A stretch of DNA of 61,211 bases, from IMG/VR virus record IMGVR_UViG_3300045988_081724; one strand, 5' to 3'. Positions 1 to 61,211 of the stretch are shown here, one piece after another. Source of the stretch: a virus. Both the position numbers and the translations under genes were made by a program. The notes beneath the pieces are model-generated. The model was not told where the DNA came from. It made no database searches and worked only from the letters and a program-made list of their open reading frames with translations. How positions within the stretch are numbered: position 1 is the first letter of the stretch; every line of letters begins with the position of its first letter.

Positions 1-61
1 ACCTGCGCGGTCTTTCAGCCACGTGATCATAGTCACATAGCGGAAGCCCCATGCCTCCATG
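1..61. repeat. Terminal direct duplication (copy 1), identical to 61151-61211; most likely circular-assembly overlap
   Basis: Exact 61/61 nt identity between the window start and end. Confidence 0.9.
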
Positions 62-261
62 ACCTTGAGACCATCGGGGAGGAAATTGTTCGTCACCCAG
101 AGATACAGGTGGCAGTCATTCGCCGCAATGCTTGGGACGTTTAGCGCCATGATGTCTTTTGTACTCATGAGCGGGTAGTGGCGATCCGCTCCCCGCTTGA
201 TCTTGCCGCCCCCCCGTTCCATCCACGGGGGATCGCAATAAATTGTTCTATACTTTACCAT
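1..261 (-). CDS. DNA methyltransferase, MT-A70 family, N-terminal part (gene wraps the circular junction; the C-terminal part is 60884-61150)
   Basis: Manual minus-strand translation 261->1 gives MVKYRTIYCDPPWMERGGGKIKRGADRHYPLMS... with the DPPW catalytic motif. RBS GAGGTGG sits 7 nt upstream of the ATG at 259-261. It is in frame with the ORF 60884..61210 through the duplicated 61 bp. Confidence 0.75.
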   Translation of the reverse strand, partial: MVKYRTIYCDPPWMERGGGKIKRGADRHYPLMSTKDIMALNVPSIAANDCHLYLWVTNNFLPDGLKVMEAWGFRYVTMITWLKDRAG

Positions 262-271
262 TTCTGCCACC

Positions 272-1348
272 TCATATCGAAGTAGGCAGCGGATATTTCC
301 GGCTGTTCTTTTCAAAAGCCTGGAGGCGTTTAAGAGCCTTACAAGTTGCCCCCGTTTGATTTTTATACATTTTCTGATTCAACTGACAAAACTCCCTAAA
401 TGTCATTTTCTTAACAAAATTCACTTGATTACACCACCTAGCGATTGTTGTATACAGCCCTTCCCACTTGCTTTGCTTCCACGGTGCTTCTTTTGGGGAT
501 TGGTATCTCATAATATACGGTATTGCTCCATATCGAAATAAAAGTTTAACTCTTAAAAAAACGCCTTCGATGTCTCTTTCGTCTGTACTAGTAAATCCGC
601 ACAATACGTAAAATCGCAAACTGGAAGTATTAGTAAACTCACGAATAAGTTGTAGCTTTCTTTCTATTAAGCGATAATCGCCTATATTGTCAAATGCAAA
701 AGTATAATCCCCGTCATATCTACATGAAAATAATTGCTTGCACTTCTCTTTGTCTAATATTCGTTCATCCATTCCTTGCTTAAACTGGAATGGCTTTTTA
801 GTTTCCTTTAGTAGTTCAAGGTATTCTTTCCATTTTGGATGACTTAGAAAGTTATCGTCTAAGAGACAGATCTTCTTTCTCTGCATATTCAAGAACTCTT
901 TTAGAGGACTAGCAGAAAATGCCCTATTGTATTTTTGGTTTACACAAAAAGGACATTTTCTAAAGCATCCCCTAGTTAGATACCCAATGCTATAATCGGT
1001 ATAAAACTTGACACCTTTCTTGTCGCTTTTCCACTCATCGTATAGATGATAGTCCGGCATATAATGTTCAATGGCTTCTGGAAGCATCGGTGCTTTGTCA
1101 AAAAAGTAACCTGTGCCACCTTTTATAATTTTCGTGTTTGTAAATAAACCTCGAATTGGATCAGGTGTATCCGTAAACACCTTAGCCACATAAACTATGT
1201 CAAAGGTGGATAAATTTGAGCAATCGAGTACCAGTTTCACATCGTTACCTATGTCCTTGTGAAAAGCCGATATTTTCATGCAACATAAATTTGGAAATCT
1301 ATGATTTTTTCTACCGACAAGATCGGCGTCAATTATACCAATCTTCAT
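272..1348 (-). CDS. Radical SAM domain protein (orphan; function unknown)
   Basis: 358-aa ORF with a CX3CX2C cluster (GCFRKCPFC) in the middle of the protein. Its stop overlaps the RBS of the methyltransferase. Confidence 0.6.
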   Translation of the reverse strand: MKIGIIDADLVGRKNHRFPNLCCMKISAFHKDIGNDVKLVLDCSNLSTFDIVYVAKVFTDTPDPIRGLFTNTKIIKGGTGYFFDKAPMLPEAIEHYMPDYHLYDEWKSDKKGVKFYTDYSIGYLTRGCFRKCPFCVNQKYNRAFSASPLKEFLNMQRKKICLLDDNFLSHPKWKEYLELLKETKKPFQFKQGMDERILDKEKCKQLFSCRYDGDYTFAFDNIGDYRLIERKLQLIREFTNTSSLRFYVLCGFTSTDERDIEGVFLRVKLLFRYGAIPYIMRYQSPKEAPWKQSKWEGLYTTIARWCNQVNFVKKMTFREFCQLNQKMYKNQTGATCKALKRLQAFEKNSRKYPLPTSI

Positions 1349-1815
1349 TTTCCAGTACTCCCTACTCCGCCAGTACGTTCACCAGTCGCTGTATCGTCAT
1401 CTGTGACCTTGAACGGAATAAAGATGCCTTGGCAAATTTTATCCCCGGTGTTAATCTGTACAGGTTCTTGCCCGAAGTTATACAGCGCAGCAATGATATT
1501 GCCATCGTTATTTTCATTTCCGTAATAATCACTATCAATAATTCCTACACCGTTTGGAATTGTAAGATGCTTCTTAATTCCAAAAGACGAGCGATCGCAA
1601 ATCATTAGAAACTCACCTCGTGGAAAGCGAGCTTTTACCCACGTCTTAATCTTGATCGTCTGTCCCGGCGCAATTACAACTGGATACGGGCAGAAAAAAT
1701 CATACCCAGCAGAATATTTCGTGCTGCGTTCGGGCAGTCGTACAACAAATGGGCAACCTTTTACAACCTTGAAAAATCTGCCTTCGCCAACATTTTTTAC
1801 ATTATTCATTTTCAT
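1345..1815 (-). CDS. dut: dUTP diphosphatase (dUTPase)
   Basis: Motifs SAGYDFF, GIIDSDYYG and GERTGGVGSTG. Confidence 0.85.
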   Translation of the reverse strand: MKMNNVKNVGEGRFFKVVKGCPFVVRLPERSTKYSAGYDFFCPYPVVIAPGQTIKIKTWVKARFPRGEFLMICDRSSFGIKKHLTIPNGVGIIDSDYYGNENNDGNIIAALYNFGQEPVQINTGDKICQGIFIPFKVTDDDTATGERTGGVGSTGK

Positions 1816-2023
1816 TTCCTCCTTTGAGAACGCAAACAGGTTCAGACAATCCGATAGTGAACGAAAGTAGCTCTTTGTCCTTTTTTAATTCCTCTTCGTT
1901 TTTGTATTTCTTGACGACATTTCCATCCACCATGAGGACGGTCTGTCTAAACAGTCCAACTTTTGCGAACTTAATAACTTTCGGGTGGCACAAATACATA
2001 TCGCTTCCGATGATGATATTCAT
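1802..2023 (-). CDS. Hypothetical protein (73 aa)
   Basis: ORF in the co-directional gene train. Confidence 0.4.
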   Translation of the reverse strand: MNIIIGSDMYLCHPKVIKFAKVGLFRQTVLMVDGNVVKKYKNEEELKKDKELLSFTIGLSEPVCVLKGGNENE

Positions 2024-2187
2024 TTAAGTTTCCTCCTTTTACATTTCATCGCGCGCAACTTCATTAAAAATCTTTTTTCCGAATGAAGTGGCTGCATATA
2101 CCTTACAAAATACCCGGCTTCTCGAAGTAAATGTCTCACATGATTCATTGTTGGGTATTTTTTAGTTTTAAACACATTAACCACTCC

Positions 2188-2433
2188 TTACAAATATAAA
2201 TCTATGTGATGATCGTGATACTTTTCTCCGTTGTAAGCCCAATCTTTATCTACTATCTGATACCCGAAAACTTCCTTCTGCATGAGCTCTTTCACTTTTC
2301 GGATTCTGGCATGGTGTCTAGCCTCCGCTATGAACGGATCGTAATTTGCAGCGATGTATACAGTTTCTGCCTCTCCGAAAAGGTTTAACGCTTCTTCAAC
2401 GGTATTTGCGTGCATCCCCCTGTATGTAATCAT
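2188..2433 (-). CDS. Hypothetical protein (81 aa)
   Basis: ORF in the co-directional gene train. Confidence 0.4.
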   Translation of the reverse strand: MITYRGMHANTVEEALNLFGEAETVYIAANYDPFIAEARHHARIRKVKELMQKEVFGYQIVDKDWAYNGEKYHDHHIDLYL

Positions 2434-2435
2434 TT

Positions 2436-2771
2436 TTACTCCCCCGCAACACCTCTTCTTTTACACCAGTTTTTTAAAGTTGCCATATCTCCCGGATAAA
2501 CGCCAAGCAACTCACACAAGCGCCATCCCGATGTGCTTCCACTGTACGAAATCACATAGAGCCTCAAGTATCGCTCCGCCAATGTTCTGAATGTCATGTA
2601 CGTTCTGGGTGTAGACACATTAAGAAAAAAATCAATGGCTCTTTCTGCTTTCTCTACGTCAAACCCAGCAGGTAACACTCTTATTCCATTCACAAACTCA
2701 ATTTCATTCTTTTCCATCTTTACACCCTCCCGTTCGTTTAGCGTACCTCTTATAGATAGCTTGCGCCTCAT
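2436..2771 (-). CDS. Hypothetical protein (start possibly the internal Met at 2717)
   Basis: ORF 111 aa whose 5' end overlaps the HNH gene. Confidence 0.4.
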   Translation of the reverse strand: MRRKLSIRGTLNEREGVKMEKNEIEFVNGIRVLPAGFDVEKAERAIDFFLNVSTPRTYMTFRTLAERYLRLYVISYSGSTSGWRLCELLGVYPGDMATLKNWCKRRGVAGE

Positions 2772-3111
2772 TCTGATGAACGATATTCCACGTCTTGATA
2801 GGTTCAGCGTTCATCCGACAGTCAATAAAATCCTTTTGGTAAAGGTGCTTTTTCTTCCCATGAGCATACACATCATGACAATCTCGACACAGAAGGATTA
2901 TATTCTCAAGAGTGTCGCTACCATATTCCGAACGATAGCGAATGTGGTGGTGATCCATTTTCCCGATAGATTTGCCACACCACTCACACCGAGGATAACC
3001 GTCACGGCTTGCTCTTCTGTCAACCATGGCGCAAATTGCTTTATATCCGGCAGGTGTAAGCCTAATTCGATCTTCTTTTTCAATCTTCATAGCGTTCTCT
3101 CTCCCACTCAT
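2704..3111 (-). CDS. HNH endonuclease (start probably 3090)
   Basis: Motif HHHIRYRSEYGSDTLENIILLCRDCHDVYAHG. A GGGAGAGAG RBS precedes the Met at 3090. Confidence 0.75.
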   Translation of the reverse strand: MSGRENAMKIEKEDRIRLTPAGYKAICAMVDRRASRDGYPRCEWCGKSIGKMDHHHIRYRSEYGSDTLENIILLCRDCHDVYAHGKKKHLYQKDFIDCRMNAEPIKTWNIVHQNEAQAIYKRYAKRTGGCKDGKE

Positions 3112-3631
3112 CTATGAGCTTTTTCCGTTCTTGGGGTGTTTTTACATCTAAGTGCTGCCGCTCTGCTTCGTCAACTAACCACTCAAGCAGTCGGGACATT
3201 TGCTCTTTGGTGTATAAGCTCGAACCTGTATAAACTCGGATCTCCCAATAGTCCCGATGTCTGCTTTCTATGTCAACGCACCACCCGATTCCGTGGCTTT
3301 CCCATTTCCTGCGTAAAGAGTCGTAAGCAAACGGCTTGACCGCTATCGTGTCCCATACTCCGACATTTCGTATTGCCGTCCGATATACGTCCTCTTTTGT
3401 AGAATGTAGCACTTTTGCTAATGCATCACACACAACCCAGCAATAAGCATTTGCCGATAGCGATCGCTTGATTTTTAACTTTCTAGCTTCCACTATGCAC
3501 TTGTCGGATTCGAGTAGATTCTTTAGTTCATCCATCTTGTCATTTGGCGTAATCAACTCTAACGAAACTGCTGTATATCCATAGTGCCTAGCAGGAGTGA
3601 AGCAATAGCGGTTTACTTTATCCCACTTCAT
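3080..3631 (-). CDS. Hypothetical protein (183 aa)
   Basis: ORF; no motif recognised. Confidence 0.45.
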   Translation of the reverse strand: MKWDKVNRYCFTPARHYGYTAVSLELITPNDKMDELKNLLESDKCIVEARKLKIKRSLSANAYCWVVCDALAKVLHSTKEDVYRTAIRNVGVWDTIAVKPFAYDSLRRKWESHGIGWCVDIESRHRDYWEIRVYTGSSLYTKEQMSRLLEWLVDEAERQHLDVKTPQERKKLIDEWERERYED

Positions 3632-4074
3632 TTTTCATTCACGAGCATATGCCGTACTTCATCAAGAGACTGTTCTTTTACAAGTTTGTCGAGATACCAC
3701 CCTGCCTTTTGTAAATCGACAACACCGCCCTTCTCTCTGTATCGCCATGTGTATTTCATGACCTGTCCTTTCAAAAAACCTCTATACTCTTCGCATGTCA
3801 TACTAGCCTTGATAGCTTCGATACATTCGATGTTCCCTTTGTAATAGTTCGGGTTGATTTTATCCGTTTTACATTCTTCGGTTATAGCCTTAACCGTGTA
3901 CGGTGGACAATTTTTAGTAAATTCAATATACCCATCTTTTGAGCAGTTAACGTTTCTTCCGTTGTCAAATTGTACTTTGATGTAATATGACGTATCTGTC
4001 TCGTCATATCCAATTACTGTTCCTTTGCCAAACGCTTTACATTCCACTCTGGTGCCAACCTTGAACTCACTCAT
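3628..4074 (-). CDS. DUF3310-like phage protein with N-terminal KxGxxV..FGxG repeat
   Basis: C-terminus NPNYYKGNIECIEAIK...YTWRYREKGG...AGWYLDKL resembles DUF3310. The ORF 58214..59005 is a paralog. Confidence 0.5.
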   Translation of the reverse strand: MSEFKVGTRVECKAFGKGTVIGYDETDTSYYIKVQFDNGRNVNCSKDGYIEFTKNCPPYTVKAITEECKTDKINPNYYKGNIECIEAIKASMTCEEYRGFLKGQVMKYTWRYREKGGVVDLQKAGWYLDKLVKEQSLDEVRHMLVNEK

Positions 4075-4546
4075 TTTTTGCCTCCACTTCTGAAATAGTT
4101 ACGCCAACACCGCTTTCTCCGGCATATGACTTTTTAACAATCAATGTAACTACCTGCTTGTCATCTCTATACGCAATGCCGTTTAGTGCATCCAGTATAA
4201 TCTTTGCGACATTATCCACATCAGGTTTCTTGAGTGGATATTCCACTTGATTTAGCATCCGAGTTTTTTTGATATTGGACGCTGATTGCGGTGGTTCAAT
4301 ATGCGCGAAGATTGCAACAATAAGCGGAACGTCATCAGGATATCTATAGTTCCCGCATTGTTCCTGATATTGTAACTTGACTAGATTTTCATACGACACT
4401 GTTTCTTTCGGAGTATAAGCAAATCGCCCATTAAATTTAGGTCTTTGCTTCGCTTGCACTTCGCCAGCGATAAAAAACGAATTTATTTCTGACATACAAA
4501 TTCTCCATGTTCTTCTACAAATCCCTTCAACACATCCGTAGCCCAT
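4067..4546 (-). CDS. rusA: RusA-family Holliday junction resolvase (start probably 4495, MSEINSFF)
   Basis: Motif KPDVDNVAKIILDALNGIAYRDDKQV. Confidence 0.75.
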   Translation of the reverse strand: MGYGCVEGICRRTWRICMSEINSFFIAGEVQAKQRPKFNGRFAYTPKETVSYENLVKLQYQEQCGNYRYPDDVPLIVAIFAHIEPPQSASNIKKTRMLNQVEYPLKKPDVDNVAKIILDALNGIAYRDDKQVVTLIVKKSYAGESGVGVTISEVEAKNE

Positions 4547-4695
4547 GACAGTCCGCGACTAAATTCGGGGTTTATTTTTTCGCTATTTTTAGCTCCTTTT
4601 TTTAACCCATGAACAGTAGCCTCGAACAGTTCTCTCGGAATACGAATTTCGTCATCACATGTGTCATCTCTTACCTTGTCATACATTTTAATCAC
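4483..4695 (-). CDS. Hypothetical protein (70 aa)
   Basis: Short ORF. Confidence 0.35.
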   Translation of the reverse strand: MIKMYDKVRDDTCDDEIRIPRELFEATVHGLKKGAKNSEKINPEFSRGLSWATDVLKGFVEEHGEFVCQK

Positions 4696-5492
4696 CCTTT
4701 CATAATCTCTTGCATCTCATCAAACCTATGAACTGCCGAAACCTTTCTGAAACTCTCTCCTGTAAATCTGACAGGAAAACACATAGAGAAAATACGGTCG
4801 TAAATACGCTGATACCGTCTGTCGTCTGTTCGTTTCATTTCTTCAAGCGTGAGGTTCGTTGTGAGAATGAGTGGCTTTCCGCTTCTATAACGGCTATCAA
4901 TAATGTTGTAGACGTTTTCAAGCACGTAGTCCGTGCTACGCTCTGCCCCGAAGTCATCAAGGATAAGCAGTTGCGGACGGTTGAGATTTTCGATAGTATC
5001 CTCGCAAACTCCTGTATTTCCAACTTTCGACAAGATTTTAATGAGAGACGTCATGATAACAGATACGCGGCGTTCCATTAACGCATTGGCGATGGCAGCA
5101 GCAGTATAGCTTTTCCCAGTACCCACATCGCCCCAAAACAGAAGTCCTTGCCCCTTCTTTTTTAGTTCTGAGAACTTTGCAATATACCTTTCGGCTACTT
5201 TGTATCCAAATGCGTTTCCTTCGCTTTTCGTATAGTTTTGTAAGCTGGCAGTGGCAAGCCGTGCATCTAGCAATGACTCTTTTTTCAATTTTCCTACTAC
5301 TCTCATATCGTGTTCGTACTTCGTTTTACGTTCTTTTGCCGCTTCTCTTTCCCTTTCGCAACGACACATAACCGGCATAACACGATTTACCATTTGCTTC
5401 GTGCCGTCCATTGCCGGAAACGCAACGACTCTTTCAATGTATTCGCCGCATTGGGGGCATCGTGCTAACTCCTGCATGTTTATCATCTCCAA
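4692..5492 (-). CDS. DnaC/IstB-like helicase-loader ATPase
   Basis: Walker A GDVGTGKSYTA and Walker B LLILDD. Confidence 0.8.
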   Translation of the reverse strand: MEMINMQELARCPQCGEYIERVVAFPAMDGTKQMVNRVMPVMCRCEREREAAKERKTKYEHDMRVVGKLKKESLLDARLATASLQNYTKSEGNAFGYKVAERYIAKFSELKKKGQGLLFWGDVGTGKSYTAAAIANALMERRVSVIMTSLIKILSKVGNTGVCEDTIENLNRPQLLILDDFGAERSTDYVLENVYNIIDSRYRSGKPLILTTNLTLEEMKRTDDRRYQRIYDRIFSMCFPVRFTGESFRKVSAVHRFDEMQEIMKG

Positions 5493-6187
5493 TCACTAAA
5501 GGGATCGTTTTCATTTGTTTCCACAATTTGAGGTTGAGATTCTTGCTTCGATAAATAATCAGAGAATGGAGTGGATGCTGATAAAAACGTTTTGGGGTGC
5601 TTTATGTACGTCTGCTCCGTGTTAGTTTTTCTTACATAAGCGCAATAATTCTTGGCAGATTCAATAAGCTCATTGGGCGTCCAACCATCCGAAATTCGAG
5701 CTTTGTAACATTTATAAGCATCCGCTTTTCCAATCTTGCGAGGATATTCTTTCCAAAATTCCTCAAACTCTTTTGGATATTCATTTCGCTTTTTCTTTGG
5801 CGGTGCTTCGGTTTCCTTCTGCTTTTCACGAAAACGTCTTACATATTCTCGATTTTTAGCAAGTTCATGCTCACGCTTATACCACCACTTTTGCCAAATA
5901 GCCCAGTCATGTAGTCGAATTGGTTCCACCTTGTCGAGATAGCCAACCTCGATTAACTCTTCGATAACCCTTTCGGGTTCAAGCAGTTTAGACAGTCCGA
6001 CATTTAACACATCTGCTACATCCTCTTTGCTTGCATCTGTTTCTCCGGCTTCATTAGCATTGTGCATCCCCCACAACCAAAGGCGTACAAGTATACCTAA
6101 GGCTTCGTTTTGACTGCAACCTAACGCTTTAGCTAGTCGTCGCAATTTTGCCCCCATGACCGTTTCGTGTACCGAGATCCATACCAT
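5483..6187 (-). CDS. Putative phage replisome organiser / replication initiation protein
   Basis: N-terminal ...LGILVRLWLWGMH... is replisome-organiser-like. It sits between the recT/exo module and the dnaC-like loader. Confidence 0.5.
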   Translation of the reverse strand: MVWISVHETVMGAKLRRLAKALGCSQNEALGILVRLWLWGMHNANEAGETDASKEDVADVLNVGLSKLLEPERVIEELIEVGYLDKVEPIRLHDWAIWQKWWYKREHELAKNREYVRRFREKQKETEAPPKKKRNEYPKEFEEFWKEYPRKIGKADAYKCYKARISDGWTPNELIESAKNYCAYVRKTNTEQTYIKHPKTFLSASTPFSDYLSKQESQPQIVETNENDPFSDWR

Positions 6188-6195
6188 TTCGTCTC

Positions 6196-6993
6196 CTATT
6201 GTTTATTGATAATGTCCTGAATGCCGATGACGTGTGAAAGTTTTTTGTAGTGTCTACAGCATGCACACGCTCCACATTTACGCGGCATGACATTTCCTTT
6301 TTTTACATCAAGGACACGTTCGAGATTGGCTTTAACGCTTTCCAGTGCATCATCGAGATAATTCTGCGTTATCTGAATAATTTGAATATCCGGCTCATAC
6401 TCCTTTGATGCCGCAGCGATATAAAACGGTAACTTTTTGCCAGTATTCTTTTCTACAACCGCTTGATAAATCGCTCCTTGAATGTCGTAGCCCCAATATC
6501 TAATAAAGTCCATGTAGCCAAACTGTCGCGAATAATACATTTCACGTATTGACTGCATTACCTTTAAATCAACAATGCAGACACCGGGAAAATAACTATC
6601 CATTTTTATTTTCCACGGCGTTCCGAAGAGATCCGCCGTCATAATAACCTGCTTATCCCCAGCAAGATATTTCAAGAAATACTCATCTTTGTTAATTCGG
6701 TTAATAACAGACTCCGCTTTCATAAATTCCGCTTTTAGCGTGCCGTCTTTCTTAAAAATTTCAGGATGCTCCGCTTTGAACGGTTCGAGGGTTCCTTCAT
6801 AATAATGGTCAACGTACGAACCAATCATCATTGCATTGTTCATGCCTTCCGACCACGTCCCATTCATTTTTTTCATGGCGCAGAACTCGCAACCTGCATG
6901 ACCGGGTGTACCAACAAAATCCTTATACTGCGATACGCTCATATATTCTTTATTTGCTTCGCTGCTATAGTACGTGCTTTCTTCCAGTTTCAA
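6196..6993 (-). CDS. PD-(D/E)XK exonuclease with C-terminal Cys cluster (Cas4/YqaJ-like), partner of RecT
   Basis: IVDLK motif and C-terminal CGACACC; immediately downstream of recT. Confidence 0.65.
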   Translation of the reverse strand: MKLEESTYYSSEANKEYMSVSQYKDFVGTPGHAGCEFCAMKKMNGTWSEGMNNAMMIGSYVDHYYEGTLEPFKAEHPEIFKKDGTLKAEFMKAESVINRINKDEYFLKYLAGDKQVIMTADLFGTPWKIKMDSYFPGVCIVDLKVMQSIREMYYSRQFGYMDFIRYWGYDIQGAIYQAVVEKNTGKKLPFYIAAASKEYEPDIQIIQITQNYLDDALESVKANLERVLDVKKGNVMPRKCGACACCRHYKKLSHVIGIQDIINKQ

Positions 6994-7856
6994 TTTCTAA
7001 GCTCCTCCATTTCCACTTCTGTAGTCTTATTTTTTGTTTCTTTGTAAGGTATTTGATTGAACTGCGGTTCTGTTACTTCGTTTTCAAGAGTAAAATTATC
7101 AGGCTGATTGTCGCCGTAGCTTCCATTTCCGTTCGCATCGAATGTTTTTTGATCTGCTTCAATGGCACGCTGCATACTAACGGAAAGGACTCCCCACCGG
7201 GAAAGAAGCAGCTTCAAAACCGTTTTCTTTGCCATCGTATCAAAGTTAATGCTCCATTGACTTAACTTTGTTCTTTCGTACAAATCTTTACGATAAGCAC
7301 TAGAATACTTTTTGGCGTGTTCAGTTATTTCCGCTTTACTCATATACAGTTCTTTCACAAATCCACTTTTTAACCGAAACCACGCATAGTACCCAACAAC
7401 TTTATTAAAATCCTTGTTTTTTCTGTCCTTACAAGAGGAAAAGTTTTCGGTAAAAATGCACTCTCCTGTGATTGGGTTGTACATTTCCAGTTCATCCGCA
7501 TAGACTTCCGCGCAATTCATTTTTTCGTAAGCGCCTGTTCTGATAGCTAACTGAATATAGCCTTTGTACATCATCTGAAACTGGCAGATGTCGTTATACG
7601 GAACAAGAGCGGAAAAACCGAGATTAGAATCTACAGGTAAATCGATAGATGCCGCTACCATTGCCGCCGCCATAATCGAATTAGGATTACAGTGTTTAAG
7701 TCTGCCGTTGTTTGCTACTGCGTTAATGATAGAAATCATAAACTGCGGTGCTTTTCCTCCAAGCGCCATGCTAAACCTAGATTTTACATCGTCAGTTTTC
7801 ATGAGTTTTTTAACTTCGGCTAAAGCGTCATTATTTGCAACAATTTTTGTATTCAT
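6990..7856 (-). CDS. recT: RecT-family single-strand annealing protein
   Basis: 288 aa with the ...DTMAKKTVLKLL... motif characteristic of RecT. Confidence 0.7.
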   Translation of the reverse strand: MNTKIVANNDALAEVKKLMKTDDVKSRFSMALGGKAPQFMISIINAVANNGRLKHCNPNSIMAAAMVAASIDLPVDSNLGFSALVPYNDICQFQMMYKGYIQLAIRTGAYEKMNCAEVYADELEMYNPITGECIFTENFSSCKDRKNKDFNKVVGYYAWFRLKSGFVKELYMSKAEITEHAKKYSSAYRKDLYERTKLSQWSINFDTMAKKTVLKLLLSRWGVLSVSMQRAIEADQKTFDANGNGSYGDNQPDNFTLENEVTEPQFNQIPYKETKNKTTEVEMEELRN

Positions 7857-8086
7857 TCTTTTCTCTCCCTTGCGACCTCGAACTCTTCACCTGTGATTTC
7901 CATAAACTCATCAATGGATAAATCTTGCACACAATCTTCGCAAACGTACCCTTTGATTCCATTTATATATTTATCTCCATCACAAATAGGTGCTCCGCAA
8001 ATGCAGCATTCATAAATCCCTTTGGGCTCGGGTTCATATGGACACCCGGGGAAATGTTCAAAAACTCCTCCACAAATTTCACACAT
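7853..8086 (-). CDS. Cys-rich small protein (putative zinc ribbon)
   Basis: Pairs CEICGG, CCICGAPIC and CEDC. Confidence 0.4.
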   Translation of the reverse strand: MCEICGGVFEHFPGCPYEPEPKGIYECCICGAPICDGDKYINGIKGYVCEDCVQDLSIDEFMEITGEEFEVARERKE

Positions 8087-8160
8087 GCTAGCCCCTTTCT
8101 GACTTCTCCGTATAGTTGCAACTACTATAACGGCAAAGTCTGATTTCTGTTGTAAAAAAA

Positions 8161-8877
8161 TTAGAGATATGCTCCTTCAAGCTCTCTCGTGATCTCTTTC
8201 TTCCTGTTTAAAATGTATCGGCTATATTCGGTTGAATGGATTCCCATTTGCCAAAGTCTTGTTGCTTCTGACAATCCCATGTTGTAAGACATAAGAAGAT
8301 AGTTTTCGTCGATACAATGCTTTTGTAATTCCGCAAGATAATCAATACCAACCAAAATGTTATCTACTGGATAATTTTCAATGTCAGCGTGCATGCGAGA
8401 AATACGCTCTTGATGCCAATCTGGAACAATCTGCATGTATCCAATGGCACCAGCATGATTATTTCTTGCTTCGGCATGGTATCCACTTTCTGCTTCGATA
8501 ATCGCAAGCACTAATGGATATGAGACATTATAACCGTGGCAAGCATACCATGTTCGTTTCTGTGTCCTAACATCCATCTTGCCACCTTCAGCCGCAAATT
8601 CAACCGGAATCTTGTACTCCTTAAACCCTTCTTCCTGAATATGTGCTTCCGCAATCATTTTAGGGTTTAAGTCCGTAGGTTCAGGCGTATCTTTGTTAGC
8701 CCAGACACAAGAAACGCCTACACCTACCGTAACTACTAAAGCAGTTGCCTTAATAACATTCTTCCACTTGATCCTTGTCCTTTTCTTCAAGATGTTTTCC
8801 TCCTGCCATAATGGAAATGTCCAATCCGGAATATGTTTCATACGCTTTTTCAAATTCTTCCCGGTTATTGAACCCAA
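8161..8877 (-). CDS. Lytic transglycosylase (SLT domain) with N-terminal membrane anchor
   Basis: Motif AIIEAESGYHAEARNNHAGAIGYMQI; TM segment ATALVVTVGVGVSCVWA. Confidence 0.75.
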   Translation of the reverse strand: MGSITGKNLKKRMKHIPDWTFPLWQEENILKKRTRIKWKNVIKATALVVTVGVGVSCVWANKDTPEPTDLNPKMIAEAHIQEEGFKEYKIPVEFAAEGGKMDVRTQKRTWYACHGYNVSYPLVLAIIEAESGYHAEARNNHAGAIGYMQIVPDWHQERISRMHADIENYPVDNILVGIDYLAELQKHCIDENYLLMSYNMGLSEATRLWQMGIHSTEYSRYILNRKKEITRELEGAYL

Positions 8878-8932
8878 ACTCTTCTTTCAGGTACGCTTCC
8901 ATTCGGGCTACTACTTCATCCACGATAATCAT
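8750..8932 (-). CDS. Hypothetical 60-aa ORF overlapping the SLT 5' end out of frame (possibly spurious)
   Basis: ORF only. Confidence 0.2.
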   Translation of the reverse strand: MIIVDEVVARMEAYLKEEFGFNNREEFEKAYETYSGLDISIMAGGKHLEEKDKDQVEECY

Positions 8933-9128
8933 CCTCCGTCCAGCTTACATTTAAAACGTCGGAGATCATTCGGTTCGTTGGTGGTGCAATGAGCTTACCA
9001 CTCACTACTAACGATACATACGGTCTACTGCGTCCAATTTTTTTTGCAAGCTCTGCTACCGTCATATTTCTTTCTAACATCGCAATTTTCACGCGAACTG
9101 ACCACGATAATTTCTTGGCTTTTTCCAT
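8916..9128 (-). CDS. Cro-like HTH (XRE family) regulator
   Basis: HTH LERNMTVAELAKKIGRSRPYVSLVVSG; divergent from the CI-like gene. Confidence 0.6.
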   Translation of the reverse strand: MEKAKKLSWSVRVKIAMLERNMTVAELAKKIGRSRPYVSLVVSGKLIAPPTNRMISDVLNVSWTEDDYRG

Positions 9129-9341
9129 AATTTCCCTCCTTTCGTAACGGAACTCTCAACTTTTGTACAGAACTGTGCTACAATACTTGTATACAAATGT
9201 TATGTAAGAATTATATATAATTCTTCGCTACATATGTATATCTATATATTGTCTTTTATTTTGTACAATCATATTATATACGAAAGTAACGTAAAAGTCA
9301 ACTACAATAAACGTATTTTTCCAACTTTAAGGAGGATCACC
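9129..9341. promoter_or_regulatory. Lysogeny switch intergenic region (divergent promoters, candidate operators)
   Basis: AT-rich 213 bp between divergent HTH genes. Contains the perfect 20-bp palindrome AAGAATTATATATAATTCTT (about 9205-9226) and two TTGTACA motifs. Confidence 0.55.
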
Positions 9342-9701
9342 ATGTCACCTGTGGTTCAGCGCATTTTAGATTTAATGTATGAACATCATGTAACAGCCGC
9401 AAAATTAACTTCTGATCTCGGAATTTCCCATACCGCCGTTACGGATTGGAAAAAGGGACGTGGATCACCTAAGGTTACTACTATCGCTGACATTTCGCGA
9501 TATTTTAACGTATCTACTGACTACATTATTACAGGCGCGGAATCCAAAAACTTTGCCATTCCATTTGCTACAAAACTGGATAAAATGTTAATCAGTAAAT
9601 TTCACAAGCTCCCCGAAGAAATTCAGCAGGAAGTTTTAAGTTATATTGACTTTAAAATAGCTCAAACTATTGATGCCACCAGTCGCAAGGTATCATTATA
9701 A
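9342..9701 (+). CDS. CI-like HTH (XRE family) repressor
   Basis: ATG at 9342 preceded by AAGGAGGA; HTH VTAAKLTSDLGISHTAVTDWKKG. Confidence 0.7.
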   Translation: MSPVVQRILDLMYEHHVTAAKLTSDLGISHTAVTDWKKGRGSPKVTTIADISRYFNVSTDYIITGAESKNFAIPFATKLDKMLISKFHKLPEEIQQEVLSYIDFKIAQTIDATSRKVSL

Positions 9702-9731
9702 AAATTGATTTTAAGAAGGGGGTGAGAATTT

Positions 9732-11420
9732 ATGACTAGTGCCCGTGTTGCCATTTATATCCGTGTTTCGACAACACATCAGGTTGATAAAGACTCACTT
9801 CCTATGCAGCGTCAGGATTTAATTGCGTATGCAAAGCTCATGCTTCACACTACCGACTGTGTAATCTTTGAGGATGCCGGATACTCAGGTAAAAACATGG
9901 ATCGCCCACGCTTTCAATCCATGATGAAGCAAATTAGGCAAGGGCTTTTTACTCATGTCCTAGTTTGGAAAATTGACCGCATTAGTCGTAACTTGCTTGA
10001 CTTTGCCAGCATGTACGAGGAATTAAAATCTTTAGGTGTTACGTTCGTTTCCAAAAATGAGCAATTCGATACCTCTACCGCCATGGGCGAAGCAATGCTA
10101 AAAATTATTCTTGTATTCGCTGAACTTGAAAGAAACATGACAAGTGAGCGAGTAACGGCAACAATGATTTCAAGGGCTTCGAACGGACAATGGAACGGCG
10201 GGCGCGTCCCTTTTGGCTATAGCTATGATTCAGAAAAGAAGGAATTTTATATTAACGAAAAAGAAGCGCCCATAGTACGCTTAATCCATGATACCTACGA
10301 ACAAAATAGTTCTTTGCTTAACCTTACTCGCATTTTAAATGACAGTGGTTATAAAACTCGTGCAGGAAATGAATGGTCGCCTATTTCCGTACGAATTATC
10401 CTAAAAAATTTCTGGTATACCGGATGCTATCAATATAATCGGCTCAAAGATGGATGTCGCCAAAAGGAAAAGGATCAGTCTGAATGGGTAACGATACCAA
10501 ACCACCATCCTGCATTGATCTCTTTAAAGCAAAAGGAACGAATTGTAGAAATGCTTCGCTCAAATTACAAGCTCATTGCAGCAAACAACATTTATTACAC
10601 TTCAAACAACGTTCATGTCTTTGGTGGTTTAATTACCTGTGCCTTTTGTGGTAGACGCTACATTGCAACCACAGATACGAAAAAAGGATGGAAGATGGGG
10701 CGCTATGGATGTCCGACAAGACGGTACAGTAAAACAAAATGCTTAAATAAATCCATTTCCGACCTAACCCTTGGTGATTTTGTTTTTAACTACTTTGTTA
10801 ATCTTTTAAAAGTACAGAAGCACGCTAAAGAAATTACAACGACAGAGGAATTGCAACGTCAGCTATTATCTGGATATACCTTTAGTTCTGTAAAAGGATT
10901 ATCGCCTCAAAGTTTATTAGATACCCTGCGTCTGATCCATACGCTTAACCCCAGTGAAAAGATATACGGTAAAACTAAAGCTATAAAAAAAATTGCAAAG
11001 CCTGACAAGCAACTATTTACACTACGCGCAAAGCAAAGCAAGCTAAAAAGGGCATTAGATCGCTTGACTACGCTATACCTTTACAGTGAATCGTCTATGT
11101 CAGAAGCAGATTTTGTTGCTAAAAAAGCTGAAATCACAGATAACATAGCTAAAACGGAAGCGGAAATTTCAGAGCTTGTAAAAACTGACATACACTCGGA
11201 TATTACTGATTCTGAATTTTTGAGAAAAGCTAGTGAATTTGTTATTTCCCAGCAGCTTGTGTCCAGGAACTACATTAGCTACGAACGTTTAGCACGCACT
11301 GTAGACGTAAATATAACGCGCGAATTTATTGTAGGAACTATCGAACAAATCACCGTTCGAGACGGGCATATAGACTCCATTCTTTTCCGCAACGGTTTAT
11401 ACCACAAATTTATTTATTAG
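9732..11420 (+). CDS. int: Large serine recombinase (phage integrase)
   Basis: N-terminal resolvase catalytic domain VAIYIRVSTTHQ; 562 aa with a Cys-rich zinc-ribbon region. Confidence 0.9.
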   Translation: MTSARVAIYIRVSTTHQVDKDSLPMQRQDLIAYAKLMLHTTDCVIFEDAGYSGKNMDRPRFQSMMKQIRQGLFTHVLVWKIDRISRNLLDFASMYEELKSLGVTFVSKNEQFDTSTAMGEAMLKIILVFAELERNMTSERVTATMISRASNGQWNGGRVPFGYSYDSEKKEFYINEKEAPIVRLIHDTYEQNSSLLNLTRILNDSGYKTRAGNEWSPISVRIILKNFWYTGCYQYNRLKDGCRQKEKDQSEWVTIPNHHPALISLKQKERIVEMLRSNYKLIAANNIYYTSNNVHVFGGLITCAFCGRRYIATTDTKKGWKMGRYGCPTRRYSKTKCLNKSISDLTLGDFVFNYFVNLLKVQKHAKEITTTEELQRQLLSGYTFSSVKGLSPQSLLDTLRLIHTLNPSEKIYGKTKAIKKIAKPDKQLFTLRAKQSKLKRALDRLTTLYLYSESSMSEADFVAKKAEITDNIAKTEAEISELVKTDIHSDITDSEFLRKASEFVISQQLVSRNYISYERLARTVDVNITREFIVGTIEQITVRDGHIDSILFRNGLYHKFIY

Positions 11421-11437
11421 TTTGCAGGAGGTTTATT

Positions 11438-11980
11438 TTGATTAGACGCTCCAATTATCACTATAAAATAGCAATTACTATTGTTGCAGTTCTTTTCGCA
11501 GGGATGTGTTTTTCCGGGTGTAAAGATAAGCAAGACGCTCCCCCATCTGCGTCGGTATCCAGTCAGCAAGAGAAGGTTTCTGATTCGACAAAAGCCAGTG
11601 AAAAATCAGTGCTTGCTAAACTTCTAAGCACCACAGATAGCTCGGACACTACAAAAAAAGAATATATAGAAACAACGGCTTCCGCTATGATGGACGACTT
11701 GAATACTAACGCACTGCGCGCGAAGAAAAAATATAATAACCGCAATGTTGCTATTAAAGACGCTAAAATTGACGTTATTGACAGTGACGGCGATTATTTT
11801 ACTGTATGTTCGCCCGACGTAGATGTGCAAATTATTCCAATTCTAATAAACATACAATCGGAGAAGCAAAGAGAACAGTTATCCAATATGGATATTGGAC
11901 AGGTTATAACCGTCTATGGAACTGTCACACACGTCGGGGAGTCCATGGGATATGCCATCGATCTTAACAACTTCGAATAG
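11438..11980 (+). CDS. Lipoprotein (TTG start; candidate lysogenic-conversion or exclusion gene)
   Basis: Signal peptide plus lipobox ...LFAGMCFSGC; RBS GCAGGAGG; co-transcribed with int. Confidence 0.55.
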   Translation: MIRRSNYHYKIAITIVAVLFAGMCFSGCKDKQDAPPSASVSSQQEKVSDSTKASEKSVLAKLLSTTDSSDTTKKEYIETTASAMMDDLNTNALRAKKKYNNRNVAIKDAKIDVIDSDGDYFTVCSPDVDVQIIPILINIQSEKQREQLSNMDIGQVITVYGTVTHVGESMGYAIDLNNFE

Positions 11981-11995
11981 CAGATAATAAAAAAA

Positions 11996-12030
11996 CACCG
12001 GGTTTTATTGCCCGGTGCTTTTTATTTTAT
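11996..12030. terminator. Rho-independent terminator at the convergence of the int operon and the minus-strand genes (bidirectional)
   Basis: Hairpin CACCGGG-N8-CCCGGTG flanked by A-run and T-run. Confidence 0.7.
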
Positions 12031-12365
12031 AGAATTACAATGGATAATGCATCGCCAGGTTCGGAAGAAAAGCTCATATCAATCAGAACCTTTTCATCGA
12101 TGTGTTTATCATAAGTTGACCAAAGGTATGAAGTGACCTTTGTCATAACACAGGAGTGGAAGCTCAGTTCATTTTCTTCATACGCATCAATATCATCTTT
12201 AATTCTATCCCATTCATAAACATCTCGGGCTTCTGTGAAAAGAATTTTTGCCCCCTTTGGTAGGCTTTCAAGAATCCTGCTGACGCTTTCATCTCTTCGA
12301 CTTGGGCGGTTGGTTTTTGATGCTAACACACGAGCTAACTCTACATTCATTTCTTCTTTAGTCAT
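12027..12365 (-). CDS. Hypothetical protein (112 aa), moron region
   Basis: ORF. Confidence 0.45.
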   Translation of the reverse strand: MTKEEMNVELARVLASKTNRPSRRDESVSRILESLPKGAKILFTEARDVYEWDRIKDDIDAYEENELSFHSCVMTKVTSYLWSTYDKHIDEKVLIDMSFSSEPGDALSIVIL

Positions 12366-12441
12366 TTTAGGTTTCCTCCTGTTTACTAAATTTTCTTTAG
12401 CCCCGAAGTGGGAAAACCCTTTCCCACTTTACCTGCTTTAT

Positions 12442-12783
12442 CTATTTCATTTTTACAAGATCAGATACTTCCCAACATGGTGCATTTAGCTTTTCTTCCA
12501 AGGGTGGAAGTTTTTCAACTTCATATGCTTCAATTTCGATCTCGCACGTCATTTCTTCATTAAACACATAACATTTTCCATGCTTTTTGTAACTGCATCC
12601 CATTTCCATGCTTCCTTCGACAAACTTCTCAATTTCATCAAAGGACTTTTTACATCCCATCTCCTTCATTGCACACTCAAATGCCGTTTTGGCATTTCCT
12701 TTGAGTGTGTAAAGGAAGTGCATCTCCAAAATATGTTTTTCGCCTTTAGTATCTCTTTTTACGGTAATCTCATAAACTTTCAT
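12442..12783 (-). CDS. Hypothetical protein (113 aa) driven by promoter-cassette copy 1
   Basis: ORF directly downstream of the conserved leader and RBS. Confidence 0.5.
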   Translation of the reverse strand: MKVYEITVKRDTKGEKHILEMHFLYTLKGNAKTAFECAMKEMGCKKSFDEIEKFVEGSMEMGCSYKKHGKCYVFNEEMTCEIEIEAYEVEKLPPLEEKLNAPCWEVSDLVKMK

Positions 12784-12870
12784 CTTTGTTTCCTCCTGTT
12801 ATTTACTAACTATTTCCTTTGTTGTATATATATTACTACATTTTGCCTGATTTGTAAAGTGATTTATTTG
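12784..12870 (-). promoter_or_regulatory. Conserved promoter+leader cassette, copy 1 (-35 TTTACA, 17 bp, -10 TAATAT, about 40-nt leader ending AGGAGGAAACAAAG-ATG)
   Basis: On the minus strand -35 is 12853-12858 and -10 is 12830-12835. Near-identical copies at 50679-50770, 55285-55350 and 60762-60850. Confidence 0.7.
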
Positions 12871-12879
12871 CAAAAACAT

Positions 12880-12930
12880 CAAAAAAATAAAGGCATCTCA
12901 TTCTTTGAGATGCCTAGTACCTTTTTATTT
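12880..12930. terminator. Bidirectional rho-independent terminator
   Basis: Hairpin AGGCATCTC-N7-GAGATGCCT with T-runs on both strands. Confidence 0.65.
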
Positions 12931-12965
12931 TAGTTTCAAAGGAATATGCTTACTTGACATAACCC

Positions 12966-13247
12966 CTAACACCTTTGGGAATTCTTTAATTCCTCTTTGA
13001 TGGTTTTGATTTTTGCATATGCATCACGAATTGCTTCTCTAGCATTGTTTACCTTTTCCGCTGCATTAGGGATTTTCATAAACTGTCCTTCTATCGCAAA
13101 TTCGATAATCATACGCTCCCATTTTCTTTCTCGTTCGCGAAGTACATCTATCCATGCGTATAACCTATGGGTTTCTTCGGGAGTCCCGAATTTTCGGGCT
13201 AAACAGTATTCAAAAAGTGCCTTTTCTTTTTCATTAAGAAATTTCAT
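12966..13247 (-). CDS. Hypothetical protein (93 aa)
   Basis: ORF behind the degenerate promoter cassette. Confidence 0.45.
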   Translation of the reverse strand: MKFLNEKEKALFEYCLARKFGTPEETHRLYAWIDVLRERERKWERMIIEFAIEGQFMKIPNAAEKVNNAREAIRDAYAKIKTIKEELKNSQRC

Positions 13248-13345
13248 GTTGTGCCTCCTGTTAACTTTTCAAAAAACTTGTCGGGTACTTTTTACCCTTC
13301 CACTATATTATACTACATTCTCCTTCTTTTGTAAAGTTATATATT
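13248..13345 (-). promoter_or_regulatory. Degenerate copy of the promoter+leader cassette (-35 TTTACA, 17 bp, -10 TATAAT)
   Basis: Shares GTGCCTCCTGTTA, ATTATACTACATT and TTGTAAAGT blocks with the other copies. Confidence 0.5.
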
Positions 13346-13356
13346 TACATAAATAG

Positions 13357-13392
13357 TTAAAAATAAAAGGCATCTCGCTATTAGAGATGCCT
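13357..13392. terminator. Rho-independent terminator (same stem family as 12891-12915)
   Basis: Hairpin AGGCATCTC-N7-GAGATGCCT; T-run on the minus strand. Confidence 0.6.
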
Positions 13393-13398
13393 GGCTAT

Positions 13399-13857
13399 TC
13401 ATTTGTCAATTTGTATTAACTCCTCAGGTGGCTTACCTTTATTTCCGGCAATCAGTAGCGAAAGCATGAGATTTGCTGCATAGTTAAACCCAGCCTTAAA
13501 TCCGCACAATTCGTACTCTGCGGCAGCATCGATCATGAGTGAATATAACTGATCCGATTCTTCCGGTATTGCTCGAAAAAGCTCATTCTTAAATTCTTTC
13601 GTTAAACTAATGACATCAGGGCTATATCTTTCTTTGGGCGTGCTATTGTTTACATAATCACAAAAATAATCATTCGCCGTTCGGACACCTTCCATTCTTC
13701 CTTCTCTCCTTTTAAAAATCAATAATAGCTCTAAAAAACTTTCCTCCTTTCTTACTCTCAAAACAGTTAGTGTGCTATGTTTTTCTTGCATTATACTCTT
13801 ACTGGTTAACATTTGCAAGAAACAATTTTTTAAGATGTGTATACTGTCATTTCTCAA
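13399..13857 (-). CDS. Hypothetical protein (start possibly internal, MEGVRTANDYF at about 13695)
   Basis: ORF. Confidence 0.4.
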   Translation of the reverse strand: MRNDSIHILKNCFLQMLTSKSIMQEKHSTLTVLRVRKEESFLELLLIFKRREGRMEGVRTANDYFCDYVNNSTPKERYSPDVISLTKEFKNELFRAIPEESDQLYSLMIDAAAEYELCGFKAGFNYAANLMLSLLIAGNKGKPPEELIQIDK

Positions 13858-13894
13858 TTTACATATATTATTATATATATAATATAATAACTGT

Positions 13895-14216
13895 ATATAC
13901 CCTTACAGTAAGGTTTACTGTAAGCCTTACACAATGCACCAATTATGTGTATTTATACAAAATCAGTTAATAACAAGGCGTATAACTTGTATATTGCGTA
14001 TTTTTTGACATACTTTTATTTATGGTTCAGCCGTTGCAAAATTGCTGTAAGATTTTGTAAGTCTTACTGTAATGCTTACTGTAAGCCTTACACTCATACT
14101 TACTGTAAGCATCGCATTGTATAATTGTAATATTTCCAACAAAAACGAATACATATTTATACAATGTAAGTCTTACATGACCCCTTACAGTAAACCTTAC
14201 TGTAAGCCTTACATAA
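13895..14216. repeat. Array of 8 or more copies of the palindromic 11-mer CTTAC(T/A)GTAAG, including three copies of the 18-mer TTACTGTAAGCCTTACA; non-coding
   Basis: Read directly: clusters at about 13900-13935, 14044-14110 and 14165-14215. No ORF over 60 aa on the coding strand. Confidence 0.8.
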
Positions 14217-14261
14217 AAAACGTCATTATAATTTTCAATTCCCATAAATAAGATTTATCGA

Positions 14262-14297
14262 ACATATAAAAAACTCCCATCTAAATTTAGGTGGGAG
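14262..14297. terminator. Rho-independent terminator downstream of the secreted-protein gene
   Basis: Hairpin CTCCCATCTAAATTTAGGTGGGAG with T-run on the minus strand. Confidence 0.6.
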
Positions 14298-14320
14298 TTA
14301 TAACGCATTTTAACAAATTG

Positions 14321-14695
14321 CTACTTCGCATATCGTTCCCATGTTTCAGGAAATGCGGAGTTCTTTGCGCCCTTCTTCCATGCACAATAGTCATCGGCAA
14401 TTAAGTAAGGAATATCATCTTGATAAAACGTGAATGAGGGTGCTGACACAACTGGAACATGAGGACATGTATCTGTCGAGCGCATCAAAGATGCTTCTTT
14501 TCCAGCCACAGAATAGGACGTAATACCTCCATCATGCGGACATTTTATCGTCATCACTTTTTTAAAATATTCAAATTGAATTTCATAACCTTTAAAAAGA
14601 GGTACGACATGCCCATTTTTTTCCACTTGGAAAGCAGATGCAGTAGAACTCATCAAAAGCAAAGCACAAGCAACACATAATGTCTTTACCTTCAT
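14321..14695 (-). CDS. Secreted protein with signal peptide (start at MKVKTL; the ORF extends to 14731)
   Basis: Perfect RBS GAAGGAGGATAAA before the ATG at 14695; signal MKVKTLCVACALLLMSSTASA. Confidence 0.55.
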   Translation of the reverse strand: MKVKTLCVACALLLMSSTASAFQVEKNGHVVPLFKGYEIQFEYFKKVMTIKCPHDGGITSYSVAGKEASLMRSTDTCPHVPVVSAPSFTFYQDDIPYLIADDYCAWKKGAKNSAFPETWERYAK

Positions 14696-14760
14696 TTTAT
14701 CCTCCTTCATAACGTTAGCCGTATATTTCATTTCCTCTTCATTCTACCTTACTTTGGGCA

Positions 14761-14790
14761 ATAAAAAAAGAGGGCTAGTTTCCTAGCCCT
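14761..14790. terminator. Rho-independent terminator right after the frame-A spanin-like ORF
   Basis: Hairpin AGGGCTAGTTTCCTAGCCCT with T-run on the minus strand. Confidence 0.6.
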
Positions 14791-14795
14791 TAAAA

Positions 14796-15266
14796 TCAAT
14801 TCGTTGCTTCGTAAATTGCGAGTGATCCGGCAACAAAGCACCATACATTTCTTTGCCGCTTAGCGAGATTGCGTTGATGTTGCAACGTCTTTACCTGTTG
14901 CTCTAACACTGTCAAGGATTCCTCCAATTTTGCGATTGTCGCTTTTGCATTCGTCAATGAGACGTTTACATTCCTCAAGTTCTGCCTTGCTTCTGTCAGC
15001 AGATTCTTTGCTTCGTTCAACTGCTCCAATGCCTCGCTCAATGCTTTCTCCTGCTCCGTTGAGTTTTGAGTCAGCGCGTTCAGCTTCGTTTCGAGCGTTA
15101 TCAATCTGCTTTCCTTCGTCTTGTACATATTCTCTAGCTCGGTCAACTGTGTTTCCGTTATCGTATACGTTTGTTCCTGCGCATAAGAAGTAGGCGATGA
15201 CAAGCACGCCGATAAGAATAAACACAAGATCAAGCAAATTATAAACCTTGCGAGATTTCCACCCAT
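14796..15266 (-). CDS. Frame A: lipoprotein (lipobox LSAC) with long coiled-coil and hydrophobic C-terminus; spanin-like (o- or u-spanin candidate)
   Basis: ATG lies 4 nt inside the frame-B ATG and shares RBS AAGGAAAGGTG. Q/L/E heptad-rich. The terminator follows its stop directly. Confidence 0.4.
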   Translation of the reverse strand: MGGNLARFIICLILCLFLSACLSSPTSYAQEQTYTITETQLTELENMYKTKESRLITLETKLNALTQNSTEQEKALSEALEQLNEAKNLLTEARQNLRNVNVSLTNAKATIAKLEESLTVLEQQVKTLQHQRNLAKRQRNVWCFVAGSLAIYEATN

Positions 15267-15270
15267 CCAT
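14860..15270 (-). CDS. Frame B: N-terminal TM helix plus charged coiled-coil; i-spanin-like or holin-like protein, almost completely overlapping frame A
   Basis: ATG at 15270 with the RBS 8 nt upstream; TM segment LLDLVFILIGVLVIAYFLCAG. Confidence 0.4.
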   Translation of the reverse strand: MDGWKSRKVYNLLDLVFILIGVLVIAYFLCAGTNVYDNGNTVDRAREYVQDEGKQIDNARNEAERADSKLNGAGESIERGIGAVERSKESADRSKAELEECKRLIDECKSDNRKIGGILDSVRATGKDVATSTQSR

Positions 15271-15390
15271 GATTCACACCTTTCCTTAACTGTAATCCAT
15301 TAAAATTTTGCGAATTTTGGGTCATATAGGCGTTTCCTAGCTCTTTTTGATAAATTACACATTAGCCAGCTAAGACGCCTGTAAACCCAT

Positions 15391-15939
15391 TTAATCGCTT
15401 TCCAAGTACCATTGCGCTTTTCCGCGAAGCACGTTTCCCCCACTCATCCATGTATCATCATCGTGCAGTACAGCTAAATCCCATCTTTTGTCAGGATCAT
15501 CTGATTCAAGGTCATAGCCGTCTATCATCGCAACTTCTGCGTGAGTAAGGAAATGCTCACTATCGATCGGAATGTCAAACACTTTCGCTATTTTTGCCAT
15601 TAGCATAGCAAGGGATTCGATTTGTTCATCGGTAGGAGCTTCTTCTCCTAATCGTGCATACAATCCGCCCTCGCTGTCGAAATACGCTTCCGCTTCATAA
15701 CATGCACACAACGCAATAGCTATACTTCCTTCGTTTCTCTGCCACGTTGCGGCAGGTGTCTCTGTCAGCGGTCTAGTGTTTATGATTTCTCCGTCTCCGT
15801 CAATGCAATAGTGATAATCGCTAAACGTAGTGTAGCGATGTCCTGCTGTCCAGTGTAAATAAACCTGCACCGGAAAAGGATATTGATAAAACGATGGTCT
15901 AGCTTTCTTTAGTTGATTTTCAATTTCTTCCATACTCAT
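15391..15939 (-). CDS. N-acetylmuramoyl-L-alanine amidase (Amidase_2/PGRP-type endolysin)
   Basis: YLHWTAGH motif; 182 aa; directly downstream of the holin-like genes. Confidence 0.8.
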   Translation of the reverse strand: MSMEEIENQLKKARPSFYQYPFPVQVYLHWTAGHRYTTFSDYHYCIDGDGEIINTRPLTETPAATWQRNEGSIAIALCACYEAEAYFDSEGGLYARLGEEAPTDEQIESLAMLMAKIAKVFDIPIDSEHFLTHAEVAMIDGYDLESDDPDKRWDLAVLHDDDTWMSGGNVLRGKAQWYLESD

Positions 15940-16283
15940 TTAGCATCATCCCTTCTATTGAGCGGTATTTGTGGAGCACCTGTCCCTCCTCGCTTTGCTA
16001 ACACTTCTGCAGCATCGGGGCGTCCATCGTGATTTTTGTTTACGCAAAACACGGAAACAAACGTGACAGCAGCCACAACGGACGGCTTAGAAAGCTCATC
16101 GGTGATTCGGAGCAACTTGTCAATGTCAGGAACGTCCGTCAGATACCACATGTAGAGCCATGCGATGACATTCAGCAAAACTAGCGACAAAAGACAGCCG
16201 CCATAGATGTAAACCACCCTCATGCTCGTTCGTGCCCTTGAATTTATAAAGCTCATTGCCTTTTTTGTTAATTGTTCAACCAT
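15936..16283 (-). CDS. Holin-like membrane protein (2 TM)
   Basis: Two hydrophobic segments and a charged C-terminus; position before the endolysin. Confidence 0.5.
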   Translation of the reverse strand: MVEQLTKKAMSFINSRARTSMRVVYIYGGCLLSLVLLNVIAWLYMWYLTDVPDIDKLLRITDELSKPSVVAAVTFVSVFCVNKNHDGRPDAAEVLAKRGGTGAPQIPLNRRDDAK

Positions 16284-16586
16284 CTACTTTGTCTCCAAAT
16301 CACGAAGATCTTTTAGCATCGCTGTTCCCTGCCCGTTACCACCCAGTTGATGATAGGCTTCATAGACTTCTTCGGCGATAGATTCATCTTCGTATGTAAT
16401 AAACCCCCTGGATTTTGACTCACGGTGAACTTTGCGAAGCTCGATTTTCAGAAGCGCACGAGTCCCCTTTTCAATTGCTTGCTGTCGGTCGGATAGTGCT
16501 TTTGACTTATTCCAAAGATAGCCAACGGCAAAAGAAGCCGCCGTCAAAAGTGCCTGTATAATAAACCCATGTAAAATTCCATCCAT
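16284..16586 (-). CDS. Holin-like membrane protein (1 N-terminal TM)
   Basis: TM segment FIIQALLTAASFAVGYLW; charged C-terminus. Confidence 0.45.
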   Translation of the reverse strand: MDGILHGFIIQALLTAASFAVGYLWNKSKALSDRQQAIEKGTRALLKIELRKVHRESKSRGFITYEDESIAEEVYEAYHQLGGNGQGTAMLKDLRDLETK

Positions 16587-16599
16587 AATTCACCTCATA

Positions 16600-16640
16600 A
16601 AGTAAAAACGCCCTATCGATTGATAGGACGTTTTTAATCA
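16600..16640. terminator. Bidirectional terminator separating the tail genes from the lysis cassette
   Basis: Hairpin ACGCCCTATCGATTGATAGGACGT with A-run and T-run. Confidence 0.6.
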
Positions 16641-16662
16641 TGTGTATCTACGCTACGCTACA

Positions 16663-17343
16663 TCAGGTCGTAGGCGTAGTGCCACCGCCACCTGTGATTG
16701 CTTGATAAGGACTTGCTGTAATGTACGCCGGAGTCGGGTACGGACGAAGCTGATTAACCAGTGCGGCGCTCTGCATCACTTGAGACAGATTAAACGTTGC
16801 AGACTGGAGATCGCGGTCACGGTCTGCCAGTTTGTCACGAAGTTCCTGAATCTGATTGGAGAGCATGAGCCCACGGGTCTTTTCAGCCTCTTCGTGAATA
16901 GCGGTCTTAATCTCGCAAGTGTTCTTATAGTTCTCTGCCTTAACGCTGTCAATATTGCGGTTAGTTTCGCAGCAGCATTGTTGTTGGGCAAAGCGGTTCT
17001 CCGCAAGCTGACTACCGAGAGCATAGTTCCCTTGCATGACAGTTTTTTCAAGTCCAGCCTGTCCTTGAAGAATAGTGTTGTTCAGGGAATACGCAGAATC
17101 GGCAAGTCCGTAGCCAATTCCACGAATTTGCCCCATCTCGTCTTGGTGATTAAAACCTGCCTGCATCTCTGCCTGTGTCAGCCCGGAACGGTTTCCAAAA
17201 CCGCCAAAGCCGCCACCTCCCATCAAGGCGAAAATCACGATAATCCACATGAACCACATGCCGCAGCTGTCGCCCCATCCGTTTCCGCCTTTTTCGTTCA
17301 GGTTCCAAACGGGGGCAATACCTTCATTACCTTCCATTTTCAT
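16663..17343 (-). CDS. Glycine-rich membrane protein (hypothetical)
   Basis: TM segment WFMWIIVIFALMGGGGFGGFG. The opposite-strand ORF 16642..17361 is an antisense shadow. Confidence 0.4.
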   Translation of the reverse strand: MKMEGNEGIAPVWNLNEKGGNGWGDSCGMWFMWIIVIFALMGGGGFGGFGNRSGLTQAEMQAGFNHQDEMGQIRGIGYGLADSAYSLNNTILQGQAGLEKTVMQGNYALGSQLAENRFAQQQCCCETNRNIDSVKAENYKNTCEIKTAIHEEAEKTRGLMLSNQIQELRDKLADRDRDLQSATFNLSQVMQSAALVNQLRPYPTPAYITASPYQAITGGGGTTPTT

Positions 17344-17376
17344 ACCTCCTTCAAAACTTGATATATAAAACCCCAG

Positions 17377-17649
17377 CTAGAGGTTTAAGCCAAAAGAAGA
17401 AAGGAAGTCTGAAAACTGCTTTTCGTTCATGCCACGTTGTCGAGCCAAGTTTTGTGCGATGACCTTTAACTCATCATCACTTTTGCCTTTCCCCATCTGC
17501 ATAGCCCGTCCCATCAGCGGATTGCTATTAGCCATGTTGCTTAACATCGCCATGGGGTTTTGTGCTTGCTTTAGCATTCCGATCAGTTGCATTGGATTCA
17601 TTTTCTGCGCTCCTTCCTTGTAACTCTCGAACCATCGCTTCCAATTCAT
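17377..17649 (-). CDS. Hypothetical protein (90 aa; overlaps next ORF)
   Basis: ORF. Confidence 0.3.
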   Translation of the reverse strand: MNWKRWFESYKEGAQKMNPMQLIGMLKQAQNPMAMLSNMANSNPLMGRAMQMGKGKSDDELKVIAQNLARQRGMNEKQFSDFLSSFGLNL

Positions 17650-17989
17650 TTACCTTCTCTTCCAGTGATTCCACGGGATTTTTGATAGGCTTTTTAGACA
17701 GTTCGTAGATTTTATAGACAGGATTTCCATTTAAATCTATTGATTTTTCGTAAATTCTGCCTTCGGATGGGGACGGAAAATAGGCAGCCGTTCCATCAAG
17801 CATAACCTGCGCCGCCTTTACCTCTTCCATGCATGTAACGGTTCTTCCTCGAAGAGGGGATACCTGTTGCTGCATTTGTTGAGCAGCCTGTAATTGCTGC
17901 GCTTGATAGCCCTCCAACTGATTTAAGCGTGCTTGCATCTGCGGCACTGCACCGTACATTCCAGTTTGGTAATCTGGGTATCCATACAT
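17528..17989 (-). CDS. Hypothetical Q-rich protein (153 aa)
   Basis: ORF. Confidence 0.4.
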   Translation of the reverse strand: MYGYPDYQTGMYGAVPQMQARLNQLEGYQAQQLQAAQQMQQQVSPLRGRTVTCMEEVKAAQVMLDGTAAYFPSPSEGRIYEKSIDLNGNPVYKIYELSKKPIKNPVESLEEKVNELEAMVRELQGRSAENESNATDRNAKASTKPHGDVKQHG

Positions 17990-18050
17990 TTACCCCACCT
18001 CCTATAGGTATTATCTCATCTTACAAAAGAATAATGGTGTAACAAAAGCC

Positions 18051-18308
18051 CTAAAAATATCCCAGTTTTCTTCCAGATTTGTACATCTTTTTAGAGATAC
18101 GCCGTGCAATCCTCGCCACACTCTTCCTCGTAAGCGACTGGTCAATAGCAATCTCCTTAAAAGTCATCCCTTCGATAAGTCTCATGCGTATGTATTTCAA
18201 CTCGTCGGGTGTAAAGATGGCGGCTTGAAGCATCGCGTCAAGCTCTTCACGGTCAACCGCTTTTAGCCATTCTTTAACCACCCTTCGCTCAGGTCCCATG
18301 ATAATCAC
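18051..18308 (-). CDS. Small sigma-70 region-4-like HTH protein (candidate late-gene regulator)
   Basis: RMRLIEGMTFKEIAIDQSLTRKSVARIARRISKKM fits the sigma region 4.2 pattern. Confidence 0.5.
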   Translation of the reverse strand: MIIMGPERRVVKEWLKAVDREELDAMLQAAIFTPDELKYIRMRLIEGMTFKEIAIDQSLTRKSVARIARRISKKMYKSGRKLGYF

Positions 18309-18336
18309 CTTTCCTTTCGTTGCTCATGATGTTTGT

Positions 18337-18358
18337 ATCAAAATTCTTATGATATAAG
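18337..18358. promoter_or_regulatory. Palindrome AATTCTTAT-gat-ATAAGAATT upstream of the sigma-like gene (candidate operator)
   Basis: Perfect 9-bp arms sharing the AAGAATT half-site with the switch-region palindrome. Confidence 0.3.
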
Positions 18359-18360
18359 AA

Positions 18361-18816
18361 TTAGATGGTGGCTACATACTGCTTGAACAGTTTACCCTCC
18401 GGCATATCGGGGTCGTCCCAATAGAGAGCTTTAGCCACCGCGATATACTTTTCAGGGTCTTTGCCTAAGACGTTAGAGAGGTCGCTATACAACATGTTAA
18501 TCGCGTAGTACAAATCTGCAGGATGGTCAATGTTACGTCTCTTGGCTTCCTCCTCCACCTCTGCAAACGTCCAGTGCTGACCAGTAGTTCCGTCAACATT
18601 TGCCATATTGGCTACCGCCTTGATAGCAATATCGGTATCAAAATACGGACCGCAGTCCAGCTCGTGCAGTTTGAGTAACATACGTTTTGCTTTTGGGTCT
18701 GCGGTGTCTAAAGTAAGACTATCCAAATATTCACAGATAGCATTGTGCAATTCGCGAGTCTTCGTGCCATCCGAAGCGTCCGAAGACATATCAAGATATT
18801 CCCTAGCAGTAAGCAT
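18361..18816 (-). CDS. Hypothetical protein (151 aa)
   Basis: ORF. Confidence 0.45.
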   Translation of the reverse strand: MLTAREYLDMSSDASDGTKTRELHNAICEYLDSLTLDTADPKAKRMLLKLHELDCGPYFDTDIAIKAVANMANVDGTTGQHWTFAEVEEEAKRRNIDHPADLYYAINMLYSDLSNVLGKDPEKYIAVAKALYWDDPDMPEGKLFKQYVATI

Positions 18817-18851
18817 ATTACCCCCCCTATATTAAAACAAAACTATAGTTT

Positions 18852-19229
18852 TTAATAATCGGTAACGACTGGTGTACTGTTATTGATTTCTGCACTCCAT
18901 CTAATAGTAAACGAGGCAGGACTTTTGTCTGGGTAATCGTTAGGTGCACTCCCATACCAGTAGACGCCGCTAGAACTTTGCAAAAATGGTTCGCCCTCAT
19001 CACCTGTATGATGTATAAACGGCACCCATCCGCCAAGCCAGTAAGTTTTATTAGGGGTTACACCAACGTAACGACCATCTACACTAACTACTCTAACTCC
19101 ATCGGGCACGGTAAACGAGGCTGAGTTATAACCATTAACGGTGATAGTGGTACTTCCGCTCGGCACCGCTACACTTGCTGCCGATGCAGTAAATGATGTA
19201 TTGCTTGTAAATGTTCCTGATTTCATCAA
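18852..19229 (-). CDS. Small tail-fiber-associated protein, paralog A
   Basis: Shares N-terminal pattern (...TFSAS.AS...P.G...VN.T.FTVP.G..V) with 19269..19661. Confidence 0.5.
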   Translation of the reverse strand: MMKSGTFTSNTSFTASAASVAVPSGSTTITVNGYNSASFTVPDGVRVVSVDGRYVGVTPNKTYWLGGWVPFIHHTGDEGEPFLQSSSGVYWYGSAPNDYPDKSPASFTIRWSAEINNSTPVVTDY

Positions 19230-19268
19230 ATCAACTCCCTTGTTACTAATCCATTGTTGTTTTACGAT

Positions 19269-19661
19269 TTAGGCATGGTAATGTTTGACGTCTACGGAGT
19301 GAGTGTTTATTGATGGAGACCATTCTATAGTGATAGAACCAGGAGTATTGCCACCACCTATTTCCTCCATAGTGCCAGTAATGTATCCGTGGGACTCACA
19401 TAGAACCTCAAGCGTATACATTTCCGCGTCAACACCGTCGCGATAGGATTCATCGTAGTATAATTTGTGTTTTGTATTTGGAGTAACGCCTACATAAGCA
19501 CTCAGGTAACGATTATGCATACAGAGAACTGTTATTCCTGCTGGAACTGTAAAATTTACAGTATTGAAACCTAACTCTATGCGTCCTGTCGGTATGATAA
19601 TACTTGCTTCACTAGCACTAAATGTCATATTGCTATTGATCCTCCCCCCCCGCATTGACAT
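19269..19661 (-). CDS. Small tail-fiber-associated protein, paralog B
   Basis: Paralog of 18852..19229. Confidence 0.5.
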   Translation of the reverse strand: MSMRGGRINSNMTFSASEASIIIPTGRIELGFNTVNFTVPAGITVLCMHNRYLSAYVGVTPNTKHKLYYDESYRDGVDAEMYTLEVLCESHGYITGTMEEIGGGNTPGSITIEWSPSINTHSVDVKHYHA

Positions 19662-20055
19662 TTAATGTCCCTGCGGTATAGCCATCAGCAGGGACGACTT
19701 CTGCTTCATAGGATGTACCCTTTGGGATAGTAAAGGACGATGTGTGATCTGTACCCCCGCTCTTTTGCGGCGTGTATACGTGGATCGTCTGATTGGCACT
19801 TTGTGTAATTGTTACATTGACATAAGTGACGGCTTCTTTCCATGCAGCATAGATCACACCGTCTTTTTCTACTCTTAAATGGGTCGCATTGGCATCTGTG
19901 GTACTTCCTAGCTTTACATACCCTTTTGCTCCGTCAACCTCAAGAGCGAGGTAAGGACTGCCGCCTACTTCTTCGGCTGTTGTATAAATATTACAGGTCT
20001 CTTCTGTACCACCTGACTTTAAGATATGCAGTTTTTTAGTAAGTGTACCCATCAA
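19633..20055 (-). CDS. Hypothetical protein (140 aa) downstream of the tail fibre
   Basis: ORF. Confidence 0.45.
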   Translation of the reverse strand: MMGTLTKKLHILKSGGTEETCNIYTTAEEVGGSPYLALEVDGAKGYVKLGSTTDANATHLRVEKDGVIYAAWKEAVTYVNVTITQSANQTIHVYTPQKSGGTDHTSSFTIPKGTSYEAEVVPADGYTAGTLNVNAGGEDQ

Positions 20056-20219
20056 GTCCTCCTATTCCACCCATATTTGTTTACCATCAATATCCAACAC
20101 TGTATCATGGTCAAGTGTTTTCAGTTTATCTAACTCTACATACAGACGGTCGCGTTGGAGTTCGATGATATGATACTCATCGGTGGTATAGCCGCCTAGC
20201 CAATGTATAATGTAATTTT

Positions 20220-21818
20220 TTATTCGACCCATAACTCGCTCCCGTTGATACTAATATGACCGTTAGATAACGGAACATAATTTGCTTTAACGTAGTTTTG
20301 AGTGGCTACGGCATCCCCATTTACATTCAGATGCATGTTGTCTCCACCCGTAATGATTTCTACGCCGCCAGTAGTTTGAATCACGAAATCGCCAGTGCTA
20401 CCATCTATGCTCGAATTGCCAATATCAATTATGTGATTATTCATCGTAAGGTCGCTGTCTGCTTCTTTTTTCATATATGGGGTAAGGTCTGGGGTGCTCC
20501 CTTCAGTAATGTCAGATTTAGTAATATATCCAGCGTCATTAGTAAGCTGACTAACTTTGGTCGGGATATCAGCTCTCACTTCAGCTTTAGCTGCTGAAAT
20601 TTCAAGACTAATATCAGCGTTAGTTATGTATCTTGAATCATTAGTGAGCTGGCTGACTTTTGTAGGGATTGCATCCTGTAGTCTCTTATGCTCTATTTGT
20701 GCGTCTGCCTTGCTTTCTTTCTCGCCTATCTTGTTCAAGACGGTGGTGGCAAAATTAGGGTCGTTTCCTAACGCACTTGCAAGCTCTTGCAACGTGTCTA
20801 ATGCGGTCGGCGCGCCGTTAACTAAATTACTTACCACGCCATGAACAAATTCAGTATTAGCGATGGTCTTTGAGTTGTTTTCCGTCGATGGTGTTGGCAC
20901 GCTTGTCTCTCCGCTTGCAGTGAGCTTGCCCGAGAAGGTAGTCTGCCCCGTTACCGTGCCGCCAGTCAGTTTCAAATAGCGAGTATCAATAGACTTCCAG
21001 TCGCTAAATGTATATGTCGTCGTAGCATCTACTGTTGTCTCCGTGGCAAAGCGATAAAACGAAACGCCGCTTGCGTCAACAACGCGTTGCATTAGCACAT
21101 CATCGATTTGGTAGTCATACAAATAAGACGGAACGACATCAAAAAAGACTGGATAAGTAACTCCTGTAGGACAATGCAAAAGAGCATTTGGAAGATAGAT
21201 TCTTCCGTAATCGGTTAAATCATTTGCGTCAGTCTTATCCGTTGTAGTGTATCTTTGACTTTCTTGTATAGTCATCATGCACTGACTAATCCCTTTTGAG
21301 TTCCCATCAATGCTTTGCTTGTTCTCCGCAACTTGCTTTTTTAATTCACTGATATTCGTTAAATTCCCATTAATCTGTGTTTGTTGTCCGTTAACAGTGT
21401 TTTGGAGTGTCGCAATAGAAGAAGAATTGGCGGCGATACTGACTTCATTCGTTTCTGCTTTTTTAAGTGCTTTATCTGCTGTTTCTTGTGCAGCGTCAGC
21501 CTTACTAATTCCGGTATTACCAAGTTCAGTGGCACGGTCAGCCGTAGACTGTGCGTTTTGTGCTGCATTTAACGCAGTTCGCGCCGCTTCGCTTGCTTCA
21601 AGCCCAGTTTTAAGTGCTTTCGATGCCGTTTTCTGTGCAAAGTATGCATAATTCCCGATATCGTTGATAACGTCTTCGGTCTGCTGTTCAAAAATCAGCC
21701 CCGGCAGTACGCCTTCATCGGGAACGTAGTGAAACTCAAAAAGTTTCTCCGTTGGCTGTTCAGGGCTAGAATCAGGTTCAGGATTCACATATTTCCGCAT
21801 ACTACTCCTCCTAATCAT
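20220..21818 (-). CDS. Tail fiber protein
   Basis: Coiled-coil N-terminus; motif TALDTLQELASALGNDPNFATTV; internal repeat IPTKVSQLTND(S/A)(R/G)YIT. Confidence 0.75.
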   Translation of the reverse strand: MIRRSSMRKYVNPEPDSSPEQPTEKLFEFHYVPDEGVLPGLIFEQQTEDVINDIGNYAYFAQKTASKALKTGLEASEAARTALNAAQNAQSTADRATELGNTGISKADAAQETADKALKKAETNEVSIAANSSSIATLQNTVNGQQTQINGNLTNISELKKQVAENKQSIDGNSKGISQCMMTIQESQRYTTTDKTDANDLTDYGRIYLPNALLHCPTGVTYPVFFDVVPSYLYDYQIDDVLMQRVVDASGVSFYRFATETTVDATTTYTFSDWKSIDTRYLKLTGGTVTGQTTFSGKLTASGETSVPTPSTENNSKTIANTEFVHGVVSNLVNGAPTALDTLQELASALGNDPNFATTVLNKIGEKESKADAQIEHKRLQDAIPTKVSQLTNDSRYITNADISLEISAAKAEVRADIPTKVSQLTNDAGYITKSDITEGSTPDLTPYMKKEADSDLTMNNHIIDIGNSSIDGSTGDFVIQTTGGVEIITGGDNMHLNVNGDAVATQNYVKANYVPLSNGHISINGSELWVE

Positions 21819-22713
21819 CTGCTTTAATCAAAAAACGTACCGTCGCATTTACAGGGCGGTTCTCATCTGCCGTAGGAACCACACGAGAAGCATCGAATTC
21901 TAGGCGGCATCCATTGCCACCACTGCTTGATGAAATATCAAAAGACAAATGAGCACCTTTTTTAAATGCCCCCTTCGGTGTAACGCTATTCGCATGCTCG
22001 CCAACCATTGAATCATCCGCAGAAAATGAGCCTGTAATATTTCGTATAGCATCTCCTTGCTTAGTTCCGACTGCCGGAGAGGTATGAACTGTGCCATTAA
22101 CGGTCTGTGACCCTTGCCCTCGCAGAAATAGTCCTCTATAGTCCGGGATAGTTGTAGAGCCAATAGCAGCCACAAGGTTCGGATAATTCGAAACGTTCCG
22201 CCCATCGCAATCAAGCCACACGCCATAGTCCTCTGATGGATTCTTTGCATAGCCCCAAATAATAATCGTTCCAATCGGTACACCACCACCGCCAACTTTT
22301 AAGCCGAGTGTTTTAGCATTTTGGTGAAGATATTCCACAAGTGTGACCCAATACGAATTATCTGTACCAGGTTCTTTCACGGCGGTATCCGTGCCGTTTT
22401 CTTTCACGCACCACCAAAGAACTCCGTTATGGTAAATAACGGCAGGTGGCGCATAGTTCAATTTGTTTGACCATGCGAATTTGCCACCGCTCTGCCCGAA
22501 GAAAGCAAACATACTGAGAAGGTTAAAAATACCGTTAAAATCCTTTCGGGACGGCGGTAGTCCTCCGATGGAGAGCGGCGTCTCTGTGATTTGCGGAAAG
22601 CCGAGTGAAAAACTGGCGTCACCCTTCCCTTCCGTACCATTCTCCGGAATGGTGTTTTTATTCCCATTCTGTGCAAACGGCATAGGAATGAGAGTGGGCT
22701 GTGTAGGTTTCAT
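21811..22713 (-). CDS. Tail fiber / tail-collar domain protein
   Basis: PIGTIIIWGY...NYPNLVAAIG... phage tail-collar-like segment. Confidence 0.65.
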   Translation of the reverse strand: MKPTQPTLIPMPFAQNGNKNTIPENGTEGKGDASFSLGFPQITETPLSIGGLPPSRKDFNGIFNLLSMFAFFGQSGGKFAWSNKLNYAPPAVIYHNGVLWWCVKENGTDTAVKEPGTDNSYWVTLVEYLHQNAKTLGLKVGGGGVPIGTIIIWGYAKNPSEDYGVWLDCDGRNVSNYPNLVAAIGSTTIPDYRGLFLRGQGSQTVNGTVHTSPAVGTKQGDAIRNITGSFSADDSMVGEHANSVTPKGAFKKGAHLSFDISSSSGGNGCRLEFDASRVVPTADENRPVNATVRFLIKADD

Positions 22714-23360
22714 TCTGTCATCACCTCGCTAGAATTAAAAAAGCGTCCGCAGTCAAAGGGCTGCAAACCGCTTCCTAAAAAACCAAATATAGAGCTTTCG
22801 TCAATAGCAAGAAATTCCCATCCGACACCTGCGTTCAGCGTCAGCAAGCCGCCTGCTTGAAAGGTGGCTTTTTCTTCTGTTGTCAGGTCTTTATTCGTGT
22901 ACCATCGTACATGCATCGGATATTTGTTGTAGTGCTTTCCGTCCTCTTCGCCCTCATGAATAATGGCATAGACTTTTATATCATCATTCGGGAAAAGAAT
23001 ACTTGTCATCTTATTCAGCGTGGCAAGACTTGTATCCGTAATGTTTGCAAGAGCTTTGTACTTTAAGAGACTGCGGTATAAGTCATCATTTAGGGTAAAG
23101 GATTGGTCTTTGTAAGAAAGCGTGCGCTCGATCCCGATAATGCATCCCAATACATCCAGTCCTTTTCCAACCGCTGTATCAAGGCTCATCACGTTGTCGA
23201 TAAACAGGCGAATATCTGCAGTAGGAGAAATTTCATCGCGAAACTTTTCAAGAAGTCGGCATATCGTAACACTGTGCGAATATTGCGACTGAATGTAGTT
23301 CTGTGGTTCTTCTCGAATGTCGGGATTCGCTCGAACGTCTGTCGTAGCATGAAAATTCAT
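22710..23360 (-). CDS. Baseplate-associated protein (DUF2313/XkdT-like, tentative)
   Basis: Position between the baseplate J gene and the fibre genes. Confidence 0.45.
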   Translation of the reverse strand: MNFHATTDVRANPDIREEPQNYIQSQYSHSVTICRLLEKFRDEISPTADIRLFIDNVMSLDTAVGKGLDVLGCIIGIERTLSYKDQSFTLNDDLYRSLLKYKALANITDTSLATLNKMTSILFPNDDIKVYAIIHEGEEDGKHYNKYPMHVRWYTNKDLTTEEKATFQAGGLLTLNAGVGWEFLAIDESSIFGFLGSGLQPFDCGRFFNSSEVMTE

Positions 23361-24565
23361 GAAATCACCTCAATTTCGATATTCTCTTTTGCAAGTGTAG
23401 GGAGCTTGTCGAGCGGTATTTCCAGTTTATCACTATACGTTCCGCTTGCCGCAGGAAATTTAATTTTAATGGTTTGTAAGTTCTCTACGCCTGCAAGAAT
23501 AACGGACTTATAAAAGCGACTGGCATAAACAGTCTGTCCCATTTTCACTCTGCCATGCTCTGCTTCCTGTCCCTCAAAATTTTTAACCAATGCGCTTCGA
23601 ATGTCATCCTCAAATGTAGCTGATGTTTGAGGCGTCTTGACCATAGATATTTTAATACCGAAGGGAACTGTTTCCGGAATCTCATAATAATAATCATGGT
23701 TACTTCCGACGGTCGGGTCTTTGATGGTTACTTTCGTATTTCCAGCGAAGCCACATCCCCCACCGAGCTTCATGTGAATAGCCATGCCGATCTGATCCGG
23801 ATTTCCGCCATAAACAGAAAGGTAGATAGAGTGAGGCGGTATAGTTACCCCTTTTCTTACGATAGATATGTCTCCGCGATTTTGTTCGCAAGCGCACGCA
23901 ATAACGCCGCTGAGGTTAGCAACTGTTCCCTCAACGCTTTCGGCTGTGCCGTGCGCGTTTTTGGATACGCTTTCATAGCGCCTTGTCTCAAATTCGGATT
24001 GCGTTTCTACATCTCGCCCCGTAGCACCTGCCGCATTATTTGATACTGTATCCCATCCCGGTATAACGGTAATAATAGTGTTCACGGCTTTTACTCCGAC
24101 TTCCACAGCCCCATAAACGGAGCAACGGAATACGCACTCCACTATCCCTTCTGACGGGATGACGGCTGCCGTGGTATTGTAAAATGTATTCCCATTGACG
24201 TCCTGCACGACTGCACCGTAGGGAATCACCGTGCCATACAGTCCTCGACATTGACAGGTGACGTAGGTTGGTTGAGCAACCTGCCTTTGCAAAAAATAAA
24301 TCTGAGCTAATGCGTCTTGAAAAACGCCTGTCGCAGTTTTGGGATTAAACCCATTTGCAAGCCTTAGCAAGTCATTATCCTTCTGACTTACAAGAGCGGT
24401 CTGTCCATCTATAAGCTGTCCGGCAGGTGTTTCAGGATCAGTCACAAGCTCGGGACTTCCTTCGCTGACGTTAAACGCCTTTTTCCAGTCGCTTGCAATT
24501 CGCTTTCTAACGACGGCAGTATCTTCGACCGTTACACCAGTTTTCGAGTCAAATACAAGAGCCAT
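23357..24565 (-). CDS. Baseplate J-like protein
   Basis: 402 aa; baseplate J family architecture and position. Confidence 0.65.
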   Translation of the reverse strand: MALVFDSKTGVTVEDTAVVRKRIASDWKKAFNVSEGSPELVTDPETPAGQLIDGQTALVSQKDNDLLRLANGFNPKTATGVFQDALAQIYFLQRQVAQPTYVTCQCRGLYGTVIPYGAVVQDVNGNTFYNTTAAVIPSEGIVECVFRCSVYGAVEVGVKAVNTIITVIPGWDTVSNNAAGATGRDVETQSEFETRRYESVSKNAHGTAESVEGTVANLSGVIACACEQNRGDISIVRKGVTIPPHSIYLSVYGGNPDQIGMAIHMKLGGGCGFAGNTKVTIKDPTVGSNHDYYYEIPETVPFGIKISMVKTPQTSATFEDDIRSALVKNFEGQEAEHGRVKMGQTVYASRFYKSVILAGVENLQTIKIKFPAASGTYSDKLEIPLDKLPTLAKENIEIEVIS

Positions 24566-24576
24566 TGTTTCACCTC

Positions 24577-24963
24577 CTAGATTTCAACAGAAACAGTCTG
24601 CTCGCTATCAGTCACATAGACTGTCCCACCTATAATTCTTTTGTTTTCATCAAAGTCAAGAGATACCTTGCAATCCCTCACGCCTTCAACCGCCATGCAA
24701 GTCTTATAAATTCTGTTTATCAAGACTGATTGCGAAATTTTATATGGCTTGCCAAGCTCCACATCGAAGTGCGGTATCCCTTTTGTTCGATCGAAATAAG
24801 CATCATTCGTGAAAAGTCGTATGGCATTGGCGGCAGTTTGTGCGGTGGCATATGAGCCAGTGGTTGTTGCTATATTTCCTGCTTTGTCAACTTCAATATC
24901 CCATTCGTCATTCAAGAGTAACGTCTGCATGATTCTCACCACCCGTCTTGCGATTCTATTCAA
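24577..24963 (-). CDS. Baseplate wedge protein (gp25/XkdS-like, tentative)
   Basis: 128 aa, immediately upstream of the baseplate J gene. Confidence 0.45.
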   Translation of the reverse strand: MNRIARRVVRIMQTLLLNDEWDIEVDKAGNIATTTGSYATAQTAANAIRLFTNDAYFDRTKGIPHFDVELGKPYKISQSVLINRIYKTCMAVEGVRDCKVSLDFDENKRIIGGTVYVTDSEQTVSVEI

Positions 24964-24995
24964 CTTTCCGCTTTTGGAAATTCACTTTACTACTT

Positions 24996-25610
24996 TTAGT
25001 GTGCTTTGCTCGTCTCTCCATGTACGCCCGTATGCGTATGGTTTTGTAAGCTAATGCCGCCCGCGATAACATCGCCATTAACATGTACATTGCCGTTGAT
25101 TGTTACTCCACTCGTTGCGTTGATAACCATCGTGTTATCCTGTTTGAGTTCTACGTAGGTGGCAGGCTTTCGATTCAGAAATCCACCAACATAAAAACCG
25201 TCTGATTGTGAAAACCTGCGGTAACTTCCGGGCTTCTGTGGTTCATCGCTTTCTGCGGTTACACAAGACGTATCGGCATCAGTAAATACTGCAAGTCCCT
25301 TGTCACCAACAACGGGATCAATAATCAAAGCAGCATTGCCACCTTGCACTCGTGCGTATGGAAGATGGTAAAGCGTGACAGGCTTCACGAACTCGCCCTT
25401 ACCATTCACCGTACCGACAAGGGGAAGAACATCAACATAGCCAGTAGTTTCTCCTGTATATACCGCTTGCACCTTGACAGGAACGGCGATAGACATTTGG
25501 GAAAGGGCTTGCTGAATGAGAAAGCCGATGGCGTTCCCTGCACTTTTATTCGTATACGGAGATCGCTTTCCTTGTACCGCTTTATCATCATTCATGAGTC
25601 TGCCCTCCAT
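24996..25610 (-). CDS. Baseplate spike/assembly protein V (Mu gp45-like)
   Basis: C-terminal ...GGISLQNHTHTG... motif. Confidence 0.6.
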   Translation of the reverse strand: MEGRLMNDDKAVQGKRSPYTNKSAGNAIGFLIQQALSQMSIAVPVKVQAVYTGETTGYVDVLPLVGTVNGKGEFVKPVTLYHLPYARVQGGNAALIIDPVVGDKGLAVFTDADTSCVTAESDEPQKPGSYRRFSQSDGFYVGGFLNRKPATYVELKQDNTMVINATSGVTINGNVHVNGDVIAGGISLQNHTHTGVHGETSKAH

Positions 25611-26479
25611 ACAGCATCAATTTTTGTATGCCAGTTTCCGCCGCTCGAATTGTATGCCTCTAAATCATGATGAATTTTTGTTACTCGCCAAACGCCGGTA
25701 GCTTTAGGAACTATACTTTCAAGTTTAATCAATCCGCCTATTTCAATAAGCGAATTAAAAAGACATTCACACTCAATCCCATCATTCGTGAATGACGGGT
25801 ATCCGATGAGTCCAGTATCTTTACTAATGAGCGGAATAATACATTCCCGATTGTCTTTGTATGACGGGAGAATAACAAATTTTCCATTATCTATGAGAAG
25901 GTCAATTCCAGTTTGTTTTGCAAGCAGTCTAGCCTTCACAATGGGCGTCCCTGCAAATACGCAGTTACTCACGCTTCCCGTTACTCCTTTATTCTCAAGG
26001 GCATACCCAGCTTCTGTCGCGAACTGCTTCATGAGATATTCGATCGTCGTCTCACCCTGTACGCTGACAGGTGGCGTAGACTTTTGCAAGGGATAGTACC
26101 CACTTGCGGCTTCTATCTTGAACGTAACATCGCCCTCGGTTGAGAAAACGGGAATTGCGCTAACGATTTCTCCCTGAAACACAAGATCAAGATCGCGCCC
26201 TTCTTCGCCTGCCATAACCTTAATTACATTGTTGTAGGTTTGTAACTGACGGAAAGACAAAACCGTAAGCTGCTCCATTAAATTGAGCTTGAGATTTTTT
26301 GCTTCGATGGAGCATTTCGGTAGTTCATCACCCCCTGTTTTATCCATAGTGATATGGATTGGAACCGGGGGAAGTGTGATTTCGTTATTTCCTCTACTAT
26401 CGAATGTCCCTTCTGCGAGCGCGATAGTCACTTTAATAGATTTTTTCCAAAACATAGTCACGCACCATCCGTATAGCAA
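25592..26479 (-). CDS. Tail/baseplate hub protein (XkdQ-like, tentative)
   Basis: Position and size. Confidence 0.45.
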   Translation of the reverse strand: MLYGWCVTMFWKKSIKVTIALAEGTFDSRGNNEITLPPVPIHITMDKTGGDELPKCSIEAKNLKLNLMEQLTVLSFRQLQTYNNVIKVMAGEEGRDLDLVFQGEIVSAIPVFSTEGDVTFKIEAASGYYPLQKSTPPVSVQGETTIEYLMKQFATEAGYALENKGVTGSVSNCVFAGTPIVKARLLAKQTGIDLLIDNGKFVILPSYKDNRECIIPLISKDTGLIGYPSFTNDGIECECLFNSLIEIGGLIKLESIVPKATGVWRVTKIHHDLEAYNSSGGNWHTKIDAVWRADS

Positions 26480-26757
26480 AGAATGAACCGACTCCCTAGT
26501 TCCGCATAGTTCGGTTCTTTGTTTTTTCGCTTAACGTCTGTAAAAAACAGATACCCATTAAAATACGGCGTCGGGTAAGCAAGTATCGAAGTAGCGGACA
26601 GGCACATCGCCCCAGTGCGTATCATCTTGTCATCTACAGCGAAATCCATGTAAAGATAATTGCCTCGTTGGAAAAGGTGAATCGTACAGTTTTGGTCGTT
26701 TAATACGACATTGAACCGCTGATTAGGAATAGCCTTTAGAGGTATTTTTCGTATCAT
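26458..26757 (-). CDS. Hypothetical tail protein (99 aa)
   Basis: ORF. Confidence 0.4.
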   Translation of the reverse strand: MIRKIPLKAIPNQRFNVVLNDQNCTIHLFQRGNYLYMDFAVDDKMIRTGAMCLSATSILAYPTPYFNGYLFFTDVKRKNKEPNYAELGSRFILCYTDGA

Positions 26758-27419
26758 GACAAGAGCCCTCCTAGAATTTCTTTACCAGCATCTAAACCTG
26801 TCTTCGCCATGCTTCGGTTATCCTCTTCAGCAGCTGTTCCTTCATCACCCGTCGGAGTCGAAGGAGAAACTTGCCCGCCATCTTCAACCGATGAATCACT
26901 AGCATCGGAGCAATCATCACTTGATATGCTTTCGCTCTCCGTCGCTCTGTTTTCATCTTGATTTTGCTGAATCGTACTTGCATCCACCTGGCTATAGGCG
27001 GGCTTAACTTCGCGAATTTCCTTAAATGTACAGTTGGCAATCAACGCCCCAAGCCCGTTTTCCGTTTTCATTTCGTAGTCGTAATTTTCAAGCGTCATAT
27101 TCTCGTACTCATGGTATGGAGTAGTGATCGAAAAAGTGGCTACGCTGTCTTTGAGTTCAGAAAGAGAAGTTAAGGCATGGTTCAACTCCCAATCCTCACC
27201 TTCAAACCCAATTTCCATATTGATTTCAAGAGGTTCCGTTGTTTTGTTGTACGAAGTAAAACTTCCTTTTTCGATAGCATCTGCCACAACAGAACCACCC
27301 GACGTAACCGCAAAAGAAAGTATGGATTTAATCGGAAGAATGGAGTTCCCTTTTTCGTCTGTAATCATCCATTGTTGCACCCGGTATTCGGGGCTAATAA
27401 TGCTACTAATTAAGGACAT
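26754..27419 (-). CDS. Hypothetical tail protein with acidic C-terminus
   Basis: ORF downstream of the tape measure. Confidence 0.4.
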   Translation of the reverse strand: MSLISSIISPEYRVQQWMITDEKGNSILPIKSILSFAVTSGGSVVADAIEKGSFTSYNKTTEPLEINMEIGFEGEDWELNHALTSLSELKDSVATFSITTPYHEYENMTLENYDYEMKTENGLGALIANCTFKEIREVKPAYSQVDASTIQQNQDENRATESESISSDDCSDASDSSVEDGGQVSPSTPTGDEGTAAEEDNRSMAKTGLDAGKEILGGLLS

Positions 27420-27430
27420 CCAAATCCCTC

Positions 27431-29131
27431 CTATCCAAAATTCTGACTATCTGTGTTTATTTGCGCGCTGATCGAGTCTGCGGTATCTCTATCCATGTTG
27501 CCTTGTACATAAAAATTATTTGTCTGCGAGCTTTCACTTGTGGAGTTGTACGAATTGCCACTTGTGCTGTTCAGCATTTGAATCCCAGATGACAATGACG
27601 GCAATAATCCTTTGAGCTTTCCGAGCCCGTTAGTCAGCCATGCAAATTTCGAAGAAATCCATGAGAAAGCAGTTTCAAGCGTGCTTACGAATCCATCCCA
27701 TGCGCTTGTGAGAGCGGATATAATAGAGTTCCAAATAGATGTAATCGAGCTTGTCGCACTGTCCCATGCGCCAGTGATTGAATCACATGTAGAGTTCCAC
27801 CAGTCAGTCACGCCTTGGCATACGGAGTTCCACCATGCAGAAATGGCAGTGCATAGCGTTTCCCATGCGCTTTGCATAAAAGCGGATAATTCATCCCAAT
27901 ACGCATACAGGACAGCACAGACAGCGACAACTGCCATAATAGCCCAGCCAATCGGACCTATTGCGATTAGTGCAGAAGCGCCGAGCTGAATCACTCGAGC
28001 AATGAGCTTTCCAAAAGCACTGTTCAAAATCCATGCGCCCATTTTGTAAAGTTTGAATGAGGCGTAAAGCATTGTTGCCGCGACTAAAGCAACTTTCCCA
28101 AACTTGACATATTCCTCTTTTAAAACGGCTATGCCGTCTTTAACTTCTGTAACTGATTTCCACAAGCCGGGGAACGCTGAATTTTCTGCCCCTTTTTGAA
28201 ATGCTTTGTAGTCATCATACAAAAGTCCAATCAAGAGAGCCAAAGCGAGGAGTGCAGCCATGACAGGGTTCGTTTTCACCATCGCTGCAAATGAGACAGC
28301 CGCGGCTTTTGCAACGTTTCGCAAAGAAATAATAGCAGCAATAGCCAATGCGGAAAGCAATGGATAAAATGCCCGTATATGCTTTGACAAGAACGCAAAT
28401 CCTTTCGCCGCATTGGACATAAGAGGAAGGATCAGCCGAAAAACAGGTAGAAGCAGGTTTCGGATAGCTCTTGATACAGCCATCAAGGATTTTGAAAATT
28501 CTTTAGACTTCTTAGCATCCTCATCAGTGTAAGCGCCTTGCTTTTTCATAGACGCTACAGTCCGTTCAAGTTCCGTCCTCCCCCTGCGAAGCATGGCTAT
28601 TTGACCGACGTTTCGAATACCTACCGATCTTGCAAGAGCAGTAGCTTCACCGGGGTTCATGTTTTTCAAAACATCGGACAATTCGAGGACAAGTTCTTCC
28701 GTACTTTTGAGCTTTCCGTCGGCATCAGTCAAACTGTCGATTACACCATTCTGCACAAGCTCGGCAAATGAGCCAGTTCCAGTCTTGAGGGAGTTTGAAG
28801 CACTTGCACCAACCTTTGAAAATGCATTAACTAAATCCTCTAACTGGATCCCCATGGATTGTGCGGTATCAGCCCATGCGCTCATTTCTTCTGTACTCAT
28901 GCCGAGGAATGAACCGAATTTTGCTGCTTGCTTTGCACCAGCAATCATATCCGAAACAAACTGCCCGGACATAACGCCAGCGAAGGCGGTCATAGCAGGA
29001 GCAGCAACGCTCTTGATAATCTTTTTAAGACCGCCGTCAAGTTTAGAACTTAACTGTGTAAGTCCTTTGTCTACGGCTTTTGTATTCAACCCAACATAAA
29101 TAAAAAGCCTTTCCACTATGCTATCTGCCAT
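27431..29131 (-). CDS. Tail tape measure protein
   Basis: 566 aa; central TM segments; Trp repeats AWWNS..DWWNS..AWDS..IWNS. Confidence 0.8.
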   Translation of the reverse strand: MADSIVERLFIYVGLNTKAVDKGLTQLSSKLDGGLKKIIKSVAAPAMTAFAGVMSGQFVSDMIAGAKQAAKFGSFLGMSTEEMSAWADTAQSMGIQLEDLVNAFSKVGASASNSLKTGTGSFAELVQNGVIDSLTDADGKLKSTEELVLELSDVLKNMNPGEATALARSVGIRNVGQIAMLRRGRTELERTVASMKKQGAYTDEDAKKSKEFSKSLMAVSRAIRNLLLPVFRLILPLMSNAAKGFAFLSKHIRAFYPLLSALAIAAIISLRNVAKAAAVSFAAMVKTNPVMAALLALALLIGLLYDDYKAFQKGAENSAFPGLWKSVTEVKDGIAVLKEEYVKFGKVALVAATMLYASFKLYKMGAWILNSAFGKLIARVIQLGASALIAIGPIGWAIMAVVAVCAVLYAYWDELSAFMQSAWETLCTAISAWWNSVCQGVTDWWNSTCDSITGAWDSATSSITSIWNSIISALTSAWDGFVSTLETAFSWISSKFAWLTNGLGKLKGLLPSLSSGIQMLNSTSGNSYNSTSESSQTNNFYVQGNMDRDTADSISAQINTDSQNFG

Positions 29132-29269
29132 TTTTCACCGCCTTGTATGCTCGCTCTTCGTTAATACTGTTAATGTAAGCTATCTCATATAAATCCAAAA
29201 GGTCGCTGTAGCTGTAGACTGTCTCCAGTTCATGCAGCGTGGCGAACTTCTGACTGACGACAACGCCTG

Positions 29270-29791
29270 TTAGCGTTGAGACGTTTTTGTAACCTTCTTG
29301 AACGTAACCGCTTTCGCTGCTGGTTCGCGGGAGTTCATGACGTTCTGAAAAAAACCGAAATTGACCTTTGCGGCTTCAATTCGAAGTCTATAAAGTGTCA
29401 TTGGGTTCTCGATGTTCGCATCAATAACCGTTGGAGACAGCTCCATAGTCATAAGCTGATTGGATTGATCCGGAATGAGCTTGCAGCACGAAAGCAATTC
29501 GTTGTAAAGCGGCTCTACTGCGTCATAATCGAGTTGACCTATAAGTTGTACTATCTTGGCGTGGAAATCGCTGCCTGACGCCAAATTTTCAATCTGTGGC
29601 GATTTTAGAAGTGACTGTAGATTGGAAATTGCATTGGCAGACACATTAGTGAGCTTTGCTCCGTATGAACGAGCTAAAAGAATAACAGCCCGATTGATAA
29701 ATCGTTCCAGTTGCAGTGCAGGCATCTGTTTAATAACAAACAGAAGGTCACGCTCTTCGTCTTGAATGTGTATTTTTACTTCTTTTCTCAT
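29270..29791 (-). CDS. Tail assembly chaperone (start MRKEVKI at 29791, 1 nt after the tube-gene stop)
   Basis: Position between the tube and tape-measure genes. Confidence 0.5.
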   Translation of the reverse strand: MRKEVKIHIQDEERDLLFVIKQMPALQLERFINRAVILLARSYGAKLTNVSANAISNLQSLLKSPQIENLASGSDFHAKIVQLIGQLDYDAVEPLYNELLSCCKLIPDQSNQLMTMELSPTVIDANIENPMTLYRLRIEAAKVNFGFFQNVMNSREPAAKAVTFKKVTKTSQR

Positions 29792-29792
29792 G

Positions 29793-30218
29793 TTATTCCA
29801 CGCTTTCAAAATCAATAACGGCATTGATTGGGTCAAGTACCTGCTTGTGATCCGGCATGAGCTTCCAATTTTTCAGTACGCCATTCTTGTAAACAATCAC
29901 TTTCCCGAGGGACGGTACAGTCACGATAAGGTTAAGCCAGTAAACTTTGTGAGCTGATTTTGAGTGTTTGTAGATCGTATCAAAAACAGAAGCAGACGGA
30001 GAAGATGCCTCGAGAGCGATAGTTACGCTCTTAATCGTTGGCACCCAGCCAGCTACCATCTTTCCGTCTACACCGATGCGATCACTTGCCATTTCCTCGT
30101 CTCCCTGTGTGATGGATTGGTCGGTCGAAAACTGTTGCAGCTCTACGCCGATTGGATACAGTTCTGGGCAAGTTAAGATAATTTTACTGTTTGCACTTGT
30201 AATGTCTCTATTAGCCAT
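29793..30218 (-). CDS. Tail tube protein (XkdM-like)
   Basis: 141 aa directly downstream of the sheath. Confidence 0.6.
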   Translation of the reverse strand: MANRDITSANSKIILTCPELYPIGVELQQFSTDQSITQGDEEMASDRIGVDGKMVAGWVPTIKSVTIALEASSPSASVFDTIYKHSKSAHKVYWLNLIVTVPSLGKVIVYKNGVLKNWKLMPDHKQVLDPINAVIDFESVE

Positions 30219-30231
30219 TGTAACCTCCTAA

Positions 30232-31704
30232 TTATTTAATCATCGTGACAGGAACGTCGAGCTTGTGAACCGCTCCGCCGTATGTATACCAAAGCCCAAT
30301 AGTCGGGGACTCTCTATTCTGTCTAGCCTGCGCCCCCGGGTCTGTGACAAGCAGATAATATCCGTCTGTGTTGATAGTGTCTGATTTGTCCTCTCCGATT
30401 TCATTCAGAAGTTGAGACTTCTGCAACTCATTCAAAGTGACACCTGCGCGAATGACGCCGTTCAGCTTCGCTTGCTCAATAACATCCGTGAACCATGCTC
30501 GAATCAGTGCATATCCCGATTCAGTGTACGGGACTGCGCTAACGCCAGTGAATCCAGTCATGCAAGCAAGCTGTAAGGAATTTTTAAGCCATACCATACC
30601 AAGGTATGCATCAATGTAATCATAGTTACCGCCAGTCATTGCACCCTCGGCGAAAATGGTAAAATCATCTGCGCGAGTTGCATAGCGTCCATAAAAATTC
30701 ATGTGAAGCTCTTTGAGTCTGTCGGCGGTAGTTTCGTCCATGACGTTGGCAGCGAGTCCGCTTTGGGATTTAAATTTAAAAGTGGGAAGTCCGTTTTCTC
30801 TGTTCCAGTCAATACTTGCGGCAAATGCCATTGGCAGAATTGCGTAGAATGGATCACCATAGGTGAGAGTAACCCCTTCGAGATTGAGCGCACGGAGTTT
30901 ATTTGGAAGGTTAGATTTATTTGTCGGAAGCGTATCAGCTTTGTCATCCGTCCATGGGCAGAAAAGATAATCAACATCCTGTGCATTTGACCACTGCGCC
31001 AATCCGATAATTTCATCGGCGGTAGCTTTGTAAATGGTAGTAAAGGTAGCCCAATTCGTAGTGGAGTTAGTAACGGATTTCATGAGGGCGGATGGATCAA
31101 GGGCATCGCTACCCTCGGAAAGCGTTGCTCCCGCGCTTTCTGTCAGTCCCAGTGCATCTGCATCTGTGCCACTTGCAAAACTAATTTTGCTTTGCTTTCC
31201 TGTAGCCTTAGACGTAACAATAAACGCATTAAGGTTACTGTTAAAAGATACAGACGTCCCAGTCAGCTTTGCTTCAATAGCCTGTGCCATCTCACTTTCG
31301 GTGGATGCAGCAGAAAGGTCTAAATCACTGACGGCTCTTTCTGTTCCGTCAATGCTGATTGTAATACTTCCTTTTGTAATCTTTTTGAGAGTTTCAAGAG
31401 ACTGAATTGAACCCCCAATAAGACATGCGGCAATGGGTTCAGTAACCGCACGCGCAAAGTAAATGGTGGCAGGCTTTTTAAATGAGTTGCTATAGCCGAG
31501 AAAATACTTTGCCGCGACTTTGTACTCATAGCTTTCCATGCCAAAATATCTGCCTACGGCATTTGCACTAGTGAATTTTTGAACGTCCGGGAATGTGCAA
31601 AGTGGGTTCTTTGTGAGAAGCAACCCTGCCATTTCAAGTTCGTTGCCACCTGCGTTAATAACTCGTGACGTAATATTCACAATTTTACTTGCGGGAATTG
31701 ACAT
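30232..31704 (-). CDS. Contractile tail sheath protein (XkdK-like)
   Basis: 490 aa; sheath family architecture; precedes the tube gene. Confidence 0.8.
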   Translation of the reverse strand: MSIPASKIVNITSRVINAGGNELEMAGLLLTKNPLCTFPDVQKFTSANAVGRYFGMESYEYKVAAKYFLGYSNSFKKPATIYFARAVTEPIAACLIGGSIQSLETLKKITKGSITISIDGTERAVSDLDLSAASTESEMAQAIEAKLTGTSVSFNSNLNAFIVTSKATGKQSKISFASGTDADALGLTESAGATLSEGSDALDPSALMKSVTNSTTNWATFTTIYKATADEIIGLAQWSNAQDVDYLFCPWTDDKADTLPTNKSNLPNKLRALNLEGVTLTYGDPFYAILPMAFAASIDWNRENGLPTFKFKSQSGLAANVMDETTADRLKELHMNFYGRYATRADDFTIFAEGAMTGGNYDYIDAYLGMVWLKNSLQLACMTGFTGVSAVPYTESGYALIRAWFTDVIEQAKLNGVIRAGVTLNELQKSQLLNEIGEDKSDTINTDGYYLLVTDPGAQARQNRESPTIGLWYTYGGAVHKLDVPVTMIK

Positions 31705-32284
31705 TATGTACCTCCTTTATTTTGTGGTCAACATCAATATTTTCTATGCCCCTTTTGTAATATGTCTTGTCTACATCGCCTGTGCTGTCAGACTTCTTAC
31801 CATGGATCGAATGGTTAATAACAACTTCTTTGGCGGTTGTCTCATTGACAGATGTTTCTTCCCATGTCGAAACATAAAGCCGAATACGATAGCGATGAAG
31901 GAAATGTTTATCCTCGTCAAGATACGGAACATCTTGAACACCAGCGGAATACGGCATAGATGCATTTCGCTCTTTAAAGAAACCTCCGATATAATCTGAC
32001 CAACACAACCCTTCGACTCGAGAAGCAAGCTCTCTTTGCTTTAAATCATTATCACCGATAAAATCAATATCAATCCCATAACTAATGAGCTTCTTTATGC
32101 TTCTTTCGTTTTCGGAATTGCTCTCAACGTTCGTTCCGTGTCTCTTGATTTCCATAATTGACATGACACAGAACCCCTCATTGTTCGGGGGCATGGCAAT
32201 ACAATTTTGATACCCCTGAAATATAACTTCCTGCTTCAGCTCTGTAAACGTCAAGAGAAAATCGTTAATCAGTTCAAGTATCAA
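31685..32284 (-). CDS. Hypothetical structural protein (199 aa)
   Basis: ORF. Confidence 0.45.
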   Translation of the reverse strand: MILELINDFLLTFTELKQEVIFQGYQNCIAMPPNNEGFCVMSIMEIKRHGTNVESNSENERSIKKLISYGIDIDFIGDNDLKQRELASRVEGLCWSDYIGGFFKERNASMPYSAGVQDVPYLDEDKHFLHRYRIRLYVSTWEETSVNETTAKEVVINHSIHGKKSDSTGDVDKTYYKRGIENIDVDHKIKEVHNVNSRK

Positions 32285-32709
32285 TCAGAATCCCCCCAAT
32301 CGCTATTAGTAAAGTTTGGTGGACTTGTCTGACGTGTGATTGCAACGCACGCCCATCCTTCTTCCGTCCAGTCAGACAATACAGCAGTGACGAGCCAAAA
32401 TGTTCCATCCTTCCTCTTAACAATATCTCCCCCTCGAGTTAGCGGTAAGCGATTGACGCTTGCCACGGGTAAGGTGGGATCTGAATAGAGGAAAGCTTGC
32501 ATGGATTCACCACCGACATTGAACGTTTCCAGCATTTGCAATGTCTCGCTTCCGGCAGGCTGAATTTGTGCAAGTATCTTAAAAGGTTTCTTGTAAACAG
32601 GAGTAACGATGCCCTTAACATTCGATTGACCAATCGCTTGTATCAGGTAGCATGGTTCATCCTTGTGTACGGTCTGTATGATGCCTCTGACAATGTGATG
32701 TAAATTCAT
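32281..32709 (-). CDS. Hypothetical protein (possible tail completion protein)
   Basis: ORF in the head-tail joining region. Confidence 0.4.
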   Translation of the reverse strand: MNLHHIVRGIIQTVHKDEPCYLIQAIGQSNVKGIVTPVYKKPFKILAQIQPAGSETLQMLETFNVGGESMQAFLYSDPTLPVASVNRLPLTRGGDIVKRKDGTFWLVTAVLSDWTEEGWACVAITRQTSPPNFTNSDWGDSD

Positions 32710-33200
32710 TTGACTACCTCATAATCAATAGACTGAATCATCGTCGTTGTATCGATAAGTACCCGGTTAGGGTCTATTCCTGTGGTTCCTTTTCCGCTGC
32801 GTGCCTTACGCGCTTTGGCAGCTATCGTTGCAGGTGCATTAGGGCGTGGATCATCAGGCGACCATTTTTTTATAGTGTTTATCATGTCAGCCTTTGCGAC
32901 TTGTCCGGCAAAATCATACGCTTTAATAACGTTCGCTTCGCTAAAGTTTCCGTTTACTGTATTCTTGATGCCCTTAACCCATTTCTCTCCATTTTGTTCC
33001 ATGGTGCGGTGCATAAACGGTCTTCGCGGGTTACGCATTTCCCCGTTTTCATTGATATATGCAACGGTAGCAACGCTTAACCCATCAGGGTAGGTAGCTC
33101 CATTTAAGATACCAACTTTTGCCCCAGTTTTAATTTGAGCTATTTTCTTGAGATATTTGTCTAGCACCTTACCACGGCGAACGGTTACGACTTGGAGCAA
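32706..33200 (-). CDS. HK97 gp10-like head-tail joining protein (tentative)
   Basis: 164 aa; position. Confidence 0.45.
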   Translation of the reverse strand: MLQVVTVRRGKVLDKYLKKIAQIKTGAKVGILNGATYPDGLSVATVAYINENGEMRNPRRPFMHRTMEQNGEKWVKGIKNTVNGNFSEANVIKAYDFAGQVAKADMINTIKKWSPDDPRPNAPATIAAKARKARSGKGTTGIDPNRVLIDTTTMIQSIDYEVVK

Positions 33201-33561
33201 TATACCTCACTCCTCTCCTATACTTTGCTGTCGCTTGCCAGTACAGCGCGCCCCACTGGGTTTGTTGATACCAGTTCGCATTATTCAGTCCAGCAAATGA
33301 AGCTGATACATTTCCTTCGCTTGCACCTGTCATGAGTCCAACCGCCTGTCCCCCTCTTTCTGAAAGGTAGTAGAGGTGAAGAATAAGCAGGTACAGTAGT
33401 AGCTTTCTTTCGTTCAAATCTTGCACTCTTGAATTTTCTGTATTGTCTAGTAGCAGACAGGCGTTTCCAAACAAGGACGCAAGAATATCATCATCCACAT
33501 TATTCATTTCGGGATGAGTTTTCTTAAAGTCCTCTACATCAAATTCAACAACGCCGTTCAT
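33169..33561 (-). CDS. Head-tail adaptor-like protein (tentative)
   Basis: ORF. Confidence 0.4.
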   Translation of the reverse strand: MNGVVEFDVEDFKKTHPEMNNVDDDILASLFGNACLLLDNTENSRVQDLNERKLLLYLLILHLYYLSERGGQAVGLMTGASEGNVSASFAGLNNANWYQQTQWGALYWQATAKYRRGVRYIAPSRNRSPW

Positions 33562-33562
33562 T

Positions 33563-34051
33563 TTAGGTAGTTCCTTTTTCTTCTACACCACGAATGCATT
33601 GACGGTCAAGTGGTTCATAGCCATTCCGAAGGTCTGCTCTTTCTTGTGCAGCATCTGCCACTTTTGCCGAGGTAGAAGCGAACATGAGTCCGTTTTTAAT
33701 CGGAGGCCAGTTTTTATAGGTTTTGGAAATCCAGTCCCAAGCCTCTTTATCCACCTGTGTAAGCCCATAGCCTCCTGCATAGAGTTCACCTTTCGGTTTG
33801 CCAATCAGATCGGCATTATTCCCTTTGATGACCACTCTCTTAATCTGACCCTTGCACGGAACATCAAACACTTGAGAATGAACACCGTTGTATGCAACAA
33901 TAACCGTTTCTCCGGCTACATTCTCTTTGATAACCTTTTTTGCTTTTTCGTTCGTGTTAATAACTTGAGTTTCGACTTCTTCGCCAGAAACAACGTCGGG
34001 TGTAACCACGGTTTCTTCTTTTACTTCCTGTGTCTTTTTTCTGTATGCCAT
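33563..34051 (-). CDS. Hypothetical protein (162 aa)
   Basis: ORF. Confidence 0.4.
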   Translation of the reverse strand: MAYRKKTQEVKEETVVTPDVVSGEEVETQVINTNEKAKKVIKENVAGETVIVAYNGVHSQVFDVPCKGQIKRVVIKGNNADLIGKPKGELYAGGYGLTQVDKEAWDWISKTYKNWPPIKNGLMFASTSAKVADAAQERADLRNGYEPLDRQCIRGVEEKGTT

Positions 34052-34069
34052 TTTCTCCTCCGAGTGCTA

Positions 34070-34105
34070 TATGCAGAAAAATAAGGGACTACCTGTGTAG
34101 TCCCT
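34070..34105. terminator. Rho-independent terminator immediately downstream of the major capsid gene
   Basis: Hairpin AGGGACTACCTGTGTAGTCCCT with T-run on the minus strand. Confidence 0.6.
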
Positions 34106-34138
34106 TGCTTCTACATTTGTGAAAACATTAAATAAAAA

Positions 34139-35152
34139 TCAAGTTGAGCTAACGCCAGTCATCTTAGCAATAGCGAACGGTCTATAAAGAATTGCGCCGT
34201 ATGAACCGAAAGCAAATTTCTGTTCATAGTAAGAAGAATGCGGAATCAGCCGCATTGCACGCATCTTTTCGGAATAACCGAGTTCAGCGGTAGGAAGTCC
34301 CTGAACCTGTTTTGCAATAAGCATGACTGCATCCCCGGAAGTTGCTGATGCAAGTTCCGGCAGGGTTACGATGTCTACATTCGGGGCATACTTCTTCACC
34401 ATGTCCCATACGGAAACATTGTAGTCAGTTGCTTTACCGAGTTCAACGGCAGTACCAGGAGCAACTGCAAGGACGAATGCATCGGTCTGATTGATAAGAC
34501 CCTTGGATGCGGTGATGATCTGTTTAAAGAGTTTCAGAATATCGTTATAGATGTCTTTAGTAGACTTGTCGCTCCATGCGGTCTTGCCACCTACAGACTC
34601 CGGGGTAAGTGCTGCCGGAATGTTCGGCTCGTTAATCAGTCCATAGATAGACATGCCCTCAATACCGAGAAGGTCGATCTTATTAGCCGCAATGTCAATG
34701 ACGGTAGCAGCTGCGGTCTGCTTTTGAGACACAAGGTCAATCATGGCGCGTGCAGAGCGTTCCTGCTCGAGATCGCCGTACTTAATAGTGGTTTGTCCTA
34801 CATACTGCTGACGGGTCGGGTAAGCGACGTTGGTATCAGCAGAAGCGCCATTGCCGTAGTCGGTGTATGGAGTTACGCTTCCGACAGGTTCAACGGTACG
34901 GAATACCGCATAATCAGTAGTCCAATCACCTTTTTTAGTTTCCGGGAAAATCTGTCTTGCATTGCGCGGAGCAAGAAGAATATCAATAATTTTTGAATCG
35001 AGATAGTTTGTGAAGATCCCCGGAATACCGCTATTAGCAGGAGTGATGGTTGCTGCATCCTGCGCGAGTTGGGCGCGGTTTTTTTCAGTGATAAAATGTT
35101 TTGCTGAATCAAAGATGATGCCTTTATTTTTCAGCTTTTGAAAATCATTCAT
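34139..35152 (-). CDS. Major capsid protein
   Basis: 337 aa; follows the scaffold and decoration genes; a terminator follows it. Confidence 0.7.
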   Translation of the reverse strand: MNDFQKLKNKGIIFDSAKHFITEKNRAQLAQDAATITPANSGIPGIFTNYLDSKIIDILLAPRNARQIFPETKKGDWTTDYAVFRTVEPVGSVTPYTDYGNGASADTNVAYPTRQQYVGQTTIKYGDLEQERSARAMIDLVSQKQTAAATVIDIAANKIDLLGIEGMSIYGLINEPNIPAALTPESVGGKTAWSDKSTKDIYNDILKLFKQIITASKGLINQTDAFVLAVAPGTAVELGKATDYNVSVWDMVKKYAPNVDIVTLPELASATSGDAVMLIAKQVQGLPTAELGYSEKMRAMRLIPHSSYYEQKFAFGSYGAILYRPFAIAKMTGVSST

Positions 35153-35170
35153 ATGGCTTTAACCTCCTGA

Positions 35171-35647
35171 TTAAATAGCTACGCTAGTGATAATACCGAC
35201 TTCGCCAGCCTTAACATTTTCGGCAAAGTAGAAATTCGTTTCGACTGCGCCTTCTACAGTTGCGCCCTTATTGCCCGGTACAATCGTGCCGTCGGTGGTC
35301 TTAGCGAATACCTTTTGACCTCTAGTAGCTTGTGCTGCAGTGAGAGCGAAGAAATCACCTGCGACAAGAACGTCTACTGCTTGACCTTCCGGGACTTTAT
35401 CGGATGCCCCTTGAGTGATGTTTTGGAAGGTATAGGCATTGACACGGTGAACGAATCCGAGCGGAGTACCAGTGCCAGTGTTCTCTACCGTAAAATCATC
35501 GGTAGTCCATACGAATGTACCGATACCGACGTCTTTACCTGCGATATATCCCTTCGGAGTGGATACATGCGGATTGATGCTTGCAAAAGCACCAGGAATA
35601 CCACGCGCAATATCTGCGTTGATAGTTTTCTGAAATTCGACTGCCAT
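35171..35647 (-). CDS. Head decoration/structural protein (tentative)
   Basis: 158 aa, Gly/Thr-rich, between the scaffold and capsid genes. Confidence 0.45.
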   Translation of the reverse strand: MAVEFQKTINADIARGIPGAFASINPHVSTPKGYIAGKDVGIGTFVWTTDDFTVENTGTGTPLGFVHRVNAYTFQNITQGASDKVPEGQAVDVLVAGDFFALTAAQATRGQKVFAKTTDGTIVPGNKGATVEGAVETNFYFAENVKAGEVGIITSVAI

Positions 35648-35666
35648 AAATTAACCTCCTGTAATG

Positions 35667-36848
35667 TTAATCGAGATAGCCCTTGAGCGTATCCGGAAGC
35701 TCTTCATCAACTGCCGGAATATTGCTATCGTTTGCAATACCTTTATTTTCCTGCTTGCCGAGAACTGCCACCATAGATGCATAAGCAGCCTTGGGATATT
35801 TTGAGGTATCAAATCCCTTTTGTTTAAGTGCAAGTTCATAAATGTCGGTAGCGCTGTCAAAAGCGAGAGCGTCTTGGCGACCGATAGCAAATTCACATTC
35901 TTTTGCTGCCTTGCTAAGTTTGCGAACGTGTTCAATCGCTTCCATCTTTGCTTTCTCTTTAACCTTTTCAAGACTATCACCAGTGATTTTGTCCACCTGC
36001 TTTTCACCACCAGTGTCTTGACTAGCTTTCAGCCCTGCGGCATATCCAGCTTTGTAATCATCGGAGTCAGTGTTAATCTTGACTTCTTCAGCTGAATCTT
36101 CTGTCTTTTGGGGTTCGTCATTGCTCTTTGGAGCTTCCTGTCTTTCTACGCCTTCCGGAATTTCATCTTCTCCCGGGGCAGGAGTAGGAACTTCGTTGGT
36201 TTCCGGGACGGTGTTCTCGTCCATGGCTTTTTGTTGTGACTTCTTCTTTTCTTCTGCTTTCTTTTTTTCCATTTCCAGTTTCTCCTTTACTTTTGAAATA
36301 CTATCAGCAACTTTCACATCATGACCAGCTCTTCCTTCTGCGACAAGTGCCACGTGGTTTCCTCTGATGTTTCTTATAACGAAATCATAAGGAATGCCCT
36401 CAAACTCTCCCGGTGTGAAATCTGCATCATAGGCATATGCACAAGAGATTTCCTTTGCACTTCCATCTTCGATAGCTTTGATAGCTTCTGAATCTGTGAT
36501 TGATAAGCTATTTTTTAAATACTTCCCATCGAATACAGCATCCGTCCCTGTACTTCCCACTTGAAATTGCTTGGCAGGATTATCGGCATTGATTTCGTGG
36601 TGATCCATTAACAGCGGCAAGCCGTTGAATGTGTCTGTTGCCTTTTTAAGTTCATCCGGGTCTCGAAGTGCGTAGTAAATTTCATCGGGCTTACACCCAT
36701 GCGCTTCCCCATCCGGAATTTCTGATCCAAGGTAAGGGTTTACGCAAGCCTTAGAAATAGGAGTGAGCTTAACATGCATATAGCCGTTGCTGTCAATTGT
36801 TCTCATTTTTGGTTCGGCATCAAAAATGATTTTTGCCTTTTCGTTCAT
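35667..36848 (-). CDS. Scaffold / prohead protease-like protein (DUF2213-like) with acidic K/E-rich region; start at the Met preceded by AAAGGGGGTGA
   Basis: The ORF extends to 36869. The RBS favours 36848. Confidence 0.5.
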
Positions 36849-36865
36849 TGTTTTCACCCCCTTTC

Positions 36866-37678
36866 TCATTCCTCAAAGCCAGGAATCACCGGAACAAATT
36901 GGCAATTACAATAAATGAGTTCTCCCGGCTTTACATATTCACCTACGTCAGAATCATACAGACCTGTATCAAGATCAAACAATTCGCCGTCAAAATCAAC
37001 ATGCGTGTTCCTGCTTGAGTGTTCTCCTGCGACGTGAATCCATCTACCCTTTTGCAAGCCATATGACTTTGCGTTAGCAATAGCCATGGTTTGGGTGGTC
37101 TTATTCATCTGATCTCTTGCAATGAGTGCCGCCCGTTCTGCGCTAATCTCTGCCATATCAGAAAGCTGCTCCGTAAGGTATCCTATATCTCTACCTTTGG
37201 CGTATGCGTTCATGATGGTCGTTTGAGCTTGTGCGGCAGCATACTGCGGTAACGTGTGCCAAAGGTCTACGCTATCTTTGACTGCTTCCTTTAAGACTGC
37301 TTTTTGATACCCTTCCTCAACATTTCGGTGAACGGTGAATCCGTACTCATCCAGTTTTTGGAGAATAATCTTGTCAGCCCTTCGATACGTCTTTCTTGAC
37401 ATCCATTGGGCAAGCTCTTTCGACAACTCATCAAACTTTGGATACCATTTCATTCTTGACTTTTTCATAAGACGAATGATAAACCGTCTATCAAGTCCGT
37501 CCATAGCCATATGAGGATTTCTGCTATCCATAGCTATACGCTTCTCATATTCAGGCTTGACCTGCTCGATAATGTCCTTATACATTGCTCGAACCAGTGC
37601 TTGCATCTTTCGCCTCATATGAATTTCGGTAGCCAAATCGGGTGCCGTTCGTCCGATGCGCCGTTTATCCCTTTCCAT
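36866..37678 (-). CDS. Minor head protein (phage Mu F-like / SPP1 gp7 family)
   Basis: 270 aa downstream of the portal. Confidence 0.65.
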
Positions 37679-39137
37679 TTTTCATCGCCTCTTGCTCTTC
37701 GGGACTATACCCCTCAATATCAGGTTCAGGAATTTTTGATGGATCAAGCGGCGTGTCATAAGCTACTAAATCGTCATATCCGCTATTCTTATCTTGAATG
37801 AGCTTATTTCTAATTTCATCTGCTCCGACTACGCCGAGACTTGCATAGATCGAATCGGTTTCAGCTTTGACTTTGTTTGTGTTCGCTTGTGCCATGTCAG
37901 CTTCATCTGACAACGGGGCAAATTTAAACTCAATATCGCTATCGATGCTTCCGTAAAGGTTGAGCTGAATAATTTCGAGAATCTTTTGAATGTTATCGCT
38001 AAACATTTGCTCTTGAAGGGATGCTATGTTGTCGTAGTGGTTCTTCATATCACTTTCACCCGTGGCATTGAATCCAGCAGGTGACATGCCCCACATCTTC
38101 GTGGCAGGTTCATTGAACATGGCAGCAACGTATTCCATTGCCTGCCTTACAATGTCGATAACCCCCGAAAGGGTGTTATTAAAGATAGCCATGTCTTCGG
38201 TGTCTTTATCGATAACAGCCATTCCTTCATAATCCCAATTATTCACGAAATACTGGCAACGGTTTTTCAGGTCAAGGTCGCCCCCGCCTGTCAAAACATC
38301 CTGCATGTCAGTTTTCAAAATGACGAGGCTGACCTTCTTTAATAACTTGCTTGCGCTCTCCCTGTCTGCGGTGTAGTGACTGACTGCATCAAGAACTTTT
38401 TGTGACAATGACATGCCAAAAAAGTTGTAAGCAGGTTTCAGCATATCTTCCATCTCGCTTTCTCGGAAGAATAGGAATCTGCTTGAGTGTACGGGAACGC
38501 CCTGAACATACCATACCGACGGCTTATAGTAGTTTTGTGATAATGGGTTAGTAGCGTTATATACACCGGGATAAACCGTATATGGATCTATTAACTTAAA
38601 GCCTTTCAGTGAACCAATAGGGAACGTCCTAGCATCGAATATAAGCGGATTAACCAGCTCGCTAGTTTCTTCTCCTGTATCAATAAAAAGGAGGCAGCCT
38701 CCGAGATACCCATTCTTTTCAGCTGCCATTCGGAACAGCTTCTTGACTTTGAACTTTACCAATGCCCGTGTGATTTCATTGATCGAATCATTATCTTCAT
38801 TGTCATTATCCCCGGTCCTAACCACTTCACCCCACTTACGAGTCATTTCTTTGGCTCTCATCTCAACCCCGCTTCGAATGAGTGGATTTTGGGATAATCC
38901 AGTTAGCATCGTGTATCCGGGGAATGACGGCAACCCTTCCTCTGATATTCCCTCTATCGTGTGCGAAAGCAATGTCCGTACAGGGGCAAAGCATTCATCC
39001 ATTGCCATTTTCTGCTTCCTGCTGAAATCAGGCTTGCCAATCGTGTCCGGGATTTGATACTTTTCAATCCTTGTATTAAATGCGCCATCCTTTCCCGGTT
39101 TAGTCCATCGAGACAAAATGTCAAATCGAATTTTCAC
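37665..39137 (-). CDS. Portal protein
   Basis: 490 aa immediately downstream of the terminase large subunit. Confidence 0.75.
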   Translation of the reverse strand: MKIRFDILSRWTKPGKDGAFNTRIEKYQIPDTIGKPDFSRKQKMAMDECFAPVRTLLSHTIEGISEEGLPSFPGYTMLTGLSQNPLIRSGVEMRAKEMTRKWGEVVRTGDNDNEDNDSINEITRALVKFKVKKLFRMAAEKNGYLGGCLLFIDTGEETSELVNPLIFDARTFPIGSLKGFKLIDPYTVYPGVYNATNPLSQNYYKPSVWYVQGVPVHSSRFLFFRESEMEDMLKPAYNFFGMSLSQKVLDAVSHYTADRESASKLLKKVSLVILKTDMQDVLTGGGDLDLKNRCQYFVNNWDYEGMAVIDKDTEDMAIFNNTLSGVIDIVRQAMEYVAAMFNEPATKMWGMSPAGFNATGESDMKNHYDNIASLQEQMFSDNIQKILEIIQLNLYGSIDSDIEFKFAPLSDEADMAQANTNKVKAETDSIYASLGVVGADEIRNKLIQDKNSGYDDLVAYDTPLDPSKIPEPDIEGYSPEEQEAMKNGKG

Positions 39138-39155
39138 TTTCTCACCCCTGTCTCT

Positions 39156-40568
39156 CTATCTCAAAATAATTGGATTGATTTTTATGCCTGTCCGGTTCAT
39201 TTTTTCAATAACACCAGTCAGTGCATCCTCTGCGTCATCGTGGGCGTTTTTCCCTTCCCGTTGGAACTTGTGGAGGTGGTCGTAGAACTCTGTCCACTTG
39301 TCTTGCCAGTTGGCGGGGAAAAAAATATGATCCATAACAGCCGTACTATTAGACAGTATCCTTGCCCTTTTGTTTTCACCTTGATGAAACCAACAAATCT
39401 TACACCGATGGTAGTGATAAGACTGTTTGAGTTGCTTCTCTACAGCCCTTGCAAAGCCTCGTCCACCGTTGTTTGATTCAATGTCGGCTATTCGGACATT
39501 AAAAGAAGCGAGGCGTTTTGCCGTCTCGCTCTCTGTGTATTCCATGGGCTTCTGCGTGTATAGAACATCTAAAACATAGGCATCGTTTTCATAAACACCA
39601 TAGATGATATTACAAAGGTAGTCGCTGCCTTCGTCGGCAGTATCGCAGTAGGATTTAACTGATGTAAATAACGGATAGCCAGCCATATCTCTTGGCACAT
39701 CCGTATAGGTTTTGAACGATGTATATAAACGCCCCTTGATGTCGATAGGTTCTTGCTGATAGTTAGCTGACCAAATGTCCAATCCCATAAGTCGCTTCTT
39801 TTGGTCGCAACTTTCTTTTGATAGGATGGACTCACATAGCATCGATCCGTCTTTTTGAACGGCGGTGTAATTGATATGTTCAACCTGTTCAGGCTTGAAA
39901 TAATCAAGCACTCTTCCTGCGAGGTCATCGCTTGCCCACCGTGTCATAATGACGATAATCTTTCCGCCCTCTTCTAAACGAGAAAGCATCGTGTTAGTAA
40001 ACCAATCCCAGTGCTTTTCTTTTACCATGTCGCTATACGCTTCTTGTGAGGACTTTATTAAATCGTCAATAACGAGATAGTCAGCACCGAATCCCGTAGC
40101 AGATCCTTGCGGAGATGTAGCGAGATAAGAATTGTAGTATCCATCAATGCTCCAAAGGTTCATTGCTCCATCGCCACTTTTGATTTTTACATCGGGAAAC
40201 ACATCACTATATACTATCTTATCCGCATCGCCCTTGATTTCTGAAATGTCATCACGAACTAGCTTGGAAAACCTCGTCGAAAGAATATCATTATATGAGC
40301 CCATCATAATCTTTTTGTCAGGGTAGTTACCTAGTAGCCATTCAATAAAATGGGACGCAGTAAAGCTCTTTCCGTGGCGCGGCGGCATATTTACTACCAT
40401 TGCTTTTTTATCCGACTTTGTAAACTCTTGTAGTTTCTCGCAAAATTCTTTGAGGTGTGTCCTTTCAGGACTGTAGAATTTAGGATTTTTTACACGACAA
40501 TAGAACCACAAAAAGCGCCTACATGCTTCGGTTTTAAAGTCGTAAACGCCTTGTGCTTCGTTCATCAT
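39156..40568 (-). CDS. terL: Terminase large subunit
   Basis: Walker A MPPRHGKSF; Walker B ADYLVIDD; TRWASDDL. Confidence 0.9.
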   Translation of the reverse strand: MMNEAQGVYDFKTEACRRFLWFYCRVKNPKFYSPERTHLKEFCEKLQEFTKSDKKAMVVNMPPRHGKSFTASHFIEWLLGNYPDKKIMMGSYNDILSTRFSKLVRDDISEIKGDADKIVYSDVFPDVKIKSGDGAMNLWSIDGYYNSYLATSPQGSATGFGADYLVIDDLIKSSQEAYSDMVKEKHWDWFTNTMLSRLEEGGKIIVIMTRWASDDLAGRVLDYFKPEQVEHINYTAVQKDGSMLCESILSKESCDQKKRLMGLDIWSANYQQEPIDIKGRLYTSFKTYTDVPRDMAGYPLFTSVKSYCDTADEGSDYLCNIIYGVYENDAYVLDVLYTQKPMEYTESETAKRLASFNVRIADIESNNGGRGFARAVEKQLKQSYHYHRCKICWFHQGENKRARILSNSTAVMDHIFFPANWQDKWTEFYDHLHKFQREGKNAHDDAEDALTGVIEKMNRTGIKINPIILR

Positions 40569-40570
40569 TT

Positions 40571-41065
40571 TCAGCTCCCTTTCTCGTCTAGAATTTTGTT
40601 CATTACCGCCTTGAGTTCTTCATCAGACAAGTGGCTGGCTGCATTTTCTTTATGTTGTGTTTCAATGTTTCCACCGATTGTTAATTTTTCGATGTACCCA
40701 CGCTTCTTGCCCCTACACTTCAAAAAAAATATAATGGCCGTCATGTTACCCTTTTGAACGGCTTCGAAAAGTTTGACCTCACCTAAATCCAAAAGTTTTT
40801 CTACGCCACGACCTGCTGCCTCTTTAAGTTTTGGGTTTCTTTTCATTCTCCCCGAAATGCTGCTTCGAGCGTATATAATTCCTTTGTTTTTCCTAAGCCA
40901 AACACTAGCCGCCTCTTGTACGCCACCGCTATTTTCGAGGGCTTCTTCCAGTTCTTCGTCGGTTGGTGTCTTTTTTATGGGGCTGTCAAATTGACGCGAG
41001 TTTTCTTTACCGTTGCTATCTAAGCCATTCGGTTTTCCTTTCGCTTTAATAGCTTTCTTTTCCAT
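40571..41065 (-). CDS. Terminase small subunit (tentative)
   Basis: 164 aa basic protein directly upstream of terL. Confidence 0.5.
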   Translation of the reverse strand: MEKKAIKAKGKPNGLDSNGKENSRQFDSPIKKTPTDEELEEALENSGGVQEAASVWLRKNKGIIYARSSISGRMKRNPKLKEAAGRGVEKLLDLGEVKLFEAVQKGNMTAIIFFLKCRGKKRGYIEKLTIGGNIETQHKENAASHLSDEELKAVMNKILDEKGS

Positions 41066-41092
41066 GTTCTACCTCCTTTCCTTCTCTTACTC

Positions 41093-41671
41093 CTATTCTT
41101 TCAGCATGTTTAAAAATCTTTCTTGGTTTTCCATACTGTTGAATATTCCGCTTGTCTCAAGTGTTACTGTTTTAGTTCCAGGCTTCTTGATACCTCTAGC
41201 GGTTACGCATGAGTGTTCTGCCTGTATTCTTACCGCTACGTCATTTCCTACTACCTTTGTCATGACTTCAAGAATGTCTTTCCCGAGTCGCTCCTGTAGT
41301 TGTAGGCGCTTTGCGCACATTTCCGCAATGCGTGCTACTTTTGATAATCCAATAACCTTGCCATTCGGCATGTAACCTACATCGACTTTCATGTTGTACA
41401 TTAGAGCAAGGTGGTGTTCGCAATATGAGAATACAGGGATTTCTTTTATTATAACGATACCTTTTGAGGTGGTAGGAAAGCTCTTACCAAACATTTTGGC
41501 AATATCATCGTTACTGTATTTTTCCCCTTCCCATACTTCATTTAGCATCTTTATTACTCGCTTAGGAGTTTCTTCAAGCCCCGGGTGTTTTTGTGGGTCA
41601 ATTTTCAATGCTAGTAGTAACGCAAAAATGGCGGCTTCTGCCGCTTTGTTATCTGTTTCCATGTTATACAC
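41093..41671 (-). CDS. folE: GTP cyclohydrolase I
   Basis: Motifs SYCEHHL and ...RLQLQERL... Confidence 0.85.
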   Translation of the reverse strand: MYNMETDNKAAEAAIFALLLALKIDPQKHPGLEETPKRVIKMLNEVWEGEKYSNDDIAKMFGKSFPTTSKGIVIIKEIPVFSYCEHHLALMYNMKVDVGYMPNGKVIGLSKVARIAEMCAKRLQLQERLGKDILEVMTKVVGNDVAVRIQAEHSCVTARGIKKPGTKTVTLETSGIFNSMENQERFLNMLKE

Positions 41672-42293
41672 CTCTTTCCATGGGATTCCATATAAATTTG
41701 TGAAGCTGGAGCTGAATACGCCAGTTTTGTAAATTGTGCTTCTTCATATACGCTACAATGTCTCTCGGCTCGATTTTACCGAACACCGGGCTTATATATA
41801 CCTGCGCTTTTGGGTCATACGTGCTATACACGTTATGGGCTTGATCGAGATCGTCCTGACTTCCTACTACGAATTTCAGTACATCCTGTTTCCTCAGTGC
41901 CCAAAAATTTTCCTCTAACATATGCTTGCTCATGCCGGAGCACCCACACTTGTAATCAATCGTAAACCATGCATTTTTATGTCGCATGTATGGGATAATT
42001 AAAATGCTACCGTTTGTCTCAATGTTAACATCATGCTCCGTAAGCCTATCCAGTAGCCCATGAACATCTTGAAATAACGGTTCTCCGCCTGTTAATGTAA
42101 CATTCTTGTAAGATACCTTTTTCACAATATCTTCGATTTCCATTTCTTCCCCTTCATTGAAGGTATATATAGAATCGCAGTACGTGCATCGAAGGTTACA
42201 TCCAGTTAGACGAATAAAGGACGTAAGCTCTCCAGCTCTACGCCCTTCTCCATCAATGCTATCAAAAATTTCGTTAACTTTAAGTTTCTTCAT
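41664..42293 (-). CDS. queE: 7-carboxy-7-deazaguanine synthase (radical SAM)
   Basis: CNLRCTYCD cluster near the N-terminus; size 209 aa. Confidence 0.8.
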   Translation of the reverse strand: MKKLKVNEIFDSIDGEGRRAGELTSFIRLTGCNLRCTYCDSIYTFNEGEEMEIEDIVKKVSYKNVTLTGGEPLFQDVHGLLDRLTEHDVNIETNGSILIIPYMRHKNAWFTIDYKCGCSGMSKHMLEENFWALRKQDVLKFVVGSQDDLDQAHNVYSTYDPKAQVYISPVFGKIEPRDIVAYMKKHNLQNWRIQLQLHKFIWNPMERGV

Positions 42294-42615
42294 AGATAGC
42301 CACGTTCCCTTCGCTTTCCTGTACCTGTACCTTTACGCAGTACGGAACGTTGTCATGAATCCATTTGGCAATGTTTTCCGCAGTTGGGTTCATGTTTGGC
42401 AGAACCTCATTTACATACTGATGATCTAAGTTCTCCTTTACTGCTTCACTAATGTGCTTGAAGTCTACGACCATGCCATTTTCATTGAGCGTTTCTGCTT
42501 TGCAGGTTACGTAGATAATCCAGTTATGCCCATGAAGATTACTGCACTTGCTTTTATATGGAAGTGTGAGCTTGTGTGCGCCAGCCACTTCCAGTCTTTT
42601 TGTCACTGTGTACAT
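42280..42615 (-). CDS. queD: 6-carboxy-5,6,7,8-tetrahydropterin synthase
   Basis: CSNLHGHNW motif; 111 aa. Confidence 0.8.
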   Translation of the reverse strand: MYTVTKRLEVAGAHKLTLPYKSKCSNLHGHNWIIYVTCKAETLNENGMVVDFKHISEAVKENLDHQYVNEVLPNMNPTAENIAKWIHDNVPYCVKVQVQESEGNVAIYEET

Positions 42616-42616
42616 T

Positions 42617-43324
42617 TCAGTCCTCCAATGCAGGGTCTTTTACACCATTTTTACGAAAAGCATTTGCTCTATCTATGCACGTTCCGCACGTCCCGCACGG
42701 CTTTTCTTTTCCTTCGTAGCAGCTCCAGGTTAGTTTATAAGGTGCATTCAGCTTTAATCCGACAGCCACCACACCGGCTTTATTCAACTTCGCAAGGGGG
42801 AATTTTAGATGAACTTTGCCATAAGTGCCAATTTTTATAGCTCTTCCCAACGCTTGCAAGAAAGGTTCGCTACAATCTGCATAAGCGTCTCCTGCTGCAT
42901 CATCTGCGTGTGCGCCGATATAAATATCAACCTCATCCTCCTCGAATAGACTTGCCGCGAGCGATGCAGCTGTCGAGAGCATAAGACCATTGCGGAACGG
43001 TACATAAGTTGAAACTTTGCCTTCTCCATTCTTGGCAATCTGCTCGGCATAGCTCTCGTGTATAATTTCTTCCGTGGAGCCCTTAAGAAGGGAGCAATTC
43101 GAATACTGGAAAATAGCAGAAAGATCAAACTCATAGTGCCGTACATGGTAGTACTCCGCAACCTTGCGTGCCGCAAGGATTTCCTTTTCGTGCTTCTGCC
43201 CATAAAAAATAGAAGCAGTCACTACATTTTCAGCACCTAATTCTTTAACTGCAATAGATACGCAAGTTGTGGAATCTACGCCACCGCTAGATAAAACAAT
43301 GGCTTTCTTATTTATTAAGTTCAT
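42617..43324 (-). CDS. queC: 7-cyano-7-deazaguanine synthase (start MNLINKK at 43324; the ORF extends to 43432)
   Basis: PP-loop SSGGVDS; C-terminal zinc site CGTCGTC. Confidence 0.85.
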
Positions 43325-43790
43325 GAATATATTCTTCTTTCCGATTTTTAACGAGCCCCAAATTATCCCCAGCGTTTGCAAAAGGCTTAATGCTGATGCC
43401 ACCCCTAGGATTGAACAAGCCATAGACCTCAATATATTTAGGGTCGAGCAATTTTTTTAAGTCTTTCATAATCATATTTACGCAATCTTCATGAAAGTCT
43501 CCGTTATTTCTGAAACTAAAAAGATACAGTTTTAGTGACTTGCTTTCGACAAGATAATTGCGCGGAATATAATTGATTATGATTGTTGCAAAATCCGGCT
43601 GTCCTGTTTTTGGGCAGAGACTTGTAAACTCTGGGCAATGTAAGTGAACCACATAATCATTGTCGGGATGTTTATTTTTAAATTTTTCTAATAAATTTGG
43701 ATCATACTCTTGCCTATATATGGTTTTTTTGCTTCCTAAAGAGTTAACGCCTTCCAACTCATTTAAGGTTCTCATAGATAATTCCTCCAC
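43308..43790 (-). CDS. queF: NADPH-dependent 7-cyano-7-deazaguanine reductase
   Basis: [15 protein letters not shown] and ESKSLKLY motifs. Confidence 0.8.
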
Positions 43791-44590
43791 TTTTCTTCAT
43801 ATTCCCTTTGCATCGCCATTCCTCTCTTATAAGCTTCAAGTTCAACTAGATCTCTATTCTTGGCGATTCTTATCCAGTCGCTATCAATTTTTCGCCCATC
43901 CATCACTGCATAGCGAACAGGCGAACTCCACGAACTACTATCAACAAAATCAAAAGGAACTTTATCTAACACATCACGGCGTGTCATGCCTAGACAATGC
44001 ATTTTGCAGCCATATTGTTTGGCTCTCTTCAAAAACATCAAATATTGGTCGTCTTTAATATCCTCATTTTTGAATCCTGATACGGCTATAATCTTTCCTT
44101 GGAAATCACGACACATTTTATTGAACTCCGCAATGCCGCGACCTTTGTGCCAAACTGGAATGATTTTATTTGAAACGTTCATTAGCTTTCTTCGCAATTC
44201 CAACACGCGCGGATAGCCAACAATAGCATCAATATCTATTTCAAAAAATCCTAAAATGTTCGGTTTGTCGAAAGTTTGAATAAATTTCGCATATTTGTCT
44301 ACGTATGTCTCCCATTCTACCCGCTTCCCTTTCTGGAAACTGTGCGCACCACTGTCAACTAGCATAAGTTCACTATTATCTCGGATACAAGTCGCACGTT
44401 TTAAAAAACCTGAATTTTTCAAATAGTAATAAGATACTAGATTATATTTAAGACGAAATGGCAAGTTTTTAACGTCTTTCAGCCATGAGTTTTCTGGACG
44501 TATCCCATGCTCTAACGAAGATAAAAATATTTTCATTAGAGCACCTTCTTGAAAAATGCTTTGCCCGCAATATGATGACACTTGGGACAC
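43772..44590 (-). CDS. dpdA: tRNA-guanine-transglycosylase-like protein (DpdA-like 7-deazaguanine DNA transglycosylase, inferred)
   Basis: [12 protein letters not shown] resembles the TGT DSGGFQ motif; context downstream of folE-queEDCF. Confidence 0.55.
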
Positions 44591-45042
44591 TCTAGCCTAT
44601 CCTTGCTTGGTTCTTCATAGGATTCTTCATCTAATTCGTGTACATCATCCCATTTAATGCTATCTCCTACCTCAAAGCCAAAATCACCGAGGTCTATATT
44701 CTCTATTCCTTCAATTTCTAAATTGAGTTTTTCAAAATCCCATTCTGCTAGTTCGTTTGTTTTATTGTCCGCCAGTCTAAAAGCCTTGATTTGTTCATCT
44801 GTTAAATCGTTAGCAATGATACATGGTACAGTTTCCATGCCTAGTTGAATTGCTGCTTTCAGTCTCGTATGTCCGCATACAATCACATCATTTGAATCAA
44901 TAACGATCGGCACTTTGAACCCAAACTCTCGAATTGAGTTTGCTACAGCTTCCACGGCGTTGTCGTTCTTTCGCGGATTATTTTCATACGCTTTAAGTTC
45001 GCCGACCTTCTTCTCTACAATTTCCATAATTCGTCCCTCCAA
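44536..45042 (-). CDS. ParB-like nuclease domain protein (possible DpdB-like partner)
   Basis: VIVCGHTRLKAA ParB/Srx motif; RBS GGAGGGA. Confidence 0.65.
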   Translation of the reverse strand: MEGRIMEIVEKKVGELKAYENNPRKNDNAVEAVANSIREFGFKVPIVIDSNDVIVCGHTRLKAAIQLGMETVPCIIANDLTDEQIKAFRLADNKTNELAEWDFEKLNLEIEGIENIDLGDFGFEVGDSIKWDDVHELDEESYEEPSKDRLECPKCHHIAGKAFFKKVL

Positions 45043-45050
45043 TAAAAAAC

Positions 45051-45080
45051 CTACGACTAAACGCCGTAGGAGTTAAATTT
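45051..45080. terminator. Rho-independent terminator at the end of the tRNA array, 10 nt upstream of the ParB-like/late operon start
   Basis: Hairpin CCTACG-N9-CGTAGG with TTTTTTATT on the minus strand. Confidence 0.6.
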
Positions 45081-45244
45081 GACCTGCCCTGTTTTCCGAT
45101 ATCAAAGAAAATCATTGGTTTAGCAGCAAAAAACATAAGATAAAAGTATTAGGCACAACATATCGACTTATGCTTTGTTACAAGGCAGGTGTTAAGTTGT
45201 AATGCGGTTTCACATGGATGCTAATGTATGCTAGACCGCGCTAG

Positions 45245-45314
45245 GGTTAGGAATGGATTTGAACCATTATTTGGCGATTTCAGGTCGCCCGTTTTACCAT
45301 TAAACTACCTAACC
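45245..45314 (-). tRNA. tRNA (70 nt, no encoded CCA); anticodon loop CCUGAAA, apparent anticodon UGA with non-canonical C33 and a short variable arm; identity uncertain
   Basis: Manual cloverleaf: acceptor GGTTAGG/CCTAACC, D-arm GTTT-AATGGTA-AAAC, anticodon stem GGCGA/TCGCC, T-arm AATGG-TTCAAAT-CCATT. Confidence 0.5.
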
Positions 45315-45426
45315 ATGCAGTGCCTCTAATGTACACTCATCATGAATACATAAGAGGCAAACATTGAGGGGGTGTAAACGGTGGATCAGTCCCTCTCCAG
45401 TGGAGAAACCTTACACTCATTTACAT

Positions 45427-45490
45427 TGGTGAGCAGCACTAGATTTGAACTAGCAAAGTCTTTTGACCGCAAATTTACGGTTAGCTACTC
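45427..45490 (-). pseudogene. Truncated tRNA-like element: duplicate of the 3' part of the adjacent tRNA-Tyr (T-arm, acceptor, CCA) with no anticodon arm
   Basis: Shares GTCAAAAGACTT-CTAGTTCAAATCTAGTGCTGC-CACCA with 45512-45594; 64 nt. Confidence 0.4.
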
Positions 45491-45511
45491 TATACTCCCT
45501 AGTCGCATACA

Positions 45512-45594
45512 TGGTGGGCAGCACTAGATTTGAACTAGTGAAGTCTTTTGACTCAGACTTACGGTCTGTCCTTTAGCCGCTTGGATAGCTGCCC
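45512..45594 (-). tRNA. tRNA-Tyr(GUA)-like, class II (long variable arm), anticodon loop CCGUAAG with C33
   Basis: Acceptor GGGCAGC/GCTGCCC plus ACCA; D-loop AAGCGGCTAAA; T-arm CACTAG?TTCAAAT. Confidence 0.55.
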
Positions 45595-45629
45595 ATGTAT
45601 TGTAAACCATTTTCGCGATACTACGAAAA

Positions 45630-45705
45630 TGGTGGGGACAGCAGGACTTGAACCCACATCGAAGCGGTTATGAGCCGCTTGCTTTACCATTTAAGCTATA
45701 TCCCC
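45630..45705 (-). tRNA. tRNA-Met(CAU) (elongator type; could be Ile2)
   Basis: 76 nt including CCA; anticodon stem AGCGG/CCGCT; loop CUCAUAA. Confidence 0.7.
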
Positions 45706-45717
45706 AAAGACGCATTG

Positions 45718-45780
45718 TGGGTTTGGAAGGACTTGAACCCTCGACACAAAATCGCTCTAGCCAACTGAGCTACAAACCCA
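45718..45780 (-). ncRNA. 63-nt tRNA-like element with acceptor, D-arm and T-arm but no anticodon arm
   Basis: GGGTTTG-TA-GCTCAGTTGGCTAGAGC-GATTTTGTGTC-GAGGGTTCAAGTCCTTC-CAAACCC-A. Confidence 0.4.
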
Positions 45781-46543
45781 TATGCAAGGCAAGCTCGTGG
45801 CTCACCTTGCACTTATCATTCGGAGGAAACCGAATCTTCATGCCGAGCAAAACAGGTCGTCGCCCCTCTTTTGCTCATGTAAAGGGTAAAACGGGTAGTT
45901 AGCCGATTTCACCCACATATGCGCTCTACGCCCGCACAAGCGCAGAGCTAACTTTCCTTAGCCAAGAAACATTTAAGCGGCGCAGCCTAGTTTTTCCCAA
46001 TGACGGCTACACTTCATGAGTACGATAACCCGATAGTACGTCCGGCACATGTGAACCCATCAAAAGTTCGCTTTAGAATTAGTTGAGAGCGTGTTCACAC
46101 TGTTGCTTCCCCTAACGTTGGGAACTTTTAGCATCCACGACTGCTCCAACACTCCGCAGCAGAGTATTTTCCTTTTTACGTTAGACCCGAAGGAAGAAAC
46201 GCCGTTTTTCTGTGCATGAGCTTAACGATAACTCTCCACTCCGGTAAGTGGAACCCCCTGTTTAGAGCCTTAGAAACAGCACTAGTACCGTCCCATGCAT
46301 GCAGGGACACGCTTTTTCGTAGGTGTAGCGCGCACCGGACACTTTTAAGGTGCTCCGAACCATCCTTCCATTTTCGTAAGGAAACTTTAGCACGCCACTC
46401 TATCGCTGTGGATTGCGCTCTGTCCTTTATACTGATGACATGCTGTCAGCCGCACGCTACATTTTTGCCATGGCATGTTGTGCGGAGCTGGTGGGAGTCA
46501 TTTATACTCGCCCCCCGGAGAGTGCTGCCTTTTCGGCAACCAT

Positions 46544-46617
46544 TGGCAGGGAGTGATGGAATCGAACCATCGATGCAGGAGTCAAATTCCCGTGCCTTAC
46601 CTCTTGGCGAACCCCCT
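46544..46617 (-). tRNA. tRNA-Gln(UUG)
   Basis: 74 nt including CCA; anticodon stem CGGGA/TCCTG; loop AUUUGAC; T-arm GATGG-TTCGATT-CCATC. Confidence 0.7.
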
Positions 46618-46723
46618 ATAATTCCATGTAGTTATTGCTACATGGAGTGATACCGCAACGATATTACGCGCTCCCATGCGGTTAGGATACGCCCCTATAT
46701 TTTAAGCCACTTGGGTAGGCTAT

Positions 46724-46815
46724 TGGCGGATACAGTAGGATTTGCACCTACGAGCGGCTTACAATCCGCTTCTTGCTTAGCAGGCAAGCACCTTCGACTA
46801 CTCGGTCATGTATCC
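46724..46815 (-). tRNA. tRNA-Ser(GCU)
   Basis: 92 nt; anticodon stem CTTGC/GCAAG; loop CUGCUAA; long variable arm; CCA encoded. Confidence 0.7.
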
Positions 46816-46816
46816 A

Positions 46817-46905
46817 TGGCGGAAGCGGTAGGATTCGAACCTACGCCCAGTTTCCCAGCTCTCTGTTTTCAAGACAGTTCCCTTTGACCTCTTGGGTACG
46901 CTTCC
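46817..46905 (-). tRNA. tRNA-Ser(UGA)
   Basis: 89 nt; loop CUUGAAA; long variable arm GAGCTGGGAAACTGGGC; T-arm GTAGG-TTCGAAT-CCTAC; CCA encoded. Confidence 0.7.
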
Positions 46906-47099
46906 ATGCGACAAGGTGTGTTGCTTCACCTTGTCAGATTTGTGGAGGTGTCATGCCACTAGGCATGACCACAAGGAAGAAAGCCAATTCTTTTTTTTGC
47001 GGAAACGCTTAGAAGTATTCTCGCTTGATAGAATGGAACTCGCAAATGCTTATTCGTTGGCTACAATAATTATAACATATGATTATACCGTAAATCTTC

Positions 47100-47160
47100 T
47101 ACGGTTTTTCTAAATATTTACAGCATATTCTGAAAGTGATTTATTCCTATATGTTGCTTC
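47100..47160 (-). promoter_or_regulatory. Degenerate copy of the promoter cassette upstream of the tRNA array (AATCACTTTCAGAATATGCTGTAAATAT..., TATAAT further downstream)
   Basis: Partial identity to the AATCACTTTACAAATCAGGCAAAATGTAGTAATAT core. Confidence 0.3.
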
Positions 47161-47171
47161 TTAACTTAGTA

Positions 47172-47212
47172 CACAATAAAACAGCCCAGTTATTCTTGGG
47201 CTGTTTTATGTC
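47172..47212. terminator. Bidirectional terminator downstream of the HTH gene
   Basis: Hairpin ACAGCCCAG-TTATTC-TTGGGCTGT with T-runs. Confidence 0.65.
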
Positions 47213-47262
47213 TTTATTAAATTTACCCCCTTTGGGGTTAGAAACTGCTATAGCTACTACTT

Positions 47263-47661
47263 CTACTGGATTGTATTTAAATACTTAATACATTTTTCTT
47301 CACTATCAAACTCTATTTCGCTAGGCGTTCCAGTTCGATTATCGAAGGCAATATATTTGTCATTATCTTCGCAGAAAAATAGTCCCATTTGGTTATTATT
47401 ATTTCGGATCTCCTCTAGCTCGCTCGGTACAACGCGAATATATCCTACTTTTTTTAGTTCCATGGCATATCCTAGACAAGCCATCATTTCTAAAAACTTC
47501 TTGACTGTTACATCCTTTTGCAATACAAATCTCTGCCTGCACGCTTGACGGGTTAACCCACTACGTCTTGCCAGTACTGATAAACCGACTTTTTCTTTCT
47601 CCATGTATTGCTGCACAATTTCTGTTCCTGTTTTCATAATAAATCCTCCTGTTAAAATCAT
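47263..47661 (-). CDS. HTH-domain protein (putative transcriptional regulator)
   Basis: KVGLSVLARRSGLTRQACRQRF HTH-like segment. Confidence 0.4.
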   Translation of the reverse strand: MILTGGFIMKTGTEIVQQYMEKEKVGLSVLARRSGLTRQACRQRFVLQKDVTVKKFLEMMACLGYAMELKKVGYIRVVPSELEEIRNNNNQMGLFFCEDNDKYIAFDNRTGTPSEIEFDSEEKCIKYLNTIQ

Positions 47662-47695
47662 ATCATTTATTTCCCCTTTCCGTCAACTAATCGCT

Positions 47696-48103
47696 TTACA
47701 CGTGACAGTCAAACACTGCTACAATTTCATACCACCTGTTTGGCTCTGCCAACTTTTTGATCCATTCCTTAAACGTCATCGGTTGCTCTCCAGTGCAAAC
47801 CACTAACTCTTCCGAAATTTGTCGCACCATGCCATATAAATACCCTCGACACATTCCACATTTAATATCGTGCATGTTTTTCTCGCTCATAAAGAATAGT
47901 TTTTTGGTAGGCATGGTTATTCCTACGTCGTCATCCATGATTCGCCACATAAAGTTTACGATTGGTTTCCAGTCGCATTTCTCGCAATAATCGTATACAT
48001 CATTATCAATACCTCGTACAATCTCATCACATTCTTCTGTAAGGGGATGGTTTTGGCACCCTTTGTGCCATGCCTCAATCTGATACATGTACTGATGTGC
48101 CAT
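47696..48103 (-). CDS. Hypothetical Cys-rich protein (135 aa)
   Basis: ORF. Confidence 0.45.
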   Translation of the reverse strand: MAHQYMYQIEAWHKGCQNHPLTEECDEIVRGIDNDVYDYCEKCDWKPIVNFMWRIMDDDVGITMPTKKLFFMSEKNMHDIKCGMCRGYLYGMVRQISEELVVCTGEQPMTFKEWIKKLAEPNRWYEIVAVFDCHV

Positions 48104-48371
48104 GTTTTTCTCTCCATTCTAGCTCCGCTTCGATTCGTTCTTTAATGTCATGTGGAGACATGGCATTAAACGTCTCAAATGAGACAATATCAGGGGGTGG
48201 TTCTTTGTATACGAATTTAGTATCCGCAGTAACAAACGAGCTTGTGATTTTGTCGACTTTAGGATCGTATTCAATAACGACCTTGAAACTCTCTAACCTA
48301 CCGCCACTGTTGCCATACGACAAACAATGCGTATCGAAACTGGCAGCTCTAATGCCTTTGTACTTCCTCAT
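48075..48371 (-). CDS. Hypothetical protein (98 aa)
   Basis: ORF. Confidence 0.4.
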   Translation of the reverse strand: MRKYKGIRAASFDTHCLSYGNSGGRLESFKVVIEYDPKVDKITSSFVTADTKFVYKEPPPDIVSFETFNAMSPHDIKERIEAELEWREKHGTSVHVSD

Positions 48372-48592
48372 TTTTTAGCTCCTTTAATTTCAATAGCAAG
48401 AAACGGGGCAACTGAATTAGCTGACAATGGGGTTACTTTTGCAATCTTTAAATCGTGCCATTCCCTAAATTTTGAAAACGGCAAATTCTCAAGGTTTCCA
48501 TCATATAACGGATCTTCACCGCTGTATTCGTTCCGGCAAATTGTAACCCATGTGTCCATGTCAAGGACGTTTAACAACTGACTAAAATACAT
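48368..48592 (-). CDS. Hypothetical protein (74 aa)
   Basis: ORF. Confidence 0.35.
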   Translation of the reverse strand: MYFSQLLNVLDMDTWVTICRNEYSGEDPLYDGNLENLPFSKFREWHDLKIAKVTPLSANSVAPFLAIEIKGAKK

Positions 48593-49095
48593 TATGCAAA
48601 CACCTGCTTTCCAAAAATTCCATACTGCACAATTAAGTCAGCAATATAAGCATCAATATCCCCGGTATAAAGGCAATGTGAAGCCTTTAACATAAGTAAC
48701 GTATTTTCGGCATTCACATAATATGCATCTTTATTTTCAAATCCGTAACGTGAAAGGTCTAAATTGCTCGACGCAATCAGGTAAGCAATTCCACGAAGCA
48801 TCTTGAATTTATTAAGTTGGTACTGCTTTCCATCCAAATCTTTCAAAATGAGTGTTCCACCTTTTACTATGTGTTCCTCCGTAAAATACCCTTCCCAGTG
48901 TCCATCTTTGGGATAAACATCTTTACACCAGTATGCTATTCCATCAAAAGCACTGCAAAGTATATCTTCTAAATCATTATCAGTTACAAGAAGTTCCGTG
49001 ACAATACCATTCAATTCCATCTCAATAAGCGACGCAGGTTTAAGGTCTGCCGCCGTTAATATTTCTCGTCTAATGCGCCATTTGATTCTATTCAT
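48592..49095 (-). CDS. Hypothetical protein (167 aa)
   Basis: ORF. Confidence 0.45.
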   Translation of the reverse strand: MNRIKWRIRREILTAADLKPASLIEMELNGIVTELLVTDNDLEDILCSAFDGIAYWCKDVYPKDGHWEGYFTEEHIVKGGTLILKDLDGKQYQLNKFKMLRGIAYLIASSNLDLSRYGFENKDAYYVNAENTLLMLKASHCLYTGDIDAYIADLIVQYGIFGKQVFA

Positions 49096-49549
49096 TTCCT
49101 TCCCTCCACTTAAAGCAAGTCTCTAAATTGCTATATCCGATCAGAAGGCATCCTTCGCCCGCTCCGTCCTCTACAATTCCTTCTAAATTGAATTTCTTGA
49201 CATCGCTCCATAATTCATTTAACAAATTAGAAATTGGCTTTTGAAATTGACTTTCTAATTCTTCGATCTCATCAGATTCGACAAATGCCATTCCAGTCTC
49301 GTTTTCAACTGACCGCCAAAACATCTCTTGAAGTAACGGACACGCCCTATTTATATCAGGAATTTTTCTCGTTGCCGGTAGCTGAAATGAGTTATGGATT
49401 ATTATTTGGGTTTCAAACTCAGTTGGATTGCCTTTGTACTCACTTGGATCGAGACAAATAATTCTCTGATATCCTTGATTCGAAATACCAGCGAACACAT
49501 TCGCGTCATCTTCTACGACCCAATTCACCTTTACGTCGCCATAGATCAT
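49088..49549 (-). CDS. Hypothetical protein (153 aa)
   Basis: ORF. Confidence 0.45.
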   Translation of the reverse strand: MIYGDVKVNWVVEDDANVFAGISNQGYQRIICLDPSEYKGNPTEFETQIIIHNSFQLPATRKIPDINRACPLLQEMFWRSVENETGMAFVESDEIEELESQFQKPISNLLNELWSDVKKFNLEGIVEDGAGEGCLLIGYSNLETCFKWREGNE

Positions 49550-49567
49550 TTTTTGCTCCTTTCAAAA

Positions 49568-50011
49568 TTAGCAAGTTCTGATTAGTCCGCCAAACTGCGG
49601 CTTTACTCTGATGTATCCACTTTCTGATGACAGGTCATCAGTTTTATTCCACACATACACCCACGGTTCTCTATTAGCCACTTCTCTTCTTTCCCCTTCC
49701 CAATCAAGCGGATTTGCCGACACATACAACATCGTCAAGCATTCTCCAAACTCGAAGTGATTCAGGATACATGTGTACACCATGTTCCCAGTCTTTTCTT
49801 CAAAGGCTTTTACAGCCTCTTTTTCTTCGTCGTTGAGCCAGTACAACGCCCCGTATCCCTCTGACTTATTCAATACGCGGTCTTTCTTTCTGAAATCGCG
49901 AATTGCATTTCCGTAAATGTTTAACATCTTCATTCTTGCAATAGCTTCCGCTTTCATTTCCTGTTCTGTCATCTTAGTAAACCTCCCAAGTCTTAATCTT
50001 TGCTTCTGCAA
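49568..50011 (-). CDS. Hypothetical protein (147 aa)
   Basis: ORF. Confidence 0.45.
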   Translation of the reverse strand: MQKQRLRLGRFTKMTEQEMKAEAIARMKMLNIYGNAIRDFRKKDRVLNKSEGYGALYWLNDEEKEAVKAFEEKTGNMVYTCILNHFEFGECLTMLYVSANPLDWEGERREVANREPWVYVWNKTDDLSSESGYIRVKPQFGGLIRTC

Positions 50012-50036
50012 TCGCTTTCGCTTTCTTTAATGATTC

Positions 50037-50153
50037 AGCTTCAAGCAGCCAATCCCCCTGTTGGGAAGTGCCGTTCCACTTCCCATTAACCCTTCGAATG
50101 ATAATCAGATCATTCTCGCTATAATATGTCCCACTCCTTCCAATCCACCTCAT
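50037..50153 (-). CDS. Small ORF (38 aa, MRWIGRSGTYYSENDLIIIRRVNGKW...) with GGAGG RBS
   Basis: Manual translation; the ATG overlaps the upstream stop. Confidence 0.3.
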
Positions 50154-50678
50154 TTATTTTTCCTCCATCACTGCATTGTCTACTAAACCTTTAAGAGCTG
50201 CCAACTTTCTTGTATTCAAGAGATTTGCTACTTCGTCCATTGTTAACAGGTCGTATCCGACAAGTGTTTCGAGCCCTTTGATTACGCCATCCATTCTCAT
50301 TACCATAGCGGTAAGGTGCAGTTTAGTTTCGTAATAACTAACCTCATTCATATCATGTTTATGTTCATCAAGATAGATTTCAGCTTTTGTTACCGCGTTT
50401 ATATTCGCCATAATCTTTCTTGCTTTTTCTTTTGCCCCTTCCTTTTGCGTATCCTTAATTACTTCTTTAAAAGCGGCTTCACACTGCTTTTCAGCTTCTC
50501 CTTTCGTGATAATTTCGGTCTTTGTAAATGCCTCTACGTAGTTGCTTGCGACGAACGATTTCATCTTTGCGATAATCTCGCTTTCGTTTTGTGCCTTACT
50601 CATATACATGTCGTAATAAGCATTGTATACGGTTTCCAGTGCGTTTTCTTTTACTTCTTTTACTTCTTCTACTTTCAT
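50154..50678 (-). CDS. Hypothetical protein (174 aa) driven by a promoter-cassette copy
   Basis: ORF directly downstream of the conserved leader. Confidence 0.5.
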   Translation of the reverse strand: MKVEEVKEVKENALETVYNAYYDMYMSKAQNESEIIAKMKSFVASNYVEAFTKTEIITKGEAEKQCEAAFKEVIKDTQKEGAKEKARKIMANINAVTKAEIYLDEHKHDMNEVSYYETKLHLTAMVMRMDGVIKGLETLVGYDLLTMDEVANLLNTRKLAALKGLVDNAVMEEK

Positions 50679-50770
50679 CTTTGTTTCCTCCTGTTATTTA
50701 CTAACTATTTCCTTTGTTGTATATATATTACTACATTTCCCACGATTTGTAAAGTGATTTATTGTCTTAG
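50679..50770 (-). promoter_or_regulatory. Conserved promoter+leader cassette copy
   Basis: Near-identical to 12784-12870 through the -10 element; diverges upstream. Confidence 0.65.
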
Positions 50771-50797
50771 CTGGCATTTTCCCGATACAAGTTTGCA

Positions 50798-50832
50798 ACA
50801 AAAAAGCCCATCAAATTTTGATAGGCTTTTAT
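50798..50832. terminator. Terminator-like imperfect hairpin
   Basis: AGCCCATCAAA-TTTGATAGGCT with T-run on the minus strand. Confidence 0.45.
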
Positions 50833-50926
50833 CGTTCTATACATCTGTATGGAAATGGTTCACTTTAAAAACATAGCATCCCCTATGCCCTAAATGTGAA
50901 CTATTTCCTTACATTTGTATAGAACG
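50833..50926. repeat. Long imperfect inverted repeat (about 44-bp arms at roughly 80 percent identity around a 7-nt CATCCCC centre)
   Basis: Left arm cgttctatacatctgtatggaaatggttcac... against the reverse complement of the right arm cgttctatacaaatgtaaggaaatagttcac... Confidence 0.75.
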
Positions 50927-50951
50927 ATAATATCATTTTACGCATCCCCTT

Positions 50952-51425
50952 TCAACCTAAAACATCTGTCATTGCGTCTCTCTGCTCTTCTGCCAGTGCT
51001 TCTTGCCCTCTAATAAATTCGTCGCTATGCTCAATCTTGAATCCCATCTCACCTTCCACTCTTTCAATCTCATCATTGAAGAAAGCTCTCCAGTCATCCT
51101 CGTTTTTTACAAAATAGATATGGGGGCTTTTGCAATCCGTTTCATAAGAAATATCCTTGAACGACCATAATTTCCCGACGCAACGTGAGCATGGATCATG
51201 CTTAGTTTTGAGTTCAGCATATTTTTTTTGCTGAATATTGTGAAGATCAACCAGTCCTCTTTTGAATATTTCATCACAAATGTCTTTAAGGTCTGCCGGG
51301 TACGCATTTTGATAAAATGCCCACTCTGCCAGTTCACGAATGCTATATTTGCAATTGCGAATATAGCTAATATCTTCAACCTTGCAATTTAGCAAGCCAC
51401 AAATAATATCTTCATTTTGATTCAT
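50952..51425 (-). CDS. Hypothetical Cys-containing protein, paralog A
   Basis: Shares the C-terminal E.MGFKI.HSDEFI and N-terminal C..LL.C...D pattern with 51441..51878. Confidence 0.5.
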   Translation of the reverse strand: MNQNEDIICGLLNCKVEDISYIRNCKYSIRELAEWAFYQNAYPADLKDICDEIFKRGLVDLHNIQQKKYAELKTKHDPCSRCVGKLWSFKDISYETDCKSPHIYFVKNEDDWRAFFNDEIERVEGEMGFKIEHSDEFIRGQEALAEEQRDAMTDVLG

Positions 51426-51440
51426 AGCTATTTCCTCCCT

Positions 51441-51878
51441 TTATCTTCCGATGAACTCGTCGCTATGCTGAATCTTGAATCCCATATCATTCTCGACTTT
51501 TTCAATCTCCTTTTGAAAATAACGCCGCCATAATTTTTCATTCCCTACAAATCTGATGTATGGAACGAAACAATTAGCCTCATAACGAATGTCAGCGTAT
51601 GCACTCAAAGATCCAAATTCTTTTAGCGGTGACTCATTTTCATTGATGCCATTTAACCTAAGACGCTTTGATTCTTCCCACACTGCTTTTTCTAAAGCAT
51701 CCCTTCCTTTTGTAAAAATCTCTTCAATCAACCCATTTATATCAGGCATTGCTTCTTCATACGTGATATATCTATTAACGAGTTCGCGAAGATTATACTT
51801 GCAGTCTTTAATCATTTCGAGGTCATCAATTCCACAATCAAGCAAGTTGCATAAGCAGTCTTTTTCATTTCTGTACAT
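51441..51878 (-). CDS. Hypothetical Cys-containing protein, paralog B (start MYRNEKD with AGGAGAG RBS; the ORF extends to 51953)
   Basis: Paralog of 50952..51425. Confidence 0.5.
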   Translation of the reverse strand: MYRNEKDCLCNLLDCGIDDLEMIKDCKYNLRELVNRYITYEEAMPDINGLIEEIFTKGRDALEKAVWEESKRLRLNGINENESPLKEFGSLSAYADIRYEANCFVPYIRFVGNEKLWRRYFQKEIEKVENDMGFKIQHSDEFIGR

Positions 51879-51880
51879 TT

Positions 51881-52450
51881 TTACTCTCCTGTTGCCTTTA
51901 AAAAACCTTTCATTTTCGGAAGTGTTTCTACCACTCTGCAAAACTCCTTCCATTCCGGCAACGCATGATTTTTTCTCTGCTTGTACATGTTCAGTAGCTG
52001 CAAATAATTGGTATTTACCCGTGCTCGTTCCTCTAGCCCTACCGGAACACTATAGATCAATGCATTTTTATCTACATTCTCTTTCTTTTGCAGCGCGTCA
52101 TAAAATTCATTTACTCTATTCTCAAACGCCTCTATTACTTCTTTCGGCGTCCCTTCTGCAAATGTCCAGTTGCGTTTCGCCACGCAATGCATTAAGCCCT
52201 GGCTCATTACAATATCAAACCAGTGATAACGCTGCGCCTGTTGCCACCACTTTATACTTGCAGTGATTGTCATACCAACACGCGCTCCGACAAGAAAATT
52301 TGCCTCTCCGCTACTTACTCCACGGCTAACAAGTGTATTTGCAAGTTTTTTAGTGCTAACCTTAAACGGATCATATTCATCGCCATAACTTAATCCAATA
52401 GCCGCCAATGCGCTATTTAATCCTGATACTGTAATCTTTTCAATTTTCAT
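51881..52450 (-). CDS. Hypothetical protein (189 aa); weak resemblance to the ThyX signature (..TASIKWWQQAQRY..)
   Basis: ORF; S-x-QQ-x-QRY segment only. No RHR motif. Confidence 0.3.
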   Translation of the reverse strand: MKIEKITVSGLNSALAAIGLSYGDEYDPFKVSTKKLANTLVSRGVSSGEANFLVGARVGMTITASIKWWQQAQRYHWFDIVMSQGLMHCVAKRNWTFAEGTPKEVIEAFENRVNEFYDALQKKENVDKNALIYSVPVGLEERARVNTNYLQLLNMYKQRKNHALPEWKEFCRVVETLPKMKGFLKATGE

Positions 52451-52790
52451 AGCTTGCTCCGCTAACTAATCCAACTTCTACGAGCTTTTTAACTGCATCA
52501 ATCTGTGCCTTCGTCATTTTTAGGGACGTATCGTCAGGACAGATACCTTCATACCAAACCATAACTAACCCACGATACCCATGCTTTTTTAGCCGTTCCA
52601 TCTCAATGTCATGTGACGGGCTAGCAAGAAAAACCAACCCATTTTGCGTTACTATGCATTCGCAATAGCACACGAAGCACTTGGGATACTGCTTCGTCAT
52701 TTTAATAAACTCATCCGGTGTAAATCCAACACCTCGAAACTTTGTATATGGAGAATCAGGCGGATTCATAAAGTGTTCAAGCATCATCAT
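52440..52790 (-). CDS. Hypothetical protein (116 aa)
   Basis: ORF. Confidence 0.45.
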   Translation of the reverse strand: MMMLEHFMNPPDSPYTKFRGVGFTPDEFIKMTKQYPKCFVCYCECIVTQNGLVFLASPSHDIEMERLKKHGYRGLVMVWYEGICPDDTSLKMTKAQIDAVKKLVEVGLVSGASYEN

Positions 52791-53023
52791 TAACGCCCCC
52801 TCTTTTTTGATAATGTGTTCTCAGTGTTAACCGTTATAACAAGACCAAACTGGTTTCCAGTCCCAACCTCGCGCACAGCCATACGTAATACATTATCGTC
52901 CACATTATCATGTGTTCTGTTACCACACAAATAACTATCGTATAGATATTTGTCTGTTGCAATATCATATACGCATACATCATCCTCTTTACTGCAAACC
53001 TTCAATAAGTCTCCAACTGTCAT
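52790..53023 (-). CDS. Hypothetical protein (77 aa)
   Basis: ORF. Confidence 0.4.
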   Translation of the reverse strand: MTVGDLLKVCSKEDDVCVYDIATDKYLYDSYLCGNRTHDNVDDNVLRMAVREVGTGNQFGLVITVNTENTLSKKRGR

Positions 53024-53352
53024 TTGACTTCCCCTTTCACAACAATCACCAACACTGGTTCAATGGTATCATCAATATAAATGTCATTTATTGTTTCATC
53101 ATATCGGAAAAACTCAGGGCAATAATCAGGAAAAATGTCGCACACTTCCCTATTTTTTAATTCTTCCAATGTATACGAAAATTTAGGATGACCAAATTTG
53201 CCACGTCTGCCACGTATTTTTATTGTGTCAATATTTTCGTACATAGATTCAGTTGAATTAGTTGATTCAAAAATAGCAAAATGCACAAGACTTTTATTCA
53301 CGTTTTTTAAAACTTCGCTAACTGTCATTTTTATCTCTCCTTCATCACACAC
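53020..53352 (-). CDS. Hypothetical protein (110 aa)
   Basis: ORF. Confidence 0.45.
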   Translation of the reverse strand: MCDEGEIKMTVSEVLKNVNKSLVHFAIFESTNSTESMYENIDTIKIRGRRGKFGHPKFSYTLEELKNREVCDIFPDYCPEFFRYDETINDIYIDDTIEPVLVIVVKGEVK

Positions 53353-53695
53353 TTACGCCAGTGTGATACTTGAAATAGTCTTTTATGTATTTCTCACCGA
53401 ATTTATTAACCATCCATTTGAAGTATGCGGCGTTTATCTTCGACGGGTAAAATGGTTCCCAGTCTCGAGTTTCAGGCGGCTCGAAATCATAATATACATA
53501 CCTAGTTTCCGCATAGCATTTTTCTTGTTCATCATCGTCGGGCGGTATTTCTTCCCAAAACGTAACGTATAAATTTGGGTTACTGTCGATATAAATTTGT
53601 GTTTGCTCGCGGTCAAAAGAATCACATCCCATGACAACTTTTTCCAGCTCTTCTATGTCTTTCTTTGTAAGTTTTTCAATGTACATTATTAACAC
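53345..53695 (-). CDS. Hypothetical protein (116 aa)
   Basis: ORF. Confidence 0.45.
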   Translation of the reverse strand: MLIMYIEKLTKKDIEELEKVVMGCDSFDREQTQIYIDSNPNLYVTFWEEIPPDDDEQEKCYAETRYVYYDFEPPETRDWEPFYPSKINAAYFKWMVNKFGEKYIKDYFKYHTGVSV

Positions 53696-54078
53696 GCACC
53701 CTCTTTTTCTTGAGATAATCTTTTAAACATCTTGATTAGCTGTTCATCCCTTAACCCGTTATCAGCATTAGATATTTCGAGAAGGTCGTTGAAATTTTTT
53801 CGTTTCCTATCCTCTTGTAATCTAACCTCGTATCCCTTTCCAACCGTGCTTGAAAGTAAATCACCTTTTTCATGCCATTTGTTAAACCGAAGAACAGGAT
53901 ATGCCCATGGCTTATTCCGAAAGTCTCTTTCAGTTTTCCATGCAATGGACACCTCTAAAAGGTATTCAGGGCTAAGTCGAATGTACTTGTGTAGCCAAAC
54001 TGCCTGCCATAAGTTTACCTTGAACCCATTGCCGCACTTTTTATTCCATACTTCGATTTGTTTTCTCGTGATTTTCAT
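53689..54078 (-). CDS. Hypothetical protein (129 aa)
   Basis: ORF. Confidence 0.45.
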   Translation of the reverse strand: MKITRKQIEVWNKKCGNGFKVNLWQAVWLHKYIRLSPEYLLEVSIAWKTERDFRNKPWAYPVLRFNKWHEKGDLLSSTVGKGYEVRLQEDRKRKNFNDLLEISNADNGLRDEQLIKMFKRLSQEKEGAC

Positions 54079-54093
54079 TCTGCTTTCCTCCGT

Positions 54094-54489
54094 TTATCTT
54101 GCCCACACATCGTCTGCACTCGATCCAATAGCAGGGATAGCACATGCAGCAATATCTTCAATTAAGTTATATTTTTCACATTCGTCTGCATCCGGCAAGA
54201 ATGAATCAGGATACCCATTCTCGCTATCGTCCAGCCAAAACCAATAAGCGCAAGCGTTAAAATCATTATCACGGATTCGAAACAGTCCTCCTTTTCCATC
54301 GTATCCGCATTGCCAAAACAGATTATGAATTTCACCTTCAGTTTCAAACTGAATAGCTACTCCTTGTCCATCTTCGATAATCTCTGTTTTTAAAATCCTG
54401 TATCTTCTCATTCCTGTTCCTCCGTAAACCCGACTCTTTCCATTAGATACGGATCGCTTAAAATTCCTTGAATAATTTCCTCTTTCCAA
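54094..54489 (-). CDS. Hypothetical protein (start possibly MRRYRIL at 54411)
   Basis: ORF; its 5' end overlaps the next ORF. Confidence 0.4.
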   Translation of the reverse strand: MERGNYSRNFKRSVSNGKSRVYGGTGMRRYRILKTEIIEDGQGVAIQFETEGEIHNLFWQCGYDGKGGLFRIRDNDFNACAYWFWLDDSENGYPDSFLPDADECEKYNLIEDIAACAIPAIGSSADDVWAR

Positions 54490-54815
54490 GGAAACATCAA
54501 CTCATCCAGCTCGTCACTGGAAGAAAATCTATTATTCAGCGATGTATAGGCTTGCCATTCACACCCAAGAGAAAACTTATGCTCGTCTATTGACTGGCTT
54601 ATAGCCTCCGCAAGGCTTAGGAAATCATTGATTACATCTCTCATCATGTAATCAATTTCATGGGTTCGAAAGAAATACACGTCGCTCCCATGTTCTGTTG
54701 CTTCGCCAGCAATTTCCGCAATTTCATTATCATTTTTCAAATTCAGTAGCATGTTCCATACTCTGTCTTGGTCATTAGTAAATGGATCGTACATTTTTAG
54801 TCCTCCAATTTCCAT
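54408..54815 (-). CDS. Hypothetical acidic protein (135 aa)
   Basis: ORF. Confidence 0.45.
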   Translation of the reverse strand: MEIGGLKMYDPFTNDQDRVWNMLLNLKNDNEIAEIAGEATEHGSDVYFFRTHEIDYMMRDVINDFLSLAEAISQSIDEHKFSLGCEWQAYTSLNNRFSSSDELDELMFPWKEEIIQGILSDPYLMERVGFTEEQE

Positions 54816-55012
54816 TCCCCGACTTTGTTCCCGTTGAAATCAAATACAAATCCCTTCGTATTTCCTTCTTTAAGTCTTTTAGCAATCCTGTCTAGCAATC
54901 TTCGGATTTCGCATGCAGTGGGATCAAGTGGGTAGTTCCCACTTGCATCCACTTGTCCACTCAAATCATCTCTGAATGCCGCTCCCGACGTCATAATTTT
55001 TACGGTAAACAT
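54797..55012 (-). CDS. Hypothetical protein (71 aa)
   Basis: ORF. Confidence 0.4.
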   Translation of the reverse strand: MFTVKIMTSGAAFRDDLSGQVDASGNYPLDPTACEIRRLLDRIAKRLKEGNTKGFVFDFNGNKVGEWKLED

Positions 55013-55035
55013 AAGTAACTCCCCTTTCTTATTTT

Positions 55036-55284
55036 TTAATCCATTGCCATATATTTAGGCTCATCATCAATGGTTATGTTCCAAAGGAACAGATAATCAT
55101 CTCGAATCTCTTTATTTTCCCAATTTTCTTTTCGGAGCCTTACTGCGTCAATAACTTCCCATTCGCCATTGTCGTCCTTGTCAATCCATTCAAAAAGTCC
55201 TCTTTCGTAGTTGTAACGGAACTTTCTGCCGCTTCTTTTAACAATTTTGCTGTACTTCATTTTGTGCCTCCTGTTATTTACCAA
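55036..55284 (-). CDS. Hypothetical protein (82 aa) driven by a promoter-cassette copy
   Basis: ORF directly downstream of the conserved leader. Confidence 0.5.
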   Translation of the reverse strand: MVNNRRHKMKYSKIVKRSGRKFRYNYERGLFEWIDKDDNGEWEVIDAVRLRKENWENKEIRDDYLFLWNITIDDEPKYMAMD

Positions 55285-55350
55285 CTTTTTTCTTTGTTGT
55301 ATATATATTACTACATTTTGCCTGATTTGTAAAGTGATTTATTGTCTAAG
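55285..55350 (-). promoter_or_regulatory. Conserved promoter+leader cassette copy
   Basis: Near-identical core TTTACA-17-TAATAT plus leader. Confidence 0.65.
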
Positions 55351-55370
55351 TTAGTAAATCGTCGCCAAGA

Positions 55371-55413
55371 ATTTTTAAAAAAAGATACGCTCCGATAGAT
55401 CAGAACGTATCTT
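55371..55413. terminator. Rho-independent terminator downstream of the ArpU-like gene
   Basis: Hairpin AAGATACG-N16-CGTATCTT with TTTTT on the minus strand. Confidence 0.55.
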
Positions 55414-55418
55414 TAGAC

Positions 55419-55988
55419 TTACATAGATGACAAGTAAATAGCAATGATACTTCTCGCTATATTATCATCCTTATAGATTGTTTTCTCTGACACATGTTCT
55501 TGCTCTGCTATTTCCTGCACAGATGCTTTATTTTTATTCATATATAAGGCATCTATAACTCGGTAGCGTCGCAAGGATTCTTCGCTTCCGTTATCTTCAC
55601 ACTCCTGTTTATAAAAGGAAACCGCTTTCTCGATCTTTTTGACCTTATAATAATTGTACTGTAGTTTGCGTTCTGTTATGTATGCAACTTTTTCAGCATA
55701 TAACTTTTCATCGGGATTTCCCATAAGCTCCCGAAGATATTCCCACTGCAAGCTAATCGCTTCTTCCTTAGTGGGTTGGATCTCATCTGTCGCTACCCTT
55801 TTTAATCTTCGATAGTCCGAAAGCATTTTTTTAGCTGCTTTTTGTGGACTGTAAACTTCTCTTTTCTTTTCTTCCAGTTCGTTTATCTCGTTTACGGTGG
55901 TTTTGGCAACTTCTTTCGCAAGTTCCAGTATTTTTTCCACCGTAATCGTAAGCTCTACGTCACCCAACGTTCGTACTTCTTGCTCCAT
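55419..55988 (-). CDS. ArpU/RinA-like (sigma region-4-like) transcriptional regulator, tentative
   Basis: C-terminal ...ASVQEIAEQEHVSEKTIYKDDNIARSIIAIYL HTH-like segment; 189 aa. Confidence 0.45.
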   Translation of the reverse strand: MEQEVRTLGDVELTITVEKILELAKEVAKTTVNEINELEEKKREVYSPQKAAKKMLSDYRRLKRVATDEIQPTKEEAISLQWEYLRELMGNPDEKLYAEKVAYITERKLQYNYYKVKKIEKAVSFYKQECEDNGSEESLRRYRVIDALYMNKNKASVQEIAEQEHVSEKTIYKDDNIARSIIAIYLSSM

Positions 55989-56004
55989 CGGTTGCCTCCA
56001 CTAA

Positions 56005-56487
56005 TTAGAACGGGATATCTTCATCCTGATACTGTGGTTGATAGTTCCCTTCGGGTTTCGCCTGTCCGAACTGCCCGAATGAGCCGCTCTGCTGTTGTCC
56101 ATAGTTTTGACCATTGTTCCACTGTTGTTTCTGCGGCTGTCCTTGCCCACGCTTTTGATAATTGACAGGAAGCGGTAAAGCAATGAAATTAACAACAATT
56201 TCCGTGATATATTTATCCTGCCCGTTTTTATCTTGATACTTTCGGCTTTCCCAACGCCCTTTAATATATACGCGCTTTCCCTTTTTTAAATAATTCGCCG
56301 CTGACTCTGCCAACTCATTCCAAACAACGCACGGAATAAAACTAGCTACCTCTTTCATTTCCCCAGTTGCTCTGTCCTGATATTTGCGATTTGATCCAAC
56401 ACTAAACCTAACCATGCAGCCGCCAGTCTTTGTAGCCCTTACGTCAGGGTCTTTTGTTAAATTTCCTAAGATTTCAATCGTGTCCAT
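56005..56487 (-). CDS. ssb: Single-stranded DNA-binding protein (start MDTIEILGNL; the ORF extends to 56502)
   Basis: OB-fold N-terminus; Gly/Gln-rich tail ending DEDIPF. Confidence 0.85.
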   Translation of the reverse strand: MDTIEILGNLTKDPDVRATKTGGCMVRFSVGSNRKYQDRATGEMKEVASFIPCVVWNELAESAANYLKKGKRVYIKGRWESRKYQDKNGQDKYITEIVVNFIALPLPVNYQKRGQGQPQKQQWNNGQNYGQQQSGSFGQFGQAKPEGNYQPQYQDEDIPF

Positions 56488-56511
56488 TTTAAGCCCCCAC
56501 ATTAACTATTT

Positions 56512-56748
56512 TTAATTTTCCGTTACCTTGAATCCTTGCAGCTTGTAACGTTTAATAATGCTCTTATGATTCCTAATTGCATCGGTATCTTTACTTTCCG
56601 AATACTGTTCGTTTGCTTGTAACATAAATCGTCCATGCTTGTCCGCAACTATTACAAGCGTGATATATTCAATGGCACGGTGTAGATCCGCCGACTTCGC
56701 AGTTGTAATTTGTACCGCTTGATTTCCTTTTCTCATTATCGTAATCAA
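56512..56748 (-). CDS. Hypothetical protein (78 aa)
   Basis: ORF. Confidence 0.4.
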   Translation of the reverse strand: MITIMRKGNQAVQITTAKSADLHRAIEYITLVIVADKHGRFMLQANEQYSESKDTDAIRNHKSIIKRYKLQGFKVTEN

Positions 56749-56785
56749 TTTATTGTTTCCTCCTTTCTTTGAATTCCCTTCTTTG

Positions 56786-57061
56786 CTAATTGGTTATTTT
56801 CTCAAATCTGTACTTTTGCTTTGCATTAGGATATTTTACAGTGTCCACTTCACTCATAAACATATGCAGCGGGCGAGCGTAAATCCCGTATTTCCCATAT
56901 AGGGCTTGGTAAATCACTAATTTTTCGCCTGTTTCTGTGTGTTCAGCAATAGCAATGATTTTATATTCCCTACCCTTGAAATGACGCCATATTTCATTTT
57001 GTGAAGGATTTGCTCGTTCATTCATTTTCTTCTTCCTCGTAAATTTCCCAGTCATCCGCAA
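56786..57061 (-). CDS. Hypothetical protein (91 aa)
   Basis: ORF. Confidence 0.4.
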
Positions 57062-57263
57062 AAATAGCGTCCCATCCTAAATGCTCCAAGATTACGGTTT
57101 CATCAAAATCTCTGATGGAAGTTTGCCAACCCAAGTGCGTTATAAGAGCTGGCTTACCAAAGCGTGCTCCTTCGTCCTTGAAGCTGTACTCGTCATCCGT
57201 CCAACACTTTCGCCGAATTTTCTTTCCCTCATCGGCGGCTTTGAGGGCTTCCCAGGTTTTCAT
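57018..57263 (-). CDS. Hypothetical protein (81 aa)
   Basis: ORF. Confidence 0.4.
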
Positions 57264-57305
57264 TTTTCCTTTCTCTTCCTTTCTTTATATATTTCATCCA
57301 TTCTA

Positions 57306-57476
57306 AGCAAGATACTTACCGTCTTTTTTCGCTTTCTCCCATTCCTCTTTCGAGAAAAATACCCTTTCGCCTTTCCGTTTGCACCCCCAGCAATCAGTAT
57401 CAAGGATTGCGATTACATAGTTATCGTATGTTCTGACCTCGATAATCTTTTCTATATAAACATCGCACAAATTCAT
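57306..57476 (-). CDS. Small ORF (56 aa, MNLCDVYIEKIIEV...CWGCKRKGERVFFSKEEW...), ATGA overlap with the upstream stop
   Basis: Manual translation; not in the 60-aa ORF track. Confidence 0.3.
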
Positions 57477-57751
57477 TCTTCTTCTTCTCCGTAAACTGGA
57501 AACAATACTTTAAGACCCTTGTAGTCAAGTTTGATCTTTACAGTATGGTATGTAACATCAATATTGAGATACTTTGTCGGAATATGGAAAGCTACAAGTG
57601 TATAATACAGCTCTCCAATAGCATTAAACAAATCACAAAAAGAATTTCTCTTGTAAATTGCTGTGATAGACCCATCGTGGGCATTAAGATCAGGCTGAAC
57701 TTTCTTGCACACCCTACGAAAGTCATCAATAATCTGTGTTACATCATCCAT
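57473..57751 (-). CDS. Hypothetical protein (92 aa)
   Basis: ORF. Confidence 0.4.
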   Translation of the reverse strand: MDDVTQIIDDFRRVCKKVQPDLNAHDGSITAIYKRNSFCDLFNAIGELYYTLVAFHIPTKYLNIDVTYHTVKIKLDYKGLKVLFPVYGEEEE

Positions 57752-57762
57752 TATGTTCCTCC

Positions 57763-58041
57763 TTATACAATTTCAATCGTGAGCTGGGTCTTAACATGAA
57801 AATCAATCATATCATCACCAAACAACTTTACACCAGTGGGTAGATATGCTGTAGCTCCCGGATGAATTGCGATGACATTCATGCCCTCGACCTGCTCTTT
57901 AATAAACTTTTCTTTTTCAGCAAATTTCTGAATGGCATCCTCTTTCGTGCCGTAAACAATAATGCCGTTGTCTTTATCAAAATTTGCAAGACCAATTTCA
58001 TAATTGTCGGGGATCACTCCCAAAAGTACTTTAAGTTTCAT
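57763..58041 (-). CDS. Hypothetical protein (92 aa)
   Basis: ORF; RBS AGGAGAACACA. Confidence 0.4.
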   Translation of the reverse strand: MKLKVLLGVIPDNYEIGLANFDKDNGIIVYGTKEDAIQKFAEKEKFIKEQVEGMNVIAIHPGATAYLPTGVKLFGDDMIDFHVKTQLTIEIV

Positions 58042-58055
58042 TGTGTTCTCCTTTC

Positions 58056-58217
58056 CTACAATACAACAACCTTTTTAGAATTAGTCTCTTCCAGTGTCGG
58101 ATGAATATCATAGTCCCTTCCATGATACAAGCCCCCATCGTCTCTGTACTGTACACATATGTCACAATCTAAGCAGTCATTCTTTTCTGCCCACTCCAAG
58201 AGTTCTTTAAGTGTCAT
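58056..58217 (-). CDS. Small ORF (53 aa, MTLKELLEWAEKNDCLDCDICVQYRDDGG...), ATGA overlap with the upstream stop
   Basis: Manual translation. Confidence 0.3.
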   Translation of the reverse strand: MTLKELLEWAEKNDCLDCDICVQYRDDGGLYHGRDYDIHPTLEETNSKKVVVL

Positions 58218-59005
58218 TCACTTTCACATTCCTCAAGCTCCTTCAGCTTATTGGCATACCATGCGATCTTTCCGGCGGTTTCTGCTTTGTCTCCTTTGCG
58301 ACCATAGCGATATGCATACTTCAAAATGTTGCCCCAAAGGAAGCCCTCATACTGATCTTTGTGCATCAGATGATTGATAATGTCAATGGCTTCAGGAAGA
58401 CTCTTAACTTTATAATGTGATGGGTTGATAGCGTCTTCTGTCTTCTTGTTCAGTACATTACTCAGTGGATGAATATCAAGTTTAGGGTCTTCATCCTGTA
58501 CGTCATATACGCCATTTTCAGAAAAGTAGCTAAAAGTGTTCGGGTATTTAGAATCATCAGACCAGCGTACTGCCACTGGATATGGATTTCCTTTATCATC
58601 CAGAATGTTCTCTACAACTCCGAAACCAAAATTAAAAGAAAAAACATTATCCCCTACAAAAAACTTTTCATTGTCTGTAAACATTTTATGGTTAGAAAAA
58701 GCCTTATCTCCTACATGAAATTTTTCATCTTCTGTACTCATTTTTTTGTCATCCCATTCTTCTTTTTTTAAGGGCTTTAATATCAAACTCTGGTCAAACT
58801 CTGGGTCTGGAAGAGGTGTAACAGTATACCTTCCTTCCAAAGTAAAGACATCATCTGATCTATAACTTGGATTTACTAACTTTGTCCACTTTACATGAAT
58901 TGGATATACAGGGTCTTCACTTTCATCAATTCCAGTGATAATGCCCTCACCAAAATGAGGGGAAATGACCCTGTCACCTACTTTGAATTTGCTTTCCTCT
59001 GCCAT
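58214..59005 (-). CDS. DUF3310-like protein with three N-terminal KF.VGD.V.S..FG.G repeats (paralog of 3628..4074)
   Basis: C-terminal INPSHYKVKSLPEAIDI...LWGNILKYAYRYGRKGDKAETAGKIAWYANKL. Confidence 0.55.
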   Translation of the reverse strand: MAEESKFKVGDRVISPHFGEGIITGIDESEDPVYPIHVKWTKLVNPSYRSDDVFTLEGRYTVTPLPDPEFDQSLILKPLKKEEWDDKKMSTEDEKFHVGDKAFSNHKMFTDNEKFFVGDNVFSFNFGFGVVENILDDKGNPYPVAVRWSDDSKYPNTFSYFSENGVYDVQDEDPKLDIHPLSNVLNKKTEDAINPSHYKVKSLPEAIDIINHLMHKDQYEGFLWGNILKYAYRYGRKGDKAETAGKIAWYANKLKELEECESE

Positions 59006-59435
59006 TTCTCTTCTCCTCTTCGCGCGGCTCTATCTCTATTTCGATTTTATCGCCCCATTCAGACCTATAAGGGCTAATTCTTTTTACTAAACAATCGTCA
59101 TATTCTTCACTGGTGCAAAGTACAGCTCGGTCAGAATATACCTTTTCTTTTGTGCCGTCACGGTTATCGACGTACACGTCGATACAAGCATAACTACTGA
59201 GACAGTTAAGCAGTTCTCTAAAGCTACCCTTCCTAGAATTTCTTTTTACTTCTATATGCAATCTGTCGTAACCAGCGAAAAACGTTCCGACTTCCATGCA
59301 AAGTAAACTCTCCGGAATAACGTCAGAAGCGTTCTCTCTTTTGAATAGAACGTTAGTGTCCGGAGCTCTAACTATCCATAAAACTATATTGTTATCAATT
59401 TTGTTCACTAATTCTTTAAGTTTCATATGCTTCAA
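58974..59435 (-). CDS. Hypothetical protein (153 aa)
   Basis: ORF. Confidence 0.4.
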   Translation of the reverse strand: MKHMKLKELVNKIDNNIVLWIVRAPDTNVLFKRENASDVIPESLLCMEVGTFFAGYDRLHIEVKRNSRKGSFRELLNCLSSYACIDVYVDNRDGTKEKVYSDRAVLCTSEEYDDCLVKRISPYRSEWGDKIEIEIEPREEEKRNGRGKQIQSR

Positions 59436-59512
59436 CCTCCCAATCCTGCATCCTTACAAGCTCTCCGACTCTAAATGTTTTACCATTCATAATATTCTCC
59501 TTCGCACAATCA

Positions 59513-60310
59513 TTAGAACAAACTCGTTTCTCGCTTCTCGAACTCAATCTCTTTTTTAAACCGCTCTTCCCATTGCTTAAGAGTGTTTTGGTTGTGACTC
59601 ATTTGTTTAAACTCATACACTTCACCACCTTGCGACTGAATGTTCTTTATCACTTCTTTGTTTAATCGCTTTAATTCTTTCCACAAATCGGGGAAATCGC
59701 GGTACAAGAGCTTTAAGTCTCTCACACCTTGCATTGGGCAAACCCAACATGAAAGCCGTGTGCGCTCTTTGTACAGCCCCCCCCAATCGAATCCATGTTT
59801 GTAGCAGTATTGGAGTGCCTGTGCCTCTGTTATTCCCCATTCAAACAAGGGATAAATGTCACCATGAACTCTTTTGGGCTCATCAGCGGCGATTCCGATA
59901 TACATCTTAGTATTTGCTTTCGTAAATCCATGCTCTTTCATAAATTTGGATACGGGTTCTCTTTTTAATGTGTACGTACACCACCTATTATTCATAGATG
60001 ACCACCCATAACCATGAGTTCCGGCTCGCTTTCCCTTCTTTCGAAGGATGTGAAGCAAGCCATATTCAAATCCGTTGCTCGGTTTTAGCACAGTCACCAT
60101 TTTCCCGTACTTCTCTTCGATATACGAATTTACCCGCTCGATATGCTCATACATCTGCGGGAACTCCATCCCGGTATCACAAAAGAGGATGTAATCAATT
60201 TTCATTCCCCTTTCTAACATCATGAGTAACATCGCCGTACTATCTTTACCACCGCTGAAAGAAACGATCGACTTCTTACTATTCTCGATATGTTCCCTGT
60301 AGTCGCTCAT
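59513..60310 (-). CDS. Phosphoadenosine-phosphosulfate-reductase-family PP-loop protein (start MSDYREH; the ORF extends to 60349)
   Basis: PP-loop SFSGGKDS; 265 aa. Confidence 0.7.
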   Translation of the reverse strand: MSDYREHIENSKKSIVSFSGGKDSTAMLLMMLERGMKIDYILFCDTGMEFPQMYEHIERVNSYIEEKYGKMVTVLKPSNGFEYGLLHILRKKGKRAGTHGYGWSSMNNRWCTYTLKREPVSKFMKEHGFTKANTKMYIGIAADEPKRVHGDIYPLFEWGITEAQALQYCYKHGFDWGGLYKERTRLSCWVCPMQGVRDLKLLYRDFPDLWKELKRLNKEVIKNIQSQGGEVYEFKQMSHNQNTLKQWEERFKKEIEFEKRETSLF

Positions 60311-60323
60311 TACATATCTCCCC

Positions 60324-60761
60324 TCAGTTGATTTCAAAAACCAAAGCATGAAGAATTTCCTGTTTTCTGCTCCATGGGTCAGTTTTTCCCTTAACCTCTT
60401 TCATTCCAACCATTCGGCATCCGGCTTTCTGTAGTTCCCATGCATTTTCGATCGCTCTCGTCCAGCCGGAGGAAAAGGTGAAGCGCTTCACTCCGTTTTC
60501 CTTGAGGCAGGCGATGCAGCTTTCGGTCTTGTCAATGTAGTTATGGAAATTCAGATCTTCGTTTCCATTCTTTCGGGACTCTTCGTATTCGCTGTAGATG
60601 AATGCGAACACCGAGCCTTCCTTGTGGTAGCGAGCTTTCCATGCCTTGTAGGCGTTTCTAGCTTTTGCCTTCCCTGCTTCGTCCATTCTTTCTTCTGCCT
60701 CATCAAACGCCTTGTCGAAGGTCTTGTATTCTTGGTAGGCTTTTTCAAATTTGTTTGTCAT
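60324..60761 (-). CDS. Hypothetical protein (145 aa) driven by a promoter-cassette copy
   Basis: ORF directly downstream of the conserved leader. Confidence 0.5.
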   Translation of the reverse strand: MTNKFEKAYQEYKTFDKAFDEAEERMDEAGKAKARNAYKAWKARYHKEGSVFAFIYSEYEESRKNGNEDLNFHNYIDKTESCIACLKENGVKRFTFSSGWTRAIENAWELQKAGCRMVGMKEVKGKTDPWSRKQEILHALVFEIN

Positions 60762-60850
60762 GGTGGTTTCCTCCCATTTACTAACTATTTCCTTTGTTGT
60801 ATATATATTACTACATTTTGCTTGATTTGTAAAGTGATTTGTTGTCTAAA
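60762..60850 (-). promoter_or_regulatory. Conserved promoter+leader cassette copy
   Basis: Near-identical core to 12784-12870. Confidence 0.65.
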
Positions 60851-60883
60851 ATCGCATGTTTTTGACTTTTCGTAGCAAAAAAA

Positions 60884-61211
60884 TTAGAGGAGAATATCAC
60901 TTTCTACTTCATTTCCCCATACGTCCCATCTTGAATGCGGCTCGCGAGCAAAGAGCTCGCAGTAGGGTCCATAGGATACGCTCTCAATCATGCGGCGCAT
61001 CTCCTCCGGCTTTCGACTGTGGATGGTGCGCGTGGCGGTGAATCCTGTGAGCCCCTGACAGCGCTTCCCATCTGCGCCGATTTTGTAGGGCGGGTGCCCC
61101 TTGATCCCAAAGAGGCAGCTCTCGGTGATGCCCCGGAAATACTGCCCGAGACCTGCGCGGTCTTTCAGCCACGTGATCATAGTCACATAGCGGAAGCCCC
61201 ATGCCTCCATG
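60884..61211 (-). CDS. DNA methyltransferase MT-A70 family, C-terminal part (continues from 261->1 across the junction; 61151-61211 duplicates 1-61)
   Basis: ...MEAWGFRYVTMITWLKDRAGLGQYFRGITESCLFGIKG...HSRKPEEMRRMIE...WDVWGNEV. Confidence 0.75.
   Translation of the reverse strand, partial: MEAWGFRYVTMITWLKDRAGLGQYFRGITESCLFGIKGHPPYKIGADGKRCQGLTGFTATRTIHSRKPEEMRRMIESVSYGPYCELFAREPHSRWDVWGNEVESDILL
61151..61211. repeat. Terminal direct duplication (copy 2), identical to 1-61
   Basis: Exact identity to positions 1-61. Confidence 0.9.

Follow-up and report, generated by a model that had tools for sequence, protein, structure and literature searches.

Remodelled tRNA alleles and putatively non-decoding tRNA-shaped RNAs in an RNA cassette of a temperate gut myovirus

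The window analysed here is a stretch of viral DNA of 61,211 nt (IMG/VR record IMGVR_UViG_3300045988_081724). Its minus strand carries, from 46905 to 45244, a single RNA cassette composed of four canonical tRNAs, one conserved 764-nt RNA free of open reading frames (ORFs), and four odd elements, and the cassette is bounded by a terminator (Table 1). tRNA-Ser(UGA) is its first gene. The CCA of tRNA-Gln(UUG) directly adjoins the 764-nt RNA, and tRNA-Met(CAU) starts 12 nt downstream of a 62-nt element that lacks the anticodon arm (hereafter the armless element). The terminator-like hairpin precedes a ParB-like gene, and its stem shows a compensatory change in array L216. ARAGORN called the four canonical tRNAs and a 71-nt tRNA with the anticodon loop CCUGAAA (hereafter the CCUGAAA tRNA), and the Rfam tRNA model (RF00005, gathering score 29) with default filters returned the same five tRNAs plus the armless element. 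All elements lie on the minus strand where a sequence-only reading of the window had placed them. That reading had counted five well-formed tRNAs, which holds for the Ser-UGA, Ser-GCU, Gln-UUG, and Met-CAU tRNAs, whereas the fifth, a Tyr-like tRNA, is not well formed, with an anticodon stem without the 27:43 pair and without nucleotide 26. Its reservation that the folding might be wrong is now excluded, given the agreement of two tools on the folds and of 30 independent assemblies on the sequences.

Table 1 Features of the RNA cassette in order of transcription.
Feature	Position	Strand	Description and basis
tRNA-Ser(UGA)	46817..46905	-	Canonical, long variable arm, CCA encoded; ARAGORN; Rfam 55.1 bits
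tRNA-Ser(GCU)	46724..46815	-	Canonical; ARAGORN; Rfam 56 bits
tRNA-Gln(UUG)	46544..46617	-	Canonical; ARAGORN; Rfam 53.9 bits
764-nt RNA candidate	45780..46543	-	ORF-free, G+C-rich, conserved; flanked by tRNA-Gln and the armless element
62-nt tRNA-like (armless) element	45718..45779	-	AUUUU replacing the 17-nt anticodon arm; Rfam tRNA
tRNA-Met(CAU)	45630..45705	-	Canonical, CCA encoded; ARAGORN; Rfam 63.9 bits
Tyr-like tRNA	45512..45594	-	tRNA-Tyr(GUA) body, long variable arm, CCA; Rfam, lax filters only
Spacer, 21 nt	45491..45511	-	Between the Tyr-like tRNA and the partial duplicate; sequence
Partial tRNA-Tyr duplicate, 64 nt	45427..45490	-	41-nt direct repeat, 93% identity
CCUGAAA tRNA, 71 nt	45244..45314	-	Class I, anticodon loop CCUGAAA; Rfam 67.3 bits; ARAGORN
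Intrinsic-terminator-like hairpin and U run	45050..45070	-	End of the RNA cassette

The cloverleaf-like minimum-free-energy folds in the cassette have z-scores of -2.3 to -3.7, and U occupies position -1 in seven of the eight elements. The whole cassette is probably transcribed as one precursor ending at the terminator, and host tRNA-processing enzymes would cut this precursor into separate pieces. Two other contents of the region were considered and rejected. The 144-aa and 84-aa ORFs on the plus strand have no Pfam match, and gene callers are silent there in relatives. As for tRNA debris in the spacer between the Ser and Gln genes (repeats D8 and D17), we estimate that a similar number of matches is expected by chance in 1.8 kb.

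We compared 30 copies of the array, independently assembled from human-gut metagenomes of different studies. The armless element occupies its slot in 25 arrays, with a tRNA-Lys in four and a tRNA-Arg in one, while the Tyr slot holds the Tyr-like tRNA in 19 and a canonical tRNA-Tyr in 11. A 64-nt partial duplicate of tRNA-Tyr is present in 15/30. Since the slot alleles are found in all combinations, they seem to be old and reshuffled by recombination, and recombinant patches of ~100 nt are seen near the Tyr slot. Homology to the L004/L156 backbone begins at 46907 and stops at 45079, and the array is ~98% identical on backbones whose terminases are only 86‒87% identical. We conclude that a temperate gut myovirus carries this region as an RNA cassette that is self-contained and can be exchanged. 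The cassette is polymorphic in nature, with two tRNA genes present as structural alleles. tRNA-Ser(GCU) has no variable columns among 14 arrays and is cleanly deleted in array L148. A relative with 81% terminase identity carries five canonical tRNAs and none of the odd elements; it has no Lys slot, no CCUGAAA tRNA, and no large RNA. Since this relative does without them, the odd elements are not essential to the phage group. The locus is tRNA gene remodelling caught in progress and not a novel kind of RNA, as sister phages carry intact versions, and the origin and allele structure of the odd elements reconstructed below are very probably correct.

With the Rfam tRNA model, the armless element scores 46.0 bits (E = 1.2e-6 over the whole window). 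It keeps the acceptor stem, D arm, and T arm, as the sequence-only reading had it, but is 62 nt long instead of the 63 nt given there, and in the Rfam alignment 5 nt stand for the 17 anticodon-arm positions of the model. At the same position, an intact tRNA-Lys(CUU) is found in L008, L085, L216, and L234 (the L008 gene is called by ARAGORN and scores 61.4 bits in Rfam) and an intact tRNA-Arg(CCU) in L093. Aligned with these Lys and Arg alleles, the element shows a 12-nt gap, and it is a deletion allele of the intact tRNA-Lys(CUU)/Arg(CCU) gene. Every remaining stem is still paired in the Lys, Arg, and armless alleles. One T-stem pair is G-C in the Lys, G-U in the Arg, and A-U in the armless allele, and the variant of the armless element in L084 also keeps all pairs. 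With its anticodon arm missing, the element falls outside the canonical tRNAs and cannot decode.

The 764-nt RNA ends in a 13-bp hairpin, and the armless element begins 4 nt past it, which places a tRNA-like fold directly 3' of a long non-coding RNA, an arrangement of the mascRNA type. In MALAT1, the 3' end of the long non-coding RNA is produced when RNase P cuts the tRNA-like mascRNA that follows it (PMC8457004). In both cases, a tRNA shape of ~60 nt that has no functional anticodon arm comes immediately after a long structured non-coding RNA. Most plausibly, the armless element survives as a punctuation mark between the 764-nt RNA and tRNA-Met, and an RNase P cut at its 5' end would release the 3' end of the 764-nt RNA. 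The mascRNA system is eukaryotic and nuclear, whereas cleavage of the phage element is a prediction. The phage element also demonstrably descended from a genuine tRNA gene not long ago, and the intact tRNA would serve equally. The tRNA-like domain of a tmRNA was rejected as an identity for the element, which has G3:C70, not G3:U70, and a normal D arm; neither the tmRNA search of ARAGORN nor Rfam gave a tmRNA match. Rfam families other than tRNA (tmRNA, Y-RNA-like) matched neither the odd elements nor the 764-nt RNA.

The 764-nt region contains no substantial minus-strand ORF, and no gene is called there in relatives. Its G+C content is 0.46‒0.53 against 0.30‒0.42 in the flanks, and 7% of its columns vary, compared with 11‒19% at third codon positions. 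In its divergent patches, the stems are retained and the loops are changed, with three pairs altered on both sides. No Rfam family, including GOLLD and ROOL, was matched at E <= 10, either by the 2.6-kb region or by the isolated 764 nt. An nhmmer search of about 245 fetched loci found it in the same phage lineage only, and a pattern made from the divergent L084 patch gave zero matches. GOLLD and ROOL are large RNAs in phage and prophage tRNA islands (PMC12286853, PMC5737381). The 764-nt element resembles them in being large, ORF-free, and structured-looking among (pro)phage tRNAs, whereas it matches neither Rfam model and the homologues found are confined to its own phage lineage. We consider it a candidate for a new member of the large RNAs in phage tRNA islands. 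Kissing-loop pairing of the odd anticodon loops with this RNA was also considered and rejected: the 6-mer match found for the Tyr-like loop exists for the canonical loop as well, and the matching hairpin loop of the 764-nt RNA differs in L090, a carrier of the Tyr-like tRNA.

The Tyr-like tRNA was called neither by ARAGORN nor by Rfam with default filters; a run with lax filters gave 33.3 bits, which exceeds the gathering score. Its anticodon arm is CAGA-CCGUAAG-UCUG, and the loop CCGUAAG confirms the C33 noticed earlier. A canonical tRNA-Tyr with the loop CUGUAAA (Rfam 46.8 bits) is present in L003/L005 and ten further arrays. In the alignment with this allele, A26, G27, and C43 are lost and U33C and A38G are found, so that the differences are concentrated in the anticodon arm. 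The canonical 5-bp anticodon stem, U33, and nucleotide 26 are therefore all missing, while GUA is retained despite the arm changes, including the loss of 27:43. Both partners of 27:43 are removed and a C32-G38 pair is gained; the change is coordinated and leaves a tidy rather than a broken hairpin. The Tyr-like tRNA is a remodelled allele of the canonical tRNA-Tyr. Only two variants exist among its 19 copies, with the odd arm unchanged in both, and they differ at exactly four sites, A5:U68 to G:C and A49:U65 to G:C. Since these four sites form two compensatory base pairs and nothing else differs, the Tyr-like tRNA looks structurally constrained.

The 64-nt copy has an acceptor-like stem, an anticodon-arm remnant, a variable arm, a T arm, and CCA. 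Its length and its origin by duplication of tRNA-Tyr had been read correctly, but the anticodon arm, thought to be absent, persists as a mutated remnant (GCUAA CCGUAAA UUUGC), and it is the D arm that is lost. It scores 20.4 bits, under the gathering score, and its 15 copies fall into seven variants, in which pairing is broken at A2-C71, at A5-G68, and in the hairpin. The copy follows the canonical tRNA-Tyr in L237 and is missing after the Tyr-like tRNA in five arrays. Homology to a functional paralogue, a missing structural arm, and substitutions free of constraint are pseudogene features, and the copy is debris, left by a partial tandem duplication and now decaying. The 21-nt spacer in front of it belongs to an insertion of 82 nt that single-copy alleles lack. 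This spacer (21/25 nt) was rejected as a decayed 5' half of tRNA-Tyr, as 1115 of 2000 shuffles score at or above the observed alignment. Assembly collapse is an unlikely source of the single-copy Tyr-like allele, which is found in five contigs and has a repeat of 41‒57 nt against k = 119‒141.

The CCUGAAA tRNA has the highest Rfam tRNA score in the window with a full-length model match, and its minimum-free-energy fold is a cloverleaf. Its acceptor stem has 7 bp, its D arm G18 G19, its anticodon stem 5 bp below a 7-nt loop, and its T arm a UUCRANY loop. The loop reads C32 C33 U34 G35 A36 A37 A38, giving the apparent anticodon UGA, and the tRNA has a 4-nt variable region, the discriminator C73, U at -1, and no encoded CCA. 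The sequence-only reading had the loop, C33, UGA, the short variable region, and the absent CCA right and fell one nucleotide short in length, at 70 nt. U33 is lacking, and the anticodon and body are inconsistent with one amino-acid identity; ARAGORN labels the tRNA 'Ser tga'. The loop and arm are invariant in 30/30 arrays, the T-stem pair 49:65 is A-U or G-C across arrays, and only 5.6% of columns vary, compared with 11‒19% at third codon positions. A search for relatives in cultured phages gave no match, and the pattern of this tRNA in IMG/VR was confined to the same lineage. A metagenome pattern allowing any loop gave three true matches, all CCTGAAA, and nine chance matches, with no other loop. 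The CCUGAAA tRNA is neither a duplicate nor degenerate, and its non-canonical form is fixed across all copies.

We consider it improbable that the CCUGAAA tRNA is an ordinary decoder, which would read UCA/UCN despite C33, or Phe codons with GAA if the U-turn is shifted one position to the only U of the loop. Its perfect cloverleaf, top score, and purifying selection are what such a decoder would show, UCA makes up 19% of the phage Ser codons, and TTT/TTC are abundant. G27:C43, G28:C42, U20, and U60 also match what we take to be part of the identity set of E. coli tRNA-Phe. However, a class I body with the anticodon UGA fits no bacterial synthetase rule. SerRS requires a long variable arm, which both canonical Ser tRNAs of the cassette have, and C73 is otherwise typical of tRNA-His, yet the encoded -1 base is U, not G. 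In addition, the cassette already holds a canonical tRNA-Ser(UGA), the reading of UCA as another amino acid would be mutagenic, and U33 is, to our knowledge, almost universal in elongator tRNAs. A parallel to the CCUGAAA tRNA is tRNA-Other of Bacillus cereus, a non-translational pseudo-tRNA that affects physiology, as seen by deletion (PMC3399842). Both are conserved and well folded with non-standard identity features, whereas tRNA-Other is chromosomal, and the likeness is one of features.

The odd elements might instead all be functionless pseudogenes on their way out, products of neutral decay among dispensable tRNA genes of a temperate phage, which we regard as rather doubtful. Intact and broken alleles do segregate among nearly identical phages, the 64-nt copy, a 3' partial duplicate, is plainly decaying, and the armless element is a deletion derivative, as tRNA pseudogenes and partial duplicates elsewhere are. 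The whole Ser-GCU tRNA is also cleanly lost in L148, and the relative with 81% terminase identity has neither a Lys slot nor a CCUGAAA tRNA nor the large RNA. The statistics for covariation are weak as well; the counts are small, and 71‒157 of 500 shuffles reach the observed values, which are not significant alone. Two further points weigh against constraint in the explanation that we favour below. The armless and Tyr-like alleles could vary little because they are young and of single origin and not because they are constrained, and the compensatory pairs of the Tyr-like tRNA could have arisen in an unsampled canonical allele, with the odd arm then imported by short gene conversion. On the other hand, decay does not account well for the CCUGAAA tRNA, with its top score, invariant arm, compensatory T-stem pair, and few variable columns. 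The Tyr-like variants consist of two compensatory pairs only, whereas the adjacent duplicate gathers pair-breaking changes, and the loss of both 27:43 partners was accompanied by a gained pair. Unlike tRNA pseudogenes, the armless allele is the majority form with all remaining stems paired, and the Tyr-like and CCUGAAA RNAs evolve pair-preservingly. The earlier suggestion of degenerate duplication remnants fits the 64-nt copy, with its many variants and broken pairs, but not the other odd elements.

The odd elements are most likely processed, tRNA-shaped RNAs that do not decode. The acceptor stem and T arm are intact in every one of them, and the armless element also keeps its D arm. The acceptor, T-arm, and D-arm modules are those recognised by RNase P, by RNase Z or 3' exonucleases, and by the CCA-adding enzyme. 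All four elements would therefore probably be excised as small tRNA-shaped RNAs, and we are fairly confident of such tRNA-like excision. The armless element and the 64-nt duplicate are probably excised but incapable of decoding, and the Tyr-like and CCUGAAA tRNAs would be kept by selection as folded tRNA bodies. Since the anticodon arms of the latter two misfit the normal decoding geometry or identity rules, these tRNAs probably do something other than read codons in the ordinary way. Neither U33C nor an anticodon stem of 4 bp is a strict bar to decoding, however, and we see the case for a non-decoding role of these two as evenly balanced. The combination of remodelled alleles, tRNA-like excision, and non-decoding roles is the best overall explanation, and we favour it with modest confidence. 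Decoy or processing-signal roles, as raised in the sequence-only reading, appear compatible with the anatomy of the odd elements.

By analogy with known systems, a role in evading host defences that cut tRNAs is possible. On this view, nucleases of the host or of prophages that cleave tRNAs in the anticodon loop or stem would have driven the remodelling of the arms, which we consider unlikely as the explanation of the locus. The Tyr-like (short stem, C33) and CCUGAAA tRNAs would be cleavage-resistant, the armless body would titrate the nuclease as a non-cleavable mimic or else be favoured in settings where an intact tRNA does harm, and varying host defence repertoires would maintain both intact and remodelled alleles. 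A general counter-defence hypothesis for phage tRNAs has been laid out (PMC10264068). The polymorphic slots, Lys and Tyr, are known nuclease targets, as PrrC targets tRNA-Lys and retron-Eco7 PtuAB depletes tRNA-Tyr (PMC11555353). The variable Lys and Tyr genes lie in a phage-borne tRNA cluster, like the tRNAs in the pairs T5 tRNA-Lys/PARIS, tRNA-Thr/P2 OLD, and T5 tRNA-Tyr/retron-Eco7. P2 OLD cuts off the anticodon arm where CNG motifs are paired, and an OLD-resistant phage tRNA-Thr has lost the 27:43 pair and has an altered motif (PMC12445682). The canonical Tyr anticodon stem has a paired CAG/CUG, and the Tyr-like allele, whose differences cluster in this arm, has lost exactly 27:43, a change that it shares with the OLD-resistant tRNA-Thr. 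C33 is also found in two different constrained tRNAs.

Several observations speak against this counter-defence explanation. The CAG/CUG motif is retained in the Tyr-like allele. The known nuclease-resistant phage tRNAs keep a 7-nt loop and U33 and still decode, whereas here one element is armless, one has C33 with three arm nucleotides lost, and one has an anticodon that suits no identity rule; an armless tRNA is unable to replace a depleted one. The precedents all come from E. coli or mycobacteria, whereas the closest genome match here is a Clostridia MAG, and a host search with an exact DNA pattern in species-representative genomes gave zero matches. The window contains no OLD-, PARIS-, or PrrC-sized ORF. 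A tRNA nuclease encoded by the phage itself was also rejected, with no suitably sized ORF in the window and no nuclease domain in ten accessory ORFs. Competitive inhibition was not how the resistant tRNA worked in the OLD study (PMC12445682), which by analogy weakens the decoy idea. A wider form of the explanation, which seems quite unlikely to us, makes the cassette a mobile 'RNA counter-defence module' whose non-decoding tRNA-shaped RNAs would be nuclease mimics or sponges under balancing selection across hosts. Its members would be the armless Lys/Arg body, the shortened C33 Tyr body, and the C33/C73 tRNA of no identity. The 764-nt RNA may be their partner, as a third class of large tRNA-island RNA beside GOLLD and ROOL.

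Phage tRNA genes are increasingly reread as weapons against tRNA-destroying defences. The locus presents a natural allele series in near-identical phages, with intact, anticodon-switched, arm-shortened, and arm-deleted forms, and its two affected slots match the best-known nuclease targets. Since this natural series exists, the nuclease question is directly testable by allele swaps in one phage background. Even if the phage merely tolerates the remodelled forms as debris, they cleanly illustrate array turnover by deletion, duplication, and recombination. The calls at this locus also bear on counts of phage tRNA repertoires, which are biased because callers miss the Tyr-like tRNA and mislabel the 71-nt tRNA as 'Ser'.

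The window comes from a temperate phage with a contractile tail and genes for a large terminase, portal, head protease, major head protein, sheath, tape measure and large serine recombinase, and nearly all of its genes are carried on the minus strand. The RNA array lies in about 1.9 kb without a credible ORF, between the small-gene region and the packaging module. The G+C content of this stretch is 0.46-0.53 versus 0.30-0.42 in the flanks. Downstream of the array, a ParB-like gene is followed by a 7-deazaguanine cluster (DpdA-like, QueF, QueC, QueD, QueE and FolE).

The sequence-only reading had reported a tRNA array with non-canonical members here, and this observation is confirmed. ARAGORN called five minus-strand tRNAs (Ser-UGA, Ser-GCU, Gln-UUG, Met-CAU and a 71-nt gene labelled Ser-tga), and the Rfam tRNA model returned the same five plus a 62-nt element; the folds and coordinates of that reading were correct. 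The 71-nt gene, with the loop CCUGAAA, a short variable region, a discriminator C and no encoded CCA, has the top Rfam score (67.3 bits). The 62-nt element scores 46 bits, with five bases replacing its anticodon arm. The Tyr-like gene had been described as well formed, which did not hold: ARAGORN missed it, and Rfam found it only under lax filters (33.3 bits). Its partial 64-nt duplicate exists as reported (20.4 bits, under the family threshold), although the missing arm is the D arm and not simply the anticodon arm. The origin of the odd elements is largely explained, and the set comprises one piece of debris, one common deletion allele and two constrained non-canonical tRNAs.

Features of the RNA array and of related phage loci (L-numbers)
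Feature	Location	Strand	Description
764-nt RNA candidate	46543-45780	minus	ORF-free, G+C-rich, conserved; between tRNA-Gln and armless element
Internal repeat of 764-nt RNA	46392-46365; 46133-46106	minus	UGCUAAA(A)GUUYCC...GGRAAG
Hairpin in 764-nt RNA	46383-46366	minus	Loop in three versions
Hairpin in 764-nt RNA	45948-45923	minus	Two pairs altered on both sides (covarying)
Armless element	45779-45718	minus	62 nt
Tyr-like gene	45594-45512	minus
Partial duplicate	45490-45427	minus	64 nt
CCUGAAA tRNA	45314-45244	minus	71 nt
Upstream hairpin and leader	46906-46940	minus
Upstream hairpin and leader	46621-46645	minus
Upstream hairpin and leader	45784-45810	minus
Upstream hairpin and leader	45599-45626	minus
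Upstream hairpin and leader	45319-45357	minus
Ser-Gln spacer	46618-46723	minus	Short tRNA-Ser(UGA)-like stretches
Terminator-like hairpin	45070-45050	minus	3' end of ORF-free stretch
7-deazaguanine DNA-modification cluster	41093-44590		Between array and terminase
Arg-CCU in Lys-CUU slot	L093 3327-3401		Also with strengthened stem pair
Ser-GCU deletion	L148 916-1184		Clean deletion
Sister DNA-modification genes	L232-L241, 1701-8008		Equivalent place on sister backbone

Cultured phages showed only generic tRNA similarity to the region. Uncultivated relatives were collected by five routes, namely an exact-pattern scan, a ParB-guided scan, an exact-protein ParB look-up in human-gut assemblies (indexed in 210 blocks), a metagenome pattern scan and terminase-guided scans, which combined gave 30 independent array copies. 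Comparison of these copies shows that the odd members are derived alleles, with the exception of the CCUGAAA tRNA, which is fixed.

At the position of the armless element, one relative (L008) carries a full 74-nt tRNA-Lys(CUU) scoring 61.4 bits with Rfam. The Lys allele was also found in L085, L216 and L234, and tRNA-Arg(CCU) in L093. When the window element is aligned with the Lys and Arg alleles, a 12-nt gap takes out the anticodon stem-loop. The variable loop GUGUC and the T-stem 3' strand agree with the Arg allele, and the T-stem pair 50:64 is G-C in the Lys allele, G-U in the Arg allele and A-U in the armless element. The armless allele is in the majority (25/30 arrays), and its sole variant (L084) has two altered stem positions with all pairs kept.

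The Tyr slot holds a canonical tRNA-Tyr (loop CUGUAAA, 5-bp stem GCAGA/UCUGC, 46.8 bits with Rfam) in 11 of the 30 arrays and the Tyr-like form in 19. Relative to the canonical allele, the Tyr-like form has lost A26 and both 27:43 partners and carries U33C and A38G. The substitutions could allow C32 and G38 to pair, and the arm is thus a hairpin that is shorter but tidy, and not broken. With one base pair fewer between the elbow and the anticodon, and with C33, the Tyr-like RNA is unlikely to decode normally. The duplicate is a separate polymorphism: 14 arrays have it downstream of the Tyr-like gene and one (L237) downstream of the canonical tRNA-Tyr, and in five the Tyr-like gene has no duplicate behind it. 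The 19 Tyr-like copies represent two sequences that share an identical odd arm. The four sites at which they differ make up precisely two compensatory pairs, A5:U68 becoming G5:C68 and A49:U65 becoming G49:C65; in this small sample, the covariation was not significant against shuffled controls (96/500). In contrast, seven sequences occur among the 15 copies of the duplicate, with changes disrupting acceptor and hairpin pairing. The strongest evidence for constraint on the Tyr-like RNA, and for the duplicate being debris, is this contrast between them.

Remodelling of the anticodon arm as counter-defence against tRNA-cutting nucleases is an attractive reading by analogy. The anticodon stem of tRNA-Lys is the site cut by PARIS, which T5 evades via stem-loop changes. 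Retron-Eco7 depletes tRNA-Tyr and PrrC targets tRNA-Lys (PMC11555353). At paired CNG motifs, P2 OLD cuts off the anticodon arm; phage tRNAs resistant to it have lost the 27:43 pair (PMC12445682). The slots polymorphic here are likewise those of Lys and Tyr, the targets of the E. coli precedents; moreover, the canonical Tyr allele contains paired CAG/CUG, and the Tyr-like allele shares the missing 27:43 pair with the OLD-resistant tRNAs. However, this is a resemblance to systems studied in E. coli. An armless tRNA cannot replace a depleted one, and no tRNA nuclease was found among the window ORFs and accessory ORFs.

All 30 arrays share the same anticodon arm in the CCUGAAA tRNA. Only its D loop, position 26 and T stem vary; in the T stem, 49:65 occurs as A-U or as G-C, and an A-C mismatch is present at 50:64 in some copies. 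Variable columns make up 5.6% of the gene; the corresponding values are 11-19% for third codon positions in neighbouring genes and 19-23% for neighbouring spacers. A metagenome scan for its stems with any loop allowed revealed no other loop, all three true matches being CCTGAAA. This tRNA is missing from the nearest outgroup. It combines a class I body, anticodon UGA, C33, C73 and U at -1, and we know of no bacterial identity set that fits this combination.

Every odd element retains the acceptor stem and T arm, and U is found at -1 in seven of the eight elements, the exception being the duplicate, with A. A strong hairpin and a short leader precede each tRNA or tRNA-like element, and they resemble processing or spacing signals of a polycistronic precursor. 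Given these features, the odd elements are probably released as their neighbours are, through excision by RNase P and 3' processing. Neither the armless RNA nor the duplicate can decode. Located 4 nt past the 764-nt RNA and 12 nt ahead of tRNA-Met, the armless RNA may be retained as a processing mark, a role like that of mascRNA at the 3' end of MALAT1 (PMC8457004). The likeness is that of a tRNA-like element directly 3' of a long RNA, and the role as a mark is our proposal.

The 764-nt RNA matches no Rfam family, and its folding z-score is modest (-2.2). It varies two to three times less than synonymous-like sites do, and in its divergent patches the loops are altered with the stems retained. 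Its setting recalls those of GOLLD and ROOL (PMC12286853, PMC5737381), but a model search matched neither family. No homologues were found beyond this phage lineage, and the RNA may be a new addition to the large RNAs of phage tRNA islands.

In these comparisons, the array as a whole acts as an exchangeable cassette. Homology of the window to a second backbone (L004/L156) spans 46907 to 45079, the cassette limits, and arrays about 98% identical lie on backbones whose terminases are 86-87% identical (L004/L156, L216 and L232-L241). On sister backbones, the array is adjoined by another DNA-modification gene set instead of the 7-deazaguanine cluster. Slot alleles occur in all combinations, recombinant patches are seen, and one array (L148) lacks Ser-GCU.

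In L232-L241, the equivalent place holds ATP-grasp, TAGT-like, Orn/Arg decarboxylase and GLF-like flavoenzyme genes, a difference from the window that suggests an exchange of DNA-modification cassettes. Within the Ser-Gln spacer, the short stretches AGCCUACCCAAGUGG and CGCAUGGGAGCG are similar to the 5' end of tRNA-Ser(UGA). They could be remnants of a third Ser gene, although we estimate that a similar number of matches is expected by chance. An outgroup with an 81% identical terminase carries only Ser, Met, Tyr, Ser and Gln tRNAs, all canonical. tRNA-Tyr seems to be the tRNA most often retained by the wider phage group. Many relatives that are more distant (L104, L105, L107 and L190-L228; terminase about 62% identical), Phascolarctobacterium prophages among them, carry a lone tRNA-Tyr(GUA) shortly before the packaging genes, at a distance of about 1 kb from the terminase gene on its upstream side.

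Follow-up and report, generated by a model that had tools for sequence, protein, structure and literature searches.

The segment between tRNA-Gln and a truncated tRNA-Lys on the minus strand of the window (the whole 61,211-nt stretch of viral DNA that we analyzed) is, on balance, probably the gene of a noncoding RNA of about 765 nt that belongs to a temperate human-gut Dialister phage, and this RNA would be freed from a tRNA precursor and act in trans. The candidate RNA is most likely restricted to one lineage, and by its context it resembles GOLLD and ROOL but is a member of neither family. It occupies 45780-46543/46546, a gap of 767 nt when counted to 46546, on the same strand as all the tRNAs and nearly all the genes in the window (minus), and an RNA position p is found at window coordinate 46547 - p. 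The preliminary description of this DNA had placed the segment at 45781-46543, which is right: this is the gap between the 62-nt tRNA-like gene and tRNA-Gln, both on the minus strand. The elements of the locus, listed from upstream to downstream, are as follows.

47176..47209, strand not assigned: hairpin and T-run terminator of the upstream gene at 47263-47661 (terminator scan)
47069..47077, minus strand: candidate extended -10 promoter, TGTTATAAT, with TG at 47077-47076 and TATAAT at 47074-47069 (read from the sequence)
46906..47062, minus strand: operon leader with two hairpins, 46950-46969 and about 46908-46935 (from the sequence)
46820..46905, minus strand: tRNA-Ser(UGA) (ARAGORN; Rfam tRNA, 55.1 bits)
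46727..46815, minus strand: tRNA-Ser(GCU) (ARAGORN; Rfam tRNA, 56 bits)
46544/46547..46617, minus strand: tRNA-Gln(UUG) with encoded CCA (ARAGORN; Rfam tRNA, 53.9 bits)
45718..45779, minus strand: truncated tRNA-Lys, 62 nt (Rfam tRNA, 46 bits)
45630..45705, minus strand: tRNA-Met(CAU) (ARAGORN; Rfam)
45315..45629, minus strand: variable stretch of the array, containing tRNA-like remnants (to 45632)
45244..45314, minus strand: last tRNA of the array, anticodon UGA, 71 nt (ARAGORN; Rfam, 67.3 bits)
45050..45070, minus strand: intrinsic terminator at the operon end, an 8-bp stem followed by TTTTTTATTG (terminator scan)

The terminator scan thus placed terminators on both sides of the tRNA/RNA unit, the one at 47176-47209 setting the upstream limit of the operon. 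On the minus strand, a consensus scan with both hexamers required detected no promoter of that two-hexamer type; the putative extended -10 element TGTTATAAT is kept in the most diverged copy (L156), where the TATAAT-like hexamer next to it carries mutations. The 3' end of tRNA-Gln forms the 5' boundary of the candidate RNA, with ...CCCTGCCA followed directly by ATGG at the junction. At the other end, the truncated tRNA-Lys retains its acceptor, D, and T arms and has lost 12 nt of the anticodon arm. The variable part of the array carries an intact tRNA-Tyr in some relatives.

Judged by its sequence, the segment is noncoding. Its longest minus-strand ORFs have 44 and 43 aa, in agreement with the earlier statement that none exceeds 60 aa. 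One plus-strand frame is open over 137 codons, which is what a protein-coding reading (this ORF of 144 aa at 46216-46650, or a small minus-strand ORF) has in its favor, but the ORF overlaps tRNA-Gln, is antisense to every neighbour, has no Pfam or PHROG match, and is broken in relatives by 1- and 2-nt indels, with frameshifts at RNA positions 31, 85, 126-127, and 305. Its "protein" relatives are 74-83% identical, compared to 96.7-99% identity of the DNA; the reading frame is not conserved among relatives, and an HMMER scan of 1.84 billion proteins returned the same locus only, with no further relatives of the ORF. The preliminary description had called the plus-strand ORFs tRNA-overlapping and unlike proteins, and as far as such data can tell the protein-coding reading is refuted; we give it practically no chance. 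The segment is also GC-rich, as had been remarked (49.8% vs. 41.9% in the window), and when 763-nt windows are ranked by GC, the top places all fall on this segment. Its GC content resembles that of the tRNAs, differs from that of other intergenic DNA, and stays near 50% along the whole length.

The Rfam scan that the preliminary description proposed gave no known family for the segment, whether cmscan with Rfam 15 was run at the gathering score, at E <= 10 on 2.2 kb, or at E <= 10, with the filters relaxed, on only the 786-nt stretch; uup, RybB, and Plastid-ycf2 appeared as weak matches at chance level. The uup RNA motif (RF03060) was rejected as a candidate, as the hairpin concerned (H3, see below) scores 19.7 bits (E = 0.39) against a gathering threshold of 36.8 bits. 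RNase P RNA, tmRNA, 6S, SRP, and rRNA fragments had no match (Rfam; ARAGORN), and the earlier failure to recognize RNase P, tmRNA, or intron cores by eye was confirmed with Rfam 15, in which nothing of the kind appeared even at E <= 10. The suggestion of an intron-like element was not upheld: no group I or II intron family matched at E <= 10, the flanking tRNAs are complete, and there is no interrupted host gene. No tRNA was found inside 45781-46543 by Rfam at E <= 10 or by ARAGORN at the 100 and 90% thresholds; at 70-80%, ARAGORN made spurious calls only, on both strands and in the spacers as well.

GOLLD and ROOL, which we take to be Rfam RF01998 and RF03087, respectively, are among the most conspicuous large bacterial RNAs without known function. 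GOLLD is widespread and has a conserved, pseudoknotted 3' half, and ROOL, of about 580 nt, adopts an intricate multi-pseudoknot fold. According to recent cryo-EM work, both reportedly form RNA-only cages, the homo-oligomeric nanocage of GOLLD being described as a 14-mer; we know of no established role for these cages. GOLLD, of unknown function and about 800 nt long, is encoded by phages and prophages; tRNA arrays often contain or flank it, and tRNAs sometimes lie within it. ROOL is abundant, has no known protein partner, and is found close to the tRNA islands of prophages and phages from Firmicutes of the gut and rumen (PMC12286853 for both). The candidate RNA, with 765 nt inside a prophage tRNA operon, is like GOLLD in size and location, and its position in a prophage or phage near a tRNA island is also that of ROOL. 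However, neither covariance model gave an alignment up to E = 10. Unlike the widespread GOLLD, the candidate is known from a single Dialister phage lineage, and it shows no sign of GOLLD's conserved, pseudoknotted 3' half, simple hairpins in a row being the only structures that find support; compared with ROOL, two thirds of it show no above-chance folding, and the supported hairpins are all local. We therefore regard a very divergent GOLLD or ROOL, missed by the Rfam models, as highly improbable: the GOLLD-like size and the prophage tRNA-array position described for both families would fit, but even the permissive cmscan produced no alignment up to E = 10, and strong helices, which an "ornate" RNA should have, are missing from the 5' two thirds.

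All copies of the segment that were found belong to a single lineage of phages and prophages from the human gut (77-99.8% identity), with no homologue detected outside it. BLAST against GenBank phages returned matches to tRNA-Gln only and then nothing down to E = 10, and the GTDB genomes contained no match to the segment. Translations of the spurious ORFs, used as queries against IMG/VR, JGI metagenomes, GTDB, and protein sets of 5.8 billion and 1.84 billion sequences, recovered the same lineage only, including the diverged copies L153-L156. Exact 20-25-mers, taken from both the conserved and the lineage-specific parts, added no contigs from IMG/VR, and searches with neighbouring proteins gave no new copies: relatives of the DpdA-like protein (41-57%) and of the terminase (51-65%) have neither the tRNA array nor a copy of the segment, and the upstream 132-aa protein has near-identical relatives only. 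A two-motif pattern drawn from an apparent internal repeat, GCTAAARKTTCC...GCTAAARKTTCC, gave three extra IMG/VR matches, all of them unrelated coding or promoter repeats. One copy (L153) is a prophage, and the phage is targeted by spacers of Dialister, which the CRISPR evidence names as the host.

All 20-odd copies keep the segment at full length without any sizeable deletion, and the tRNA content next to it varies. The adjacent tRNA-Lys is intact, truncated, or absent depending on the copy, and tRNA-Tyr is variably present; tRNA-Lys(CUU) is intact in L037/L041, L102, and L153, and it is missing in L134, where tRNA-Met adjoins the candidate RNA instead. Both ends of the segment directly adjoin a tRNA or tRNA-like gene in every copy. 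The idea of a processing substrate, raised in the preliminary description, finds support in this anatomy only. In two relatives (L042 and L102), the tRNA and RNA module sits in unrelated flanks.

The preliminary description had called the whole segment hairpin-dense. This is accurate for the 3' domain of 231 nt, whose minimum free energy is -94.2 kcal/mol compared to -70.7 +/- 4.6 in shuffles (z = -5.12; 0 of 200 as stable), and not for the middle part (270 nt) or the 5' part (266 nt), which fold no better than shuffles (z = +0.21 and +0.17). Sliding windows in the 3' domain scored z = -5.25 and -3.06 on the minus strand vs. -3.6 and -1.5 on the plus strand. Three of the four inverted repeats quoted earlier are hairpins of the segment (45782-45812, 45923-45948, and 46236-46251); the fourth, GTCATGCC-ACTA-GGCATGAC, lies at 46950-46969, in the leader upstream of the first tRNA. 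The 3' domain and the hairpins that we examined individually, from 5' to 3' in the RNA, are as follows.

46525..46539, minus strand: 5' hairpin UUGCC-GAAAA-GGCAG (p8-22), folding in 8 of 9 sequence variants, with a variable base-of-stem pair
46366..46383, minus strand: hairpin p164-181 with stem UUCC/GGAA and a 10-nt loop, the stem kept among copies
46236..46251, minus strand: hairpin CCACUU-ACCG-GAGUGG (p296-311), from the sequence and its variants
46049..46100, minus strand: hairpin HA, an 8-bp outer stem (p447-454/p491-498) around a smaller stem-loop
46018..46041, minus strand: hairpin HB, GUACUAU-CGGGUU-AUCGUAC (p506-529)
45780..46010, minus strand: 3' domain, a cluster of seven hairpins, 231 nt, ending 1-3 nt before the next tRNA
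45923..45948, minus strand: hairpin H3 (p599-624), 11 bp
45884..45914, minus strand: hairpin H4 (p633-663)
45782..45812, minus strand: terminal hairpin H7 (p735-765), 13 bp

Several of these hairpins are conserved through sequence change. The stem of p164-181 persists under four different loops (UUACGAAAAU, CAGCGAUAGA, CAGCGAUGGA, and AGCGAUAUC) with one U-A to U.G change, and p296-311 has a 1-nt deletion in its loop in L037 and a closing pair changed from U.G to U-A in L155. HA is predicted independently in the window and in L153; it shows G.U to A-U (L153) and C-G to U.G (L034), and in its inner stem C-G to U.G and A.C to A-U. For HB, five substitutions in L153/L154 turn a U.C mismatch into a pair, create two more pairs, and preserve another two by wobble, giving a hairpin of 9 bp and -13.5 kcal/mol; an RNAalifold alternative at the same site pairs columns 525-534, with GC to AU on both sides. 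H3 has two adjacent pairs changed on both sides in L153/L154 (C-G to U-A and U-A to C-G) and elsewhere four one-sided wobble changes, and a G to U substitution breaks a pair in three copies. All three one-sided changes in H4 preserve pairing (G.U to G-C, C-G to U.G, and G-C to G.U), as do four changes in H7, where one or two others break a pair. Changes from G.U to G-C or A-U occur in H3, H4, H7, and HA, and the hairpin-preserving changes make sense only on a minus-strand RNA. Indels among copies, of 1-3 nt, are confined to loops or linkers.

The differences of L153/L154 concentrate in RNA positions 440-625 (about 22% divergence), where HA, HB, and H3 are nevertheless kept. Three pairs changed on both sides correspond to 6 cells compared to 1.0 +/- 0.8 in shuffles (0 of 500), in a test whose structure was derived from the same sequences, and slid controls gave 0-2 pairs. 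These both-sided changes all fall within the L153 and L154 lineage and possibly stem from a single recombination patch. In the 3' stems, a direction-free count of transitions found 11 compatible and 3 not (p about 0.09, marginal), and the predicted stems show no deficit of polymorphic sites (at these sites the pairing probability averages 0.65 vs. 0.61 overall). The segment diverges by about 1% (6% in L153), similar to neighbouring genes and spacers, so that purifying selection is not demonstrated by rate, and the alignment represents one narrow phage lineage that is too similar for a proper covariation test. Much more diverged sequence has been swapped into two patches, p98-165 in L156 and p440-625 in L153, which indicates that more distant relatives exist.

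The comparison with related phages, which the preliminary description had recommended, favors local hairpins (such as HA, HB, and H3) and not long-range pairs: in the 5' 540 nt, predicted long-range pairs are unsupported, with 7 variant pair types kept vs. 10 broken. An 11-nt long-range complementarity (45950-45960/46377-46387) is at chance level, about 2.4 such pairs being expected, and an apparent internal repeat is not significant (local alignment score 25 vs. 23 +/- 3.4 in shuffles). The structured noncoding RNA envisaged in the preliminary description is still the best reading, with compensatory or wobble-preserving changes in some hairpins, but for two thirds of the segment there is neither thermodynamic nor comparative evidence of structure.

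We propose that the minus strand would be transcribed as one piece with six or seven tRNAs, from the extended -10 element near 47070 to the terminator at 45050-45070, and that the ordinary tRNA-processing machinery would free the RNA. An RNase P cut at the 5' end of the adjoining tRNA or tRNA-like stub would create its 3' end, and 3'-end maturation of tRNA-Gln its 5' end. The 3' 230 nt may form a compact, stable hairpin cluster shielding the new 3' end, and the upstream part would consist of several conserved local hairpins linked by A-rich stretches. At prophage induction or in lytic growth, the freed RNA might then work in trans, engaging a factor of the host or of the phage as its scaffold or decoy, a role parallel to that assumed for the tRNA-island RNAs GOLLD and ROOL. 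A similar maturation is found in MALAT1-mascRNA, where RNase P cuts at a tRNA-like structure downstream of a long noncoding RNA and so forms the 3' end of that RNA. The 3' end of the candidate is adjoined in every copy by a tRNA or by a stub that has the acceptor and T arms and lacks the anticodon arm, and cleavage is proposed; the setting differs in being a bacterial tRNA operon, and the end bears a hairpin cluster with no apparent triple-helix protection. We suggest tentatively that the RNA may be the first representative of a further family of large prophage tRNA-operon RNAs, the third and unrelated to the other two, from phages of Negativicutes (Dialister), serving as a scaffold (of RNA only or of RNA and protein) or as a decoy during infection.

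A simpler possibility, which we consider rather unlikely, is that the segment is a spacer with processing or insulating hairpins, of which only the 3' cluster and scattered hairpins matter and the rest is degraded filler; the hairpins might determine where or when the polycistronic tRNA precursor is cleaved, stop exonucleases, or give rise to at least one small RNA. This would agree with the limitation of the thermodynamic signal to 45780-46010, with comparative support for local hairpins and none for long-range helices, and with a substitution density like that of the flanking spacers and patches (p98-165 in L156 and p440-625 in L153) that can be swapped. However, phage genomes are compact, and 540 nt of filler would have stayed full-length in every copy, with indels of 1-3 nt, while adjacent tRNAs were lost or truncated. 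GC content near 50% over the whole length, not just in the 3' part, and conserved hairpins in the 5' and central parts as well (p8-22, p164-181, p296-311, HA, and HB) also argue against a mere spacer. It is still less likely that the segment is non-functional leftover DNA, either decayed tRNA genes or a captured foreign fragment, riding with the tRNA module. Decaying tRNAs do occur in the array (the truncated tRNA-Lys and the remnants at 45315-45632), the distribution is narrow, and conservation does not exceed that of the flanks, but no tRNA-like unit (Rfam at E <= 10; ARAGORN at 90%), rRNA, or other Rfam match was found, nor any match in GTDB genomes or GenBank phages. In addition, compensatory and wobble-preserving changes in several hairpins are unexpected in junk, and no copy has a sizeable deletion.

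If the candidate is indeed a third unrelated RNA in this niche, phages have filled the tRNA-operon niche more than once, and the niche itself, with tRNA co-transcription and release by RNase P, seems to matter. If it is only a processing spacer, it shows how far phage tRNA operons can be padded. The phage is temperate, and its host genus is common in the human gut and culturable; with a defined prophage and a CRISPR-confirmed host, deletion and induction experiments would be feasible.

The 5' hairpin also resembles the host's type I-F CRISPR repeat, GTTGACTGCCGCATAGGCAGCTTAGAAA. Racrs are solitary repeat mimics encoded by phages, and the C6-G20 base-of-stem pair is essential for Cas6f binding (PMC10651486). 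Like RacrIF1, a phage-encoded mimic of the type I-F repeat stem-loop, the candidate might be an RNA anti-CRISPR whose 5' hairpin mimics the host repeat and titrates Cas6f, and the Dialister spacers that target the phage would suit such a role, as would the precedent of solitary mimics in phages. We nonetheless consider this very unlikely. In the window, RNA positions p6-22 agree with the repeat core ACTGCCGCATAGGCAGC at 13 of 17 positions, no better than the best match that chance gives in 61 kb (12-14 of 17 in 30 shuffles); the 5' and 3' flanks of the repeat are not mimicked, and the position of the C6-G20 base-of-stem pair is U.G, C-G, C.A, or U-A depending on the copy. Whereas Racrs are small solitary units, the likeness here accounts for only 17 of 765 nt. 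The match is closest in the L037-type copies, which agree with the core at 15 of 17 positions and carry the exact CUGCC/GGCAG stem of the host repeat.

The segment at 45780-46543, about 765 nt, is a non-coding, GC-rich insert on the strand of the tRNAs, bounded exactly by tRNA ends. The preliminary description had called it comparatively GC-rich, and at 49.8% (41.9% in the window) it in fact tops all 763-nt windows. Nearly all genes of the window are carried on the minus strand, and the features referred to below are as follows.

Features of the phage genome and its tRNA operon
37665-39137: portal
39156-40568: terminase
41093-45042: 7-deazaguanine DNA-modification cluster, directly downstream of the tRNA operon
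42617-43432: QueC, in the 7-deazaguanine cluster
43308-43790: QueF-like protein, in the 7-deazaguanine cluster
43772-44590: DpdA-like transglycosylase, in the 7-deazaguanine cluster
44536-45042: ParB/DpdB-like protein
45050-45070: terminator closing the tRNA array
45244-46905, minus: tRNA array, six tRNAs by Rfam and five by ARAGORN
45718-45779: truncated tRNA-Lys stub, 62 nt; acceptor, D and T arms kept, 12 nt of the anticodon arm gone
46544-46617, minus: tRNA-Gln, CCA encoded
47077-47069, minus: extended -10 element TGTTATAAT in textbook form, between the two terminators
47176-47209: hairpin and T-run terminator of the upstream gene

The gap from tRNA-Gln to the 62-nt tRNA-like gene measures 767 nt. 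Because terminators flank the region and the extended -10 element lies between them, the tRNA array and the segment look like one transcription unit; TGTTATAAT is kept in the most diverged relative, where the adjacent TATAAT is not. A conserved 109-nt spacer (46618-46726) separating tRNA-Ser(GCU) from tRNA-Gln holds a perfect 11-bp hairpin, CCATGTAG...CTACATGG (46625-46652 region), and may be a further processing element. Portions of the 7-deazaguanine cluster are exchanged between relatives, and FolE, QueE and QueD are additionally present in one of them (L153). In GC content, 16600-17400 (~49.5%) ranks second in the window; it has long overlapping ORFs at 16642-17361 (plus) and 16663-17343 (minus).

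The phage is temperate and has human-gut Dialister as its host. Its temperate lifestyle follows from L153, a 379-kb bacterial contig from a Hadza gut in which it is integrated beside queA, two spoIID genes and ruvB/ruvA (15038-20411); the attachment site is expected around window 50700-50950. In support of Dialister (Negativicutes) as host, window 18108-18139 is matched at 30 of 32 positions by a spacer from an uncultured Dialister MAG (L146). In another contig (L139), two tRNA-Ser genes, tRNA-Gln and p1-199 of the segment (RNA position p being 46547 minus the window coordinate) run directly into a type I-F CRISPR array, whose repeat, GTTGACTGCCGCATAGGCAGCTTAGAAA, is also found in Dialister genomes. 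This contig looks like an assembly chimera joined via a spacer that matches the segment (window ~46348-46379), which suggests that the host CRISPR system targets the segment itself.

Copies of the segment were found in six IMG/VR contigs, four human-gut metagenome contigs and a dozen Logan and ENA contigs, the latter reached via "protein" translations of spurious ORFs, with identities to the window of mostly 96-99.8%. Nothing similar was found in GenBank phages, and a pattern scan of 185,579 GTDB species genomes returned no copy. The segment is full-length in every copy, with indels of only 1-3 nt, and its 3' end is directly adjoined by a tRNA or tRNA stub in all of them. Across the copies tRNA-Lys is intact, truncated or absent, and tRNA-Tyr is present or lost; L037/L041, L102 and L153 carry the whole tRNA-Lys(CUU) gene, and L134 lacks it, with tRNA-Met lying directly against the segment. 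The module of tRNAs and RNA (46907-45079) is flanked by completely different sequence in L042 and L102 (structural genes 93% identical to those of the window), and it therefore moves as a cassette.

Folding predictions divide the segment into three parts, and the hairpin density described earlier for the whole holds only for the 3' 231 nt (45780-46010), which are predicted to be strongly folded (z = -5.12; none of 200 shuffles equally stable), and not for the central 270 nt (z = +0.21) or the 5' 266 nt (z = +0.17). Sliding-window folding agrees with this split and gives the greater signal on the minus strand, as does the whole segment (z = -1.96 minus, -1.12 plus, with only 20 shuffles). Three of the four hairpins quoted at that time are real and within the segment; the one at 46950-46969 belongs to the leader of the operon, beyond the segment. 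Many stems hold G.U pairs, which the plus strand would turn into C.A mismatches; mirrored onto that strand, the minus-strand structure is canonical at only 85%, which fixes the RNA strand as minus.

Among near-identical copies, evidence of conserved structure is thin: predicted stems show no depletion of polymorphic sites, and the segment changes at about the rate of flanking genes and spacers. Variant pair types in the RNAalifold consensus kept pairing in 19 cases and broke it in 13, split as 7 vs. 10 in the 5' and central parts and 12 vs. 3 in the 3' domain. In the latter, U-to-C and G-to-A changes prefer G.U pairs (Fisher p = 3e-4, with the consensus taken as ancestral); a direction-free count gave 11 compatible changes and 3 not (expectation ~0.58), with p only ~0.09. 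The more diverged L153 and L154 are 93.7% identical overall, their differences concentrated at p440-625 (~22% divergence), as though this stretch came in from a more remote relative. There, in hairpin H3 (45923-45948), two adjacent pairs are changed on both sides (C-G to U-A, U-A to C-G). In hairpin HB (46018-46041), five substitutions turn an imperfect 7-bp stem into one of 9 bp: a U.C mismatch is repaired, two pairs are gained and two are preserved through wobble. Hairpin HA (46049-46100) shows G.U to A-U in its outer stem and one more pair in its inner stem. On A4, the alignment of segment copies, both-sided changes amount to 3 pairs and 6 cells for a structure derived from the same sequences, all from this one lineage; shuffles gave 0.9 pairs (17/500 reach 3) and 1.0 cells (0/500 reach 6), and slid controls 0-2 pairs. 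In hairpin H4 (45884-45914), all three one-sided changes are pairing-compatible. A UUCC/GGAA stem at p164-181 is kept beneath four different loops, one of them in L156, where p98-165 is largely replaced (77% identity across p9-190). Judged from these substitutions, selection acting on the RNA appears to maintain several hairpins. The copies compared gave no support for a global fold.

In three independent copies (L132, L139 and L155) the 10-nt loop of p164-181 is swapped for CAGCGAUAGA (window 46366-46419), which reproduces exactly the loop region of the hairpin before it (p139-148), with a 3-nt AUA insertion close by. The pattern resembles a minor gene-conversion event, a hint of some role for the loop sequence.

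That the segment is instead a protein-coding gene is virtually inconceivable. The longest minus-strand ORF is 44 aa, in line with the initial statement that none exceeds 60 aa, and the 144-aa plus-strand ORF (46216-46650), likewise rightly called not protein-like, is antisense to all neighbours, overlaps tRNA-Gln and has no family in Pfam or PHROG. Its relatives share only 74-83% identity as proteins vs. 96.7-99% as DNA, because 1- and 2-nt indels (p31, p85, p126-127, p305) break the frame, and HMMER, run in full against 1.84 billion representative proteins, recovered the same locus only. The segment also lies outside known RNA families. At gathering thresholds Rfam 15 reports only tRNAs, and at E ≤ 10 (2.2 kb, and segment alone) only chance-level further matches, with none to GOLLD, ROOL, OLE, raiA, RNase P, tmRNA, rRNA or intron models, in line with the earlier failure to match RNase P, tmRNA or intron cores by eye. 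ARAGORN finds no tRNA-like unit inside it, save at 70-80% thresholds, where calls turn random. The best sub-threshold match is a partial one of H3 to the uup motif (19.7 bits, E = 0.39, gathering score 36.8), covering 45923-45957, i.e., H3 and its 5' flank GGAAAGUUAGCUC; GCUAAA(A)GUU(U)CC-type motifs recur at 46379-46391 and 46119-46132. By context its closest relatives are GOLLD and ROOL, large phage and prophage RNAs at tRNA islands, without known function, that were recently found to build RNA-only cages (PMC12286853). The segment resembles GOLLD in size and both in prophage location and tRNA-array embedding; however, their defining covariance models do not match it and their "ornate" long-range architecture is not evident. 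A hidden GOLLD or ROOL is therefore extremely improbable, although the segment may work alike; if real, it would be a new RNA family of a known kind.

We consider it somewhat probable that the segment is a genuine processed ncRNA. It would share a transcript with the tRNAs, started at the extended -10 promoter; maturation of the tRNA-Gln 3' end would set its 5' end, and RNase P, cutting at the tRNA or stub that follows, its 3' end. The truncated tRNA-Lys may survive as an RNase P handle, perhaps kept precisely for this processing; the 3' hairpins would shield the released 765-nt RNA, which would work in trans. The main rival, which we regard as unlikely, is a spacer whose hairpins alone matter while the remainder is degraded. 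Leftover DNA is more doubtful still. That the 5' hairpin serves as a Racr-like decoy for Cas6f is very improbable: it agrees with the host repeat core at 13-15 of 17 positions, which is close to chance, and the essential pair at the base of its stem is variable. The segment is a real feature, rightly noticed and reasonably read at first, although not uniformly hairpin-dense; it makes a believable ncRNA candidate, restricted to one lineage and partly backed by the comparison of copies.

Elsewhere in the array, 45315-45632 is highly variable; it holds two diverged ~60-nt repeats (45422-45481, 45508-45565) resembling tRNA remnants and an odd 83-nt tRNA (45512-45594) called by ARAGORN only at the 90% threshold, and its counterpart in L001/L039, L131 and L132 has an intact tRNA-Tyr(GUA). 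The 71-nt tRNA at 45244-45314 (anticodon UGA, Ser per ARAGORN) lacks the long variable arm that a bacterial tRNA-Ser should have; the array also has a normal tRNA-Ser(UGA), at about 46817-46905.

Follow-up and report, generated by a model that had tools for sequence, protein, structure and literature searches.

Introduction

Restriction-modification-like immunity uses methylation, phosphorothioation and 7-deazaguanine, and phage orphan DNA methyltransferases and Mom act in anti-restriction by self-modification. The described systems closest to the locus presented here include those built from a CxC-ABC ATPase, DndE and an HKD-helicase (the Pbe type), which are said to be the work of Aravind and colleagues, the CxC-ABC systems reportedly having first been described by Krishnan et al. 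2020. PbeA is an HKD nuclease-helicase, PbeC a CxC/DndD-like ABC ATPase, and PbeD is DndE-like. Pbe systems are usually partnered with the phosphorothioation module DndCDEA or with C5/N4 cytosine methylases, sometimes carrying an MTaX1 domain (PMC6459918; PMC10853773), and 165 of 553 PbeAC pairs (∼30 per cent) have neither modification partner nearby (PMC6459918).

The window analysed here is the whole 61,211-nucleotide stretch of a virus record (IMGVR_UViG_3300045988_081724), and its most informative gene encodes a radical-SAM enzyme. That enzyme matters because, in anti-phage defence operons, its bacterial relatives take the place of the component that marks DNA, and this hints at a type of DNA modification not yet described.

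Results

Genes across the genome junction

The two ends of the window repeat exactly (positions 1–61 equal 61151–61211 by string comparison; 61 bp), so that the phage genome is circular and measures 61,150 bp, the remaining 61 bp of the window (61151..61211) being an assembly overlap. Five genes, all on the minus strand and abutting or overlapping their neighbours, occupy the region around this junction. A 156-aa dUTPase (1345..1815; PF00692 at 62.3 bits against a cut-off of 22, 5e-17; phrog_135, 4e-39) overlaps through its stop, as ATGA, the start of the 358-aa radical-SAM gene (272..1348). An MT-A70 N6-adenine DNA methyltransferase spans the junction itself, with its N-terminal part at 1..261 (ATG at 261; phrog_359, 2e-59; PADLOC MTase_II, 2e-54) and its C-terminal part at 60884..61211 (61151–61211 duplicating 1–61). 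Junction reconstruction joins the two into one 175-aa reading frame that reads YCDPPW and covers profile positions 1–172 of 172 in PF05063 (88.9 bits against a cut-off of 23.9; 5e-25). A 145-aa DUF7698 protein follows (60324..60761; PF24753, 1e-14; phrog_21141, 4e-15), and then a 278-aa PP-loop ATP-pyrophosphatase of the PAPS-reductase superfamily (59513..60349; SFSGGKDST; PF01507, 4e-12; phrog_424, 3e-51). Between the five genes no terminator-like sites were found, and promoter-like sites were no more frequent in the stretch than in shuffled sequence.

The four enzymes named in the initial annotation (PP-loop, MT-A70, radical-SAM and dUTPase) were thus all recovered in place and on the minus strand. 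Its description of them as contiguous across a circular junction holds for the junction, which the MT-A70 gene spans, and fails for the contiguity, since DUF7698, absent from its list, separates MT-A70 from the PAPS-reductase-like gene. The PP-loop start that it placed at 60310 corresponds to an alternative start, Met14, of the longer reading frame beginning at 60349. A separate preQ1 or 7-deazaguanine cluster, also reported there, is present at 41093–43432 and comprises FolE, QueE, QueD and QueC. The phage further encodes a serine recombinase and five to six tRNAs, and megablast of a 25-kb portion of the window found no match among 50,697 phage records.

The GC content of the MT-A70 gene is 0.54 (1..261 part) and 0.57 (60884..61211 part) against 0.42 for the genome, with the adjoining radical-SAM gene at 37 per cent, and the gene is compositionally foreign to the phage genome. 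It appears to encode an ordinary orphan adenine methylase, and the dUTPase would serve nucleotide-pool sanitation. DUF7698 (cluster 26) is found again in eight other phage-type loci, where it lies downstream of genes for radical-SAM and methyltransferase proteins.

A large unnamed radical-SAM family

The radical-SAM protein carries the CX3CX2C motif that in this superfamily binds the [4Fe-4S] cluster (C128-F-R-K-C132-P-F-C135). None of the three cysteines varies among 59 homologues, and the only other invariant cysteine of the family is C161. An N-terminal Rossmann domain, putatively B12-binding-like, precedes a partial TIM-barrel radical-SAM core, a fold that confirms the assignment to the superfamily, and the C-terminus is helical. 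The Pfam model PF04055 scores below threshold (14.0 bits, E 0.058; gathering score 29.5), the phrog_9298 family, to which the protein belongs (2e-57), being too divergent for it. No family was assigned by Pfam, NCBIfam or PADLOC; the sequence and a 59-sequence profile gave nothing below E 0.7 against PDB sequences; and Foldseek against viral structures returned only unnamed radical-SAM proteins. A TRAM domain was not matched, nor does any invariant cysteine precede residue 128, as the N-terminal triad of an auxiliary cluster would. The enzyme had been described as an orphan without QueE, NrdG or SplB signatures, and indeed none of those family profiles is matched at its cut-off and no housekeeping homologue emerged from the profile, PDB-sequence and Foldseek searches.

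Several named candidates for this protein were rejected. It was not taken for the QueE of the deazaguanine pathway because a canonical QueE already sits in the 41093–43432 cluster; Ophion (OpnA) and the Thermus phage radical-SAM module have different partner genes; and the radical-SAM enzymes of thymidine hypermodification were set aside in view of what is known of that pathway. The family is large, with ∼2000 clusters at 50 per cent identity in gut anaerobes and their phages. Its longer members (470–734 aa) show a weak HhH domain, a LAGLIDADG insertion and a C5 methylase fragment, the last probably owed to faulty gene calling, and no other fusions.

Bacterial relatives in defence-type operons

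In 45 of 80 bacterial genome loci the radical-SAM gene lies in an operon with a winged-helix DNA-recognition protein and one of three restriction-like modules, and the relatives in these defence-type operons are 44–58 per cent identical to the window protein. The commonest arrangement (29/80) is a same-strand, overlapping series of radical-SAM, a protein termed u216, PbeA, a small protein, PbeC and a PbeD-like protein, in which PADLOC identifies PbeA at 2e-217 and PbeC at 2e-83 (DndD, 6e-46). Nine of the 80 loci hold radical-SAM, ParB-like, a 135-aa protein, SNF2, ParB-like and u216, and seven pair the radical-SAM gene with a GmrSD_N/DUF262 protein, in most cases with u216 between them. The recurring u216 has a tandem winged-helix fold resembling the FokI recognition domain, BrxA and SspB; its profile matched nothing among PDB sequences, and hhalign showed no relation to the phage neighbour clusters c8, c11, c17 and c21, to DUF7698, or to the PbeD-like and ParB-like proteins. 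Among 142 genes flanking the radical-SAM defence operons, no DNA methylase or PP-loop family recurs. The partners conserved with the family in bacteria are the winged-helix protein together with Pbe, GmrSD-like or ParB/SNF2 modules.

A neighbour-joining tree places the window lineage as sister of the defence-linked clade. A search of the window for homologues of u216, Pbe, ParB-like and DUF262 proteins, and for DndD/SspC/BrxC-type ATPases and PbeD/DndE-like partners, found none except a weak local PbeC/DndD-like match: HMMs built from 35 PbeA, 29 PbeC and 21 PbeD sequences revealed no PbeA or PbeD, and the PbeC model matched a 167-aa reading frame once, locally and weakly (3.7e-06).

Phage neighbours of the radical-SAM gene

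Phage copies of the gene occupy methylase clusters between replication and packaging genes. DNA-modifying enzymes make up 32 of its 104 immediate phage neighbours (16 N6/N4 methylases, 13 C5 methylases, 1 MT-A70 and 2 Mom), and DNA methyltransferases are the partners conserved with the family there; a SAM synthetase occurs once among the phage-type neighbours. A sibling phage (L031), 90–96 per cent identical, lacks a block made up of the 3′ part of the radical-SAM gene, MT-A70, DUF7698 and the PAPS-reductase-like gene, and the radical-SAM gene is dispensable in that phage. Adjacency of dUTPase and radical-SAM genes is limited to close relatives of at least 70 per cent identity (L004–L010 and L031).

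The PP-loop protein

The PP-loop (SGGKDS) of the 278-aa protein is intact, and direct reading of the sequence found no C-terminal ECGLH motif of the CysH type. PADLOC gave SspD as the best profile match (1e-25, profile positions 2–240 of 277), followed by BrxP (1e-13) and DndC (3e-9). NCBIfam matches all fall far under their cut-offs, DndC at 26.6 bits against 290 and the cysH and APS-reductase models at 13–21 bits against 154–235 (TIGR00434, 21 against 165; PRK02090, 18 against 154). These features suggest an adenylating enzyme of an SspD/DndC/BrxP-like branch rather than one of sulfate assimilation, and it would act independently of the radical-SAM enzyme.

Discussion

There is reason, on a balance tipped modestly in its favour, to regard the five-gene stretch as a patchwork of separately acquired accessory genes in which the radical-SAM enzyme serves as an orphan DNA modifier for counter-defence. 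The phage is temperate, and the stretch would be a mosaic within its long early/middle operon and not one biosynthetic pathway, a reading supported by the foreign composition of MT-A70, the deletion in the sibling phage and the lineage-limited adjacency of dUTPase. That the enzyme modifies DNA is suggested through guilt by association in two kinds of genomic context. In bacteria, the radical-SAM enzyme and its tandem winged-helix DNA-recognition protein would form a self-marking module, joined to PbeABCD, to a GmrSD/SspE-like DUF262 protein, or to ParB-like and SNF2 proteins; modules of these kinds either pair with phosphorothioation or cytosine methylation or resemble the partners of one or the other. 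The phage would carry the enzyme solo, in the manner of an orphan methyltransferase, and mark its own DNA in the same way, which is proposed to allow escape from such systems. The enzyme probably alkylates (methylates) a base or sugar by radical chemistry, and it may need cobalamin.

A fuller proposal is more tentative, and somewhat less likely than not: that the phrog_9298 enzyme, guided in bacteria by its FokI/BrxA/SspB-like winged-helix partner, installs an undescribed radical-chemistry mark on DNA as the self signal of defence systems based on PbeABCD, SspE/GmrSD-like DUF262 proteins or ParB-like plus SNF2 modules, that the solo enzyme of gut phages like the present one counterfeits this mark, and that the pairing explains part of the 'solitary' Pbe systems lacking both dnd genes and methylases. 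With u216 missing from the window, the solo enzyme may have no targeting or may have another substrate.

The strongest competitor, though an unlikely one, is that the substrate of the radical-SAM enzyme is a nucleotide or small molecule instead of DNA, so that in the defence operons it could be an effector or signal generator and not a modifier, and in phages a counter-measure. Candidate roles would be those of a dehydratase like AprD4 or viperin that makes a modified nucleotide, or of a consumer of SAM or of a defence signal. Viperins and OpnA of Ophion (bioRxiv 2025.09.30.679545) are precedents for defence-linked radical-SAM effectors that are not DNA modifiers, and the SAM synthetase neighbour and the translational coupling to dUTPase in the window lineage would suit such a role. 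The dUTPase adjacency is, however, lineage-specific, whereas the bacterial pairing with a FokI/BrxA/SspB-like DNA-recognition protein is constant, the enzyme fills the DNA-modification slot of Pbe systems, and DNA-modifying enzymes are prominent among its phage neighbours.

Modification of DNA by the radical-SAM enzyme on its own also has to be weighed against the possibility, which appears quite improbable, that PP-loop, radical-SAM and perhaps MT-A70 proteins form one ATP- and SAM-dependent pathway whose single product would be a novel modification of DNA, such as a base modification that is phosphorothioate-like or primed by adenylation. Such a pairing of PP-loop and radical-SAM chemistry had been the core of the initial annotation, and it found no support in a count over 114 radical-SAM loci: a gene of this PAPS-reductase-like subfamily lies within 10 kb in ∼12, belonging to three phage lineages, and ∼100 are without one, in a comparison by BLAST clustering and single-sequence phmmer, by which divergent PP-loop genes could be missed. 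Phage records with the PAPS-reductase-like family outnumber those with the radical-SAM family (368 versus 17), and no PP-loop gene recurs in the 46 defence-type loci. The two genes do stand directly together, PAPS-reductase-like upstream of radical-SAM, in one prophage lineage (L076, L079, L093, L099 and L100), so some cooperation between them is conceivable; they lie within 3–5 kb of each other in the window lineage and share a genome in NatCom_21982, and the PP-loop gene and the 3′ part of the radical-SAM gene are missing together in L031. Both proteins also touch on phosphorothioation biology, the one through SspD, BrxP and DndC and the other through Pbe, SspE-like and DndB-like partners, and PMC10853773 cites a published claim that DndC uses SAM. 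Against this, the adjacency belongs to a small set of related prophage lineages in which methylases, HNH and PAPS-reductase-like genes stay grouped upstream of terminase, and in the window DUF7698 and the compositionally foreign MT-A70 gene separate the two. The earlier suggestion of a second DNA-modification or anti-defence module thus stands in part: the radical-SAM enzyme is probably linked to such roles, by genomic context, and the single joint module is not upheld.

Modification of RNA, such as the phage's own tRNAs, by an enzyme similar in fold to those of the MiaB/RimO type is very improbable. The phage does encode tRNAs, but the protein has neither the conserved N-terminal cysteine triad nor the TRAM domain, the defence operons are chromosomal islands, and the gene is flanked by DNA methylases and restriction-like modules rather than by tRNA genes, in a tRNA check that covered a minority of loci. 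Least credible of all is that the PAPS-reductase-like gene is a true auxiliary metabolic gene (CysH) boosting host sulfate assimilation, since its Pfam PAPS_reduct domain and the listing of phrog_424 among sulfur auxiliary metabolic genes in papers that did not test its function (PMC13369170; bioRxiv 2026.02.18.706556; PMC11318856) are set against an intact canonical ATP-pyrophosphatase PP-loop, a missing catalytic cysteine motif, cysH and APS-reductase scores far below their cut-offs, and top profiles of SspD, BrxP and DndC.

Were the DNA-modifying role of the radical-SAM enzyme borne out, a mark made by an enzyme of phrog_9298, as distinct from the QueE of deazaguanine synthesis, would add a chemistry to those known for DNA modification, and an unnamed family widespread in gut anaerobes and phages would gain a role. 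The radical-SAM pairing would also account for some of the PbeAC pairs recorded without a modification partner (PMC6459918). Phage 'PAPS reductases' of the window type have the features of ATP-pyrophosphatases and not of CysH, and the sulfur-metabolism annotation that is common in virome surveys is, judging by motif and profile, probably wrong for the window protein. An accessory stretch of separately acquired phage genes is common, and in its original framing the finding is an ordinary one.

Comparison with known systems

The bacterial operons resemble DndCDEA-PbeABCD in that relatives of the radical-SAM gene lie directly upstream of full PbeA, PbeB-like, PbeC and PbeD-like cassettes. They differ in the partner, which is the radical-SAM and winged-helix pair in place of DndA, DndC, DndE or a methylase, and the window differs again in carrying a solo radical-SAM gene with no Pbe gene beyond the weak PbeC match. 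Unlike SspABCD-SspE and GmrSD-like DUF262 systems, the radical-SAM operons are without SspA, SspC and SspD, and u216 resembles SspB at the level of fold only, with no sequence profile match. The PP-loop protein shares its PP-loop and PAPS_reduct domain with phrog_424, BrxP (BREX type 4), DndC and SspD, but in the window it stands alone, with no clear DndD/SspC-type ATPase, SspB/DUF4007 domain or cysteine desulfurase.

Among characterized radical-SAM enzymes, AprD4, MgmA/QCMT, TsrM, CysS, TokK and MiaB/RimO are only 10–15 per cent identical to the window protein, which at 358 aa is much shorter than most of them, and to our knowledge none acts on DNA. MiaB/RimO share a two-domain layout with the B12-binding-like radical-SAM group, and the window protein is set apart from them by the cysteine triad and TRAM domain that it lacks. 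In genomic niche the radical-SAM gene is like phage orphan methyltransferases and Mom, with methylases accounting for 30 and Mom for 2 of its 104 phage neighbours, and it is dispensable in L031. Where those are SN2 methyltransferases or acetyltransferase-fold proteins the window enzyme is a radical-SAM protein, and its product need not, therefore, be a known methylated base.

Gene content across the genome ends

The first and last 61 bases of the window (1-61 and 61151-61211) are an exact direct repeat, which is the assembly overlap of a circular genome, and the true length is therefore 61,150 bp. With the overlap trimmed and the ends joined, the gene order on the minus strand was read as a dUTPase (1815-1345; PF00692, 5e-17), a 358-aa radical-SAM protein whose start overlaps the dUTPase stop (1348-272; cluster motif C128-x3-C132-x2-C135), a 175-aa MT-A70 methyltransferase lying across the junction (261-1 then 61150-60884; PF05063, 5e-25; DPPW), a 145-aa DUF7698 protein (60761-60324; PF24753, 1e-14) and a 278-aa PAPS-reductase-like protein with an intact PP-loop, SFSGGKDST (60349-59513; PF01507 [PAPS_reduct], 4e-12). 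Profile searches back the identity of each enzyme that the initial annotation had placed around the junction; the DUF7698 protein was missing from its list. No intergenic terminator-like site was found in this stretch, and shuffled sequence gives promoter-like matches at least as often, which makes the stretch part of a long operon on one strand, running from replication genes to packaging genes. The phage, which encodes a serine recombinase (9732-11420), is temperate.

The separate preQ1 (7-deazaguanine) cluster of the same annotation also stands: Pfam identifies FolE, QueE, QueD and QueC at 41093-43432 (minus strand), so the phage already owns a canonical QueE. Next on the same strand, within 41093-45042, come a 272-aa protein (43772-44590) that has no Pfam hit and is a possible DpdA-type transglycosylase, and then a ParB_N protein (44536-45042). 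A tRNA gene cluster (45244-46905, minus strand) lies upstream of the ParB-like/deazaguanine/terminase block; ARAGORN calls five tRNAs (Ser-TGA twice, Ser-GCT, Met-CAT and Gln-TTG), and Rfam adds a sixth tRNA-like match at 45718-45779. Elsewhere, two minus-strand paralogues (58214-59005 and 3628-4074), one just downstream of the junction block and the other within the replication region, each carry a terminal DUF3310 domain after repeated KFxVGD motifs, the domain being a Pfam match in 58214-59005 only and assigned by eye from sequence in 3628-4074. No convincing minus-strand ORF occupies 12400-13400 or 50150-54300 in a genome that is otherwise densely coded.

A mosaic at the junction

The evidence says that the stretch from dUTPase to PAPS-reductase-like gene is not one system. 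The MT-A70 gene has a GC content of 54-57 per cent, against 42 per cent for the genome and 37 per cent for the adjoining radical-SAM gene, and in the sibling contig L004 its central part differs and cannot be aligned although the flanking DNA is 98-99.8 per cent identical to the window, which suggests that the gene was recently replaced or acquired. Only relatives of at least 70 per cent identity (L004-L010 and L031) have the dUTPase gene ahead of the radical-SAM gene. One of these, L031 (IMGVR_UViG_3300023491_000277; 90-96 per cent identical to the window), carries a single deletion of ∼2.9 kb (L031 10160-10241 against window 1188 through the junction to 59462) that keeps the first 53 radical-SAM codons and removes the 3' 85 per cent of that gene together with the MT-A70, DUF7698 and PAPS-reductase-like genes. 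The block is therefore dispensable; a single deletion does not show functional coupling of its genes.

The pairing of PP-loop and radical-SAM genes proposed in the initial annotation is largely unsupported, since a gene of this PAPS-reductase-like subfamily lies within 10 kb at only about 12 of 114 radical-SAM loci, as detected by BLAST clustering and single-sequence phmmer, which divergent PP-loop genes could escape. The two genes are directly adjacent, PAPS-reductase-like gene upstream, in one Lachnospiraceae prophage lineage (L076, L079, L093, L099 and L100); they are 3-5 kb apart in the window lineage, and in the phage NatCom_21982 the PAPS-reductase-like gene lies past the terminase. Phage records number 368 for the PAPS-reductase-like family versus 17 for the radical-SAM family, the 368 coming chiefly from Vibrio, Stx and Salmonella phages with no radical-SAM gene.

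In the PAPS-reductase-like protein the canonical ATP-pyrophosphatase loop is accompanied by conserved FCDTG and NRWCT motifs. The ECGLH motif found at the C terminus of CysH is missing, and scores against the cysH and APS-reductase models fall far short of the cut-offs; among profiles the protein matches SspD best (1e-25, over nearly the full length), followed by BrxP and DndC. Recent virome papers list phrog_424 among the sulfur auxiliary metabolic genes without testing its function, and homologues of this type may serve another role (PMC11437467). The window shows no clear DndD/SspC-type ATPase or SspB-like partner, and phosphorothioation by the PP-loop protein alone is therefore unsupported.

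The radical-SAM family and its bacterial islands

The radical-SAM protein scores 14 bits, below the Pfam threshold of 29.5, and matches phrog_9298, annotated 'radical SAM domain protein', at 2e-57. A word-indexed search returned 4730 homologues and an exhaustive search 2017 clusters at 50 per cent identity, none of them informatively named or matched by a Pfam domain. Structurally similar radical-SAM enzymes share an N-terminal Rossmann domain (B12-binding-like or UPF0004) followed by the radical-SAM barrel, and the cluster motif sits mid-chain because the Rossmann domain precedes the barrel. In a neighbour-joining tree the window lineage is the sister of the defence-linked clade and falls outside the main phage clade. 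The gene is split into two ORFs in several viral contigs, among them L009 and L010 (75 + 292 aa) and L027 (59 + 304 aa); the splits may be frameshifts or assembly errors and are consistent with a non-essential gene. Homologues P0155, P0168, P0178, P0188 and P0192 are 680-734 aa long, some match the query in two or three separate stretches, and P0188 contains a LAGLIDADG domain, which suggests intein or homing-endonuclease insertions within some of these genes.

The sample comprised 28 viral loci, 6 metagenomic places and 80 loci from species-representative genomes; ORFs were called and all neighbours clustered. Three arrangements cover 45 of the 80 genome loci. In 29, the radical-SAM gene heads a tight operon followed by u216 (a 216-250-aa protein with a tandem winged-helix fold like the FokI recognition domain, BrxA and SspB) and by proteins of ∼700, 54-62, ∼665 and ∼150 aa. 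The large proteins are matched in PADLOC to PbeA (2e-217) and PbeC (2e-83; DndD 6e-46), and the ∼150-aa protein, a weak match to Pfam 'DNA_S_mod_dnd_assoc_4', fits PbeD, the cognate DndE. All six metagenomic places are of this Pbe type. Nine loci have the order radical-SAM, ParB-like, 135-aa protein, SNF2 helicase, ParB-like, u216, and at seven a large GmrSD_N/DUF262 protein follows the radical-SAM gene, mostly with u216 between; one further genome locus has u216 alone beside it. Among 142 other genes flanking the defence-type operons are resolvases, WYL proteins, AbiEii-like ATPases, HTH proteins and integrases, a content typical of islands; neither a DNA methylase family nor a PP-loop family recurs there. 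In several Negativicutes (Dialister and relatives; L081 6720-9986, L075, L083 and L098) a ∼1100-aa protein with RNA-polymerase alpha-CTD-like HhH and sigma-70 region 4 domains and a weak PglW-like match is encoded directly upstream of the radical-SAM/u216/Pbe operon, and may be a regulator or an extra component.

In published work DndCDEA phosphorothioation has PbeABCD as its restriction-like partner (PMC6459918). PbeABCD corresponds to the CxC-ABC ATPase/DndE/HKD-helicase/small-protein systems, whose partners are otherwise cytosine methylases (C5 or N4) and an MTaX1 domain (PMC10853773). Xiong et al. found dndCD not nearby for 320 of 553 PbeAC pairs, and neither dndCD nor a methylase for 165 (PMC6459918). 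The position of the modification module in Pbe-type operons is taken by the radical-SAM/u216 pair, of which no mention was found in PMC6459918 or PMC10853773.

Phage contexts

Phages and prophages carry the radical-SAM gene without u216. Among 104 immediate neighbours at 57 phage-type loci are DNA methylases (16 N6/N4, 13 C5 and 1 MT-A70), 2 Mom proteins, 5 dUTPases, 5 PAPS_reduct proteins and 9 ParB_N domains, mostly in methylase fusions. Annotated phages match this pattern: the gene has a methylase on either side in the Oscillospiraceae phage NatCom_21982 and adjoins a ParB-like gene in a Methanomassiliicoccales virus. The window holds no homologue of u216, PbeA, PbeD, the ParB-like neighbour cluster (c22) or DUF262, and a single weak local match to PbeC.

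Proposed role and comparison with known systems

Beyond the gene identities, fold, genomic contexts and mosaicism, which the data establish, we infer that in bacteria u216 would direct the radical-SAM enzyme to mark host DNA, and that Pbe, DUF262 or ParB/SNF2 modules would then distinguish DNA with the mark from DNA without it. The phage enzyme would derive from the defence-linked bacterial clade and mark phage DNA as an orphan modification enzyme, beside the 7-deazaguanine pathway and an orphan methylase of the MT-A70 type. The main weakness of this DNA-marking model is that phages lack u216. The reaction would most plausibly be a radical alkylation, possibly cobalamin-dependent methylation at an unactivated base or sugar carbon; possible alternatives include AprD4-like dehydration and action on nucleotides.

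Neither the family nor its association with Pbe was found described in the literature searched, which did not cover Krishnan et al. 2020. The orphan radical-SAM enzyme offers a credible lead to new DNA-modification chemistry. The proposed system is not a member of the Dnd-Pbe, Ssp-SspE or orphan-methylase families, because their defining components are absent or not established. It resembles Dnd-Pbe and Ssp-SspE in arrangement but has a modifier of another kind, and the phage radical-SAM gene would work in the way that an orphan methylase does.
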